In this document: positions 1 to 64,000 of the stretch, piece by piece
Numbering within the stretch: position 1 is the first letter of the stretch
Layout: every line of letters begins with the position of its first letter
Translations under genes and position numbers: made by a program
Notes under the pieces: generated by a model
Told to the model about the DNA's origin: nothing
What the model saw: only the letters and a program-made list of their open reading frames with translations
Database searches by the model: none
Source of the DNA: Eledone cirrhosa
Lineage: Eukaryota
Direction: 5' to 3'
Assembly: GCA_964016885.1 (NCBI GenBank)
Contig: OZ024740.1
Coordinates: 239,754,001-239,818,000 of the forward strand
DNA: 64,000 bases

Positions 1-3187
<3,187 letters not shown>

Positions 3188-3300
3188 AGCTTTTAATGAA
3201 TTCCCTTTTCTATCAACCAATGACCTGCACCCATCCCACTCCCCACCCTATCCTACCACTTGTAGAGACCTATAAATACCATATTTATTTTTTGATACCC

Positions 3301-3351
3301 AGATTCCTGATGATTTCTTATGAATGGAACAGTTCTAGTCCTGTAGAATCT
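3301..3351 (+). ncRNA. Type I hammerhead ribozyme motif, core variant (GGAA instead of GAAA)
   Basis: AGATTC-CTGATGA-T TTC ttat GAA T-GGAA-CAG ttctagtc CTG-TA|GAATCT. Stems I, II and III all pair. Confidence 0.65.
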
Positions 3352-3363
3352 CATCTATATTAA

Positions 3364-3409
<46 letters not shown>

Positions 3410-3448
3410 GATATTAATAAATGGAAACTATATTTATAAAACCATATT

Positions 3449-3513
3449 TATTTCATTATACATATTTCAAGGACACCAAGTTCAATTATGGTGTGCTTTC
3501 ATCAAATAAAATA
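3449..3513 (-). ncRNA. Hammerhead ribozyme motif, mutated copy (TTGATGA)
   Basis: Mirror copy of 3677-3741 with C3>T in the core. Confidence 0.6.
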
Positions 3514-3676
3514 TAATATAGAACAGTTTTATAAATAAATATTGACATACCCTTAAAGAATGCAACCATTACTGTTGGAAGCTCCCGGATAGTGGAGTTG
3601 TAGCTTTAATTTTAGGTAAGTTGTTTGCATTCTTTAAGGGTATGTCAATATTTATTTATAAAATGGTTCTATATTA

Positions 3677-3741
3677 TATTTTATCTGATGAAAGCACACC
3701 ATAATTTAACTTGGTGTCCTTGAAATATGTATAATGAAATA
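3677..3741 (+). ncRNA. Minimal type I hammerhead ribozyme (family A)
   Basis: TATTTTAT-CTGATGA-AAG c ACACCA..TGGTGT c CTT-GAAA-TATGTA-TA|ATGAAATA. Predicted cleavage after 3733. Confidence 0.85.
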
Positions 3742-3867
3742 AATATGGTTTTATAAATATAGTTTCCATTTATTTATATCGTATTTTTACTCCAAATATT
3801 TGTTGAGTGCTTTATATCAGTTATAAAAATATTTGCTTGTTGTATCCCAATAATTTAAATAGAACTT

Positions 3868-3952
<85 letters not shown>

Positions 3953-5769
3953 GCACACATAGATACATTCAGTTTCCACTCACACCCGTATACACCATTT
4001 TCAGGTGATCTCTTGATCACGCATCCATACCTGACAGGTGCCATTGCTTGCTAATCAAATAAGGTTAATGGCCTATAATACCTACTTTGTTTACAGTGGA
4101 GTATTAAGTAGTAAATCTACAAATCCTACTTATATGCTTTACTCAGTTTGATAGTACTAACATACTTATATACCTTGCTCAGTGTAATAATACTAACATG
4201 CACTGACATATCATGCATCTACTAATAACAACATGAGAAGCGTCGACCGAATTACGGAGTTGCGGGAGTAGAAGCAGTAGCAACAACAGCAGTAGCGGTA
4301 GCAGTGTTAGCAGCAGCAACGGCAGCAGTTCCAGTAGCAGCAACAAGGAGAAAAGTGCCACATTAAACTAAATGTCAGTTCCCTGGTAATTTCGCTGTCA
4401 GGGAAATGTCGTGAAAAAAAAATAAAACTGAAATTAAGTTTTGCAGTCAATAAATAACTACTTTTATTTTAATGGATAGATTCCAGTCTCAAAATTGGAC
4501 AAAGAATATTAAACACGTACTTGTCTTTGCGTGTAAGTATGCATATGTACATGAATGTAAGTGTGTGACGATATGGTTGGTGTTGAAGTTATTTCTGTTG
4601 ACTGTAGTGATGATAGTGGAAATAATGATAGTCTACAATAATATCTAATATCCGTCTTTCGTCTTTAACATAAAAATGGCATTTATCTGTATCGAGGGGG
4701 CATTAAAGTTTTTGAAATTATTCTTCGAAACGTCACTACTTAGACCAACTTTATTTGTCTGAAATAATATATTGAATGTTATCTGTGATAAACGATATCT
4801 AGGCGAACTTCTCCAAAGATCCATGCCTCCAGCTGCAATATGTTTAATACGAGAAATTCAAATATCAATATATTGAAGACAATGTATGAAAAAATAACAT
4901 ATATAACATCGAAGTAACAAAGGAAACCTATATGCTTATTGATATTGTTTATTATGGATACAAACATGAAAGTATAAAACTGAAACTTGAATAACTAAGA
5001 TGCAACATCTTGTTTGTAGTCAATATTGTAAACTTGTCATCTTTCCTTTAGATCTTAGAAACTAACTCAAATGTCTGAGGTGAGCCACTGTCAACGGGAT
5101 TATAATGTTTTGGACCTCATTTTTACATCTACACTACATATGCCTTGATCAGAATGCATTTCCTCAATTGCAAGATAACTGCAGTGGAAACTTAGAAAAA
5201 TCAAAAGAGAAATGCATATAGCAATTGTTGAAACAAAATCAACAAGTCAAGCATTGACATCAGCTTTTTATGGCTGGGTTTGTGAAAAGCATATTTAAAC
5301 AAATGTTTGACGACGGTCTGAGGATGAAAATTAAATAATGACAAGAAAAGTGCATGTTGCAATTGGAAATCAGGAAAAATAGGGAATTGCTCTTGAAAAA
5401 TGCAGGGGAAAGATATATTAATACGATTAATTAGCTTGATCAGAGAGGTTTTTAATGAACGATGTAAATTGTGAAAGCAACTTGAGAAAATACGAAAAGT
5501 AAGTTCTCTGAATATCTGGTTAGAAATTGTATTATAATCATGTATCAGCCGACATGTTCAGTAGAAAAAAATAAAAAGGCACCAGTGCTCGTCTTTCACT
5601 TGCAATTGCCAGACATTAGTTGATGTTCCTAAATGTCATTACCCTGAGAACAGCCAAATTTATATATTTTAAGAATATATTTACGCTTTAAAAGTTTTTT
5701 TTAAAGATAATTGAAACACTTTAGTTGAAGAAAAGACAAAATATTTGATAAATTTGATACTACAGTAAA

Positions 5770-6502
<733 letters not shown>

Positions 6503-7358
6503 TAGTGTGTGTATTAGTGTGTGTATGTACCTATTTGTCTGTCTGATTCTGTTCGTAAAACAATTCGTTATATTATAATATCCATATAAAGTATCACTAT
6601 ATAACCGATACAACACTGTATAATTAGTACGAATTCTATACTATGTTCGATTGAGATACTTTGAATGTAAAGGGTCACTCTGTATACCTTAAATACAATC
6701 CCATGAGTCACTATTAAGCCTAAGCCATTTCTATTCATTGACGTCATACGTTTTTGGCAAATCATCATTCACGCTAATGGTATTTGACAGTTCATATATG
6801 AACCAACAGCAGCAATAAAACGAGACATAAAAATGATTGCAGCAATTTATGTATTTCCTACAGATGGCATAAAATCACAAATAACAAAACAAAGATTGTA
6901 GATGGAATTAATGCGTATGTAAATATTTATAAGAACATAAATTGTCAATGAAGCGCTCGCACATACATGCATACATACATATGCACCTACATATATGCTT
7001 TATACACACAGATATATATGTATATATTTATATATATATATAATCTATTCTATATTATACATTTGCAAACATCGTTTTGTATTGAAAAATGGAAATTGTC
7101 GGCAATTCACAGCAGGTAGACCAGATTTCTACTGTTTCTTTCTCTCAAATAAGCTATAAATGTAAAATTAATCAAAACAGATAATTTTACCTTCATCATA
7201 TCCTTACCATATGCATTGATAATTCTTAATATATGTATTTACATGAACTCGAATTTCTTCTAGAAATGTCTTACATAGCTAGATAGTCTATTTGACTCGT
7301 TGTTTCGACGACGAATAGATGATTTCGAAAGAAGTTTAATACTAAAAATATTGTGTGC

Positions 7359-7475
<117 letters not shown>

Positions 7476-8031
7476 AGTATGCATGTATACGTACATACAT
7501 ATATGTATACAGACGTACAGTAGCATGCACATATATATATATATATACATATATATATACATATGCATACAGGTACACATACACATATGCACGTATCAGT
7601 TTAGCGGCGCTTATTATAACGTCGCTTTGTTCGTTTGTAAACAAACTGAACAGCCTGAATTTATGCCATACGGTGTTAAGGCAACCACGTCACCTTTTTG
7701 TTCAACACTGACACAGGAACGATGTACTAGTTTCAAGCTTGTTAGCTATCATCAGCACCGTTTACCCATCTGCCAGATAGTTGAACGTTCGAAAGTATAT
7801 ACTTTCCTTATGAAAATTAACGGCTGAGCAGCCTAATTTGCATATTGAGTGAGTTAAATCGGTCAGGCATACCGAAAACGATAAATTGAAACAAAATGAA
7901 AACGAAATTTCATTTCTCACTCTTAGTATGGCACTTACTTAAATGTAAGTATGCATGTATACGTACATACATATATGTATGTTTAACATACATATATGTA
8001 TTGTTTAACCCATCAATTTAAATATAACTTT

Positions 8032-8096
<65 letters not shown>

Positions 8097-8169
8097 TATA
8101 TGTATATGCATATATGTATATATGTATATGCATATATGTATATATATGTATATATATATATATATATCT

Positions 8170-8756
8170 AGGGTGGGTTAAATTCCCGAGATCCATGGAC
8201 GAGTTCTCTCCAGTGGTCTCTGTCCCTCATTATCGCTGCCATGTCCTGCGTCTCCAACAGACCAGTGTCTGTCATTAGGGAATCTACATACGTTAACCTA
8301 GGTCTTCTTCTTCCGGTGTGTCCATGCAGGGGCTCCCACAGTGCACTGAGTGTAGTGTCAACTCTGAATATCGGTGAGCATGTTCAGCTAACCCCAGTCT
8401 CCTCTGTGTCACTTTTGAGCTTACTTTTGGGAGGGTCCCATACAGCTCTGAGATTTTCATCCTCAGTGTATACTGATTAAAGTTCAGAGCCATCCTCAAC
8501 ATTCTCGTGTAGCACCCATCCACCATCTGAGCGAGTTTCTTGGTCAGTGTCCAAATCTCAGAGAGACATAGTTTTGGTGACAAATACAGTGAAGGAGTTA
8601 GAGGATTTGATGAAGGAGATTGAGACTGTGTCGATGAGTGTGGGGCTGAGACTAAGACAAAATATCTGGTAGAGTATGTTGAGAAGTCGGAGGGGATTAC
8701 TAATGTAGGCGGGAAGCCGCTAGAATTGTTTGGGGACTTCCTATATTTGGGAGCAA

Positions 8757-8760
<4 letters not shown>
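8170..8760 (-). mobile_element. 3' fragment of an RTE-type LINE, decayed
   Basis: Peptide SEIWTLTKKLAQMVDGCYTRMLRMALN...RRLGLAEH, then a GRPRLTYVD-type C-terminal motif in another frame; typical of RTE ORF ends. Confidence 0.75.
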
Positions 8761-8784
<24 letters not shown>

Positions 8785-8792
<8 letters not shown>

Positions 8793-8944
8793 TAATATAA
8801 CAGATTAAAGTTTAAGCAAAGAATCGCTGCTTTCACCCTTAACGGGATCTTCTGAAACTAACTAAGGTTAGTTTCAGAAGATCCCGTTAAGGGTGAAAGC
8901 AGCGATTCTTTGCTTAAACTTTAATCTGTTATATTAATAAATAT
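8785..8944. repeat. Perfect hairpin: 78 bp arms, 4 nt loop (TAAG)
   Basis: 8785-8862 is the exact reverse complement of 8867-8944; the left end abuts (TA)n. Confidence 0.97.
8870..8920 (+). ncRNA. Hammerhead ribozyme motif, U4A core variant (mirror copy 8809-8859 on -)
   Basis: AGTTT-CAGAAGA-T CCC gttaa GGG T-GAAA-GCA gcgattctt TGC-TT|AAACT. All three stems pair. Confidence 0.7.
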
Positions 8945-9026
8945 TTGCTCTTCGGTTCTTATATATTTGATATATATTTTCCTTATCGAGCCCTCTTTGG
9001 ATTTTAGTCTTCAATTTTATTATTAT

Positions 9027-9086
<60 letters not shown>

Positions 9087-9269
9087 ATACTTGGGGAGGG
9101 TCATGTTATTGTAATAATATTACCAGAATTAATAACAGAACACAGTCACTGTTTGGTTGGTTTTCGTTGCTGTATCTTTTATATCAGTTAATTTATTCGG
9201 TCCTCAATGTTTACCATTGACTGACCAACGGTCAAAAATACAGATATAATATAGACACAAACACATATA

Positions 9270-10288
9270 TATATAGTCTAACAAAGTTCTTTCGTTGCAC
9301 ATCTGCAACATCGTCAGTGGTGCTATTGTGTTTCCTCCTGTTGTATTGTATGTCTACGCCATCTTTATTTAATCTGTTTATTTACTTATTTATTTATTTA
9401 TTTATTTATGTATTCTCTACGCATGCGTTTGCGTGTGTGTATAGTGTTTGATGGGTGTTCGTGTTTGGGTGACTGTGTTTTGGTTATTGTATTCTATCTT
9501 AGTTTACTAGTGTGTGTTTATATGTGTTTGTTGTTATTGTGCTTGTGTATGTATTTATTTATTTATTTATATTTCTCTTAAGTTAGTATTGTTTGTTTGG
9601 GTGTTGTTGCTATTCCATTCATTTTTCTGTTTAGCTTTGGCCTTCTAAGTTCTATTTCACTTACCTCTCTGATTTGCCTATCTGCTGGGTCATTTCTATA
9701 TTTAGATATTATTTTAATTTCTATGTTGTCTATGTTACCGTCATGTTGTTGTCTGGCGTGTTCATATAGTACTGAACCGTTTTTTCGTCCTTTTAGTCCC
9801 CCCCAGTGTTGGTCTATCCTTTCACCTATGCTACGAGCTGTCTCGCCTATGTATGTTGTTGTCATGTTTCTGCAAGTACCCGCTGTAATCTTATGCTATA
9901 GACTACGTTTCTAGTTTTACAGTTTATCCGGGGGTTTACTTTACATATAATACAATTCCTATTGGTACAGTGGGTTTTCTTAAAAGGGTATGTTTTGCTG
10001 ATCAGGGATTTTATGGTGGTTCCTGGCTTTTCTACCACCTTAATCTTTAAGTGGGTCTTTCTCAGGGTCTTTCTACACTGGTTAGCTAATTTCCCTCCAG
10101 GAGTAGCGTTCACATAACACTCTGGTATGTTTAGTTCTATCTAAGCTATTCCATGATTTGCTCCTGAATAATGGGCAAATTCCTTTCATGTCCAGTTCTA
10201 TGAGGGTCTTATACTTCTCCGTGGCTCCTTCGTATACTCTGATTCTGTCTCTTTGTTTGTAGCCAGAGAACTGCATGCGGTTGATGAT
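9270..10288 (-). mobile_element. 5'-truncated Penelope-like element: RT thumb, Cys linker and GIY-YIG endonuclease, frameshifted (possibly Naiad-like)
   Basis: RMQFSGY..., NATPGGKL, CTNRNCIIC..NC linker, NVVYSI...YIGETARSIGERIDQH, PKLN. Clade assignment is tentative. Confidence 0.85.
9279..9321 (-). ncRNA. Degenerate hammerhead motif at the 3' end of the PLE
   Basis: ACCA-CTGACGA-T-GTTGCA gatg TGCAAC-GAAA-GAAC-TT|TGTT. Stem II is perfect; stem I has a mismatch. Confidence 0.55.
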
Positions 10289-10294
10289 GTATAT

Positions 10295-10540
10295 ATATAA
10301 GCAAAAGGGATATTCAATTTGTTGGTAATTCAACAAATATAAATGTTTATAACTGATTCAAAGCACTCGACAGCAAAAACTTGAACCGTTAAGTTCTTCT
10401 TTCCTTGTTATGTCAATATTTATAAAACAAACTTTGTATTTTATCTGATGAGAGCGTACCAAAGTTTTGGTACCCTTGAAATATATATAATAGAATAAAT
10501 ATGGTTTTATAAATATAGTTTCCATATATTTAATATCATT
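10295..10540 (+). mobile_element. Solo pLTR fragment of hammerhead family A
   Basis: Shares tatgtcaatattt...hammerhead...aatatggttttataaatatagtttcca with 3640-3770; short (TA)n on both sides. Confidence 0.7.
10437..10497 (+). ncRNA. Minimal type I hammerhead ribozyme (family A)
   Basis: TATTTTAT-CTGATGA-GAG c GTACCAA agtt TTGGTAC c CTT-GAAA-TATATA-TA|ATAGAATA; palindromic stem III. Confidence 0.88.
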
Positions 10541-10679
10541 GTATATATATATATAGCCGTCAAAACGGGTTGAGCTCTGCCGTCCGGGTTAAACATATTC
10601 CGATTACCCACTCTACTACCCTAAGTATTGAGTACTCTGGTGCGTTATGGTCCATCTGGTTCCTTACTACACCTCCTTC

Positions 10680-10755
<76 letters not shown>

Positions 10756-10871
10756 TATATTATATATATATATGGTGGTAGAACACTGAAGGTAATATCC
10801 GTAGTGGTAGAGCACTCAGTCCATGGGACGAGTTTGGTAGAAGTGGATATACAACAGTTAGTTCACCATAC

Positions 10872-10909
10872 CGAGAACAACTGTTTCACCTTAGCGGATC
10901 CTCAGCTCG
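10872..10909 (-). ncRNA. Minimal hammerhead ribozyme in PLE pLTR
   Basis: CGAG-CTGAGGA-T CC gctaa GG T-GAAA-CAGTTG-TT|CTCG. Confidence 0.75.
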
Positions 10910-11984
10910 TAATGGACATGGTTATACGGAACAGGATGGACAACCGAACGAACACGCATGCGCAGAAACGGTCACTTCCCTCAATACTAAATTGCGTGCG
11001 AGAGGTGTAAGGGAGATAACTGCGAAAGTCCGAAAGTTTCTAGTTGATAAGAAAATTAGGATGTTGTAGTAATTCAATCTGGAACTTTGTAGTTATGTAA
11101 GAGGTGTTTCCAGACGTGTGGACAACGTCTGAAGAATTCGACCTTCAGTTTAGGCAATCGTTATTGCGTAATCTCTTTAGAATATTTATTCGTTCATCAA
11201 TACCTAGTCCACACGACAGATTGCCCGTTGCGTATGGCTTGGACTTAGTGATGGCTTTCCATTGAGTAGAGTAGTCTATACTTGAGTCCGTGAGGGCCCA
11301 TACGTGGCTCGCGAGTTTCGTTTGTCGGGGTACCTAAAGGTCGACTGGTGGTTCAGGAAGCGTTCCTTAAATCGGCCCTCCGCCATACCCACATAGGATT
11401 TGACCTCCTGTGGTTGATTTGGTCGGGTGGAAGTGACCATAGTTTCATAAACTACAGCGGGTATTTGCATTGCTGCTGAAGGGGACAAGCTTCGGGATTA
11501 CGCCAAGAGCACCCTGGTGGGGTGTTGCTCTTAGGGCTGTTGGTGATGTGGGCCTTCATGTTCTTAGCGCAGGAGTATCCTAGTTTTACTTTGTGTTGGT
11601 TAAAGATGGAGCGGTATTTATGACCTATGGTAAAGTGTCTATCTAAGCGGGCTAGACATTTTTTGCCTACATTGATTTTAACGAGTGAGAAGGGAGGAGA
11701 GAACCAGATAGTTTGTCTATAGTTACGCTTTGTTTTCTTATTTCTGTTGTTATTAGTGGGAGAGTAAGTGATAGGTTGCGAGAAGCCGCTGTTAGCTAAC
11801 GCCGTGTTATAGTAGGGTGCTGCTCTGTCAAAGATAGCTTTATTAGAAGAGACGTTTGAGATTCTAGTACTGATATCATTTAAGAAGTTTCTAAAAACAG
11901 TGGGAGGGTGGCATGAGTCCTTGTGAATGTAATTGAGTTTTTCGTTAAGCTTATGGAAGGGTCTGTATGTGTGTGTGCGAAGGT

Positions 11985-12767
11985 CTAATCTAAATTAATG
12001 TCTAAGAAATCTAAGCTAGAGAGGTTGGTTGCTACTGTTATCCTAAGTCCTAACTCATTGAAGGTAGAAGCTAAGTCTTTTTTAAACCGGTCGTGGTTGT
12101 GACCACTTTTATGGCTCGATAAGGTCAGTCCGTCGTCGCGGTATATTCCCGTGTGGAAGTCCGGGAATCTAACACGTAATATGTCTAAAATAAATAGGCC
12201 AACCAAGTCGCATACGTCAGCACTGTCAAATGATCCCATGGAGACGTCGAACAGGTCTGAAGTTGTTGAATTCCTTGCCCTGGCTACTCCGTTGTTGAAG
12301 AGGAGTGTTTTCCGGCAGTGAGCGATGATTTCCCTGTCTAAACCATCGACGGTAGTGTAAGTGGTAGCGAAGTCCAACGCTTTGTTTAACAGGGTCTCTG
12401 AGATCGACGGGTAAAAATCAACAATGTCAAACTGTGTGAACTTCGCTTTTTTGGATTTGAAGGAGTTGAACCACTTAATTACGGAATCGCTGTTCTCCCA
12501 CTGGCACATGTTGGACTTGGTCCTAATGGTCTTAATTATGTTTATAAGTATGGCCTTACTGACTAGTCCCATATCTGTGCGTGTGGCGTTAGAAGTAAAC
12601 TCTACCTTGTGATCTTTCAGGGTGAGGAACGCCTCCCGCTTAGCTAGAGATTGTAGCTTTGTATCTACCTTAAAAGCGGCGGCAAGTTCTTTGGCTTCTG
12701 TATTAATGTCGTAGTAGGACATAGGGTTAGCTTTCTTATATTTGGAAGTAATAGCGTTATGGGCCAA
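11985..12767 (-). pseudogene. PLE reverse transcriptase core (open segment of a disrupted ORF spanning ~11080-13065)
   Basis: 260 aa with AFLTLKDHK, QWENS, FDIVDFYPSI, YRDD and LDFLDINLD; flanking stops and frameshifts. Confidence 0.9.
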
Positions 12768-13667
12768 GTGGCTGTAAGTGGTGTTGTCGACTTCGTAAAT
12801 ATTATTAGTTTTGTCGGAAAGAACGAAAGTATTATTAGAAGACCTAAATTTCTTAATATCATTCCTAAAGTTTAGTTTGAAAGGTGTTAGGGTGTTTACG
12901 AAAGGAAATGTTAGCGACTAAGTAAAGAAGGTCCGCCTCGAAAGGAACAAGTTCAGTTACGTTAGGAGGGTAGGCTCTCGATTTCAGCTTGAAGGTGTTA
13001 CTGGTACCTGTAATTTTGCCGTCAAAAGCTAGGGCTCACCATCTTAAGCGTCTGGCGAATCTTCTGCACCAACAGCCCTAAAAGCAACACCCCACCAGGG
13101 TGCTCTTGCCGTATGCCCGAAGCTTGTCCCCTTCAACAGCAATGCAACACATCCGCTGTAGTTTATGAAGCTGTGGTCACTTCCAACCGACCAAATCAAC
13201 CACAGGAGGTCAAATCCTATGTGGGTATGGCGGAGGGCCGATTTAAGGAACGCTTCCTGAACCACCAGTCGACCTTTAAGTACCCGGACAAACGTTTATC
13301 CACGAAACTCGCGAGCCACGTATGGTCCCTCAAGGACTCAAGTATAGACTACTCTACGTGTGGACTATGTATTGATGAACGAATAAATATTCTAAAGAGA
13401 TTACGCAATAGCGATTGCCTAAACTCAAGGTATGAATTCTTCACACGTTGTCCACACGTCTGGAAACACCTCTTACATAACTACAAAGCTCCGGATTGAA
13501 TTACAACAACATCCTAATTTTCTTATCAACTAGAAACTTTCAGACTTTCGCAGTTATCTCCCTTACACCTCTCGCACGCAACTTAGTATTGCCTGAGGGA
13601 AGTGACCGTTTCTGCGCATGCGCGTTCGTACGGTTGTCCTTCCTGTTCCGTATAACCATGTCCATTA

Positions 13668-13705
13668 CGAGCTGAGGATCCGCTAAGGTGAAACAATTGT
13701 TCTCG
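13668..13705 (+). ncRNA. Minimal hammerhead ribozyme in the inverted pLTR
   Basis: CGAG-CTGAGGA-T CC gctaa GG T-GAAA-CAATTG-TT|CTCG; palindromic stem III ACAATTGT. Confidence 0.8.
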
Positions 13706-13754
13706 GTATGGTGAACTAGCTGTTGTGTAACCACTTCTACTATATATATATTTG

Positions 13755-13950
13755 ATATTATAGAAGTGTCTTGTACAGGACTAGTACTGTTTCGTTAGAA
13801 GGAAATGACCAGGAAAGCCGGCTGTCAATGTGATATGGTAGTATTCACATATTTTCTGTTAGTATGAGAAGGTGGTGATTGGGCTGGGTGGAGATCATTA
13901 GCTGATGTATTTAAAGAATGGGGATTCTTTGAAAAAACTATATTTAGAGA
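13755..13950 (-). mobile_element. Old diverged copy of the 3190-3366 pLTR with a decayed hammerhead
   Basis: Minus strand reads ...gaatccccattc...aatgatctccaccc...ttcctggtcatttc..gaaacagtactagtcctgta, matching gaattcccttttc...aatgacctgcaccc...ttcctgatgatttc..ggaacagttctagtcctgta. Confidence 0.6.
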
Positions 13951-14113
13951 AAAATACATAATGATACTCCCCTTTGCCTTTGCCCTGACTAGGTATGTGA
14001 CGTTAGACACTACCTTAAAATTCATAGCGAATGGCCTTCAAAATGTTTTTAAAAAGCATACAGTATATTATTGAATATACAATACGTACATTCATATATA
14101 CATCACTATTTCA

Positions 14114-14272
<159 letters not shown>

Positions 14273-14321
14273 GTGTGTGTGTATTCGCGAGTGAATAATT
14301 ATAATATTATAATAATATTAA

Positions 14322-14455
14322 TTGCGGCCCTTGCCATTCTGAGTTCAAGTGCAGTCGAGGTTAACTGCCGTTCATCCTTACGGGATCGATAAAATAAAGT
14401 ACCAGTAATACACTGCGTATTTGCTGGCCTTGTGCCTAAAATAGAAACAATTATT
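14322..14455 (+). mobile_element. tRNA-derived SINE fragment (main family, Nin-like central domain)
   Basis: B-box-like gagttcaag, ttcatccttacgggatcgataaaataaagtacc, and 3' end gctggccttgtgcctaaa..gaaacaattatt. Confidence 0.8.
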
Positions 14456-14870
14456 AATATGCGGTTCATTTGCAAGTAAACAGCCTCATAACATCATGTG
14501 TGTTTTCTAGACGACTGTCGTCATCTGTTTGTTCCAGCGGTAACAGAGAGAAAACAGTGACAGTTGTTTTGAAGTTATTGCCCCTTATCAAGACCATGTA
14601 TCCTCTCGGCAAAGTCGGCCGTAAAATTGTTCGGTATGCAAATTAGGCTAATCATACGTTTGAGAATTCTTTGTATTCTCAGCAGTTCCAGCGGGTAGCG
14701 TTGATGAGAGGATACACAGTCTTGATAAGGGGCATTAACTCCGAAACATTTGTCGACTGTTTTCTCTCTGCTACCACTGGACCACTGGAACAAATGGATT
14801 ACTTCAGTTGTCTAAAACACACACATGGTTTTATGAGGCTGTTTGCTTGCGAACGAACCGAATATTAATA
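14452..14870. mobile_element. MITE/fold-back-like element with ~160 bp imperfect terminal inverted repeats
   Basis: tattaatatgcggttc..gcaagtaaacagcctcataa...gccccttatcaagac..gtatcctctc pairs with gagaggatac..gtcttgataaggggc...ttatgaggctgtttgcttgc..gaaccgaatattaata. No credible coding ORF. Confidence 0.8.
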
Positions 14871-15368
14871 ATATTATCATAATTTTATTATTATTCACTC
14901 ACGAATCAATTTAGGTATGCACCATGTTAGAGCGAAAACAATTTTTGTTTATAAATATATATATATATATATATATATACACAGGTAACATGCAATATAA
15001 ACTAGTATTAGTTATTTGGCTTGGATCAAACCAGACGGTTTCATTTGAAAATACTTTCTAATATATAAAAAAATAATTATATTTTATTTGTTTTAAAAAT
15101 CATTGTCTGAGCCATACTTTCAGAATATATACAGGGAAAATAAATTCAAAGTGAAATGATATTTATTGTGGTCTCTCTCGTAACTATTATGAAACATTAT
15201 AGAAGCACAGTGTGCAGTGTTTCAGCAGGGTCTTAGCCGTGTTAGCTAAAATGCCAAAATATCTTTAGTCACATTGGCTAAACTGAATTAAAGGATGAAA
15301 GAACTAAACCATCAATTTTAATACCTACTCCAATACGGTGTCATGTTTAGTATATTAGATAACTGAAT

Positions 15369-15665
15369 GGAGAAAGCACGTGTTTTAGTGCTTAGCGTGT
15401 TTGATTTACAATCAAGTGGTCATGAGTTCGATTACCGACGGTGCCATTTGTTCTTGAGCAGGATATTTTATTTCGTGTTGCTCAAGTACACTCAGCTGGC
15501 AAAAGTGTGTTGTAATTTAATGGGACATATTGTTACACACTGTGAAATGCTGAATCTCTCTGAGAACTTTTTAAAGAGCACATATGCCTATGGAATGCTA
15601 ATTCCGCGAGCAGGCTGTTCTATTGGGCAAGCAACTGGAACACTCATCGCCGGAACCGACTAAGG
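15369..15665 (+). mobile_element. Second tRNA-derived SINE family, diverged
   Basis: Decayed A-box (ttttagtgcttag), B-box GAGTTCGATT, then a tgttcttgagcaggatatttt..ctcagctg central domain. Confidence 0.65.
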
Positions 15666-15715
15666 ACCAATGCACTCACTTAAAAGAATGTTAAACTGTT
15701 GCTTCGTTCTGTAGG

Positions 15716-16010
15716 GAGGATCTTTGCTACTATGTCTCATCAAATACGTTAGTTGTATTTAAAAATATCAATGACAATTATTTCTTAATAGCCAACATAA
15801 TAAATATAGAATAGATACATTTTTTTCAGTGAGAAACCTTCTCTCGCCAAAAGAGTAGTCCCCTTAGTTTAGAGGATCTTTGTTACAGTGTCTCATCTAA
15901 AAATCGGATGTCTTTAAAAACGTAAAAGACAATGTTTTCTTAATAGCAGACGCAATATAAAATAGATTCAATTTGTTTGGTAGGAAACCTTCTGCCTCAA
16001 AAAATATAAT
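15716..16010 (+). repeat. Old tandem duplication, two ~155 bp units
   Basis: gaggatctttg..tgtctcatc...ttcttaatagc...gaaaccttct occurs at ~15717 and ~15872. Confidence 0.7.
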
Positions 16011-16889
16011 TTCTTCTCTCGGCCGATTGTAATATTCTAAACAGAATTAGAAATACATACTTAATATAAATTAAGCATTTTTGCATCTAGCTACATGTTT
16101 ATACTTGATTATGCTATATCATTATGTTAGCGTCGACTGAGCAGATCTATAATTAAAGGCAATACGCCACCATTCCGTCTTTTTTATTTTCTTATATTTT
16201 TCATGCAGTGGGTTAAACTTTGAAATTTCTCTTTTTGTTAAGATGTAAAGTATACTTTATGTGAGATTCTGTTACTACTCCTAGCTGGTATAATTATTTG
16301 GTACGTGCTCTTCGATGCACCATGAGGTTTTAAACTCTGTTCAGATAACAAACACTTCAAATGGGTTTACATATGTTATCGTTTAGTTTCTACTTAAAAT
16401 ATCACAACATTTTGTTATCATATTAAGTTAAGGCTATTCATGACACCTATTCTCCCCTACTTATAGGTTAAGCAGATATATCACCCAGGCCTTAATAGAC
16501 AGCTCTACATATCTAGTGTGATAATTTACTCTAAACATATTTTATAGGATTTACATAAGAATGTTAGTGTCATACCCTACATTTTTTAAGATCGAATACG
16601 TGACTGTTAAATTTCCTCATATTCTTATCAAATAATCTGGGGTCGTGCTAAACACAACATATCAGTGAGTAAAAACGTGCAGCAACACATGAAACTTAGT
16701 TGTTGAAATTTTGATTGGATTATATTTTCCCTTTTCTTGTTTTATAACTAAAAAAAATTCATGGATCTTGTTATATTCCTGTGGAGTAATGTAATAAATT
16801 TATCAACGCGCAGCAGATTCATGTATATTTTTTATCTTTCCGCTTGTACCACTGGAGCTGTTGTGGGATGAAAGATGTGCCGTTCGGCA

Positions 16890-17260
16890 ACATGTTGAAT
16901 GACATGTCCTTGCTAAATGTCATGTAACGTCAGGGAATCCTCCATGAAAGCCAGGTTTCCTAGGTCTGCCCCTGTACTTATAGCCAGACATCTTTGTGTT
17001 ATTCGCATGATGGGCTGCTTGGTTAACTTGCACCGTATTCTTTGTTGTAGCATGTAACGATAGGATTGGGTTTGACTACACCATTTTTCTGATCTTGTCC
17101 TTCCTGATCCTATATGGTGTTGTTGGTTGTTTGGCTCAAGCAGCATATTTCGCAGGTCATAATTTGACATTCTAGTGCCCTAGTCAGAGTCCAGGTTTGA
17201 TATCGGTACGTGTGTGTAGGCATGACGATTGAGTTGGTTGTTTCGTTTTTATCTCGTGGA
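16890..17260 (-). mobile_element. Highly decayed 3' fragment of an RTE-type LINE
   Basis: QTWTLTRALECQIMTCEICCL and a downstream RPRK-like motif. Confidence 0.5.
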
Positions 17261-17618
17261 ATTACATAAATACAGTGCTTATATACTATACTATATAGAC
17301 ACAACTTGCATATCGAAAATAGGAAAATAAATCACAAACTATCAGAGCACATTTGTGCTTTACTTCTCATTCAAATTAGCTATAAATATTTATCTACATG
17401 TAATTGATATTCTTACCCCCACCATACCCTTAATTGATGCATTGATAATGCATTAACTATTTATTTGTGCAGTCAAATTTCTACGACTAATATCACACAT
17501 AGCATCATATCACATCTGGATTCAAAGCTTCAATATTGATTTGATTAACTCGAAAATATTATTGTTTTAAAAAAGTATAATATTCAATAAAACTGATATA
17601 TTAATATTTCAATTCCCA

Positions 17619-17680
<62 letters not shown>

Positions 17681-17683
17681 TCT

Positions 17684-17736
<53 letters not shown>

Positions 17737-17827
17737 CACATATATATATATACATATACATGTATACATATATATATATATACATATATATACATACACA
17801 CATACACACACACACACACACATATAT

Positions 17828-17886
<59 letters not shown>

Positions 17887-17976
17887 AGAGTTAAACAAGA
17901 TTCAATGAATACATCAAAGAATGAGTTTTACAATAGTTAGGAAGCACTCTAGAGATATAATTTTCCAGAGTTATTA

Positions 17977-18040
17977 ATATTAATTCAAAATATTAACAAA
18001 ATAGATATTCTTGTGATCAAATATATTTGATTATACATAT
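17977..18040 (-). repeat. 64 bp inverted copy of the pLTR end 23894-23957 (3' half of hammerhead plus downstream)
   Basis: Reverse complement atatgtataatcaaatatatttgatcacaagaatatctattttgttaatattttgaattaatat matches 23894-23957 at 63/64. Confidence 0.95.
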
Positions 18041-19113
18041 CTGCCACTGTGGTCTTAGTTTGTTTGTCCGTTCGAGTCATGGGAAGATGGCTGCCGCCAT
18101 CCAGGTCTATTGCACCGGGGATGGGCTCGATGCTCTCATAGTTTGCTTGGATGATTAGCTCCATCCCCGACTCTGTCCAATTCTCCTGTTTTATTCGCAT
18201 GACGTCGAGTATAGTTGTTGATTCCTCAACGTCAGCGAGGATGACCGCCGTCAACCACGTGATCTCCACTGAGAGCAGAACCTGGGTTCCTCGAACCCTC
18301 ACCACTCTCTGGCCGCAGTATGTGGGCATCATTATTATTTCGTCACTGTGGAGTGGCGCAATGGAGTGTTCTCTGGCTTCTTCCCGTGTAGCGAAGAGTA
18401 CATCGACAGTGTCACACCTCGATCCCCGGTCTATGTATGTTTTCTGTGCCCAGGCGGCACCCATAGCTCTTTGGACCTGTGACTCCGTTGCTCGTTCGAC
18501 TCGGCGCGATTTTAATCCTATTGTGCGATAATTGACCGAACACAAAAGGTTGTTTTTCATTATATTAGCTGGGAGGGTGAGACTTACCCTGTGTCCGGTC
18601 TTTTTAACCAAGATCTTGGCTTGTTTTATCCCCTCATTGGTTTTTCTGGCTTTAACGAAAAATGCGTTGTGTTGTGATCTGCTGTGCTGACTCATCGCTA
18701 GTGTTGCCTTTGTTGCTGTTGTTGTTGTTGTTGGTGGGTTTTTTTTCTTCTTGTGTTGCTGCTGTTACAGTTGTTGTTCTCTGGGTTCTTTATGGCTGTT
18801 GCTGCTGTTATTGTTGTTGTTGGGCTGGCGGTGGTGTCTGATCTTTCTAATAATGTGAAATTTTTTTCGTAGATTGCACTGCTGCTGCTACTGTTCCAGT
18901 GGTTGCTGTTGCTGTTATCACCACCACTGCCACTGTCGCTGCTGCTGTTTCTGTTGTTTTTGCCTTTGCCTTGTGATTGGACGGAATCCTTTGGAAGAGG
19001 GGTTTTCTAACTACACACTAATGTAAAAATTACTATATAAAACTTTCGATAAATTCATAAAATTTAACTCACTTACTCCGTCGTAGTTACAACCGTCTCG
19101 AGAGATTCAGCAC
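18040..19113 (-). mobile_element. Duplicated 5' part (5'UTR + partial ORF1) of the Tx1-type LINE at 31486
   Basis: ORF 17985-18695 is nearly identical to 32057-32712 and has TGG where the donor has TAG (32573). It lacks ~155 bp corresponding to ~31613-31767. Confidence 0.92.
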
Positions 19114-19447
19114 ATAATAATAATAATAATTGTTTCTACTTTAGGCACAAGGCCAGCAATTACCCAGTACGTTACTGGTACTTTATTTTATCGACCCTGT
19201 AAGGATGAAAGGCAAAGTTAACCTTGGCGGCATTTGAACTCAGACCATATAACAATGGTTTTTTATATAGGCACAAGGCCAGCAATTTTGGGGGAAGGGA
19301 AAGTAGATTAAATCGACCCCAGTACATTACTGGTGCTTTATTTTATCGACCCCGTAAGGATGAAAGGCAAAGTTAACCTCGGCGGATTTGAACTCAGAAC
19401 GTAAAGTGCCATAACTCTATGCTGCAAATCATGGTGTCTGACGCTCT
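19114..19447 (-). mobile_element. Two tandem 5'-truncated SINEs (mirror of 31154-31485)
   Basis: Two copies of the gagttcaaat..gccgaggttaactttgcctttcatccttac.gggtcgataaaataaag core, flanked by (AAT)n. Confidence 0.88.
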
Positions 19448-19464
19448 AATAATAATAATAATAA

Positions 19465-20330
19465 TTTCTTTATTTTCCACGCTGGGCTCACTTTAAGAAA
19501 ACATTGTGGACGGCACATAACGGATATAGTGTTGGTTTTGGGATGTAAAACGTTTTTAACCTAACAAGGAAAACCTAAAAATTCAAACAAATAAATTCCC
19601 CAATAGGAGGACTTCCAAGGGTCACACATAGAGAAAGCACACAAAAAGCCACGGTTACTCTAACCATTAGGTCAAGTGACCTCTCCTTGTTGTTCTCCCC
19701 CAGTCTACAGGTACACACCCAGAGCAAGCCTCTTCACTCGGGTCATGGTAGCCTCTCTCACCTTACAACATACTTTCCCTTTTCACTCTGATTTACCTTT
19801 TCAAGAGAAACATGAAACAGTTGATCTTCTCTTCGCCGAAGTGGATTGTACTTGTCTTCAACCCTTTCAGACTTCTCCATCATACCACCCATTTCGCCAT
19901 GACTACTAGCTAAAGGAGGCTGGCGAGACAATCTTCGCGATGGTCTCAGCTGATATCTGGATCCGTGCAGGTGTTCAACACATACTCACAAGTCATGTGC
20001 ACATATCAGATAGACCCGGTTGACGGCACTTCCATGCCTTTAGAATTTATTTCGAATGGCAATACTCCTTGGTAGCAAGAATAGGCTAAATATTTCTGGA
20101 AGTTATCCATGGGCCATGGACTAAAAGTTATCCGGAAAAAATTGGTTAGGTGATTATCGTTGACGCCCAGAGTCTCCCCAAGAACATTGTCGATTTTACC
20201 CTCCTCCTCACCCTCTTTAGAACACCAATGTGGAGTCTCCATTGATCGATTGGCAGAGGGCTGTGAACACTTGAAGACATTCCAGTCTCCAAGTGCTACA
20301 TCTCGGTCGTCGCTTGACCCAGGATTGTAG
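19465..20330 (-). mobile_element. 3' fragment of a Tx1-type LINE (mirror of 30240-31136)
   Basis: LQSWVKRRPRCSTWRLECLQV, DNVLGETLGV and PMDNFQK match ORF2 of the element at ~36060-36800. Confidence 0.88.
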
Positions 20331-20719
20331 CATTTTTGTCCGTTCCTTTGTCTTTAGACTGGATTGCCTCAGAAACGTAAGCATAATGATGTTGTCTGAT
20401 GAGATTGCGTGACAGGTTACGTGATTGAACAATCACGTATCCACGATCCTCATTGAAATATGTGTCACAGCTTTGATAATAAAGGTCTCTTTAACATCTA
20501 CACTGAACATCGCATTTTCCTTATTCTACATATACTCCATCACCGACTTACAAATCATATTTGGAAGGAAAAACATGACGTTGAGTGCTTGAATCAAATT
20601 GCATCATTATTTACTGGTGGTGCGTTGCATACCGCAACCCCGTTTAGTCAAAATTTTTACCGTAAGTATGTATATATATATATATATATATATATAGATA
20701 AATATACACGGGTGTGTAT

Positions 20720-22200
20720 GATTGTGTATAGAAGATTATATTAATAAAAGGAATTCTAACTTTGTCTGATTTACTCGTTTTATTTACAATCCTTTAAAAT
20801 TTATAATGGTATTAGAATGAAATAGTATGGTAGAATATTAAATGTTAAATATTAATTGAACAAGTACTTTCATGCTTTCGCAATCTTCAGGTTCATATTC
20901 TGTGTTGACAGTCAAGTTTGTAATTTTCAACTGTAATGTGATGGGTAAATTTTGTGCCTTCTCTACAGTGAAAAGTGGCTATAGAATGCTAAATCTTGCA
21001 AACTGTATTTCGACCAATCGGTGTGTAGTTTCATTGGATTACTAAAGTTGATTGGTTTAGGCGTCACGGTTGGTTGAGCATGTCTAACGACTACTATTTG
21101 ACCCTGTCCAAAGCATCAATTGTTTTGCTATTTTTAGAAATGATGAAAATAGCATTTTCTAGTAATCATCACCATCAACATCACTTTTATTATTATTATT
21201 GTTGTTGTTGTTGTTGTTAGTGGTCGTAGTCATAGTCATAGTAGGAGTAATACCCCTAAGCATTATTATTGTTCATTTACCTTGGGTTGGAATTTATCAA
21301 TAAAATTCTTTTCTTGGATTTTTCTCTTGATTTCACTTGGGCTGTGTAATTTGTAGAATGGAAATATTATAAATATTCTCTGACCACATGTTGCTATATG
21401 GTTACTCAGGGATATCTGACGGACAGTTGGGTCTCTTATTTGCTGTCCGTGTACCCGTACACGTTCCGATAGTGTATTTCCTGTTTGACAGACATATAGT
21501 TCTTCACAATTCGGGTATTTAATGCAGTAAATTAGATTTCTGCTTTTGCAGTTCATATTTGCATTTGGGAATATTTTTCCAGTTTTTGTTGTCATATATT
21601 GACCAGTGTGTATTGATTGACATGTGCCACATCGACTATTATTGCATTTAGATATAGTGAATGATTGGTCTTTGTTGTTAAGGTCAAACTTTGCTTTTGT
21701 TAGTAATTGCTTCAAATTTTTCGGTTGTCTTTTACTAAGAATCAAAGATCGATCTGTGATTAAGCCTTTTAATTCATTACTTTCAGCAATGATCGGTAGG
21801 TTTGCTTTGGCAGTGTTAAAGATATTCTGGTGACATGGATTGTGTGTCATTATAAATGGTATGACCAGTTCTTGGTTTCTTCTTCCTTGGGTTGTCCTAA
21901 GTTGTTGTATAGGTATTTTTATAGCCCGCTGTATGCCATTTTCTATAAGTAGAGATGGGTATTTTTGTTTGAGCAAAAATTCTCTTAGTTCTGTTAGGCG
22001 TTTGTTCCTGGTTTTCGTATCTTCTACAATGGTACAAATTCTTCTGGCTTGGCACTGTGGGATGTTGCGTTTTGTAAGAGGTGGATGGCACGACTTAAAA
22101 TTCAGATAATGATGGGTGTCAGTGTGTTTATAATATATATCCGTGGTAATGGTGGTGTCGTTTTTTATTACCATTATATCTAGGAATGGTAATTTGGTAC
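20720..22200 (-). mobile_element. 5'-truncated Penelope-like element (Neptune-like Cys linker) with pLTR
   Basis: 313 aa ORF 21266-22207: LPFLDI, YYKHTDTHHYLNFKSCHP, KCNNSRCGTC, NLIYCI...YVCQTG..ER, PKVN. Hammerhead in the 3' region. Confidence 0.92.
20857..20895 (-). ncRNA. Minimal type I hammerhead ribozyme
   Basis: TGAAC-CTGAAGA-T TGC gaaa GCA T-GAAA-GTAC-TT|GTTCA; GNRA loop and palindromic stem III AGTACT. Confidence 0.9.
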
Positions 22201-22316
22201 TACTCATATATGCATATATGCGTGTGTGTCTTTGTGTATGATGTGTGTGAGTATGTATGAGAGAGAGAGAGAGACTGGGAGAAAGAGAGGGAGAGAACGA
22301 GAGAGAGAGAAAGAGC

Positions 22317-22467
<151 letters not shown>

Positions 22468-23404
22468 CGCGCGTGTATCTATGCTTCCATTGTTGTTGTT
22501 GAGTACTTTATCTCTTTCTCTCAAAATTAATTTTAGTGCTTTGTTCATATTCTGCTGTTTACATTATTTTTTTCTGCTTGTGTTCATAAAATGGCGTGTT
22601 TTAGTGGATGGTGGTCAATCTGTTTACATTAATATCTTTTCTCCTGTAACAAGCCATCATACAGCTCCTCCATATTCAGCCATCATTTACAATGATCAAA
22701 TAAACAATATATTGTTTTAATAAAACTGCTGTACTTTCTGTAATAAAATACTTGAAAGTGTGCTCACATGGTTGACTTATATATTTTTTACTGTTTTGTT
22801 ATGGAAAAGAGGGCAGCGTTCAAGCTATTTTATTTTCAGTCCCGACACCCAGCCGACTGGTGGAGTAATGACTACCACTCAAAAATTCAGAATGCAAAGA
22901 ACCTGAACAGATGCTATAAGGCAAGTCGTCCAATGATCCGACGATTCCGTCAACCTACCACTCTGAACGGGTGCTTTATTTGATCGAACTTGAATGAATA
23001 AACAGCAAAGTCGACTTCAGCAGGATTTGAACTAAGGTTGCAGAGAGTTGTAAATAGATCAGATCACTTTTTTCTTTCAATTCTGCCAAATCACCGCCTT
23101 AATTTAACCAAAGAGAAAGTTATTATATTTAACCTCAAATGCTTCAGTATTACAATACATCAAGTTTATCTACCTGAAAAATGGCAGCAATTTCTGCTCT
23201 TTGTATTAAATAACTGTGCCTGTGCTGCAATAACACTCAGTGAGTATGGTTTTTTCTGGTTGTCCAGTTATGGCAAGCACAAGGAAACGCACAGCAAAGG
23301 AAATACTTAATTTTAGTTGATTAAATTTAATTTTTCCTTCTTATTGATATAACTAGTAATTCTAACACGATTGATACTTTCCCAGAGGATAATCTAGTAA
23401 TCTT

Positions 23405-24089
<685 letters not shown>

Positions 24090-24599
24090 CATTTAAAATA
24101 TTAATATAATCAGTTTTATTGAATATTATACTTTTTTAATACAATCGATATTAATTATGTATATTGATTATATATAAAATAAACATTGATATATGACTTT
24201 AAGATTAATCCTCAAGTTCATAGTAATATCACACACTAGCAGATACAAACATAATCAGTATTTGACTCTAGTACACATCATAAATAACCATATTAGCAAG
24301 ATTCTTTACTCTTGATTTAAAATATTCTTCAATTAATTGCTGATTCACTATAATATTACCAAAAGCTATTCCATTAAGAAAACAAAAACGTAATTAATGC
24401 ACAGTGATATCCTCCTTTGCACATAACGAGATCTTACGTTAATAACGTCGGCCATCTTTGTTTGGAGCTGCCTGAATGATAGCGTCGTGTGTATCTGCGA
24501 AACTCACAATTTAGTATACATACAGCGTTTGAAATCGGAGGTAGCAGTTTTTGTGTTGAAGACATTAACCATATCATTTTAGCTCTGTTCTTCCCATAG

Positions 24600-26280
24600 A
24601 GCACTCTCTTCCCTTTATCTGTTTAATAGAACCTTCCATCACTAATCATAGAGTTCCCGACGGCGAAGGATTTTGCACCAAGATTATCATCCTTTAGCCC
24701 GGCAAGTTGAACACTCTAAAAAATACAAGGGTATAAATGAACACAAGAAGGGAGTTATATAAGATTGACTATTCTACAAAGATCATACCAAAACAACTTA
24801 CAGCAAATTGTTGACAGAAAAAAGAGAAAATGTGGTGCGCAGACCGAGAAGAAATATGCTACTCTTCGACGGAGAGATAGCTACCAGTACCACTGACTAA
24901 TTTTATATCAAACCAAGACTATTTCCACCTAGAGTTAGAGAACTAGCACCATTTGAAACGAAATTATGACATCTAATAATTAATATAAAATTCCGTGAGT
25001 ACCATAGTAATTTCCAAACTAAACTTTCACATGATCTCAACAAATTTAAATCTGCTAAAATACTTTTGTCTTCTCAGATAAAACAAAAAAACTTATACGA
25101 AGTAGATACAGATAAATCTAACCAACCATTGCTTAATGATATCACTAATACATACAAAAAGCTGAACTTACCACCTATAAAATATTAATAATGGTTTCTT
25201 TATCGGCCACAAGGGATATATATATATATATATATTAATAATGAAATAGATAATATAATTAGAAATAGATAAAGCTTAGCCAAACGTAGTGCTTTTATCG
25301 CTTTGAAACACATAAAAATTACTTTAATAATAGGCCTAGTTCTAGATGAATAAACACAACTTAAACCGATATAAGACTAGCCAGTAAGAAGATCCTAAAA
25401 AAAAGATCAACTATTACAGTGGATTTACATCTTCAATGATATCTTGGTCTAAGAATATCCGTGATAAAAATAACGTTCACTCAATTTCACATCATGGACT
25501 TCTACCCCTCTATTTGCCATGCACTTTTAGATAGAGCTTTTCACTTTGCTCAAGGATTAGGCCTGATTAATGACCAGGAATTAGATGTAATTATGCACGC
25601 TAGAAAAAGATCAACGCCACAAAACCCTTTTGGTGCCTCGATGTGGTCGTATGACAACACAGACACCATTGATTTGGTTGGATTATTTATCCTCTGTACC
25701 ATCAAGGAGAAATTTCCAGAGCATGCCATTGGCCTACACCGTGACGATGGCCCGGCAGTCTCCCATAATACCAACTGCCATTCCTTAGATAAGTTCCGTA
25801 AGGATCCATAACAGAACTTTAAAGATTAGACCTCCACCTAACCGCAGATACTAACTTAAGTAACGCAAATTGTTTAGATGTAAATTTAGATTTAGCATTT
25901 ACCTACAGACCCTACCATAAGCCTAATGAAAAATTCAGATATATCAACAGAGGGTCATGTCACTCATTGAAGTATTTAAAAATCTGCATTAGTTGTAGGA
26001 TCTCGACTTTATCTTCCCCTAAATAAATATCCAATAAAGAGGCCCCATATTACAATAAAGCTCTTAGTGATTTCAAGGAGAAGAATAAAGCTTCTTAGTG
26101 GTTTCAAGGAGAAGAATACATATATGTCAAATAGTAACAACCATAACAGAAATAGAAAGATAATCTGGTTATCATCAACCTACTCCATAACAGTAAAGAC
26201 CAACGTAGGTAGCAAATTCCTACAGCTAATAGATTAATACTTCCCACCTTGCCATATGTATAATAAGATATTTAACATAC
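24600..26280 (+). mobile_element. Heavily decayed Penelope-like element (same RT group as 11985-12767), 3' part missing
   Basis: FTQFHIMDFYPSI, DLVGLFIL and GLHRDDG in ORF 25461-25811; flanks show RPYHKPNEK and APYYNKAL-like remnants. Confidence 0.8.
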
Positions 26281-26339
26281 AGTCGGTGAGAGTTAGCTAC
26301 TCTTCCGTCTCGTCGATAAGGTCGAATATAAGCGCAAAA

Positions 26340-26790
26340 CGAACACCGGAGGACAACTCAGAATGCTCTTGTAGGAAAAATGCAGCAAAAATGCAATGCT
26401 GCATGTCAGTAAAACAAGGGCAGTGACTGCAGAAAACATGCGTAGACTGGAGAGAAATGAAACATCCATGCTCTGTTGGATGTGCAACGTAAATGTGAGA
26501 GAACGGCAGAGCTTAGATGAACTGATGGATAAAATTGTGTTTATGGGGAATCCGAGGTGGTACGGACATGTGATGCGCATGGATGATGACCGATGGGCGA
26601 AGAATTTCCAGGAAATGGCAGTGGAAGGAAGCCGCGAAAGAAATGGACAGAAATGGTGAAAGCTGATCTCAGATCACTGAGACTCACTGACGAGATGACG
26701 AAGAAACGCGGTGAGTAGAGAGATGCTATGCTGAGAAGGACCCGTCCAACCCATTCAAGCGTGGAAGAACGGACGTAAAAACGACGATAA
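26340..26790 (+). mobile_element. 3' fragment of an RTE-type LINE
   Basis: MRRLERNETSMLCWMC...RWYGHVMRMDDDRW...VEGSR; short gacgataatgacg tail. Confidence 0.8.
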
Positions 26791-28404
26791 TGACGAGAAT
26801 ATATATATGTATATATATATATATGTGGGTGTGTGTGTGTGCGTGTGTGTATGTATGCATGTCTCTATGTATGTATGTACTGTGTGTGTTTGAGTGTCCC
26901 CACAATCTAGTGATTTATAAGATACGACTTCAATGCAAAATGCGATACGAGTTACATAAATCAAGTAGAATGAAGGTCTTTCATAAATATGCTTTTTAAA
27001 AAGGTTGAAATACTGGTCTATTTATCATAGTATTATTTTACAAATCTCCTATAAATCATATCTTAATCTTAAGTAAAGCTGACATTAAATAACGTATATT
27101 TAGATAGCCCTAAAAGAATGTGGTGGTTGCAGTTGGAATCCGGTTTTTATACCGGGGATAAACAACAGCTACTTTCTTGTGCATGTTAATAACATTTACT
27201 AAATTACCTCACTGGACTTACTGCCGCAAGGGAAATTATCAATATCGATATTGATGAATTTGATGTGCATTAATAAGATTACTAGATTATCCTCTGGGAA
27301 AGTATCAATAGTGTTAGAATTACTAGTTATATCAATAAGAAGGAAAAATTAAATTTAATCAACTAAAATTAAGTATTTCCTTTGCTGTGCGTTTCATTGT
27401 GCTTGCCATAACTGGACAACCAGAAAAGGCCATACTCACTGAGTGTTATTGCAGCACAAGCACAGTTATTTAATACAAAGAGCAGAAAAAATATCTAAAA
27501 TTGCTGCCAGTTTTCAGGTAGATAAACTCGATATAATGTAATACTGAAGCATTTGAGGTTAAATAGAATAACCTTCTCTTTGGTTAAATTAAGGCGGCAA
27601 ATTGGCAGAATTGCAAGAAAAAAAGCGATCTGATCTGTATACAACTCACTGCAACCTTAGTTCAAATCCTGCTGAAGTCGACTTTGCTGTTTGTTCATTC
27701 AAGTTCGATCAAATAAAGCACCCGTTCAGAGTGGTAAGTTGACGGAATCGTCGGATCATTGGACGACTTGCCTTATGGCATCTGTTCAGGTTCTTTGCAT
27801 TCTGAATTTTTGAGTGGTAGTCATTACTCCACCAGTCGGCTGGGTGTCGGGACTGAAAATAAAATAGCTTGAACGCTGCCCTCTTTTCCATAACAAAACA
27901 GTAAAAAATATATAAGTCAACCATGTGAGCACACTTTCAAGTATTTTATTACAGAAAGTACAGCAGTTTTATTAAAACAATATATTGTTTATTTGATCAT
28001 TGTAAATGATGGCTGAATATGGAGGAGCTGTATGATGGCTTGTTACAGGAGAAAAGATATTAATGTAAACAGATTGACCACCATCCACTAAAACACGCCA
28101 TTTTATGAACACAAGCAGAAAAAATAATGTAAACAGCAGAATATGAACAAAGCACTAAAATTAAGTTTGAGAGAAAAAGATAAAGTACCCAACAACAACA
28201 ATGGAAGCATACATACACGCGCGCACGCACACACACACACAGACACACACACACTCGCTCTTTCTCTCTCTCCCGTTCTCTCCCTCTCTCTCTCTCTCCT
28301 GTTATCTCCCCCTCTCTCTCTCTCTCCCGTTCTCTCCCTCTCTCTCTCTCTCATACATACTCACACACATCATACACAAACACACACACGCATATATGCA
28401 TATA

Positions 28405-29860
28405 TGAGTAGTACCAAATTACCATTCCTAGATATAATGGTAATAAAAAACGACACCACCATTACCACGGATACATATTATAAACACACAGACACCCATC
28501 ATTATCTGAATTTTAAGTCGTGCCTCCACCTCATACAAAACGTAACATCCCACAGTGCCAAGCCAGAAGAATTTGTACCATTGTAGAAGATACGAAAACC
28601 AGGAACAAACGCCTAACAGAACTAAGAGAATTTTTGCTCAAACAAAAATACCCATCTCTACTTATAGAAAATGGCATACAGCGGGCTATAAAAATACCTA
28701 TGCAACAACTTAGGACAACCCAAGGAAGAAGAAACCAAGAATGACACACAATCCATGTCACCAGAATATCTTCAACACTGCCAAAGCAAACCTACCGATC
28801 ATTGCTCAAAGTAATGAATTAAAAGGCTTAATCACAGATCGATCTTTGACTCTTAGTAAAAGACAACCGAAAAATTTGAAGCAATTACTAACAAAAGCAA
28901 AGTTTGACCTTAACAACAAAGACCAATCATTCACTGTATCTAAATGCAATGATAGCCGATGTGGCACTGGTCAATATATGACAACAAAAACTGGAAAAAT
29001 ATTCCCAAATGCAAATATGAACTGCAAAAGCAGAAATCTAATTTACTGCATTAAATGCCCGAATTGTGAAGAACTATATGTCCGTCAAACTGGAAATGCA
29101 CTATCGGAACGTGCACGGGTACACCGACAGCAAATCAGAGACCCAAATGTTCGTCAGATATCCCTGAGTAACCATCTAGCAACATGTGGTCAGAGAATAT
29201 TTATAATATTTCCATTCTACAAATTACACAGCCCAAGTGAAATCAAGAGAAAAATCAAAGAAAAGAATTTTATTGATAAATTCCAACCCAAGGTAAATGA
29301 ACAATAATAATGATTAGGGGTATTACTCCTACTATGACTATGACTACGACCACTAACAACAACAACAACAATAATAATAATAAAAGTGATGTTGATGGTG
29401 ATGATTACTAGAAAATGCTATTTTCATCATTTCTAAAAATAGCAAAACAATTGGTGCTTTGGACAGGGTCAATTAGTGGTCGTTAGACATGCTCAACCAA
29501 ACGTGACGTCTAAACCATTCAGCTTTAGTAATCCAATGAAACTACACACCGATTGGTCGAAATACAGTTTGCAAGATTTAGCATTCTGTAGCCACTTTTC
29601 ACAGTATATAAGGCACAAAATTTCCGCATCTCGTTACAGTTGAAAATTACAAACTTGACTGTCACCACAGAATATGAACCTGAAGATTGCGAAAGCATGA
29701 AAGTACTTGTTCAATTAATACTTAACATTTAATATTCTACCATACTATTTCATTCTAATACCATAATAAATTTTAAAGGATTGTAAATAAAACGAGTAAA
29801 TCAGACAAAGTTAGTATTCATTTTATTAATATAATCTTCTATACACAATCATACACACCC
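28405..29860 (+). mobile_element. Penelope-like element 3' part (donor copy of 20720-22200), frameshifted
   Basis: ORFs 28143-28586, 28520-28744 and 28741-29307 reproduce the 313 aa RT-thumb/GIY-YIG peptide with small deletions. Confidence 0.92.
29675..29713 (+). ncRNA. Minimal type I hammerhead ribozyme
   Basis: TGAAC-CTGAAGA-TTGCGAAAGCAT-GAAA-GTAC-TT|GTTCA, identical to 20857-20895. Confidence 0.9.
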
Positions 29861-29865
29861 GTGTA

Positions 29866-29903
<38 letters not shown>

Positions 29904-30239
29904 CTTACGGTAAAAATTTTGACTAAACGGGGTTGCGGTATGCAACGCACCAACCAGTAAATAATGATGCAATTTGATTCAAGCACTCAACGTCATGTTT
30001 TTCCTTCCAAATATGATTTGTAAGTCGTTGATGGAGTATATGTAGAATAAGGAGAATGCGATGTTCAGTGTAGATGTTAAAGAGACCTTTATTATCAAAG
30101 CTGTGACACATATTTCAGTGAGGATCGTGGATACGTGATTGTTGAATCACGTAACCTGTCACGCAATCTCATCAGACAACATCATTATGCTTACGTTTCT
30201 GAGGCAATCCAGTCTAAAGACAAGGGAACGGACAAAAAT

Positions 30240-31136
30240 GCTACAATCCTGGGTCAAGCGAAGACCGAGATGTAGCACTTGGAGACTGGAATGTCTTCAA
30301 GTGTTCACAGCCCTCTGCCAATCGATCAATGGAGACTCCACATTGGTGTTCTAAAGAGGGTTAGGAGGAGGGTAAAATCGACAATGTTCTTGGGGAGACT
30401 CTGGGCGTCAACGATAATCACCTAACCAATTTTTTCCGGATAACCTTTAGTCCATGGCCCATGGATAACTGCCAGAAATATCTAGCCTATCCTTGCTACC
30501 AAGGAGTATTGCCATTCGAAATAAATTCTAAAGGCATGGAAGTGCCGTCAACCGGGTCTATCTGATATGTGCACATGACTTGTGAGTATGTGTTGAACAC
30601 CTGCTGTCACGTATGGCACGGATCCAGCTATCAGCTCAGACCATCGCGAAGATTGTCTCGCCAGCCTCCTTTAGCTAGTAGTCATGGCGAAAGAGGTGGT
30701 ATGATGGAGACGTCTGAAAGGGTGGAAGACAAGTACAATCCACTTCGGCGAAGACAAGATCAACTGTTTCATGTTTCTCTTGAAAAGGTAAATCAGGGTG
30801 AAGAGGGAAATACTGCCTTCTACAAAGTATGTTGTAAGGTGAGAGAGACTACCATGACCCGAGTGAAGAGGCTTGCTCTGGGTGTGTACCTGTAGACTGG
30901 GGAAGGACAACAGGGAGAGGTCACTTGACCTAATGGTTAGAGTAACCGTAGCTTTTTGTGTGCTTTCTCTATGTGTGACCCTCGGAAGTCCTCCTATTGG
31001 GGAATTTATTTCTTTGAATTTTTTACGTTTTCCTTGTTAGGTTAAAAACGTTTTACATCCCAAAACCAACACTATATCCGTCATGTGCCGTCCACAATGT
31101 TTTCTTAAAGTGAGCCCAGCATGGCAAATAAAGAAA
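30240..31136 (+). mobile_element. 3' fragment of a Tx1-type LINE ending aataaagaa + (ATT)n
   Basis: Homologous to ~36062-36930; stops and deletions. Confidence 0.88.
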
Positions 31137-31153
31137 TTATTATTATTATTATT

Positions 31154-31485
31154 AGAGCGTCAGACACCATGATTTGCAGTTAGAGTTATGGCACTTTACG
31201 TTCTGAGTTCAAATCCGCCGAGGTTAACTTTGCCTTTCATCCTTACGGGGTCGATAAAATAAAGCACCAGTAATGCACTAGAGTCGATTTAATCGACTTT
31301 CCCTTCCCCCAAAATTGCTGGCCTTGTGCCTATATAAGAAACCATTGTTATATCGTCTGAGTTCAAATGCGCCAAGGTTAACTTTGCCTTTCATCCTTAC
31401 AGGGTCGATAAAATAAAGTACCAGTAACGTACTGGGCAATTGCTGGCCTTGTGCCTAAAGTAGAAACAATTATTATTATTATTAT
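31154..31485 (+). mobile_element. Two tandem 5'-truncated tRNA-derived SINEs with (ATT)n tail
   Basis: B-box gagttcaaat, Nin-like gcctttcatccttacggggtcgataaaataaag, 3' gctggccttgtgcct. Confidence 0.88.
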
Positions 31486-31705
31486 GTGCTGAATCTCTCG
31501 AGACGGTTGTAACTACGACGGAGTAAGTCAGTTAAATTTTATGAATTTATCGAAAGTTTTATATAGTAATTATTACATTAGTGTGTAGTTAGAAAACCCC
31601 TCTTCCAAAGGAGGTGTTTTTTTTTAACTATATCTCTCGTCCTTAAGGGCTGAATTTGTATTTATTTACAATCGTACCCTTCAAATTTTTGTTTAAAAAA
31701 AAAAC

Positions 31706-32887
31706 ATGGCGGACGAAAAAATTGTCCACGGGAGGAACAGCGGGTTGTTCGGAGGGTAGAACAGCCGATTCCGTCCAATCACAAGGCAAAGGCAAAAACA
31801 ACAGAAACAGCAGCAGCGACAGTGGCAGTGGTGGTGATAACAGAAACAGCAACCACTGGAACAGTAGCAGCAGCCATGCAACCTACGAAAATAATTTCCC
31901 ATTATTAGAAAGATCAGATACCACCGCTAGCCCAACAACAACAATAACAGCAGCAACAGCCATAAAGAACCCAGAGAACAACAACTGTAACAGCAGCAAC
32001 ACAAGAAGAAAAAAAAAACACCAACAACAACAACAGCAACAAAGGCAACACTAGCGATGAGTCAGCACAGCAGATCACAACACAACGCATTTTTCGTTAA
32101 AGCCAGAAAAACCAATGAGGGGATAAAACAAGCCAAGATCTTGGTTAAAAAGACCGGACACAGGGTAAGTCTCACCCTCCCAGCTAATATAATGAAAAAC
32201 AAGCTTTTGTGTTCGTTCAATTATCGCACAATAGGATTAAAATCGCGCCGAGTCGAACGAGCAACGGAGTCACAGGTCCAAAGAGCTATGGGTGCCGCCT
32301 GGGCACAGAAAACATACATAGACCGGGGATCGAGGTGTGATACTGTCGATGTACTCTTCGCTACACCGGAAGAAGCCAGAGAACACTCCATTGCGCCACT
32401 CCACAGTGACGAAATAATAATGATGCCCACATACTGCGGCCAGAGAGTGGTGAGGGTTCGAGGAACCCAGGTTCTGCTCTCAGTGGAGATCACGTGGTTG
32501 ACGGCGGTCATCCTCGCTGACGTTGAGGAATCAACAACTATACTCGACGTCATGCGAATAAAACAGGAGAATTAGACAGAGTCGGGGATGGAGCTAATCA
32601 TCCAAGCAAACTATGAGAGCATCGAGCCCATCCCCGATTCAATAGACCTGGATGGCGGCAGCCATCTACCCATGACTCGAACGGACAAACAAACTAAGAC
32701 CACAGTGGCAGAAGAAAAATCACTATCTCCAACAAAAAAAGCACCATCTCTTCCCCCCTCAACAGAACCAACGGAGAGCATGCTCCTTTCCGAAATTGCT
32801 AAATCGGACAAGAAGTGCGATGAGGCCGAAGGATGGCAAACAATCCCAGCAAAAAAGAGGAAGAAAGAAACCCAAAAAAGAAAATGA
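31706..32887 (+). pseudogene. Tx1-type ORF1 (low-complexity N-terminus, conserved central domain), disrupted
   Basis: RRVERATESQVQRAMG, RGSRCDTVDVLFATPEEA and PTYCGQRVVRV are homologous to the ORF1s at ~52660 and ~62023. Stops at 32052 and 32573; zinc knuckle absent. Confidence 0.8.
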
Positions 32888-33437
32888 AAACGAACCCACC
32901 TTCTCCACCACCATCAACAGCCACACCCCCACAACCACCTTCAGCATCACCACCACCACCACCACCACCACCACCACCACCACTACCACCACCATCACCA
33001 CCACTATTAGCATCTGCCCCATCGTCACCTCCAACAACACCACAGCAAACACAGTAAGCACCAACACCCCAACAGCAGACACAATACACAGCCATAGACA
33101 CAGACAACACAAACCTTTTAAATTACATTCAACACCACACCAACATCACAGAAACAAACTACGGACAAACCACCAAAATTGCACCTTCCACACACATAAA
33201 AATAATAGAAATCACCCCCAAAAAATTACATGACATTAAAAAAAAATGTTCCCCACATCAATTGGAGACTAACTGGGGAACATTACTAAAAAAATATTCA
33301 AAGACATTCTCGTGGAGAAACCCGCCACTGGTCGGAGGGTTCGATCACCCACCTCTTTCCTAAAAAAGAGCCACAGGGAAATCTTTTTTTTATTTTACTT
33401 TTCCCCTCACACTTGTTTTCCTCCTATCATAGCCAAC

Positions 33438-36400
33438 ATGGCTTCCATCAGGATAGGTAGTATAAATGCACGTGGCCTGGGGTCATCTTGGAAGCAGGGC
33501 CACATGCTTAACGATCTCAGGTCGCTAAACATAGATGTGGTGACCATCAGCGAGACCAGAATCTCCGAGGCAAGGTAATTCTCACCCATTTTCGGCGGCT
33601 ACGAGGTGTACACAGCTCGAAGCCGTCTCAGATCTGGGGAGTGGGGTGGGGTGGCTGTGTTGTTCCAGAGAAGTGTGGATCTCGAGACACAGGCCGTCTT
33701 CTTGGACCCATAAGGTAAGTTGGTGGTGCTGGACGTGACCAGCTGAGAAGGCAAGCTTTCAGACTAGTGGCCGTCTATGCTCCAACAGGAGCAGGACGGC
33801 CTGACTTCTTCCGGCGTCTGGAGACCTTACTTGGAATGTCCCGCCCTTTAGTGTTAGTGGGCGACTGGAACGGGATCTTAGATGCACGCTGGGACTGTGT
33901 GGGATTAGCAGATAGGAGAGGAGGGTGTAAAAGACTTGCAAACCTGCTCAGACGGTTTCAACTGTCTGACAGGTACCGTCTTGATTTCCCGAATGTGCCA
34001 ATGTGGACTTACACAAACCGCATCGCGTCATCAAGATGATATCTAGATAGAGTATTTTGTAGGGAAATAGATAGGTCTAGCATAGGCTGTTCACAATTCA
34101 AGATAGTCGTCTACACGGACCACAAATTAGAGATCTGTGAGGTTGACTTAGATAGGCTTCATAAACGAGGACCCAGCTACTGGAAGCAAAAGGCGTCGTT
34201 AACAGTGCGCAAGACCTACAGAGACCGGATTAGCGAACTAGTTAAGCGGGCGTTGACGGGCGCCATCGTCAACAACAAGTGGTGTTTTGCTCTGAAAAGA
34301 GCGATTAGAATAGAGTCCATTAGGTTTAGAAGGCGTTAGCAATAGAGAAAAATAGAACGGAGTGAGAACTAGTTAGGAAATTAGACCAAGCGATTAGTAA
34401 AGGCACCTCGACCGACGTACTTGCGGCGAAATTGGCCCTTGACCAATTCTTCAACGCAAAGCACGAGGCTGCGTTGTCAGAGCTAGGGTGCGTGCTCTCG
34501 GACACGAGGGGACGAAAGCCGTTCAGTGGACCCGAGTGGCGGAGGCGCGTCGTGGCAACAAAGCCACGATCCGGTCTTTGGTCGACTACGACGGGCGCAT
34601 GCTATTCGATCCCGGGAAAATGTGTGAAACTTTTCAGCGACACTTCACTCAGGTGTTCGGGGGCAGCGGCGGGCCGGGTAGAGGGATGGACGTTAGTGTC
34701 TACCTCGACGGACTGCCGCGGCTCTCGGCCACTGAGGCGGAGTGTTGTGAAAAGCCGATAACAGCCGCTGAAGTACGGGAGACAATGACCGGCTGCACAA
34801 GGGGTAAATCGCCTGGTTTGGATGGTCTGCCCTATGAACTTTACTTACAGATGCCAGACTTGTTCGGAGGCCTCTTGGCGGACGTCTACTGCAACTGGCA
34901 ACAGAACGGGAGAATTCCCAGCTCTGTGAGCCGAGGAACGGTGGCGCTACTGAGAAACACAGAGTTCAAGATTTTGGCCAAGGTGCTAGCAAATAGGTTG
35001 GCGCTTGTCGTTGGTGGTCTGGTGGGAGAGGCGCAGCCATGCGCCATTCCCGACAGATCCATCCACGACAACCTCCACCTCATGCGATACATCGTAGAGA
35101 GGGTAGCTAGAGAACCTGGCACGGGTGGGTCCTTGATCAATTTAGATCAGTGAAAGCTTTCGATAGGGTCGACCATCGTTACCTAGCGGCAGTCCTGAGG
35201 GCGGCTGGCTTTGGGTCCGTCTTCAGAGGCTGGATTTCTGCCATGCAGAGCGACATCTGCTCTGTGGTGAGAATGAACGGTCAATTTTCGGAACCATTCA
35301 ACATCATGCGCTCGGTCCGCCAAGGATGTCACTTCTCGTCCCTCTTGTACGTATTGACTCTCGAGCCATTACTGCACAAACTGGAGACGTTGAGGGGGTT
35401 CCCGCGCGAACTAGGATGCGGAAGATCCATGTCAGCATATGCGTACGATGTCACCGTAGTGGTGTCGAACGCCAAAAAGATCGAGGCGATCGGCACTACA
35501 CTAAGAGAATACGAAGCGGTGACAGGAGCAATGATCAACAAGGAAAAGTCAGTGGGCCTGCAGCTCGGCACCTGCAGAGGCAGGTCCATGCCGTCCAACA
35601 GCGTCCTCGGGCACTGGATGGACGGACCAGTCAAATTGCTAGGGGGTCTGGTTCGGTCCGGCCCTCCAGACGGACAAAAACTAGGACGAGGTGACGAGCA
35701 GGGTGGCTTCTCTCACCCAGAAATGGACGGAGAGGAAGCTATCCCTGAAAGGTCGAGCGGAGGTGGCTAACGCTTACATCGCGTCCGTCATCTACTACCG
35801 CCTGACTGTCGTATCTTGTCCTAAGCCCCGCCTGACTGCGCTGGAGCGTTTGCTCTTTCGCTTTTTGTGGAAGGGACGCGCTCCGATGGTCAGGCGGTCC
35901 ATCTGCTGTCAACACCCGCTACGTGGAGGGCTGGGCAAGCCGTGGCTGATGATGCGCAGACACGCCCTCAGGCTACGACATCTCCACCTCTTCCTCGACG
36001 GTGATCAGGTGTGGTCGCCGTTTGCTAGACACGTTTTTCCCCAGCTCGTCTCCTTGACGGAGCTGCAGTCCTGGGTCAAGCAAAGACCGAGAGGGAGCGC
36101 TTGGAGACTGGAATGTCTTCAGGTGCTCACAGCCCTCGACCAATCGGGCAATGTGATCGGGGGAAACTCCACCTTGGCGTTCTATAGGGGATTAGTGGAG
36201 GGGAAGAGCGACGATGTACTTGGAGAAACTCTAGGCGTCGACGAAAATCAACTAGCCAATCTCTTCGGAAGGACTTTCGGGCCGGGGCCTATGGACAACT
36301 TCCAGAAATCCCTGGCCTGGCAGTGCTACCGAGGAGCTTTGCCAGTTCGGGATAAACTCTACAGGCATGGAGGTGCCGTCAGCCGAGCATGTCTGAGATG

Positions 36401-36807
36401 CGCACAGGGCGACGAAACCGTCCTGCACGCACTCGTCCAGTGTCCGAGCATTGCTGACTTGTGGGTTTATGTCGAACACCTGCTGTCACGTGTAGGACGG
36501 ATCCGGCTATCAGCTGAGTCCAATCGTGAGGATTGCCCCGCCCTCCTCCTTTAGCCGGGAAGGGCAGGCAGTTTTTATCTGTCTGGTGGCCATGGCGAAA
36601 GAGATAATATGGTGGACACGTTTGAAAGGGCTGAAGACAAGCACTTACCTCTTCGGTGATGCCCTGATTAACTTTTTCAAATTTCATTTGAAAAGGAAAA
36701 TCAGGGTAGAGAGGGAAGTGCTCTTTTCCCAGCATTTTGTTGAAAGATGGGTGAGAGAGGCAAGAATGGCCCGAGTGAATAGGCCTACTCTGAGTATGTG
36801 TCTGTAA
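33438..36807 (+). pseudogene. Tx1-type ORF2: AP endonuclease + reverse transcriptase + Cys/His tail, multiple stops and frameshifts
   Basis: SINARGL, ISET, VYAP, GDWN, TDH; GKSPGLDGLP, LDQ*KAFDRVDH, SVRQGC, YAYD (YADD mutated), CLRC..ETVLH...C. Confidence 0.92.
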
Positions 36808-37062
36808 ATTAAAGGTGGAAAACTGGGAGAGGGCACTTGCCCTGGTGATCAGGGTCACTGTGGCCTTTTAATGGCTTTTCTCCACAAATGCCCCTCGGAA
36901 GTCTCCCCCCTATTGGGGAATTTTTCATTGTTATTTTTTTGTTACATCCTCTGTTTTTGTTTTTTACACGCAGAAATGCCCATTTGTACCGTCCTGTATT
37001 GTACTGTACTGTTCTTAATGTCTACTTTATGTAAACCCTTGTGGTTAATAAAGAAAGCATTG

Positions 37063-37145
37063 AAATAAAGTACCAGTAATGCACTGAGTAATTGCTGGCC
37101 TTGTGCCTAAAGTAGAAACAATCATTATTATTATTATTATTATTA

Positions 37146-37176
<31 letters not shown>

Positions 37177-37201
37177 CATCATTATCATTATTATTATTAT
37201 T
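37063..37201 (+). mobile_element. SINE 3' remnant with long (ATT)n tail
   Basis: aaataaagtaccagtaatgcactg..ttgctggccttgtgcctaaagtagaaacaa followed by ~90 bp (ATT)n. Confidence 0.85.
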
Positions 37202-38256
37202 GTGCTTTGAAGGATGAACATTCATCTTTTTTACCCTCGTGTGAAAAAGAATAATATTTTTGTCTAGATCTTTCTGTTTAATTTTGTAAATAGACTTTTA
37301 CTTGTATAGCAAGATATTTTCTTTGTCTGGCTAACACGCCTCTGGGAATGTTGAAGAGATCTTTGAATATTTTGAAACACGAATGTGAATTAAAAGAAGC
37401 ATTTTAACAAATAAAACGAACAGAATGATAAAACTCAAAGAAGAAAACGCAGACATTTTAACTACACAGAAAAAAATATTCAAGAAACGAAGGCAATATT
37501 AAAGGCAGCAAAACGTTTGTAAATGTTGCCCGCTAAACTAATTCTTAAAATAGGTTAACTCTCAGAAATAAAATAAAATTTGGGACACGTATGTTACGAA
37601 ATCTTCTGCCTCCTTGCCCCTTCTTTAATAAAATCATAAGTCAATAAGGTATCATGGCATACTTATTCCAGATCCTATTTTCTTTTTGAAATTTAACCTA
37701 TATTCAGAATTACATTTTCGCCGGCAACATTTGCAAAAGACTTGCAAACGATTGAGAGAAAATGTGAAACATGTATACCATGAAATCTTCTACTTCTTTG
37801 ATGATTTTATTAAAGAAAGGATAGAAGAAAGAAAGAGACACTCGTCTATGAAAAGAAAACTAAATGGGATTTCAGTAGGTCCTCAAATAAAGAGTTGAAA
37901 GAAATGTTAGAAGATACATGAGTTATAAATGATTGCCATCAGCCAAGGAGAGGCATATGGTACAGGTTGAGTTACTGTGCTACTTATCTTCCTACAAACT
38001 CGTTCCGTGGCGGAAGACAAGGGGTCACACCAAAAGACATGGGTAGTGATAATGAACCTTGGCTCATTCTTATCTTTGGGGCGTATTACGGTCAAGGATA
38101 TCAAGACATGAGATCAGGTTAATTTTGAATGTACCTGCATTTCCTGATGATACCTGAAGACCTACTTCTCGAGCTGTATTCACCATGGATGCAAAAGGAA
38201 AAGTGATACGATGAATGGGAAAGGGCAGAATGCCTAGCGTTTACACTAGTAGTAGC

Positions 38257-38288
<32 letters not shown>

Positions 38289-38291
38289 CAA

Positions 38292-38349
<58 letters not shown>

Positions 38350-38780
38350 TGCTGATGTTGTTATTATAAGAAGCATCAGTACGAATGGTAATACCAGGAA
38401 CAATTTTAGTTGGAATCGTTACAGCAAAAGCAGCGAAATTTGCTGCAGCAGCAGCAACAGCAGCAACGGCAGCAACAGCAGCAACGGCAGCAACAGCAGC
38501 AGTGTCAGCAGTAACTATAGTAAGAGCAGCAATTCTTATAGGAAGACTTTTAGCAGAAATAGCAATAAGAACAACAACAAAATCATCAGCATCACAATAC
38601 TAACCACAGTAAAAGTAGCAGCAAGAACTGGAATAATAATAATAACATTAATAATAAGTTTGGTAAAAAAAAAAAAAAAAATGTAGCCACAGCAACAGTA
38701 ACAACAACAATAACATCTGCAATATTGGATCATGGATAGTGCCAGCAGTAACAACAAAACTACCAACAACAACCTTGACA
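37202..38780 (+). mobile_element. Possible ancient Tx1-like 5' relic followed by (AGT)n/(GCA)n low complexity
   Basis: Starts (ATT)n-GTGCT..GAA like the 31486 element. Peptide remnants ISQGEAYGT and AYYGQG resemble ITRGKKYAT and PSYCGQ of ORF1. Confidence 0.35.
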
Positions 38781-40628
38781 TCCCAATTTTGTTAGGTATT
38801 CTAATTCCCTCACGTAAACGTTATTAATGTATGGTAATATTTGCTATTTTTGGCAGATATCCATAGTAAAAGAAAATTCCACTAATTGGAATCAATAAGA
38901 AAATATCAACAAGGTTATATATTATATATTATATATATATATATTAAATATATATATATTATATATATTATATATATATATATATATAATAGATAATATA
39001 TAACCTTGTTATATACATATATATATATTATATATATATATGTGTGTGTGTGTGTGCATGTGTGTGTGTGTATATATATATATATGTATGTGTGTGTGTG
39101 CGTGCGTGTGTGTGTGTGTATATAGATATATATATATATGTATGTGTGTGTGTGTGTGCTTTGCATACACATATATAAGTTCATATACATAGTCATGCAT
39201 ATGTGTGTATAAGCAAGTGTATGGGGTTTGTCCGATAGAGTAGGAAGAATAAAGTTTCTTACACGTCCTTGGCCGATTCTAAAACATCCTTATAAATTGC
39301 TTTTTATCTATTTATTTCACGATCGATTTTAGCAATTGGTTTCAAAAAAAGATATACTTTATTTTATTTATTTTATTGTTTTGCTCTTGCTTAAAAGCAG
39401 TTTCTATTTGAATGCAGTTAACAATAGACTATTAGATTAAGGTAGCAAAGATAATTTACAATATCAAATATGTTTAAGGGAATAATGTTATGCTAGTTAA
39501 TTATTTAATACTATGGTACAATGGAAACATCTGACCTTTCCAAATTTATTTTGGCTGGTTTGCAAGCTTTAGCTTTTTTAATTATAAATTGCAATTTTGT
39601 GACATAAATTGCTGCAATTTTCCAATAAAACATTGCCAGTACCCCAGGTACTCTAACTATAAGAACTCCAACAGCATGTGAATAGTGTATAGGTTACATC
39701 TTTCACGGCGTCTCAATGTACGAGGGGAGAAAATGCTGGAATATGTAGAAAGAGGAAAGATCCTATGATAGTGTACCAGAGTGGCAAGTGAAGGGTTATT
39801 CTATGATCTATACTTACAGTTAGAAATAGCAGAAACATAAGAACAGAAACACACTGATTCACAAGGAAAAAAAATGAAATATTGATTGTCTCAAGTAAAG
39901 GTATTATCAGAAATATTATAGTGGGTAATATAGTGTAAAAATTATTTTATTTCAAAATATTCATGTAGTTTCCTAGAATAAAATTACTTAAAATTAATAA
40001 AGAATTTAATATTTAGAAAACATATAGAAAAAGAAAATAGTATTGGAAATAATTATAAATGCTATAAATGAGAGGAAAAGCAGGGAAAGAGCAAAGATTG
40101 TTAAGCAAAGAAAGAATGGAAGGCGGAAGAGAAGACCGTGACAGACTCTAGACCTAAGTCAGAACGGTATTTCGCCTGCGCTACGCGAACAAAATGTGAA
40201 AGGTATTTCTGCGGAAAATGGCCAGCGGCACCCACTGCAACAGCCACTCCACCTCGCAGAGCTCCTTCCTCAGTTGTTAGGATGATAGTCGGAATTTTGC
40301 TAATGATAGAGCATTCAAATTTAGAGACTTTCTGGGTTGTGTCTTGCAACAAACTGTATATTCACATGAGCATATTTATTTTGTCGTGTAAGTGGTTCGG
40401 GATCTGTGTAGCAATTTCTGACACAACGAAGCAATTGTGTGTTTTTCATAATGTATTGTTTTTTTTTGTGAAGAATTTGAGAGTCGAGAAATAACCATGT
40501 TTGATATAGTATATTGTTTATACACCAGTGTTGTTGCTTCTATGTGTCAAATGCGAATTCTTGGAGTGTTTGTACGTAGTTTTACTTTCTTCCGTCTTCA
40601 TTTACTGTTGTGAACCTGAATACCTGAA

Positions 40629-42750
40629 TACAGAATATTTGTGTTTCCTATATATGTGGTGTACTTTCGTCACAGAATAGCTGTGTTTCCTGTATATGTG
40701 GTGTACTTTCGTCACAGAATAGCTGTGTTTCCTGTATATGTGGTGTACTTACGTCACAGAATAGCTGTGTTTCCTGTATATGTGGTGTACTTTCGTCACA
40801 GAATAGCTGTGTTTCCTGTATATGTGGTATACTTACGTCACAGAATAGCTGTATTTCCTGTATATGTGGTGTACTTACGTCACAGAATAGCTGTGTTTCC
40901 TGTATATGTGGTGTACTTACGTCACAGAATAGCTGTGTTTCCTGTATATGTGGTATACTTACGTCACAGAATAACTGTGTTTCCTGTATATGTGGTATAC
41001 TTACGTCACAGAATAACTGTGTTTCCTGTATATGTGGTGTACTTACGTCACCGAATAGCTGTGTTTCCTGTATATGTGGTGTACTTTCGTCACAGAATAG
41101 CTGTCTTTCCTGTATATGTGGTGTACTTACGTCACAGAATAGCTGTGTTTCCTGTATATGTGGTGTACTTTCGTCACAGAATAGCTGTGTTTCCTGTATA
41201 TGTGGTGTACTTTCGTCACAGAATAGCTGTCTTTCCTGTATATGTGGTGTACTTACGTCACAGAATAGCTGTGTTTCCTGTATATGTGGTATACTTACGT
41301 CACTGAATAGCTGTGTTTCCTGTATATGTGGTATACTTTCGTCACAGAATAGCTGTGTTTCCTGTATATGTGGTATACTTACGTCACAGAATAGCTGTAT
41401 TTCCTGTATATGTGGTGTACTTACGTCACAGAATAGCTGTGTTTCCTGTATATGTGGTGTACTTACGTCACAGAATAGCTGTGTTTCCTGTATATGTGGT
41501 ATACTTACGTCACAGAATAACTGTGTTTCCTGTATATGTGGTATACTTACGTCACTGAATAGCTGTGTTTCCTGTATATGTGGTATACTTTCGTCACAGA
41601 ATAGCTGTGTTTCCTGTATATGTGGTATACTTTCGCCACTAAATGTTTGTGTTTCCTGTATATGTGGTGTACTTTCGCCACTGAATATTTGTGTTTCCTG
41701 TATATGTGGTGTACTTACGTCACAGAATAGCTGTGTTTCCTGTATATGTGGTGTACTTTCGTCACAGAATAGCTGTGTTTCCTGTATATGTGGTGTACTT
41801 ACGTCACAGAATAGCTGTGTTTCCTGTATATGTGGTGTACTTACGTCACAGAATAGCTGTGTTTCCTGTATATGTGGTATACTTACGTCACTGAATAGCT
41901 GTGTTTCCTGTATATGTGGTATACTTTCGTCACAGAATAGCTGTGTTTCCTGTATATGTGGTATACTTTCGCCACTAAATGTTTGTGTTTCCTGTATATG
42001 TGGTGTACTTTCGCCACTGAATATTTGTGTTTCCTGTATATGTGGTGTACTTACGTCACAGAATAGCTGTGTTTCCTGTATATGTGGTGTACTTTCGTCA
42101 CAGAATAGCTGTGTTTCCTGTATATGTGGTGTACTTACGTCACAGAATAGCTGTGTTTCCTGTATATGTGGTGTACTTACGTCACAGAATAGCTGTGTTT
42201 CCTGTATATGTGGTATACTTACGTCACTGAATAGCTGTGTTTCCTGTATATGTGGTATACTTTCGTCACAGAATAGCTGTGTTTCCTGTATATGTGGTAT
42301 ACTTTCGCCACTAAATGTTTGTGTTTCCTGTATATGTGGTGTACTTTCGCCACTGAATATTTGTGTTTCCTGTATATGTGGTGTACTTACGTCACAGAAT
42401 AGCTGTGTTTCCTGTATATGTGGTGTACTTTCGTCACAGAATAGCTGTGTTTCCTGTATATGTGGTGTACTTACGTCACAGAATAGCTGTGTTTCCTGTA
42501 TATGTGGTATACTTACGTCACTGAATAGCTGTGTTTCCTGTATATGTGGTATACTTTCGTCACAGAATAGCTGTGTTTCCTGTATATGTGGTATACTTTC
42601 GCCACTAAATGTTTGTGTTTCCTGTATATGTGGTGTACTTTCGCCACTGAATATTTGTGTTTCCTGTATATGTGGTGTACTTTCGCCACTAAATGTTTGC
42701 GTTTCCTGTATGGTGTTTCCTGTATATGTGGTGTTCTTTCACCACTGAAT
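40629..42750. repeat. 42 bp minisatellite, ~50 units, with higher-order structure
   Basis: Unit CACAGAATAGCTGTGTTTCCTGTATATGTGGTRTACTTWCGT. Variant gccactaaatg recurs at 41635, 41971, 42307 and 42601. Confidence 0.97.
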
Positions 42751-42897
42751 GTAATAATTCTTCAGGAGTTAGATGCTTAGGTGTATGTTTGTGATTTTCT
42801 TTTAGCCGGATAAATCTTAATATTTCAAATGCAACTGTTTTTCTTTTCTGGTGTGTATATGAGTGTGTGTGCTTATGTGTGTGTGTGTACGAGTGTA

Positions 42898-42989
<92 letters not shown>

Positions 42990-43682
42990 TGTGTGTGTGT
43001 GTGTGTGTTGACGATGGCAAAAAGTGTGGAGTATCGCAGAAAATGTCTAGTCTTATCTATATTTCTCAGAAAATGGTTAAAACAGTTTCAGGTTTGATCC
43101 TGTTTTTATATTGATTTCCATTTAATCTTTAATGTACTTTAGACGGCTTCATATAACAGATTCAAGTTGACATTATTGGGAATCTAGTATTTTAGTATGT
43201 GTGTTTGTTTAGTATGTTATAAGTACATCCTATAGTTGTCTTCTATTTTAGAGTTAACTCTTCCGATGTTGTGCAGGACATGTTTTTTACAAGGAAGAAA
43301 TACATTATGCGTTGGACATGTGTGCTGTATAACAATATAAGCAATTGGATAAATATAATAGCTTACTTTACATAGGCAAAACTTAATACGAAAAAATGCG
43401 GGACCCTGGTTTCTAGATTTAATTAATTCGGATGATATATAAGAATGTATAAATGACCTTAACACGTGTGTTATAGAAACAAATATTGACGTATCATTAG
43501 TGCTGTTATTGACTCCGGGGAACAGAAAATGGGAGATGGAACTTTAATAGATTCCTGTATGATATTGGCAATGCAAATAAGTATTTAAACCTCTGACTCA
43601 AGTTTTCAAAGGAAGGCTGATGTTTCTTCGGCCGTATAAGTATCTATATAAGTCTATGGTTCGTAGAAAAATATGACTCATA

Positions 43683-43880
43683 AAGGGGTGGATTGGCAGT
43701 ATCGGTAGAGCGTCAGAGACCTTTATGCTTTGCAGCACAGAGTTATGGCCCTTTACGTTCTGAGTTCAAATCCCACCGAGGTTAACTTTGTCTTTCATTT
43801 TTACGGGGTGGATAAAATAAAGCACCAGTAATGCACTGGAGTAATTGCAGGCCTTGTGCCTAAAGTAGATAAATTATTAT
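43683..43880 (+). mobile_element. Full-length tRNA-derived SINE (main family)
   Basis: A-box-like tggcagtatcggtaga, B-box gagttcaaatcc, Nin-like core, (ATT)n tail. Confidence 0.88.
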
Positions 43881-43994
43881 TAGTAATGCCATTACCAAGA
43901 AAATATAATCTTTTATCCAATTAAAATTTCCAGTACCTAAATTTGCTTTTTTTAATATTAAACAAATCCAGTAAACTCACATATGCTGTAATAT

Positions 43995-44098
43995 AATTGT
44001 TTCTACTTTTGGCACAAAGCCAGCAATTAACCAGTGTATTACTGGTACTTTATTTTATCGACCCCGTAAGGATGAAAGGCAAAGTTAACCTCGGCGAG
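43995..44098 (-). mobile_element. 5'-truncated SINE (main family), tail-to-tail with 43683-43880
   Basis: Reverse complement of gccgaggttaactttgcctttcatccttacggggtcgataaaataaaagtacc...gtgcc..aagtagaaacaatt. Confidence 0.88.
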
Positions 44099-44163
44099 AT
44101 GTACGAAATATAATTGATTTAAAGTTAAAGTTATATATAGACTTCAGTACCTTGTGCTAAATA

Positions 44164-46362
44164 AGATCAGCTAACTAGAAACTACCACAGCTCAGCTAAC
44201 TAGAAAGTACCACAGCTCAGCTAACTAGAAACTACCAGAGATAAGCTAACTAGAAACTACCACAGCTCAGCTAACTAGAAACTACCAGAGATAAGCTAAC
44301 TAGAAACTACCACAGCTCAGCTAACTAGAAACTACCACAGCTCAGCTAACTAGAAACTACCACAGCTCAGCTAACTAGAAACTACCAGAGATAAGCTAAC
44401 TAGAAACTACCACAGCTCAGCTAACTAGAAACTACCACAGCTCAGCTAACTAGAAACTACCACAGCTCAGCTAACTAGAAACTACCACAGCTCAGCTAAC
44501 TAGAAACTACCACAGCTCAGCTAACTAGAAACTACCACAGCTCAGCTAACTAGAAACTACCACAGCTCAGCTAACTAGAAACTACCACAGCTCAGCTAAC
44601 TAGAAACTACCACAGCTCAGCTAACTAGAAACTACCACAGCTCAGCTAACTAGAAACTACCACAGCTCAGCTAACTAGAAACTACCACAGATCAGCTAAC
44701 TAGAAACTACCACAGCTCAGCTAACTAGAAACTACCACAGCTCAGGTAACTAGAAACTACCACAGATCAGCTAACTAGAAACTACCACAGATCAGCTAAC
44801 TAGAAACTACCACAGCTCAGCTAACTAGAAACTACCACAGCTCAGCTAACTAGAAACTACCACAGCTCAGCTAACTAGAAACTACCACAGCTCAGCTAAC
44901 TAGAAACTACCACAGCTCAGCTAACTAGAAACTACCACAGCTCAGCTAACTAGAAACTACCACAGCTCAGCTAACTAGAAACTACCACAGCTCAGCTAAC
45001 TAGAAACTATCACAGCTCAGCTAACTAGAAACTACCACAGCTCAGCTAACTAGAAACTACCACAGCTCAGCTAACTAGAAACTACCACAGCTCAGCTAAC
45101 TAGAAACTACCACAGCTCAGCTAACTAGAAACTACCACAGCTCAGCTAACTAGAAACTACCACAGCTCAGCTAACTAGAAACTACCACAGCTCAGCTAAC
45201 TAGAAACTACCACAGCTCAGCTAACTAGAAACTACCACAGCTCAGCTAACTAGAAACTACCACAGCTCAGCTAACTAGAAACTACCACAGCTCAGCTAAC
45301 TAGAAACTACCACAGCTCAGCTAACTAGAAACTACCACAGATAAGCTAACTAGAAACTACCACAGCTCAGCTAACTAGAAACTACCACAGCTCAGCTAAC
45401 TAGAAACTACCACAGATCAGCTAACTAGAAACTACCACAGCTCAGCTAACTAGAAACTACCACAGCTCAGGTAACTAGAAACTACCGCAGCTCAGCTAAC
45501 TAGAAACTACCACAGCTCAGCTAACTAGAAACTACCACATTCAGCTAACTAGAAACTACCACATTCAGCTAACTAGAAACTACCACAGCTCAGCTAACTA
45601 GAAACTACCACAGCTCAGCTAACTAGAAACTACCACAGCTCAGCTAATTAGAAACTACCACAGCTCAGCTAACTAGAAACTACCACAGATCAGCTAACTA
45701 GAAACTACCACAGCTCAGCTAACTAGAAACTACCGCAGCTCAGCTAACTAGAAACTACCACATTCAGCTAACTAGAAACTACCACAGCTCAGCTAACTAG
45801 AAAGTACCACAGCTCAGCTAACTAGAAACTACCACAGCTCAGCTAACTAGAAACTACCACAGCTCAGCTAACTAGAAACTACCGCAGCTCAGCTAACTAG
45901 AAACTACCACAGCTCAGCTAACTAGAAACTACCACAGCTCAGCTAACTAGAAACTACCACAGCTCAGCTAACTAGAAACTACCACAGCTCAGCTAACTAG
46001 AAACTACCACAGCCAGCTAACTAGAAACTACCACAGCTCAGCTAACTAGAAACTACCACAGCTCAGCTAACTAGAAACTACCACAGCTCAGCTAACTAGA
46101 AACTACCACAGCTCAGCTAACTAGAAACTACCACAGCTCAGCTAACTAGAAACTACCACAGCTCAGCTAACTAGAAACTACCACAGCTCAGCTAACTAGA
46201 AACTACCACAGCTCAGCTAACTAGAAACTACCACAGCTCAGCTAACTAGAAACTACCACAGCCAGCTAACTAGAAACTACCACAGCTCAGCTAACTAGAA
46301 ACTACCACAGATCAGCTAACTAGAAACTACCACAGCTCAGCTAACTAGAAACTACCACAGCT
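44164..46362. repeat. 25 bp minisatellite, ~88 highly homogeneous units
   Basis: Unit AGCTCAGCTAACTAGAAACTACCAC; occasional variants (agataagct, agatcagct, 1 nt deletions). Confidence 0.98.
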
Positions 46363-47499
46363 TTATGTCAGAGGCCAGACACAAACCAATCCTTTTCACA
46401 ATCTACATAATGATTTACATAAGAATTTAGATCTATTTCATTTTCTTCAATGAAAACAACAAAAAGATATCATATTAGGAATTCAACAATAAACTAATCA
46501 ATTATGTCTAAACTTTTGAGATGAGGTATTATGATAATGAAAGGTTTCTGAGCTATTAACTCTGTCTATTTTCTGTTTCCATTTTACATAACTTTTCTAT
46601 CGATTACATCTTTCATCCTCACTAGCTGTCATCTTTCTGGATATAAACATTCTTCCTGGCTGAATTTGAACGTGGGATAATTATATCTAAGCAAAGAGTG
46701 TTAATGCCCTAATCCAACGAACCATCGGGAGAATGGAAAATTTGAAGACGATTTGTGACTGGAATGTTCGAAATGCAGTGTAAATGAAAATACAAGATAG
46801 AAAACAGGAAGTTAATTAAGAGCTGAGAAAACCAATCAATGTATCTAACTTCCTGACGACTAATATAATTGCTCTGCACTTTAAACAGATGCTGATTACT
46901 TGGCTCGCATCCTACTATTATTGATGCAATTTCTATTCACTAATATTGCACAAATAGAAACAATAGAGGATACCATATTTTATTTGTATGTAGCTGCACA
47001 ATTTAATTAAAATCAAGTGGATCGACATTCCTATGAAGTCAACCTAAACCTATTCGAACCATCCTCTACCTGGCTGCTTGGTATCCTAGAAATAGCAGCT
47101 AAAATCATCCAAACTAACAACCTATCCGTCTTTTTAAAAAGTTTACATTGTATAATATATTCCTATTTATAAAATGACTGAAAGAAAGACTGCTTTAAAT
47201 ATCTTTAATCGTCTACAGTAAAACAACGGCAAGAATGATAATAACCTAGTACGAACTGGTTATTATTATTCAAACAAAAAGCAACGTCAAATAAATAGTC
47301 TCGTTTATAACAGGAGTAGCATAAACACCGCTGCGACAATCGTAAGGAAAAGGGTACACGCTAAGCTCACGGACATAGTGTTAAAGTGCGTTTTACATGG
47401 AAGCAAGGGTCATATATGCACAAATAAGAACACTTTAGACTTCCATTTTTCAAATATCAGATTCACTGATTGTTTAAAATTTATCATAATTTTTTATTA

Positions 47500-50400
47500 T
47501 TATTATTACAGTTGCATTTATCTTGCTTTATGTTCATACGAGTTATCACCAAGTCACAACCAGTGACCTCAAGAGACAACAAGGTCCGCCATGTTCAAGA
47601 AAGAACATACATACTCACACATGCATCTTTAGTGTTTAGACTTGTGATGTACTTATATTGACAGAATCTTCCTTAGTATATGAGCAGTTCCCATTAGTAC
47701 TATCTTTTGTATTTCTCCTATACGCGGGTTTCCTGGGATTTGCGATAAGTAATCATTAGACCCCTTAGGTATCATTCCCAGAGCGCCTACAACCACTGGT
47801 ATTGTTTTAGTTCTCAATTTCCACATTTTTCCAATTTCTATCTCCAGGTCCTTATACTTGCTCAATTTTTCAAATGTTTTTATAGATACATTCTTGTCTA
47901 TTGGAACAGACATATCAATTAGCAGGCATACCCTCTTTTTGAAGTCCTTCAGTATTATATCAGGTCTATTTGCATCTATTTTTCGGTCTGTTTGGATGCT
48001 AAAGTTCCACAAGATTGAGATGTGATCTTTTTCAAGTATGGGAGGTGGTTGATGCTCCCACCAATTCTTTTGATGGGGCAGGTCAAAATGCTTACACATT
48101 ATCCAATGTATGTATTGTGCAGCTCTGTCATGCCTGTTTAGGTATTCGGTTGGAGCTATAGGACTGCACATTGAAATTATATGGTCAATGGTCTCTGGTT
48201 GTTTTTTGCATACACGGCATAATGGGCTGCATCGATTTTTTATTATGTTGGCTTGGTAATTTTTTGTTGGCAGACACTGATCTTGTGCTGATATAATCAG
48301 TCTTTCAGTCTCCGATTTCATCCAGAGGATGCCAACCACTGATGGGTTAAAGTTTTGTCAACATCAGGATTGTTAGCTCGCTCTGGGTATTTTCCATACA
48401 GAGGCTTTTCTTGCCATTTCTTAGCCAGTTTCTGTAGCAGTTCTTTCTTTGCAGTTACTTTTACCTGCTTTGCTTTTTCTGTGTTTTCCATTTCAGCAGT
48501 AAATGGGACTTCTGAAATTTGTAGTCCATTACTGTATCTTTGTGCATCTTTTGTAATGGAATATGATCTTTTGATGCTTTCGTGTTTCAAAACGAGTTTG
48601 ATCATCCAATCATGTGATTCCCTTAGATATGTAGATAATCCAATTGTTGCAGTTTTCAACGCAATGTCTAACTGGATTAACCCACGTCCTCCTTCTTTCC
48701 TAGGGAGATATATTCTATCTATATCTGCCTTAGGGTGATGCATTCTGTGCATGGTTAAGAATTTTCGAATTTTTGTATCGAGCCTACGGATCTCTGTGCT
48801 TGACCAGTTGATGACATTGTAACTGTAGGTTACTACTGGTATGGCAAGCGTGTTTATGGCATCGATCCTATTCCTTGCATTCAATTCCGTTCTTAAGATT
48901 GCTCCTACTCTGCGGTAACATTCCTTCCTTATCCTATCCCTCATTGTCGAGTGCTTGATTCCGTCTCCTTCACAAACACCTAGATATTTGTAAGTTTTTT
49001 CTTGATCAAGTTCTCTTATCACGTTCCCCCGATCAAGATTAATGTCTGAACTCTTCAGCAGCTTTCCTCTGGTGAACGTTGCTTTGGCGCATTTTTCTAG
49101 TCCAAACTCCATTTTAATGTCATCACTGAACTGCTCCACAGTGGATAATAGCCCTTGCAATTGTTCATCATTTTTTGCAAATAGTTTCAGGTCATCCATG
49201 TAGAACAAGTGATTAATGGTTTTGTCATAGACTTTATATCCATGTTTTGTTTCATTGAGCATTTTACTTAATGGTATAAGTGCGATGCAGAATAAAAGCG
49301 GTGATAAAGAGTCACCCTGAAAAATTCCACAATTAATATTAACTTCTCCAGCTTCCAGTGATTTTGTTTCACTATTCAAAAGGAGTGTCGTTTTCCATGT
49401 CTTCATACTGAATGATAAAAACCTCCTGACAACGGGGGATATTTTGAAAATCTCTAAACATTTTTCAATCCAACTGTGTGGCAAACTATCGAATGTTTTT
49501 TTATAATCTATCCAAGCAATCGATAGATTTTTGTGTCTATTATGACAATCTTCCAGTATCATTTTATTAACCAGAAGCTGATCCTTACAGCCATATGAGC
49601 CTCGTTTACACCCTTTCTGCTCAATGGGAAATAGGTCATTTGTTATCAGGTGGTCATATGTGTATTCAGTTAGGACTGATGTTAAAATTTTATACATTGT
49701 GGTCAAGCAAGTTATCGGTCGGTAATCTTTGGGATTGTTTGTCTCATCATTCTTCGGAAGCAGGAATGTAATGCCGTTAACTAGCCATGATGGTATCTTT
49801 TCTGGCTCCTTAACTATTTCATTGTAAAGTTGGGCTAACAGGCTCTGTGAAGGCATTTATCCAAAAGTTTTGTATTTTGTCTTTTCCTGGGGATTTCCAT
49901 TTGCTGGTTTTTCTCAGAGCCAAGCGCAACTGTTCAACTGTTATATTTTCCCATATTTGTTCCTCAAGGTTAGCTGTATCTTTCATTTGTCTGTCTATCC
50001 ATGGGGCATGTATGTTATGAACTTTTTCTTCGGCCCAGATCTTTTCCCAGAATTCTTGCACTTCCTCCTTGGGTGGTATTGATTTAGCAGTTATTGTTGA
50101 CTTACCCATTTTTCTGTAGAAGTTTCTTTGGTTGTTTTTGAACATATTATTGTCCTTATAGAATCTAGATCGTTTTTCAAAGCGCCTTATACGAGCAGCT
50201 TTGGCCGACACTTTTTGTTTGATTATTTCTATCAGCATGTCTATGTCACTTGTTGATTTTATACTGTACTTTTTTTTCAATTTTCTAAGTTTAGTTTGTT
50301 TAACATGTTCACCTACTTTATAGTTTGTTAAAATTTCTATGTCAGATCGGAGAAGGTTTATTTGGCGGTTGATGTTCTCTTGCCAAGTAGATTTCTTGTG

Positions 50401-51460
50401 GGAATTCCTTTGTTTTTTCATCTTCACTCCACATAAGTGAGTGGTGACTTTAGCTGATGCATAATAGAGATGATTTAAATCAGTAATGTTTAGTTTGTTT
50501 GTGATGATAATGTTTTTGAGAATTATGTTAGTCTTGTGTATTATCTTTTGGTTCTGTTTGGAGTTCTGGATCTTAGGGAGGGTGTCTCGTTGCCCCATGT
50601 CAGATTCTTTCATTTTCATCCATTCGATCATAATTTCATCCTTCAAGTTGGCAAGTTCATTCTCATTCATTTCTTTATCATTTACGATCTCATTATTTTC
50701 ATTTGGAGTTTCATCTTGAGCATGCACTCCTTCCACTTTTTCGATCCTTTCTTTAATTTGTTCTGTTGCCAGTGATTCCGCCCCAACCCTGGGATTCGAA
50801 GTGCTACAATTTACCTCGTTTTCACTGACACATGTTTCATTTTCCCTTCGCTGACTTTGTGCTAATAGCTTGATCTGATCAATTTCTATATCAGTTAGTA
50901 ACTTTTTTCTTACAATATTTCTTCGTATATTGGCTAGTTTGTTGCTGTCAATATAGCCTCTGTTTTCGGGATGTTTCTTTTTCCAGTTGATATATGTCTG
51001 TTCTGTATTCGATGTATTTGATGGGTAGTACATGGCAGTGTAGAAAGCCTCAAGGACTTCTTTATTATCTTCCCTTGACCATTTTTCTCTCTTTTTCTTT
51101 GGATTTCTTGGTGGTGAGCATGGAGGGCCAACAGTAGGAGTATTCCGCTTATGGGAGGTCTCCAGCTCCGAAGTGATGGGAAGGTTTGAACCATTAGCTG
51201 ATTTTTCGACCCCAGTCTGGTTCCTCTCTGAGGGACGCGGCCCTTTTTTACCCGGGTGACGGCCGATCCGGTATGAGATTTTATCATTAGACATTTACTT
51301 TATTTTGTCGCGTTTTATCCTTATCCGCCAAGGGGTAATCATTTCGTGTTACCACTTCTAGAACAAGTGTCAACCAAGACTAGAGGGGTCGTTCTCCCCT
51401 AGAGACATGGCTATTCCCCGCCGGCCGCCATCCCGGTATTTCTTGGTCACGGGGTTTTCT
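47500..51460 (-). mobile_element. Near-intact R4/Dong-clade non-LTR retrotransposon (family A) with (TAA)n at the 3' end
   Basis: Single-ORF architecture: N-terminal domain, RT, CCHC finger, restriction-like endonuclease. The 3'UTR ends gcaactg(TAA)4. Confidence 0.93.
47653..51294 (-). pseudogene. R4/Dong ORF (~1200 aa) broken by two frameshifts (~49840 and ~48320)
   Basis: WKSPGKD, YRPITCL, EQKGC, WIDYKKTFDS, GIFQGDSLSPLLF, FYMDDLKLF, CRVC..ETIDHIISMC, RHD, RPDII..LIDMSVP, KLSKY. The copy at ~61500 retains the base missing at ~48320. Confidence 0.93.
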
Positions 51461-52309
51461 TTTTGTTGTTTTTTTTAAATTGTTATTATCATGAGTGGTT
51501 CCTTAATGTGAGCATTGCGTGGCTTAAGAATGAAATTATTAATAATTGTCTCCACTCCAGGCACAAGGCCAGCAATCACCCAGTGCATTACAATAATATA
51601 ATATACTTTTTGCTGAAGTTGCCTGTTATTGTTGTTGGCTATGTCGGTGGTGGTGCTGGGGATTTTTATATTGTTGGTGAGGAAGGGGTGAGCTAGCAGT
51701 GCCATAGTTGTTGATGTTGACGTTTGGCCGGTGGCCAGGTCACTAAGTCAATCTATTTATATCTTTTGCTAGCTTCTCCCTTGTCTAGTGATACCGCCAC
51801 CTTCCCCTTTCTCTCTCAAGTTAACAGGGGAATAGTGGTGGTAGCAATGAAGGAGTGGTGGCGGCGGTGATGGGATAGTGGTAGCAATGATGGATGGGGT
51901 GGGGTGGTGGCGGCGGTGGCTTTGACGTTACTGAGTTTTGTGATATGTAGTATATATGAGTGTGTGTCGCGTATGTTTAATATATATTGTGTTGACATAT
52001 TCCCGTAAAATTGGGATCAAACATTTAAAAAAAAAAACTTGAGACAATAATAATAGTAATTATTATTATGATGCTGGGATTGGTGGTGGTGGTGGTGAAA
52101 TTGCCGTTATCTGGCTGTTATATTTAGTGTGATGGGGTAGGTGGTGTATCAAGTTTCTGGTGTTGGTGAAATTGCTGTTATTTGGCTGTTCTATATAGTG
52201 TAGACAGAGGGTGTTTTCTTCCATTTATAACCATTTTCTTTTTTGAATGCAACATATATAATACAAAATTGAATATTTGAGCGATATAACAATATAATAT
52301 GGATCCGAA

Positions 52310-52393
<84 letters not shown>

Positions 52394-55300
52394 GAAGGTG
52401 AAGCCACGCTTCTTATCGGCTCCAGTTTTTTCAAAAGTTTACCTCGTTTTCAACCGTTCTTAACCTTTTATTCAAGTTTTAAACTTGATAAAGGTTTAGA
52501 AGAAGTGACCCACCTAATACAGGGGTTCACTCGTAAATAATACCCATTATGGGGTGTCGTATTAGGTAAAAAAAAATATATTTGCAAAAAAATGTTCTTT
52601 CAACATCGATAACACAAGAAAGAGAGAGAACGCTGTCAGACAACACAGAGAGAGGGAGACTTTGTCAACATGTCAACAAGACAGCGTTCTAGCGAAGGTA
52701 AATATAAAAGAAAATATTACAAAGAGAAACAATATCATTTTTAATGATATTGTTACAGATTTAAAATTACCAAATATTTTAACACAAACAACACCTACAA
52801 TTACACCAACAACAACACCATCAATAACAACAGCAACAACAAAAATAACAGCGGTAAGGTCTAGAACAACAAAAACAATGACAATAACAACAGCCACAAC
52901 AACAATAATAGTGGAAACAGTATCAACAATAACAGTAACAGCAGCAACAGTATCAACGAAAACAACAACAATGACAACAATAACAGCAACAACAGTACCA
53001 ACGAAAACAACAGCAATGACATCGATACCTGTAACAGCGATCTCAGCACCACCAGGAAGACTAGTAGCGGCAGCAATAGTGGTGCCGCTGAAAAAGGGGC
53101 CACTTCTTTTAGCAGGTGTGGCCCGAAATATCGAAACAGTGCTAGTCACAGAGGAAGAGATGGCTGTTGCAAGGGCCATGGTGACAAGAAATGTCAATCG
53201 AGTCTCCCTGAAAGCTCCACCCGAATTTTTATAGGACCAGCAGCTACGGACGGTGACTTAACACACCGTAAGCAAAATGTCACATCGGGGGGAGAGAGCC
53301 ACCGAGGCTCAAATCCGAAAGGCCTTGGGGTGCGTCTGGGCGCGTAAACCCACATCACCCGAGGCAGAAAGTATGCCATAGTGGACGTACTTTTCGCTAC
53401 CCCGCAAGAGGCGAAGTCTCACTCTTTGGAAACCCTAAAGAGTGAGGAGATAGTCTTGGTGCCCTCCTACTTCGCGCTGATATTTGTGAGGGTCAAAGTG
53501 ACCCAGGTCCCACCCAACGTGCCCATACCTTGGCTGGCCGCGTCTCTCCTTGCAGGAATCGAGAACAGGACAACCATGCTGCAAGTAGAGAAAATAGGGA
53601 GAGGGAACTGATCAGGTATAGGCATACAAATGATTATACAAACTGACCAGGAGTGCATCGAGACTATCCCCAATATCATAGACCTCGAGGAATACCTCCA
53701 ACTCCCTACAAGCGTGGAAAGGAAGACGGCCAAAATGTTATCTCTGTGGGTCAAAGGGTCACCTCAGGGCCTTTTGCCCGCAGAAGACAGCGAAGAAGAA
53801 GCCCCCCCCCCTCTCCTTTCAATGCCTGGTCCGCTGCTACCAAGAGCAGGGTAGGCAACAAACGCAGAAGACCCTTCCACGGTGAGTAGCAGGGCAACGC
53901 CCGTGGCACCCGTACGAAGGCCACGGACAACTAAAGCAGCAGCAGCAGCAGTAGCGACAACACCAGTAGCTACATTTGCAGTAGCTGCACCAGAAAAAAA
54001 ATCGCCGGAGAGGGCTCTACTACCACCACCAACAGCCGTGGAGCACATACGCCTCCCAGACTCCACGGAATCCGACATGGAGTCTGAGGCGGGAGTGAAG
54101 TGACAAACGGCCTGCTACAAAAAACAAAAAAGATAAAACTCCTTAGCTTCACCCTCAAAAAGCGAAGGCAAACAAAGAGGGGTTAAGGCTGCAAGATGAC
54201 TCGCAGCAACGCCACCACCATCACCACCAACAACCACCACACCACCACCACCAACAACCCACACCACCACCACCAGCATCACCACAAACATCAACATCGC
54301 AGGTACAACAAGACAATTATACCCAACAGCAGTAACAAGAAAACAGCACCCCCCCCCCCCAAAAAAAAATAAAGAACATTACACAGCCATAAACATGGCA
54401 AATAAAGAACTCTTAGAACATATAAAGCAGCACAGATATTTACTGAAAAAAATTACTACACTACGCCAACACCAAGGACTCTCCCAAAAAATATAAACAT
54501 TTAAAAGAAAAATTCCCCAACGGAGTTGGAGACTTCAGACGGTTAGTTACCAAAAGGATATACACCGACATCATCTTGGAGACACCCATAACCAGCCAAA
54601 GGGACGGTTCTACTGTCCCTTTCTTACACGATCAGGGTAGGTGAACCTTTCTCACCATTCCTCACCCAACATGGCCTTACTTAGAATAGTCAGTATAAAT
54701 GTACGTGGCCTATGGTCATCTTGGAAGCAGGGCCATCTGCTTAACGATATCAGGTCACTAAACATAGATGTTGTGGCCATCAGCGAGATCAGAATTTCCG
54801 AAGCACGAGACTTCACACCGATCCTCGGCGGATACGATGTACACGCATCTCCCAGCCCTCCGTGAGAGGGGGCGGAGTTGCTGTGCCTTTTCGGAGAGGC
54901 TTGGATCTCACCATACGGGCCATCTTCCTGGACCCAGAAGGTAAGTCGGTGGTACTGGACGTGACAGGCAGTAATGGCAATGATTTCTAGCTAGTAGCCG
55001 TCTACGCCCCAACAGGGGCAGGATGGCCAGATTTCTTCAGACATCTAGAGACCTTTCTTGGAACGTCCCGCCCTTTAGTCTTAGTGGGTGACTGGAACGG
55101 TATCTTAGATGCACTCTGGGATTGTGTGGGGCTAGTAAATAAAGGAAGAGGATGTAAAAGCCTCACCAACCTGCTCAGACATTTTCAACTGTCTGACAAG
55201 TATCGACTGGATTATCCGAATGTGCCAATGTGGACATGGGCAAACGCATCGGGTCATCCAGATCGTATCTAGATATGGTATTGTGTAGGGAAACGGATAA

Positions 55301-55982
55301 GGCTAGCGTAGGTTGTCCACAATTTAAAGTAGTCGGCTACTCGGACCACAAATGTGTGATCTGTTAAGTCGACTGAGATAGACTTCATAGACAAGGACCT
55401 GGTTACTAGAAGCTGAACGCGTCTTTGGCGGTGCGCAAAACTTACAGAGACCGGATAAGCGAATTAGTTAAGCGTGCGTTGACGGGTACGATCGTCAACA
55501 ACAGGTGGTGGTTTACCCTGAAAAGGGCAATTAGAGTAGAATCAATAAGGCTTAGCAAAGGAGTAAAGATAGTGGAAAATAGAGTAGAAGGAGAGCTAGT
55601 TAGAAAGCTAGAAGATGTGTTTAGGACAGGCATCGCAACCGACGTGCTTGCGGTAAGATTGGCACTCGACCAATTCTTCAATGTAAAGCACGAAGGCTAC
55701 GTTGTCAGAGCTAGAGCGCGTGTTCTGAAACAAGAGGGGACACAAGGTGTCCAATGGGCCCGGGTGGTGGAGGCGCGACGTGACAACAAAGCTATAATTC
55801 AATCCTTTCCTGACCAAAACGGGCACATGTTACTCGAACACGAGCAGATGTGTGAAGCTTTTCAGCAGCACTTTGCTCAACTGTTTTGGAGCGGCGGCGG
55901 GCCAGATCGTAGTGTGAACTTCAGTGCATACCTCGAGGAACTGTCGCAGCTCTCGAAGACTGCAGTGCAGTATTGCAAAAAG
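52394..55982 (+). mobile_element. Second Tx1-type LINE: 5'UTR, ORF1 with CCHC knuckle, endonuclease; broken off before RT
   Basis: VDVLFATPQEA, RRPKCYLCGSKGHLRAFC (~53722-53780), MALLRIVSINVRGL (54671), GDWN. Begins after a long (ATT)n and ends at (AAT)n/(ATT)n. Confidence 0.9.
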
Positions 55983-56030
55983 TAATAATAATAATTATTA
56001 TTATAATAATTATTATTATTATTATTATTT

Positions 56031-56260
56031 GCCTTTCATCCTTACGGGGTCGATAAAATAAAGAGGGCGGTGGATTGGTAGCATCGGTAGAAGGTCGGAC
56101 GCCATGCTTTCCAGCATAGTTACGTCCCTTTACGATCTGAGTTCAAATCCCGCCGAGGTTGACTTTGCCTTTCATCCTTACGGGGTCGATAAAATAAAGT
56201 ACCAGTAAGGCACTGGATAATTGCTGGCCTTGTGCCTAAAGTAGAAACAATTATTATTAT
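56031..56260 (+). mobile_element. Full-length SINE (56063-56260) preceded by a short internal SINE piece
   Basis: ggcggtggattggtagcatcggtaga, gagttcaaatcccgccgagg, Nin-like core, (ATT)n tail. Confidence 0.9.
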
Positions 56261-56261
56261 T

Positions 56262-59200
56262 TTTCTTTGAGTCTCAGTCATTGATGTTATTTAACTGGAA
56301 AGTTTGTTGAAATGAATATCAAGCCGCTACCTGCAGCCTCAGATATTCAGGATGTATCGGAGGGTTATTGCTGTTCCCAGCAATCATGCCTTTTGAAGTG
56401 TTCCAAAAAGCGTGGCTGGACTAACTTTCTTTAACCATCCTTGTAAACTCTTTGAGATAGTACCTAGTGCGCCTATGACAATCGGGACGACTCTGACTTC
56501 ATGGCAGTTCCAAATCCTTTTTACCTCCCACTTTAATCCTGGTATCGGTTAATTTTCTCCCTCTCCTTTTCTTGCACTCTCGTGTAAAATGGGCAGGCTA
56601 CACTACTACAATCAGGCACGTTCTTTTTTCCTTTTCCAAAACCACCAGGCCAGGCCTATTGTGTTCCAGTTATCCGTCTGTATCCTAAAATCCCATAGCA
56701 CCTTCACCTGATCGTTTTCTATCACCGACTCTGGCTTATGCTCATACCACTTCTCAGAATGTGGTAAATTGTTTACTTTGCATAGGTGCCAGTGGATCAC
56801 CCTGCCCATCACATCATGTCTCCTGCCTTTATAGTGAGTCTGGGCTAGGTGTTTACACTCGGATACAATGTGAGCCACAGTCTCCTCTCTCCCTCCACAG
56901 ATCCTACTTCGTTTTGAGTTCCTGTTCGTGCGCAGCCATTAGCATTCCTTCTGTAGCCTTTTTAAGGTCTCCTCTTTTTAACCAGTTCCATGTCTGTGGA
57001 TTTCTAAATTCAGTTTTGTCAAAGAAGGTACTATGAAGGGATTTTTCATGAAGGTTGCTCTTCCTCCTTGTTGTTATTTCCTCCCTGGACATCCCCTGGT
57101 CTATTGTTCTCTCCTTCAGTCGGTCACGTATTTGTGTAGGTTGTTTTTCTCCATCTGAACACAGTCCTCTATGCTGATACGACCTCTTCCACCTTCAGAT
57201 CTCCTTAAGTAGAGTCTATCGACATCACTCCTCTTGTGGAACATGTTGTAGATAGTCAATAGCTTCCTAGTCTTCCTATCCATTTCTTTTTGTTCAGCAA
57301 CATTCCATTTCAGAATTCCCGCACTGTACCTAATAATAGACATAGCTCGGGAATTCACTGCACTTATGACATTCCTACTATTTAGATGTAATTTTAATAC
57401 GCTTCTTACTCTCCTAATGTACTCAGATCTTAACAATTCTTTCATTTTTTTGTTCTTGATGTCATCAGCCTCCAGAACACCTATTTGTATCCTTCTTCAG
57501 TATCGATTTCCTTTATCATCTCACCTGTTGGTACCTGGATTCCGTTGCTTCTGCTCAATTTACTCTTCTTCATCACAAGGACTCCACACTTACTAATACC
57601 AAATTGAATACATATATCATTGCTGAAAATACGGACAGTGTCAACAAGCACATCCAACTCCTTCTCACTCTTCCCGAAGAGCTTAAGATCGTCCATGAAG
57701 AGGAGGTGATTGATGGTAAGCTCTCCCTTTCCCAACATGTATCCCGCTCTCACCTTTCGAAGTATAATGGTCAGGGGGATCAGGGCAAGGACAAACAACA
57801 GAGGGGACAGACTATCTCCCTGGAAGATATCTCTCTTGATCTTCACGCCTCCCAAGGATTCTCTAGCTGATGTTAATTCTGTTTTCCAGGACTTCATACT
57901 TTTGCTCAACAACTGTCTGATGTTATCTGCCACCTTGAAGATCTCTAGGCTTTTGGTGATCCAAGAATGAGGCACCATGTCAAATGCCTTTTTGTAGTCT
58001 ATCTATCCCATGGCAATACCAGTGTGTCTCCTCTTGCAATTCCTCATTACCATCTTATCAGTAAGTAACTGGTCCTTTGTACCACGGAACTTCATTCAGC
58101 ATCCTTTCTGTTCGTCCGGTAACAAGTTGTTTATGTGGAGGTGATGGTAGATTTCCTCAGACACAATGCTCGTCAACAGTTTCCACATTACGGACAGACA
58201 TGTGATAGGTCTATATTTGGTAACATCATTACCCTGGGTTCGGTCTTTCATTATCAGAACTGTGGTACCTTTTGTCAACCACTCTGGTACCTCACCTGAC
58301 ATCAAGCAGTCATTGAACACGGTTGTCAGTTTCGGGTGGAGGGATGTTATATTTTTAATCCAATACCCCTGCATACCATCTGGACCTGGTGATTTCCAGT
58401 TGGTTAGTTTTCAGGCCTGCCCCTTAAGAATTTCAACTGTGATACTCAAGTCAGTTTCTTGGTGTGCCTGTTCACTAATCTCCTTTTATACTGTCTCAAT
58501 CCACACTGCCTGATCATTATGTTCACCATCCTGCCCCCATATTCCTCTCCAGAATGTCTTAGTTTGTTCCGCCTCAGGGATGAAGTCGTTGACTCTTTCT
58601 TTCCCTTCAAGCTGTCCAAACAACATCTTCTGGTTGGTGTCAAAAATGCGGTTCTGTCTATACTGACTGACTCTGCTCTCGTATCGCCTAATCTTTGCAC
58701 TCTTTGCTACAATGCGTTGCTTCAGTTCCTCTATGATAATATTTAGCTTTTTCCGCCTAGTTTTCTACTTTATTTCCAGTCTATTTTTTAGTGTCTATGT
58801 TTTGTAGTGTCCCATTCAGTAGGGACTCAAGCTTTCCAATGTCATTTCTCATTTCCTTGATTTGACCATTCAGTCGTTTCTTCCACCAAGGTTCTGATCT
58901 TTCTTGTTTGTTGTTTCTGATCTTTCCTGTTTGTTGTTTCAGTATTCAGATCATTGTCTGCTTCGGATGCTTCCTCCGTTCTCTCAACCCCTTCACCTTC
59001 ATCTTCCTCTGGCTCGTTTGCCTGGCATACTCCACTCTCCATTTCCAATCTAATCTCTCTGCTGAGTTCCTCCAGTTCCAGATCGCTTATCCACCCATTA
59101 GTTCTTATTACCCAGGCCTTCCCGACCAATTTTTGTTGATCTAATTTAAATAGACCAATCTCGTTCCAGATGCTATGCATCCGTTTCCTATAGCCTTTTT

Positions 59201-59520
59201 CCCTGGGGTTACTCTTCAGGTAACATTGCATAACAGTTCTATTCAATTCTTTCGTGCAGTTGGTTCTGGTCCCTTTCCTTCTTCTTCTTCCTCCAACACC
59301 AGCAGTATTTGGATGACAGCCAGGTCCCTGCTGCTGGGCCAGGGAGCACCTGCTGGGTGAGAGTCTGTCACATGACATTCCGTCCCCACTTCACCGTTAT
59401 TCGAACTGTTTAGGTTCAACATTTAAACACTCATATCGAGGATTGGTGAATGTATGGTTACATAACCACCGGTGATTTTCTCACCCCCAGTGATTTGATC
59501 ATCCCCGGTGATTTTAGCGT
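56262..59520 (-). mobile_element. Decayed R4/Dong-clade element (family B)
   Basis: KYRPITCL, DEQKGC, IFQGDSLSPLLF, LFMDDLKLF, DVDRLYL.RSEGGRG, HIVSEC, RRHD, LWDFRIQTD; many frameshifts. The 3' end abuts the SINE (ATT)n tail. Confidence 0.9.
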
Positions 59521-59861
59521 GGCACTATCACGCTGTATACGAACATAAATAAATAAACAAATAAATAGGTAAAAACCTAAAAAAATAAGCATAAGTTTCA
59601 TTGTAATGTAATGTTTGAATGTCTGACTTAGTTTTTTTGTTTGTTTGTTTGTTTTTCTTTTCTTTTTTCTTTTCTTTACGTTTTTCGTTGCTGCTGTGCT
59701 GTTTTGATTTTGAATTTTGATTTTTTGATTTTTTGACCGGGTCAGCAAATCAGACTAGTTATATCTTTTGATACCTTCCTCACTTAGTGGGAATACTACA
59801 ATCCCTCTGTCTTAGCAGGAGGTAGTGGGAGAGAATAGCGGCGGTAGCGATAATGAGGCAG

Positions 59862-60056
59862 TGGTGGTGGTGGTGATGTGATCGTAGTACTGTAGTGATA
59901 GTGTTGAAGTTGAAGTAGAAATAGAAGTTGAAGTAACAGTTGGCTTGGCTAGATTTTTTTGGTGGTGGTGGTGATGTGATCGTAGTACTGTAGTGATGGT
60001 GTTGAAGTTGAAGTAGAAATAGAAGTTGAAGTATCAGTTGGCTTGGCTAGATTTTT
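59862..60056. repeat. Tandem duplication of ~97 bp
   Basis: ggtggtggtgatgtgatcgtagtactgtag...ggcttggctagatttttt occurs twice. Confidence 0.85.
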
Positions 60057-60396
60057 TGTGTGGTAGTGGTGATGGTGTCGGTGGTGGTGTTGCTCGTGAA
60101 ATTATTTGCCTGTCTGTCCACGTAGCGATTTCCTCTTTTTTTACTATAACATTTCTGATCCAAAATTAAATATTAAATATTAAATATTGGGGCCCTATGC
60201 CATAATGTGATGAGTTGTCGCTTGCTGAGAGGTAAAACTGTAATCTTATGTTTCATTTGTAATAAGAATTATTCTATCACAGTTGTTTTAAATATGTAAA
60301 AATCAAAAACTTACGGGAGCGATTCCTAAACACTATATCCACCACGTGCATATCTTCCCTATATCCCTATTATTATTATTATTATTATTATTGTTA

Positions 60397-60612
60397 TTCC
60401 TTGAATCTCAGTCATTGATGTTGGTTAACTGGAAAGTCCGTTGGATTGAATATCAAGCCACTACCTGCAGCCTCAGATATTCAGGACGTATCGGAGGGTT
60501 CTTGCTGTTCCAAGCAAGCATGCCTTTTGAAGCGTTCCAAAAAGCGTGAAGGGGCCGATTTTCTTTAACCATCCCTGGAAACTTTTGGAGATAGTCCCCA
60601 GTGCGCCTATGA

Positions 60613-60613
<1 letters not shown>
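60397..60613 (-). mobile_element. Short 3' fragment of a Dong family B relative, between (ATT)n tracts
   Basis: Aligns to ~56266-56478 (tctcagtcattgatgtt...ctacctgcagcctcagatattcagga...agtgcgcctatga). Confidence 0.85.
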
Positions 60614-60686
<73 letters not shown>

Positions 60687-60688
<2 letters not shown>

Positions 60689-61748
60689 AGTTGCATTTAT
60701 CTTGCTTTATGTTCATACGAGTTATCACCAAGTCACAACCAGTGACCTCAAGAGACAACAAGGTCCGCCATGTTCAAGAAAGAACATACATACTCACACA
60801 TGCATCTTTAGTGTTTAGACTTGTGATGTACTTATATTGACAGAATCTTCCTTAGTATATGGGCAGTTCCCATTAGTACTATCTTTTGTATTTTTCCTAT
60901 ACGCGGGTTTCCTGGGATTTGCGATAAGTAGTCATTAGACCCCTTAGGTATCATTCCCAGAGCGCCTACAACCACTGGTATTGTTTTAGTTCTCAATTTC
61001 CACATTTTTCCAATTTCTATCTCCAGGTCCTTATACTTGCTCAATTTTTCAAATGTTTTTATAATACATTCTTGTCTATTGGAACAGACATATCAATTAG
61101 CAGGCATACCCTCTTTTGAAAGTCCTTCAATATTATATCAGGTCTATTTGCATCTATTTTTCGGTCTGTTTGGATGCTAAAGTTCCACAAGATTGAGATG
61201 TGATCTTTTTCAAGTATGGGAGGTGGTTGATGCTCCCACCAATTCTTTTGATGGGGCAGGTCAAAATGTTTACACATTATCCAATGTATGTATTGTGCAG
61301 CTCTGTCATGCCTGTTTAGGTATTCGGTTGGAGCTATAGGACTGCACATTGAAATTATATAGTCAATGGTCTCTGGTTGTTTTTTGCATACACGGCATAA
61401 TGGGCTGCACCCATTTTTTATTATGTTGGCTTGGTAATTTTTTGTTGGCAGACACTGATCTTGTGCCGATATAATCAGTCCTTCAGTCTCCGATTTCAGT
61501 CCAGAGGATGCCAACCACTGATGGGTTAAAGTTTTGTCAACATCGGGATTGTTAGCTCGCTCTGGGTATTTTCCATACAGAGGCTTTTCTTGCCATTTCT
61601 TAGCCAGTTTCTGTAGCAGTTCTTTCTTTGCAGTTATTTTTACCTGCTTTGCTTTTTCTGTGTTTTCCATTTCAGCAGTAAATGGGACTTCTGAAATTTG
61701 TAGTCCATTACTGTATCTTTGTGCATCTTTCGTAATGGAATATGATCT
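60687..61748 (-). mobile_element. 5'-truncated copy of Dong family A, (TAA)n on both sides
   Basis: Near-identical to 47508-48568, including 3'UTR; ORFs 61059-61670 and 60832-61044. Confidence 0.95.
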
Positions 61749-61771
61749 ACTTCTTCTTCATCTTCTTCTTC

Positions 61772-61809
<38 letters not shown>

Positions 61810-64000
61810 GAATGCCATGGTTGACGGAGGCTCGGCTCTGTAAGGTATTGTAAATTTTGACCGCTATAACAATTGTAAATTGTTTAAAACTTTAACCAAA
61901 CTGTAGACAAAAACACCCTCCTCCTCGTGAGAGCGGTCTTTCTGCCCGTTATTTGGCCCTTCGGGGTTAAATAACCGCTTATTGGGGTTTTGTGCCCAAT
62001 ATTTATTTTAAACCAAAAAAACATGGCTACGAAAAATAATTTTCACAAGTCACTCCCACTCATTCCGTCTTCTTCTTCCCCAATCGTCACTACAGCAGAG
62101 AGAAGATTGTCTCTCTCCCTCCCTTCTCTTTCGCAAGCGACGCCAGTAAAGAAAAATAGTTTCCAAAATCACGTGAGAAACATGGAACATTTCTCCACGA
62201 CGACGACAACGGCGAAAAAGGTGTGCGGTAAATACGAAAACCCATTTCATTCGTCTGACGTCATGAATAATAGTAGTAGCAGCCGTAATAACAGCAGCAG
62301 CAGCAACAGTGACAAGGAAAACAACAGTAGCAGCCGCATCAGCATCAGCAGCAGCATAAACAACAACAGTATTAGCAGCAACAGCAACAATAACAGCAGC
62401 AGCAGCAACAACAACAACAACCACAGCAACAGCGGCGGCGGCAGTAGTCGTAGTACCTGCAGCAACAACAAAAGTAACAGCAGCTCTGACGACAACAACA
62501 ACAACAACAACAGCAGCAAAGAAAAACCAATCTCGTTTGCAGGTATCGCAAAGAACCTGGAAACCATCCTCATAACAAATGAGGAATTACAGGAAGCAAA
62601 GAAGTTGGTGACGAAAACCGGACACCGAGCAATCTGCAAGGCAGCCGAAAAGTTTTTCGAAACCCAACAGCACTGTACGGTCACGTACCGTACAGTAAGC
62701 ACAACATCCCGTAGGGTTGAAAGAGCCACAGAGGCTCAAATACAAAAAGCCTTGGGGTCTGTGTGGCAGCGGAAAACTCATATCACCCGAGGCAAGAAAT
62801 ATGCCACCGTAGACGTGCTTTTTGCCACACCCGAGGAGCAAAGACTCAATCCTTAGTGACCCTAAGGAGCGAGGAAATGGTGTTGGTGCCCTCCTACTGC
62901 GGGCAAAAAATTGTGAGGGTCAAACTGACCCACGTCCCGCTCGGGATGGCCCCTTCTTGGCTGGCCGCGTCTGTCCTCGTCGGAATCGAGGACAAATCAA
63001 CTGTACTGCAAGTACAGAAAAAAGTAAGAGAAGATTGGGTCGGCACCTCCATTGAGATGTTAATCCAAACCAACCATGAGTGCATCGAAGCTATCCCGGA
63101 TGTGATAGACTTCGATAACGGCACTCAACTGCCCATAAGTGTTGAGGGCAAACGCCCGAAATGCTTTCGCTGTGGATCGAAGACTCACCTCAAGGCCTTC
63201 AGCAACGAGAAGACCCTGAGAAAGGAGAAAACCCCCCTCCTTTCGAAACCGGCTCCACTGCTACCAACAGCAGGACAAGCGGCAACCAGGAACGATAGGT
63301 CCGTGGCACCCATACCCACGCCACGGAAATCAAGAACAGCAGCGGCAGTGGAAGTATTAACAACAACAACAGTAATGCCAACTGCAGCTGCAACAGAGAC
63401 TCCACTGCAAACATCTCGGCAACTGATGCGGAGTGTTGCGAAAGGCCGATAACAGCCGCTGAAGTACGGGAGGCAATGACTGGCTGCACAAGGGGTAAAT
63501 CGCCTGGTTTAGATGGTCTGTCCTATGAACTTTACGTACAGATGCCAGACTTGTTCGGAGGCCTCTTGGCGGACGTCTACTGCAACTGGCAACAGAACGG
63601 GAGAATTCCCAGCTCTGTGAGCCGAGGAGCGGTGGCGCTGCTGAGAAAGGATCCGAACAAGGGGGATAACATAGATAATTTCAGGCCCATAACTCTGCTA
63701 AACACAGAGTTCAAGATTTTGGCCAAGGTGCTAGCAAATAGGTTGGCGCTTGTCGTTGGTGGTCTGGTGGGAGAGGCGCAGACATGCGCCATTCCCGACA
63801 AATTCATCCACGACAACCTCCACCTCATGCGATACATCGTAGAGAGGGTAGCTAGGGAACCTGGCACGGGTGTGTCCTTGATCAATTTAGATCAGTCGAA
63901 AGCTTTCGATAGGGTCGACCATCGTTACCTAGCGGCAGTCCTGAGGGCGGCTGGCTTTGGGCCTGTCTTCAGAGGCTGGATCGCTGCCATGCACAGCGAC
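61810..64000 (+). mobile_element. Third Tx1-type element: 5'UTR + ORF1 fused at ~63414 directly to mid-ORF2 (RT); runs off the window
   Basis: MATKNN (62023), Ser/Asn-rich tract, RRVERATEAQIQKALG, KRPKCFRCGSKTHLKAF. From ~63414 near-identical to 34723-35254, including FRPITLLNTEFKIL and KAFDRVDH. Confidence 0.9.

Follow-up and report, generated by a model that had tools for sequence, protein, structure and literature searches.

A 5.4 kb inverted duplicate of local DNA between head-to-head Penelope-like ends in Eledone cirrhosa

Structure of the locus

An inverted 5.4 kb duplicate lies between two head-to-head ends of a Penelope-like element (PLE) in the window, a 64,000-nucleotide stretch of Eledone cirrhosa contig OZ024740.1, and its donor is local DNA 3.3 kb away that was kept in place. 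The locus is probably the result of one head-to-head PLE insertion targeting (TA)n, at whose joint a cDNA end left unjoined in the course of integration would have copied the 5.4 kb from the chromosome.

The left half of the target site is a (CT)n/(CA)n/(TA)n microsatellite (17620–17883) with pure (TA)n at 17831–17882, and the right half is a (TA)n tract (23954–24088); the initial annotation had placed (TA)n outside both insertion ends, and the sequence agrees. The left tract is followed by a 93-bp PLE tail (17884–17976, minus strand), which faces outward toward the (TA)n, and by the 64-bp pLTR end of the left arm (17977–18040, minus strand). These 64 bp had been annotated as the left end; they are present, but the full left end is 157 bp (17884–18040) and includes the tail. 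Alignment reproduces the reported 63/64 inverted match of 17977–18040 to 23894–23957 in the right pLTR arm (23402–23957, plus strand), a tail-less, 5'-truncated 3' end of the same element as the left arm. The DNA between the arms (18040–23404, minus strand) was identified by sequence comparison as a captured inverted copy of the donor segment (27275–32712, plus strand), and 5361 bp between the pLTR ends are uncovered by 10 natural reference copies of the PLE family. The captured DNA consists of the 5' part of a Tx1-like element, SINEs, an older LINE piece, the 3' end of another PLE, microsatellites, and unique DNA, and no host gene was identified in this cargo.

The Penelope-like family

The pLTR arms of the window belong to a high-copy PLE family with Hydra-clade motifs. 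The 93-bp tail has 2070 candidates in the assembly, and other copies (L005, L007, L008) have it as the continuation of their pLTR end; the family end has at least 1428 exact matches (42-mer). Other copies run at least 1.5 kb further upstream than the right pLTR arm. An insertion of the family usually consists of two ends arranged head-to-head, one of them tailed, with (TA)n on either side: the one-tail head-to-head layout was found in 85 of 92 short joints and the head-to-head layout in most of 123 closed loci, and in most of 80 position-ordered loci the outer ends adjoin (TA)n. The window insertion, with outward-facing 3' ends, a tail on the left and none on the right, is arranged like those 85 joints, and the lengths of both arms are inside the normal range of the family. 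Both arms carry one rare allele that is found in 6 of 192 other arms, which indicates that they derive from one source.

A motif scan with the Hydra-clade list of PMC8557442 covered 12 natural copies, most of them truncated before the RWK/DKT part. By motifs, a reverse transcriptase (RT) is followed by a C-terminal GIY-YIG nuclease, with YRDD at about 1070 and NYIG at about 1890–1920 of the 4-kb unit (L061, L093); Pfam gave no match for the PLE RT or GIY-YIG piece, and PDB no useful match for the PLE pieces. The RW[KR] motif reads RWR (K to R) in L061 and L093, SDKT (DKT replacing DKG) is present in L061, L093, and L133, and a CNCRNKPDC-type linker (CxCX5C) occurs in 7 of the 12 copies. Around the conserved E and N of the PLE nuclease, C..C..E and CLH/CFH are present, and no CCHH was seen in an alignment judged by eye. 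These predicted motifs would place the window element among PLEs of Hydra-clade type. The domain order, RW[KR], DKT, and CxCX5C are shared with the EN+ Hydra-clade PLEs with inverted pLTRs, as are the (TA)n target, a predicted hammerhead-like motif in the pLTR, the inverted 5'-truncated arm, and the tail at one end only (PMC8557442, PMC11167929). What sets the window joint apart from those insertions is its 5.4 kb of host DNA. The tail is also longer, 93 bp vs. the 30–40 bp reported (PMC8557442, PMC11167929), and the tandem units of 4001 bp (L061) and 4.36 kb (L093) (4.0–4.4 kb here) exceed the generally <3 kb of Hydra-clade PLEs (PMC8557442), the excess over 3 kb being 3' non-coding.

Copy, donor, and age

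The inverted copy reported by the initial annotation was confirmed, with 131 substitutions in 5087 aligned columns (2.58%; microsatellite masked) and 16 indels, each private to one or other arm. Such private changes had been put forward against an assembly artefact, and they do speak against one. The segment 27275–32712 is indeed the donor, as it is continuous with neighbouring DNA at both ends: all six printed Tx1-like relatives continue past 32712 as the window does, and the old-repeat relatives L203/L204 and L207 span 27275 by at least 44 bp. The unique part of the duplicate (22500–23404) occurs twice in near-identical form in the 3.0 Gb assembly, once in the copy and once in the donor (40 of 439 candidates scored). 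A mobile composite unit was therefore rejected, there being no third copy among the candidates scored.

The element at the right end of the donor (about 31490–37000, plus strand; 5' part copied) is a broken non-LTR element of Tx1/L1 type, presumably Tx1. It carries on beyond 32712, but it is not the intact element that had been annotated, since ORF1 and ORF2 are broken into many stop-bounded pieces. Its RT piece matches R2 and L1 ORF2 structures, and the Pfam search returned zf-RVT only. In the Tx1-like part, 81 changes are common to copy and donor in 1046 columns, and the copied segment has nested SINEs and microsatellites but lacks poly(A), which together indicate that the template was already decayed genomic DNA.

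Changes between copy and donor fall on both sides (12 donor-derived, seven copy-derived, one unclear; p = 0.36), and this symmetry suggests that the copying was not grossly error-prone. Divergence is uneven along the duplicate (0.6–5.5%, p = 0.0008), so gene conversion may bias the clock young. The 2.58% of the duplicate agrees with the 2.43% (205/8427) between the arms of 50 other two-ended rows (Fisher p = 0.61), indicating that the duplication has the age of the PLE family.

Junctions and hammerhead motif

The duplicate begins and ends exactly where the two arms of a single standard PLE insertion have their inner 5' ends. The left junction at 18040 has a 1-nt overlap and lies 8 nt upstream of the predicted ribozyme cleavage site, both as annotated. 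At the right junction, a stretch of about 11 nt is imperfectly alike and includes a 3-nt microhomology at 23402–23404. The two overlap lengths, 1 and 3 nt, match the other joints of the family.

A minimal type I hammerhead-like motif (23844–23910, plus strand) was predicted in the right arm by consensus match, with the core at 23852–23858 and 23891–23894, stems I and II present, and cleavage expected after 23902. The initial annotation had called it intact; the consensus motif is present, but no hammerhead family was among the 87 Rfam matches at E ≤ 1, and in the folding test (z-score −1.58) 10 of 200 shuffles did as well. It had also let the ribozyme place the junction. However, of 184 arm ends none maps within 5 nt of the predicted cleavage site, nor do any of 90 in the position-ordered set map there, which rules out a ribozyme-defined junction. 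Six of the 184 arm 5' ends fall in the position class of the window and 90 cluster about 100 nt upstream. The hammerhead-like motif is probably a passenger of the pLTR.

Contigs of two of three public runs start at 18012 and cross the left junction (24 of 187,135 pieces shown); the run X1 contig over 18040 is 148 nt long with one difference, and on its element side the junction contig reaches 29 nt, below the 31-nt threshold. The copy-only deletion at 19773 is spanned by a run contig with 0 differences, and donor-type contigs are likewise present (24 of 187,135 pieces shown). RAD-seq run X4 has 29 reads over the left junction region, the tables giving coverage rather than spanning.

Formation of the duplicate

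The family layout suggests that the PLE nuclease would cut both strands in (TA)n and that both DNA ends would prime reverse transcription, one cDNA starting at the tail end and the other at an internal site, leaving the tail out. For a different PLE, cleavage of both strands, extension, and a pair of start sites have been demonstrated in vitro (PMC11167929). The usual product of the family would arise when the two cDNA ends are joined to each other, with no more than a few patch bases between them. Here, one cDNA end may instead have paired with the chromosome at 27275, more likely the right end, given the 3-nt match within the 11-nt likeness. A host repair polymerase would then have copied 5.4 kb to 32712, and the new strand would have been released and joined to the left cDNA through the 1 nt observed at 18040, the donor remaining in place. 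Capture during PLE integration had been proposed in the initial annotation; the breakpoints at the inner arm ends, the shared rare allele, and the family age would fit it, or a capture soon afterward, but the role given to the hammerhead is not supported. A point against this reading is that there is a single long case, whose 5.4 kb length and 3.3 kb distance are far above those of typical L1 templated insertions. Neither an empty site nor an allele lacking the filler was observed.

The main rival of capture during integration is a later repair inside the insertion, in which an ordinary head-to-head insertion came first and a break near its hairpin-prone centre was afterward repaired from neighbouring DNA, with the PLE machinery uninvolved. 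We regard this as unlikely, yet several observations point its way. In 708 columns of the element ends in the window, 14 changes are rare or private (2.0%), against 9.1 expected for ends of exactly the same age as the duplicate (Poisson p = 0.08), which points weakly toward an insertion older than the duplicate. The uneven divergence along the duplicate and another local inverted match at the same site are also in keeping with later repair, inverted arms and (TA)n are break-prone, and late insertions of SINEs and other repeats into arms are common (L006, L086, L104, L108, L134). However, such nested repeats sit inside one arm, whereas the filler lies exactly between opposed arms; both arm lengths are normal for the family, and the age of the duplicate matches the insertions of the family.

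It is improbable that the PLE reverse transcriptase jumped to a nascent unspliced RNA across 27275–32712, as proposed for intron-retaining PLE gene copies. Rotifer host genes framed by pLTRs and retaining introns are described in the relevant part of PMC3846280, a nascent transcript would be local, and the copied 5' part of the Tx1-like element may hold a promoter. Nevertheless, neither end of the duplicate coincides with a poly(A), a splice site, or the limit of an element, the 156-bp deletion is off the nearest GT-AG pair by several bases with a 2-nt overlap, and the Tx1-like copy was already decayed. More improbable still is the ligation of a 5.4 kb fragment of the sister chromatid or homologue between cDNA-tailed ends, or the union of two insertions by rearrangement. 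L1 cDNA ends can join pre-existing breaks according to the portions of 10.1101/2024.08.27.596794 and 10.1101/2024.12.14.628481 on this subject, the 1-nt overlap at 18040 fits end joining, and about a third of the position-ordered loci (28 of 80) were open within the stretch examined. Ligation would nonetheless require two extra nearby breaks, and the shared rare allele and one-tail layout indicate a single insertion. An assembly artefact, with two haplotypes of one locus reverse-joined through PLE repeats, has hardly any probability: although the public-run read check covered the left junction alone, with its short element side, and the sampled animal may be the source of the assembly itself, contigs from two runs cross 18040, the copy-only deletion is spanned, private indels and donor-type contigs are present, and the junctions reproduce the exact layout of the family.

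Comparison with known systems

The part of 10.1101/2024.08.27.596794 on L1 templated insertions gives 22 instances, with 3,598 solo insertions in that figure, typically <250 bp and from within 15 bp of the site. As in these, non-element DNA near the target was copied into the insertion, and the filler duplicates a nearby segment that stays in place. Rarity is a further likeness, as is the joining of two cDNA ends by microcomplementarity in L1 twin priming. The retroelement class differs, both PLE arms were copied from one and the same end of the element and not from two parts of one RNA, and the window duplicate is about 20 times the typical upper size, has its source 3.3 kb from the site instead of 15 bp, and is inherited and old rather than somatic. 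Open break ends after L1 retrotransposition can also yield local inverted duplicates, through self-annealing of the flanking genomic end beside the cut, in the passages of 10.1101/2024.12.14.628481 on local inversion. In contrast, the window insertion keeps (TA)n at either flank, two cDNA arms surround the duplicate, and the 3.3 kb between site and donor were left uncopied.

Host sequence between Penelope terminal repeats in a single insertion is reported for Adineta vaga in the corresponding part of PMC3846280, there between direct pLTRs with a target-site duplication, and read as in-trans mobilisation to a new locus. In the window, the ends are inverted and the donor is adjacent, which favours a DNA template; an Adineta-type unit was rejected on these grounds and on the lack of a third copy (40 of 439 candidates scored). 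The window insertion is probably a rare and unusually long variant of the known L1 templated insertion and of the pLTR-bracketed capture of rotifer Penelope elements.

How PLEs complete integration, how inverted ends form, and how intron-containing cargo arises are left open in the parts of PMC8557442, PMC11167929, and PMC3846280 on these subjects. We tentatively propose, as a doubtful generalisation, that PLEs integrate via an open two-ended break at which cDNA ends can copy kilobases of the chromosome, that intron-retaining genes framed by pLTRs would be explained by DNA capture and not by unspliced RNA, and that (TA)n-targeting PLEs, where abundant, would act as a standing source of kilobase-scale local duplication. 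The surviving donor 3.3 kb away, the two readable junctions, and the family-matching age point to a DNA template here, and the many exact family end matches make the question testable by survey.

Captures at other loci and the outer inverted match

No long local capture was found in the 123 other closed loci or in 21 extended open loci of the family, so that the window insertion is the one case in 124 closed loci (95% upper bound 4.4%). These closed loci do not bear out a frequent route to segmental duplication, and PLE capture looks like a minor source so far. Several candidates were rejected: what look like local duplicates at L086, L025, L104, and L137 are dispersed repeats that recur in other loci, L115 is a short element with long inverted ends, the fillers of L081 and L118 are tandem iterations and that of L022 is (TA)n, and the open ends of L067 and L074 adjoin DNA without a second near-identical genomic copy. 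The inverted repeat −179..1199/1984–3367 is a young high-copy element rather than a local duplication.

Among ten short fillers tested for a local source, L290 alone gave one: its 36-nt filler has a counterpart in the flank of L290 itself, 0.7 kb away, with 29 of 31 nt matching, and the 21-nt exact core occurs in 0 of 328 other loci. L290 may represent a second, 31-nt local capture. The matching sequence is of low complexity.

A second local inverted match of about 55 bp, absent from the earlier annotation, lies outside both (TA)n tracts, between segments X (17555–17613, plus strand) and X' (24093–24152, minus strand). X' sits between the right (TA)n and an older PLE family whose 5' end begins at about 24180. 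That X and X' are ends of that older PLE (24180–26300) is not supported, as 0 of 11 relatives match 24093–24145. Since this separate match flanks the same (TA)n, another event also rearranged the site. The 27-nt core of X/X' occurs in two places in the genome, both here (27-mer, ≤1 mismatch), and the pair is possibly an older templated patch.

The duplicated segment and its donor

Self-comparison of the window confirmed that 18040–23404 is an inverted copy of 27275–32712, as proposed in the initial annotation, and global alignment of the two with the microsatellite masked gave 131 substitutions in 5087 columns (2.58%) and 16 indels, with bases absent from the copy in eight (≤156 bp) and from the donor in eight. 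Also confirmed from that annotation were the 63/64 match between 17977–18040 and 23894–23957, the overlap of 1 nt at 18040 and the (TA)n tracts on either side. In the 3.0-Gb, 1796-contig assembly, the unique part of the copy (22500–23404) has two near-identical places among the 40 of 439 candidates scored, and these are the two arms. The right arm had been correctly taken as the donor, since relatives of the Tx1-like element continue past 32712 as the window does (six of six printed; 13 aligned) and retain 156 bp absent from the copy, and the relatives of an old repeat run through 27275. The Tx1 described as intact is a broken Tx1-like element, which already carried 81 changes in 1046 columns before copying; in the Tx1-like columns, the donor has since gained 12 changes and the copy seven. 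The overlap at the second junction is 3 nt (23402–23404), within an imperfect likeness of ~11 nt.

A perfect 18-bp palindrome is located at 27238–27255, 20 bp beyond the left breakpoint of the donor. Within the duplicated segment, a second minimal hammerhead-like motif (29680–29702, plus strand; 20868–20890, minus strand) with a non-significant fold lies at the 3' end of another Penelope-like element (PLE), and the reading frame at 21266–22204 is longer in the copy than in the donor, where 18 and 19 bp have been deleted.

The element family and its usual insertion product

Both ends of the insertion belong to one high-copy PLE family. The right end (23405–23958) has 2407 candidates in the genome, with best matches of 92–95%, the left end (17884–18040) has 2070, and a 42-nt end pattern gave 1428 exact matches versus none for the control. 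The left end includes a 93-bp tail (17884–17976), overlooked previously, that comes after the pLTR end in other copies. Other copies run at least 1.5 kb further upstream of 23402, and the right arm is therefore truncated at its 5' end. A full-length tandem pair at locus L061 (C3:174981500–174991400; 99.2% identical) yielded a unit of 4001 bp in which RT precedes GIY-YIG. Natural copies carry RWR, SDKT, CxCX5C, CxxC..E, and CxH motifs, in agreement with the Hydra description in section 11 of PMC8557442, although the family in the window is longer; the RT piece was unrecognised in Pfam and PDB searches, and the Hydra-like assignment rests on the motifs. The CxCX5C linker motif recurs in PLE pieces encoded at 11452–13499 of the window.

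Insertions were surveyed in a position-ordered set of 80 stretches surrounding the first 100 pattern matches listed, which all lie on contig C1, with the two matches of the window and the last match left out. Further loci comprised 48 from end-sequence searches and 75 non-redundant ones, the remainder of 90 after removal of 15 that duplicated loci in the sample. Closed, two-ended insertions were found at 52/80, 25/48, and 46/75 loci, or 123/203; within this total, one insertion is counted twice and one triplicated locus three times. Loci L122–L124 hold one insertion in three places, a segmental triplication. The family layout is (TA)n, inverted 3' end, direct 3' end, (TA)n, with the tail on one end only in 85 of 92 distinct short joints, whose ends overlap by up to 9 nt or are separated by inserts of up to 58 nt. 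At one joint (L106), a piece of the pLTR is repeated in a 92-bp tandem array. For PLEs, inverted arms and a tail on one side are described as standard (PMC8557442), and the one-tailed head-to-head layout is consistent with in vitro work on a lizard PLE, in which reverse transcription had two start sites and both strands were cut and extended (PMC11167929). The window follows this layout, with a tail on the left and none on the right, and its joint holds 5361 bp of non-element DNA; the allele common to both of its arms occurs in 6/192 other arms. More head-to-head structures adjoin (TA)n at 3407–3783, 8785–8944, and 10775–13740.

The predicted hammerhead in the right arm has the core, stem I, and stem II; its fold is not significant, and it was not found in an Rfam scan. 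No arm end lay 5 nt or less from the predicted cleavage site (0/184), while six of the 184 ended at the position seen in the window and 90 ended ~100 nt upstream of the predicted site, in a sample partly drawn from ~160-bp tail-end queries and biased against very short tailed arms; the position-ordered set alone gave 0/90. The left arm extends 8 nt beyond this site, which agrees with uncleaved RNA as the main substrate in PMC11167929. The cluster of arm 5' ends is family-wide, with two peaks equivalent to window ~23785–23805, and may show where in the pLTR the template RNA starts, which, if true, would account for many 250–450 bp head-to-head insertions. Hammerhead-like cores also occur at 3685, 10445, 10884, and 13672.

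Origin of the duplicate

The structure in the window is real, and a rare outcome of an ordinary element accounts for it well. Beyond its layout, donor, junctions, and age, which were established, a probable route is that both cut ends primed cDNA and that one cDNA end, still free, paired with chromosomal DNA at a distance of 3.3 kb, the invasion and its timing being inferred; host synthesis would then have copied 5.4 kb, and the new strand would have rejoined the other cDNA. Copy and donor differ by as much as do the arms of 50 other two-ended rows (205/8427, 2.43%; p = 0.61). Across 708 columns, the element ends in the window show 14 changes that are rare or private, versus 9.1 expected (p = 0.08), which leans weakly against equal age, and divergence along the duplicate is uneven (p = 0.0008), so conversion may have given it a younger look. 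Repair at a later date inside an existing insertion appears rather unlikely but is kept in contention by a ~55-bp inverted match (17555–17613 and 24093–24152; 53 bp at 94% by BLAST) just beyond both microsatellites, which shows another local inverted event at the same site. The 27-nt core of this match occurs genome-wide only at these two places.

The use of nascent RNA as the template is improbable, and ligation of a broken fragment or the merging of two insertions even more so. An assembly artefact is the most doubtful account of all. Three public runs of one sample, which may be the source of the assembly, contain 0.41–0.62 of the sampled words, and their contigs were compared with 17885–22240, a stretch that takes in the left junction. 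Among the 24 of 187,135 pieces listed, a 148-nt contig of run X1 spans 18012–18159 with one difference and a contig of run X3 likewise begins at 18012, the element side being 29 nt, under the 31-nt threshold; a copy-only deletion is crossed with no differences, and contigs of the donor type also occur. The sole mismatch of the 64-bp repeat, at 18029, is missing from the main alleles of the runs, whose contigs and reads have the common base of the family at this position, and could therefore be specific to one haplotype or an error in the assembly.

Frequency of capture and comparison with published systems

Long captured filler was found at none of the 123 closed loci, where nested repeats, microsatellite or tandem iterations, or the distance from one insertion to another (L068) account for the larger gaps. 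A local donor at the junction was found at 0/21 open loci extended by 8–20 kb, from 80 open loci, the rest of which could hide longer or more distant captures, and a genome-wide search with two open-locus flanks gave no second copy. Including the window, long capture occurred at 1/124 closed loci (upper 95% bound 4.4%). At locus L290, a 36-nt filler of the head-to-head joint (1759–1794) matches its own flank (about 2660–2695) at 29/31 nt in direct orientation, 0.7 kb outside, and is a possible miniature capture of low complexity. Single-ended copies without a partner end in ~7–19 kb on the inner side (L067, L074, L096, L140, L141, L221, L238, L254, L281, L263, and L268) may mark sites of deletion or rearrangement, or else captures of greater length.

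Templated insertion is already known for L1, with 22 instances typically <250 bp and within 15 bp (10.1101/2024.08.27.596794), and L1-linked local inverted duplications have been ascribed to self-annealing of flanking ends (10.1101/2024.12.14.628481). In rotifer Penelope elements, host DNA and an intron-containing gene are framed between pLTRs (PMC3846280). Passages of 10.64898/2026.07.22.740005, PMC9977147, and PMC13282606 make no mention of capture, and a literature search short on subscription papers returned no report of a PLE head-to-head joint with a kilobase copy of adjacent DNA.

Other features of the window

The PLE at 24180–26340, directly right of the target (TA)n, is older and broken, has related RT motifs, and shares 70–80% identity with its relatives. 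The ~55-bp match is absent from these relatives; it could be a templated patch of greater age, placed where the 5' end of this PLE begins near 24180. A 1.4-kb inverted repeat (−179..1199 and 1984–3367) is a young high-copy element (3139 candidates; matches 98–99% identical) that often occurs in inverted pairs and forms a tandem array at 83.68 Mb of contig C1. Long minisatellite arrays are located at 44164–46362 (25-bp period) and 40630–42750 (42/84-bp periods), the latter open in two frames for ~700 codons.
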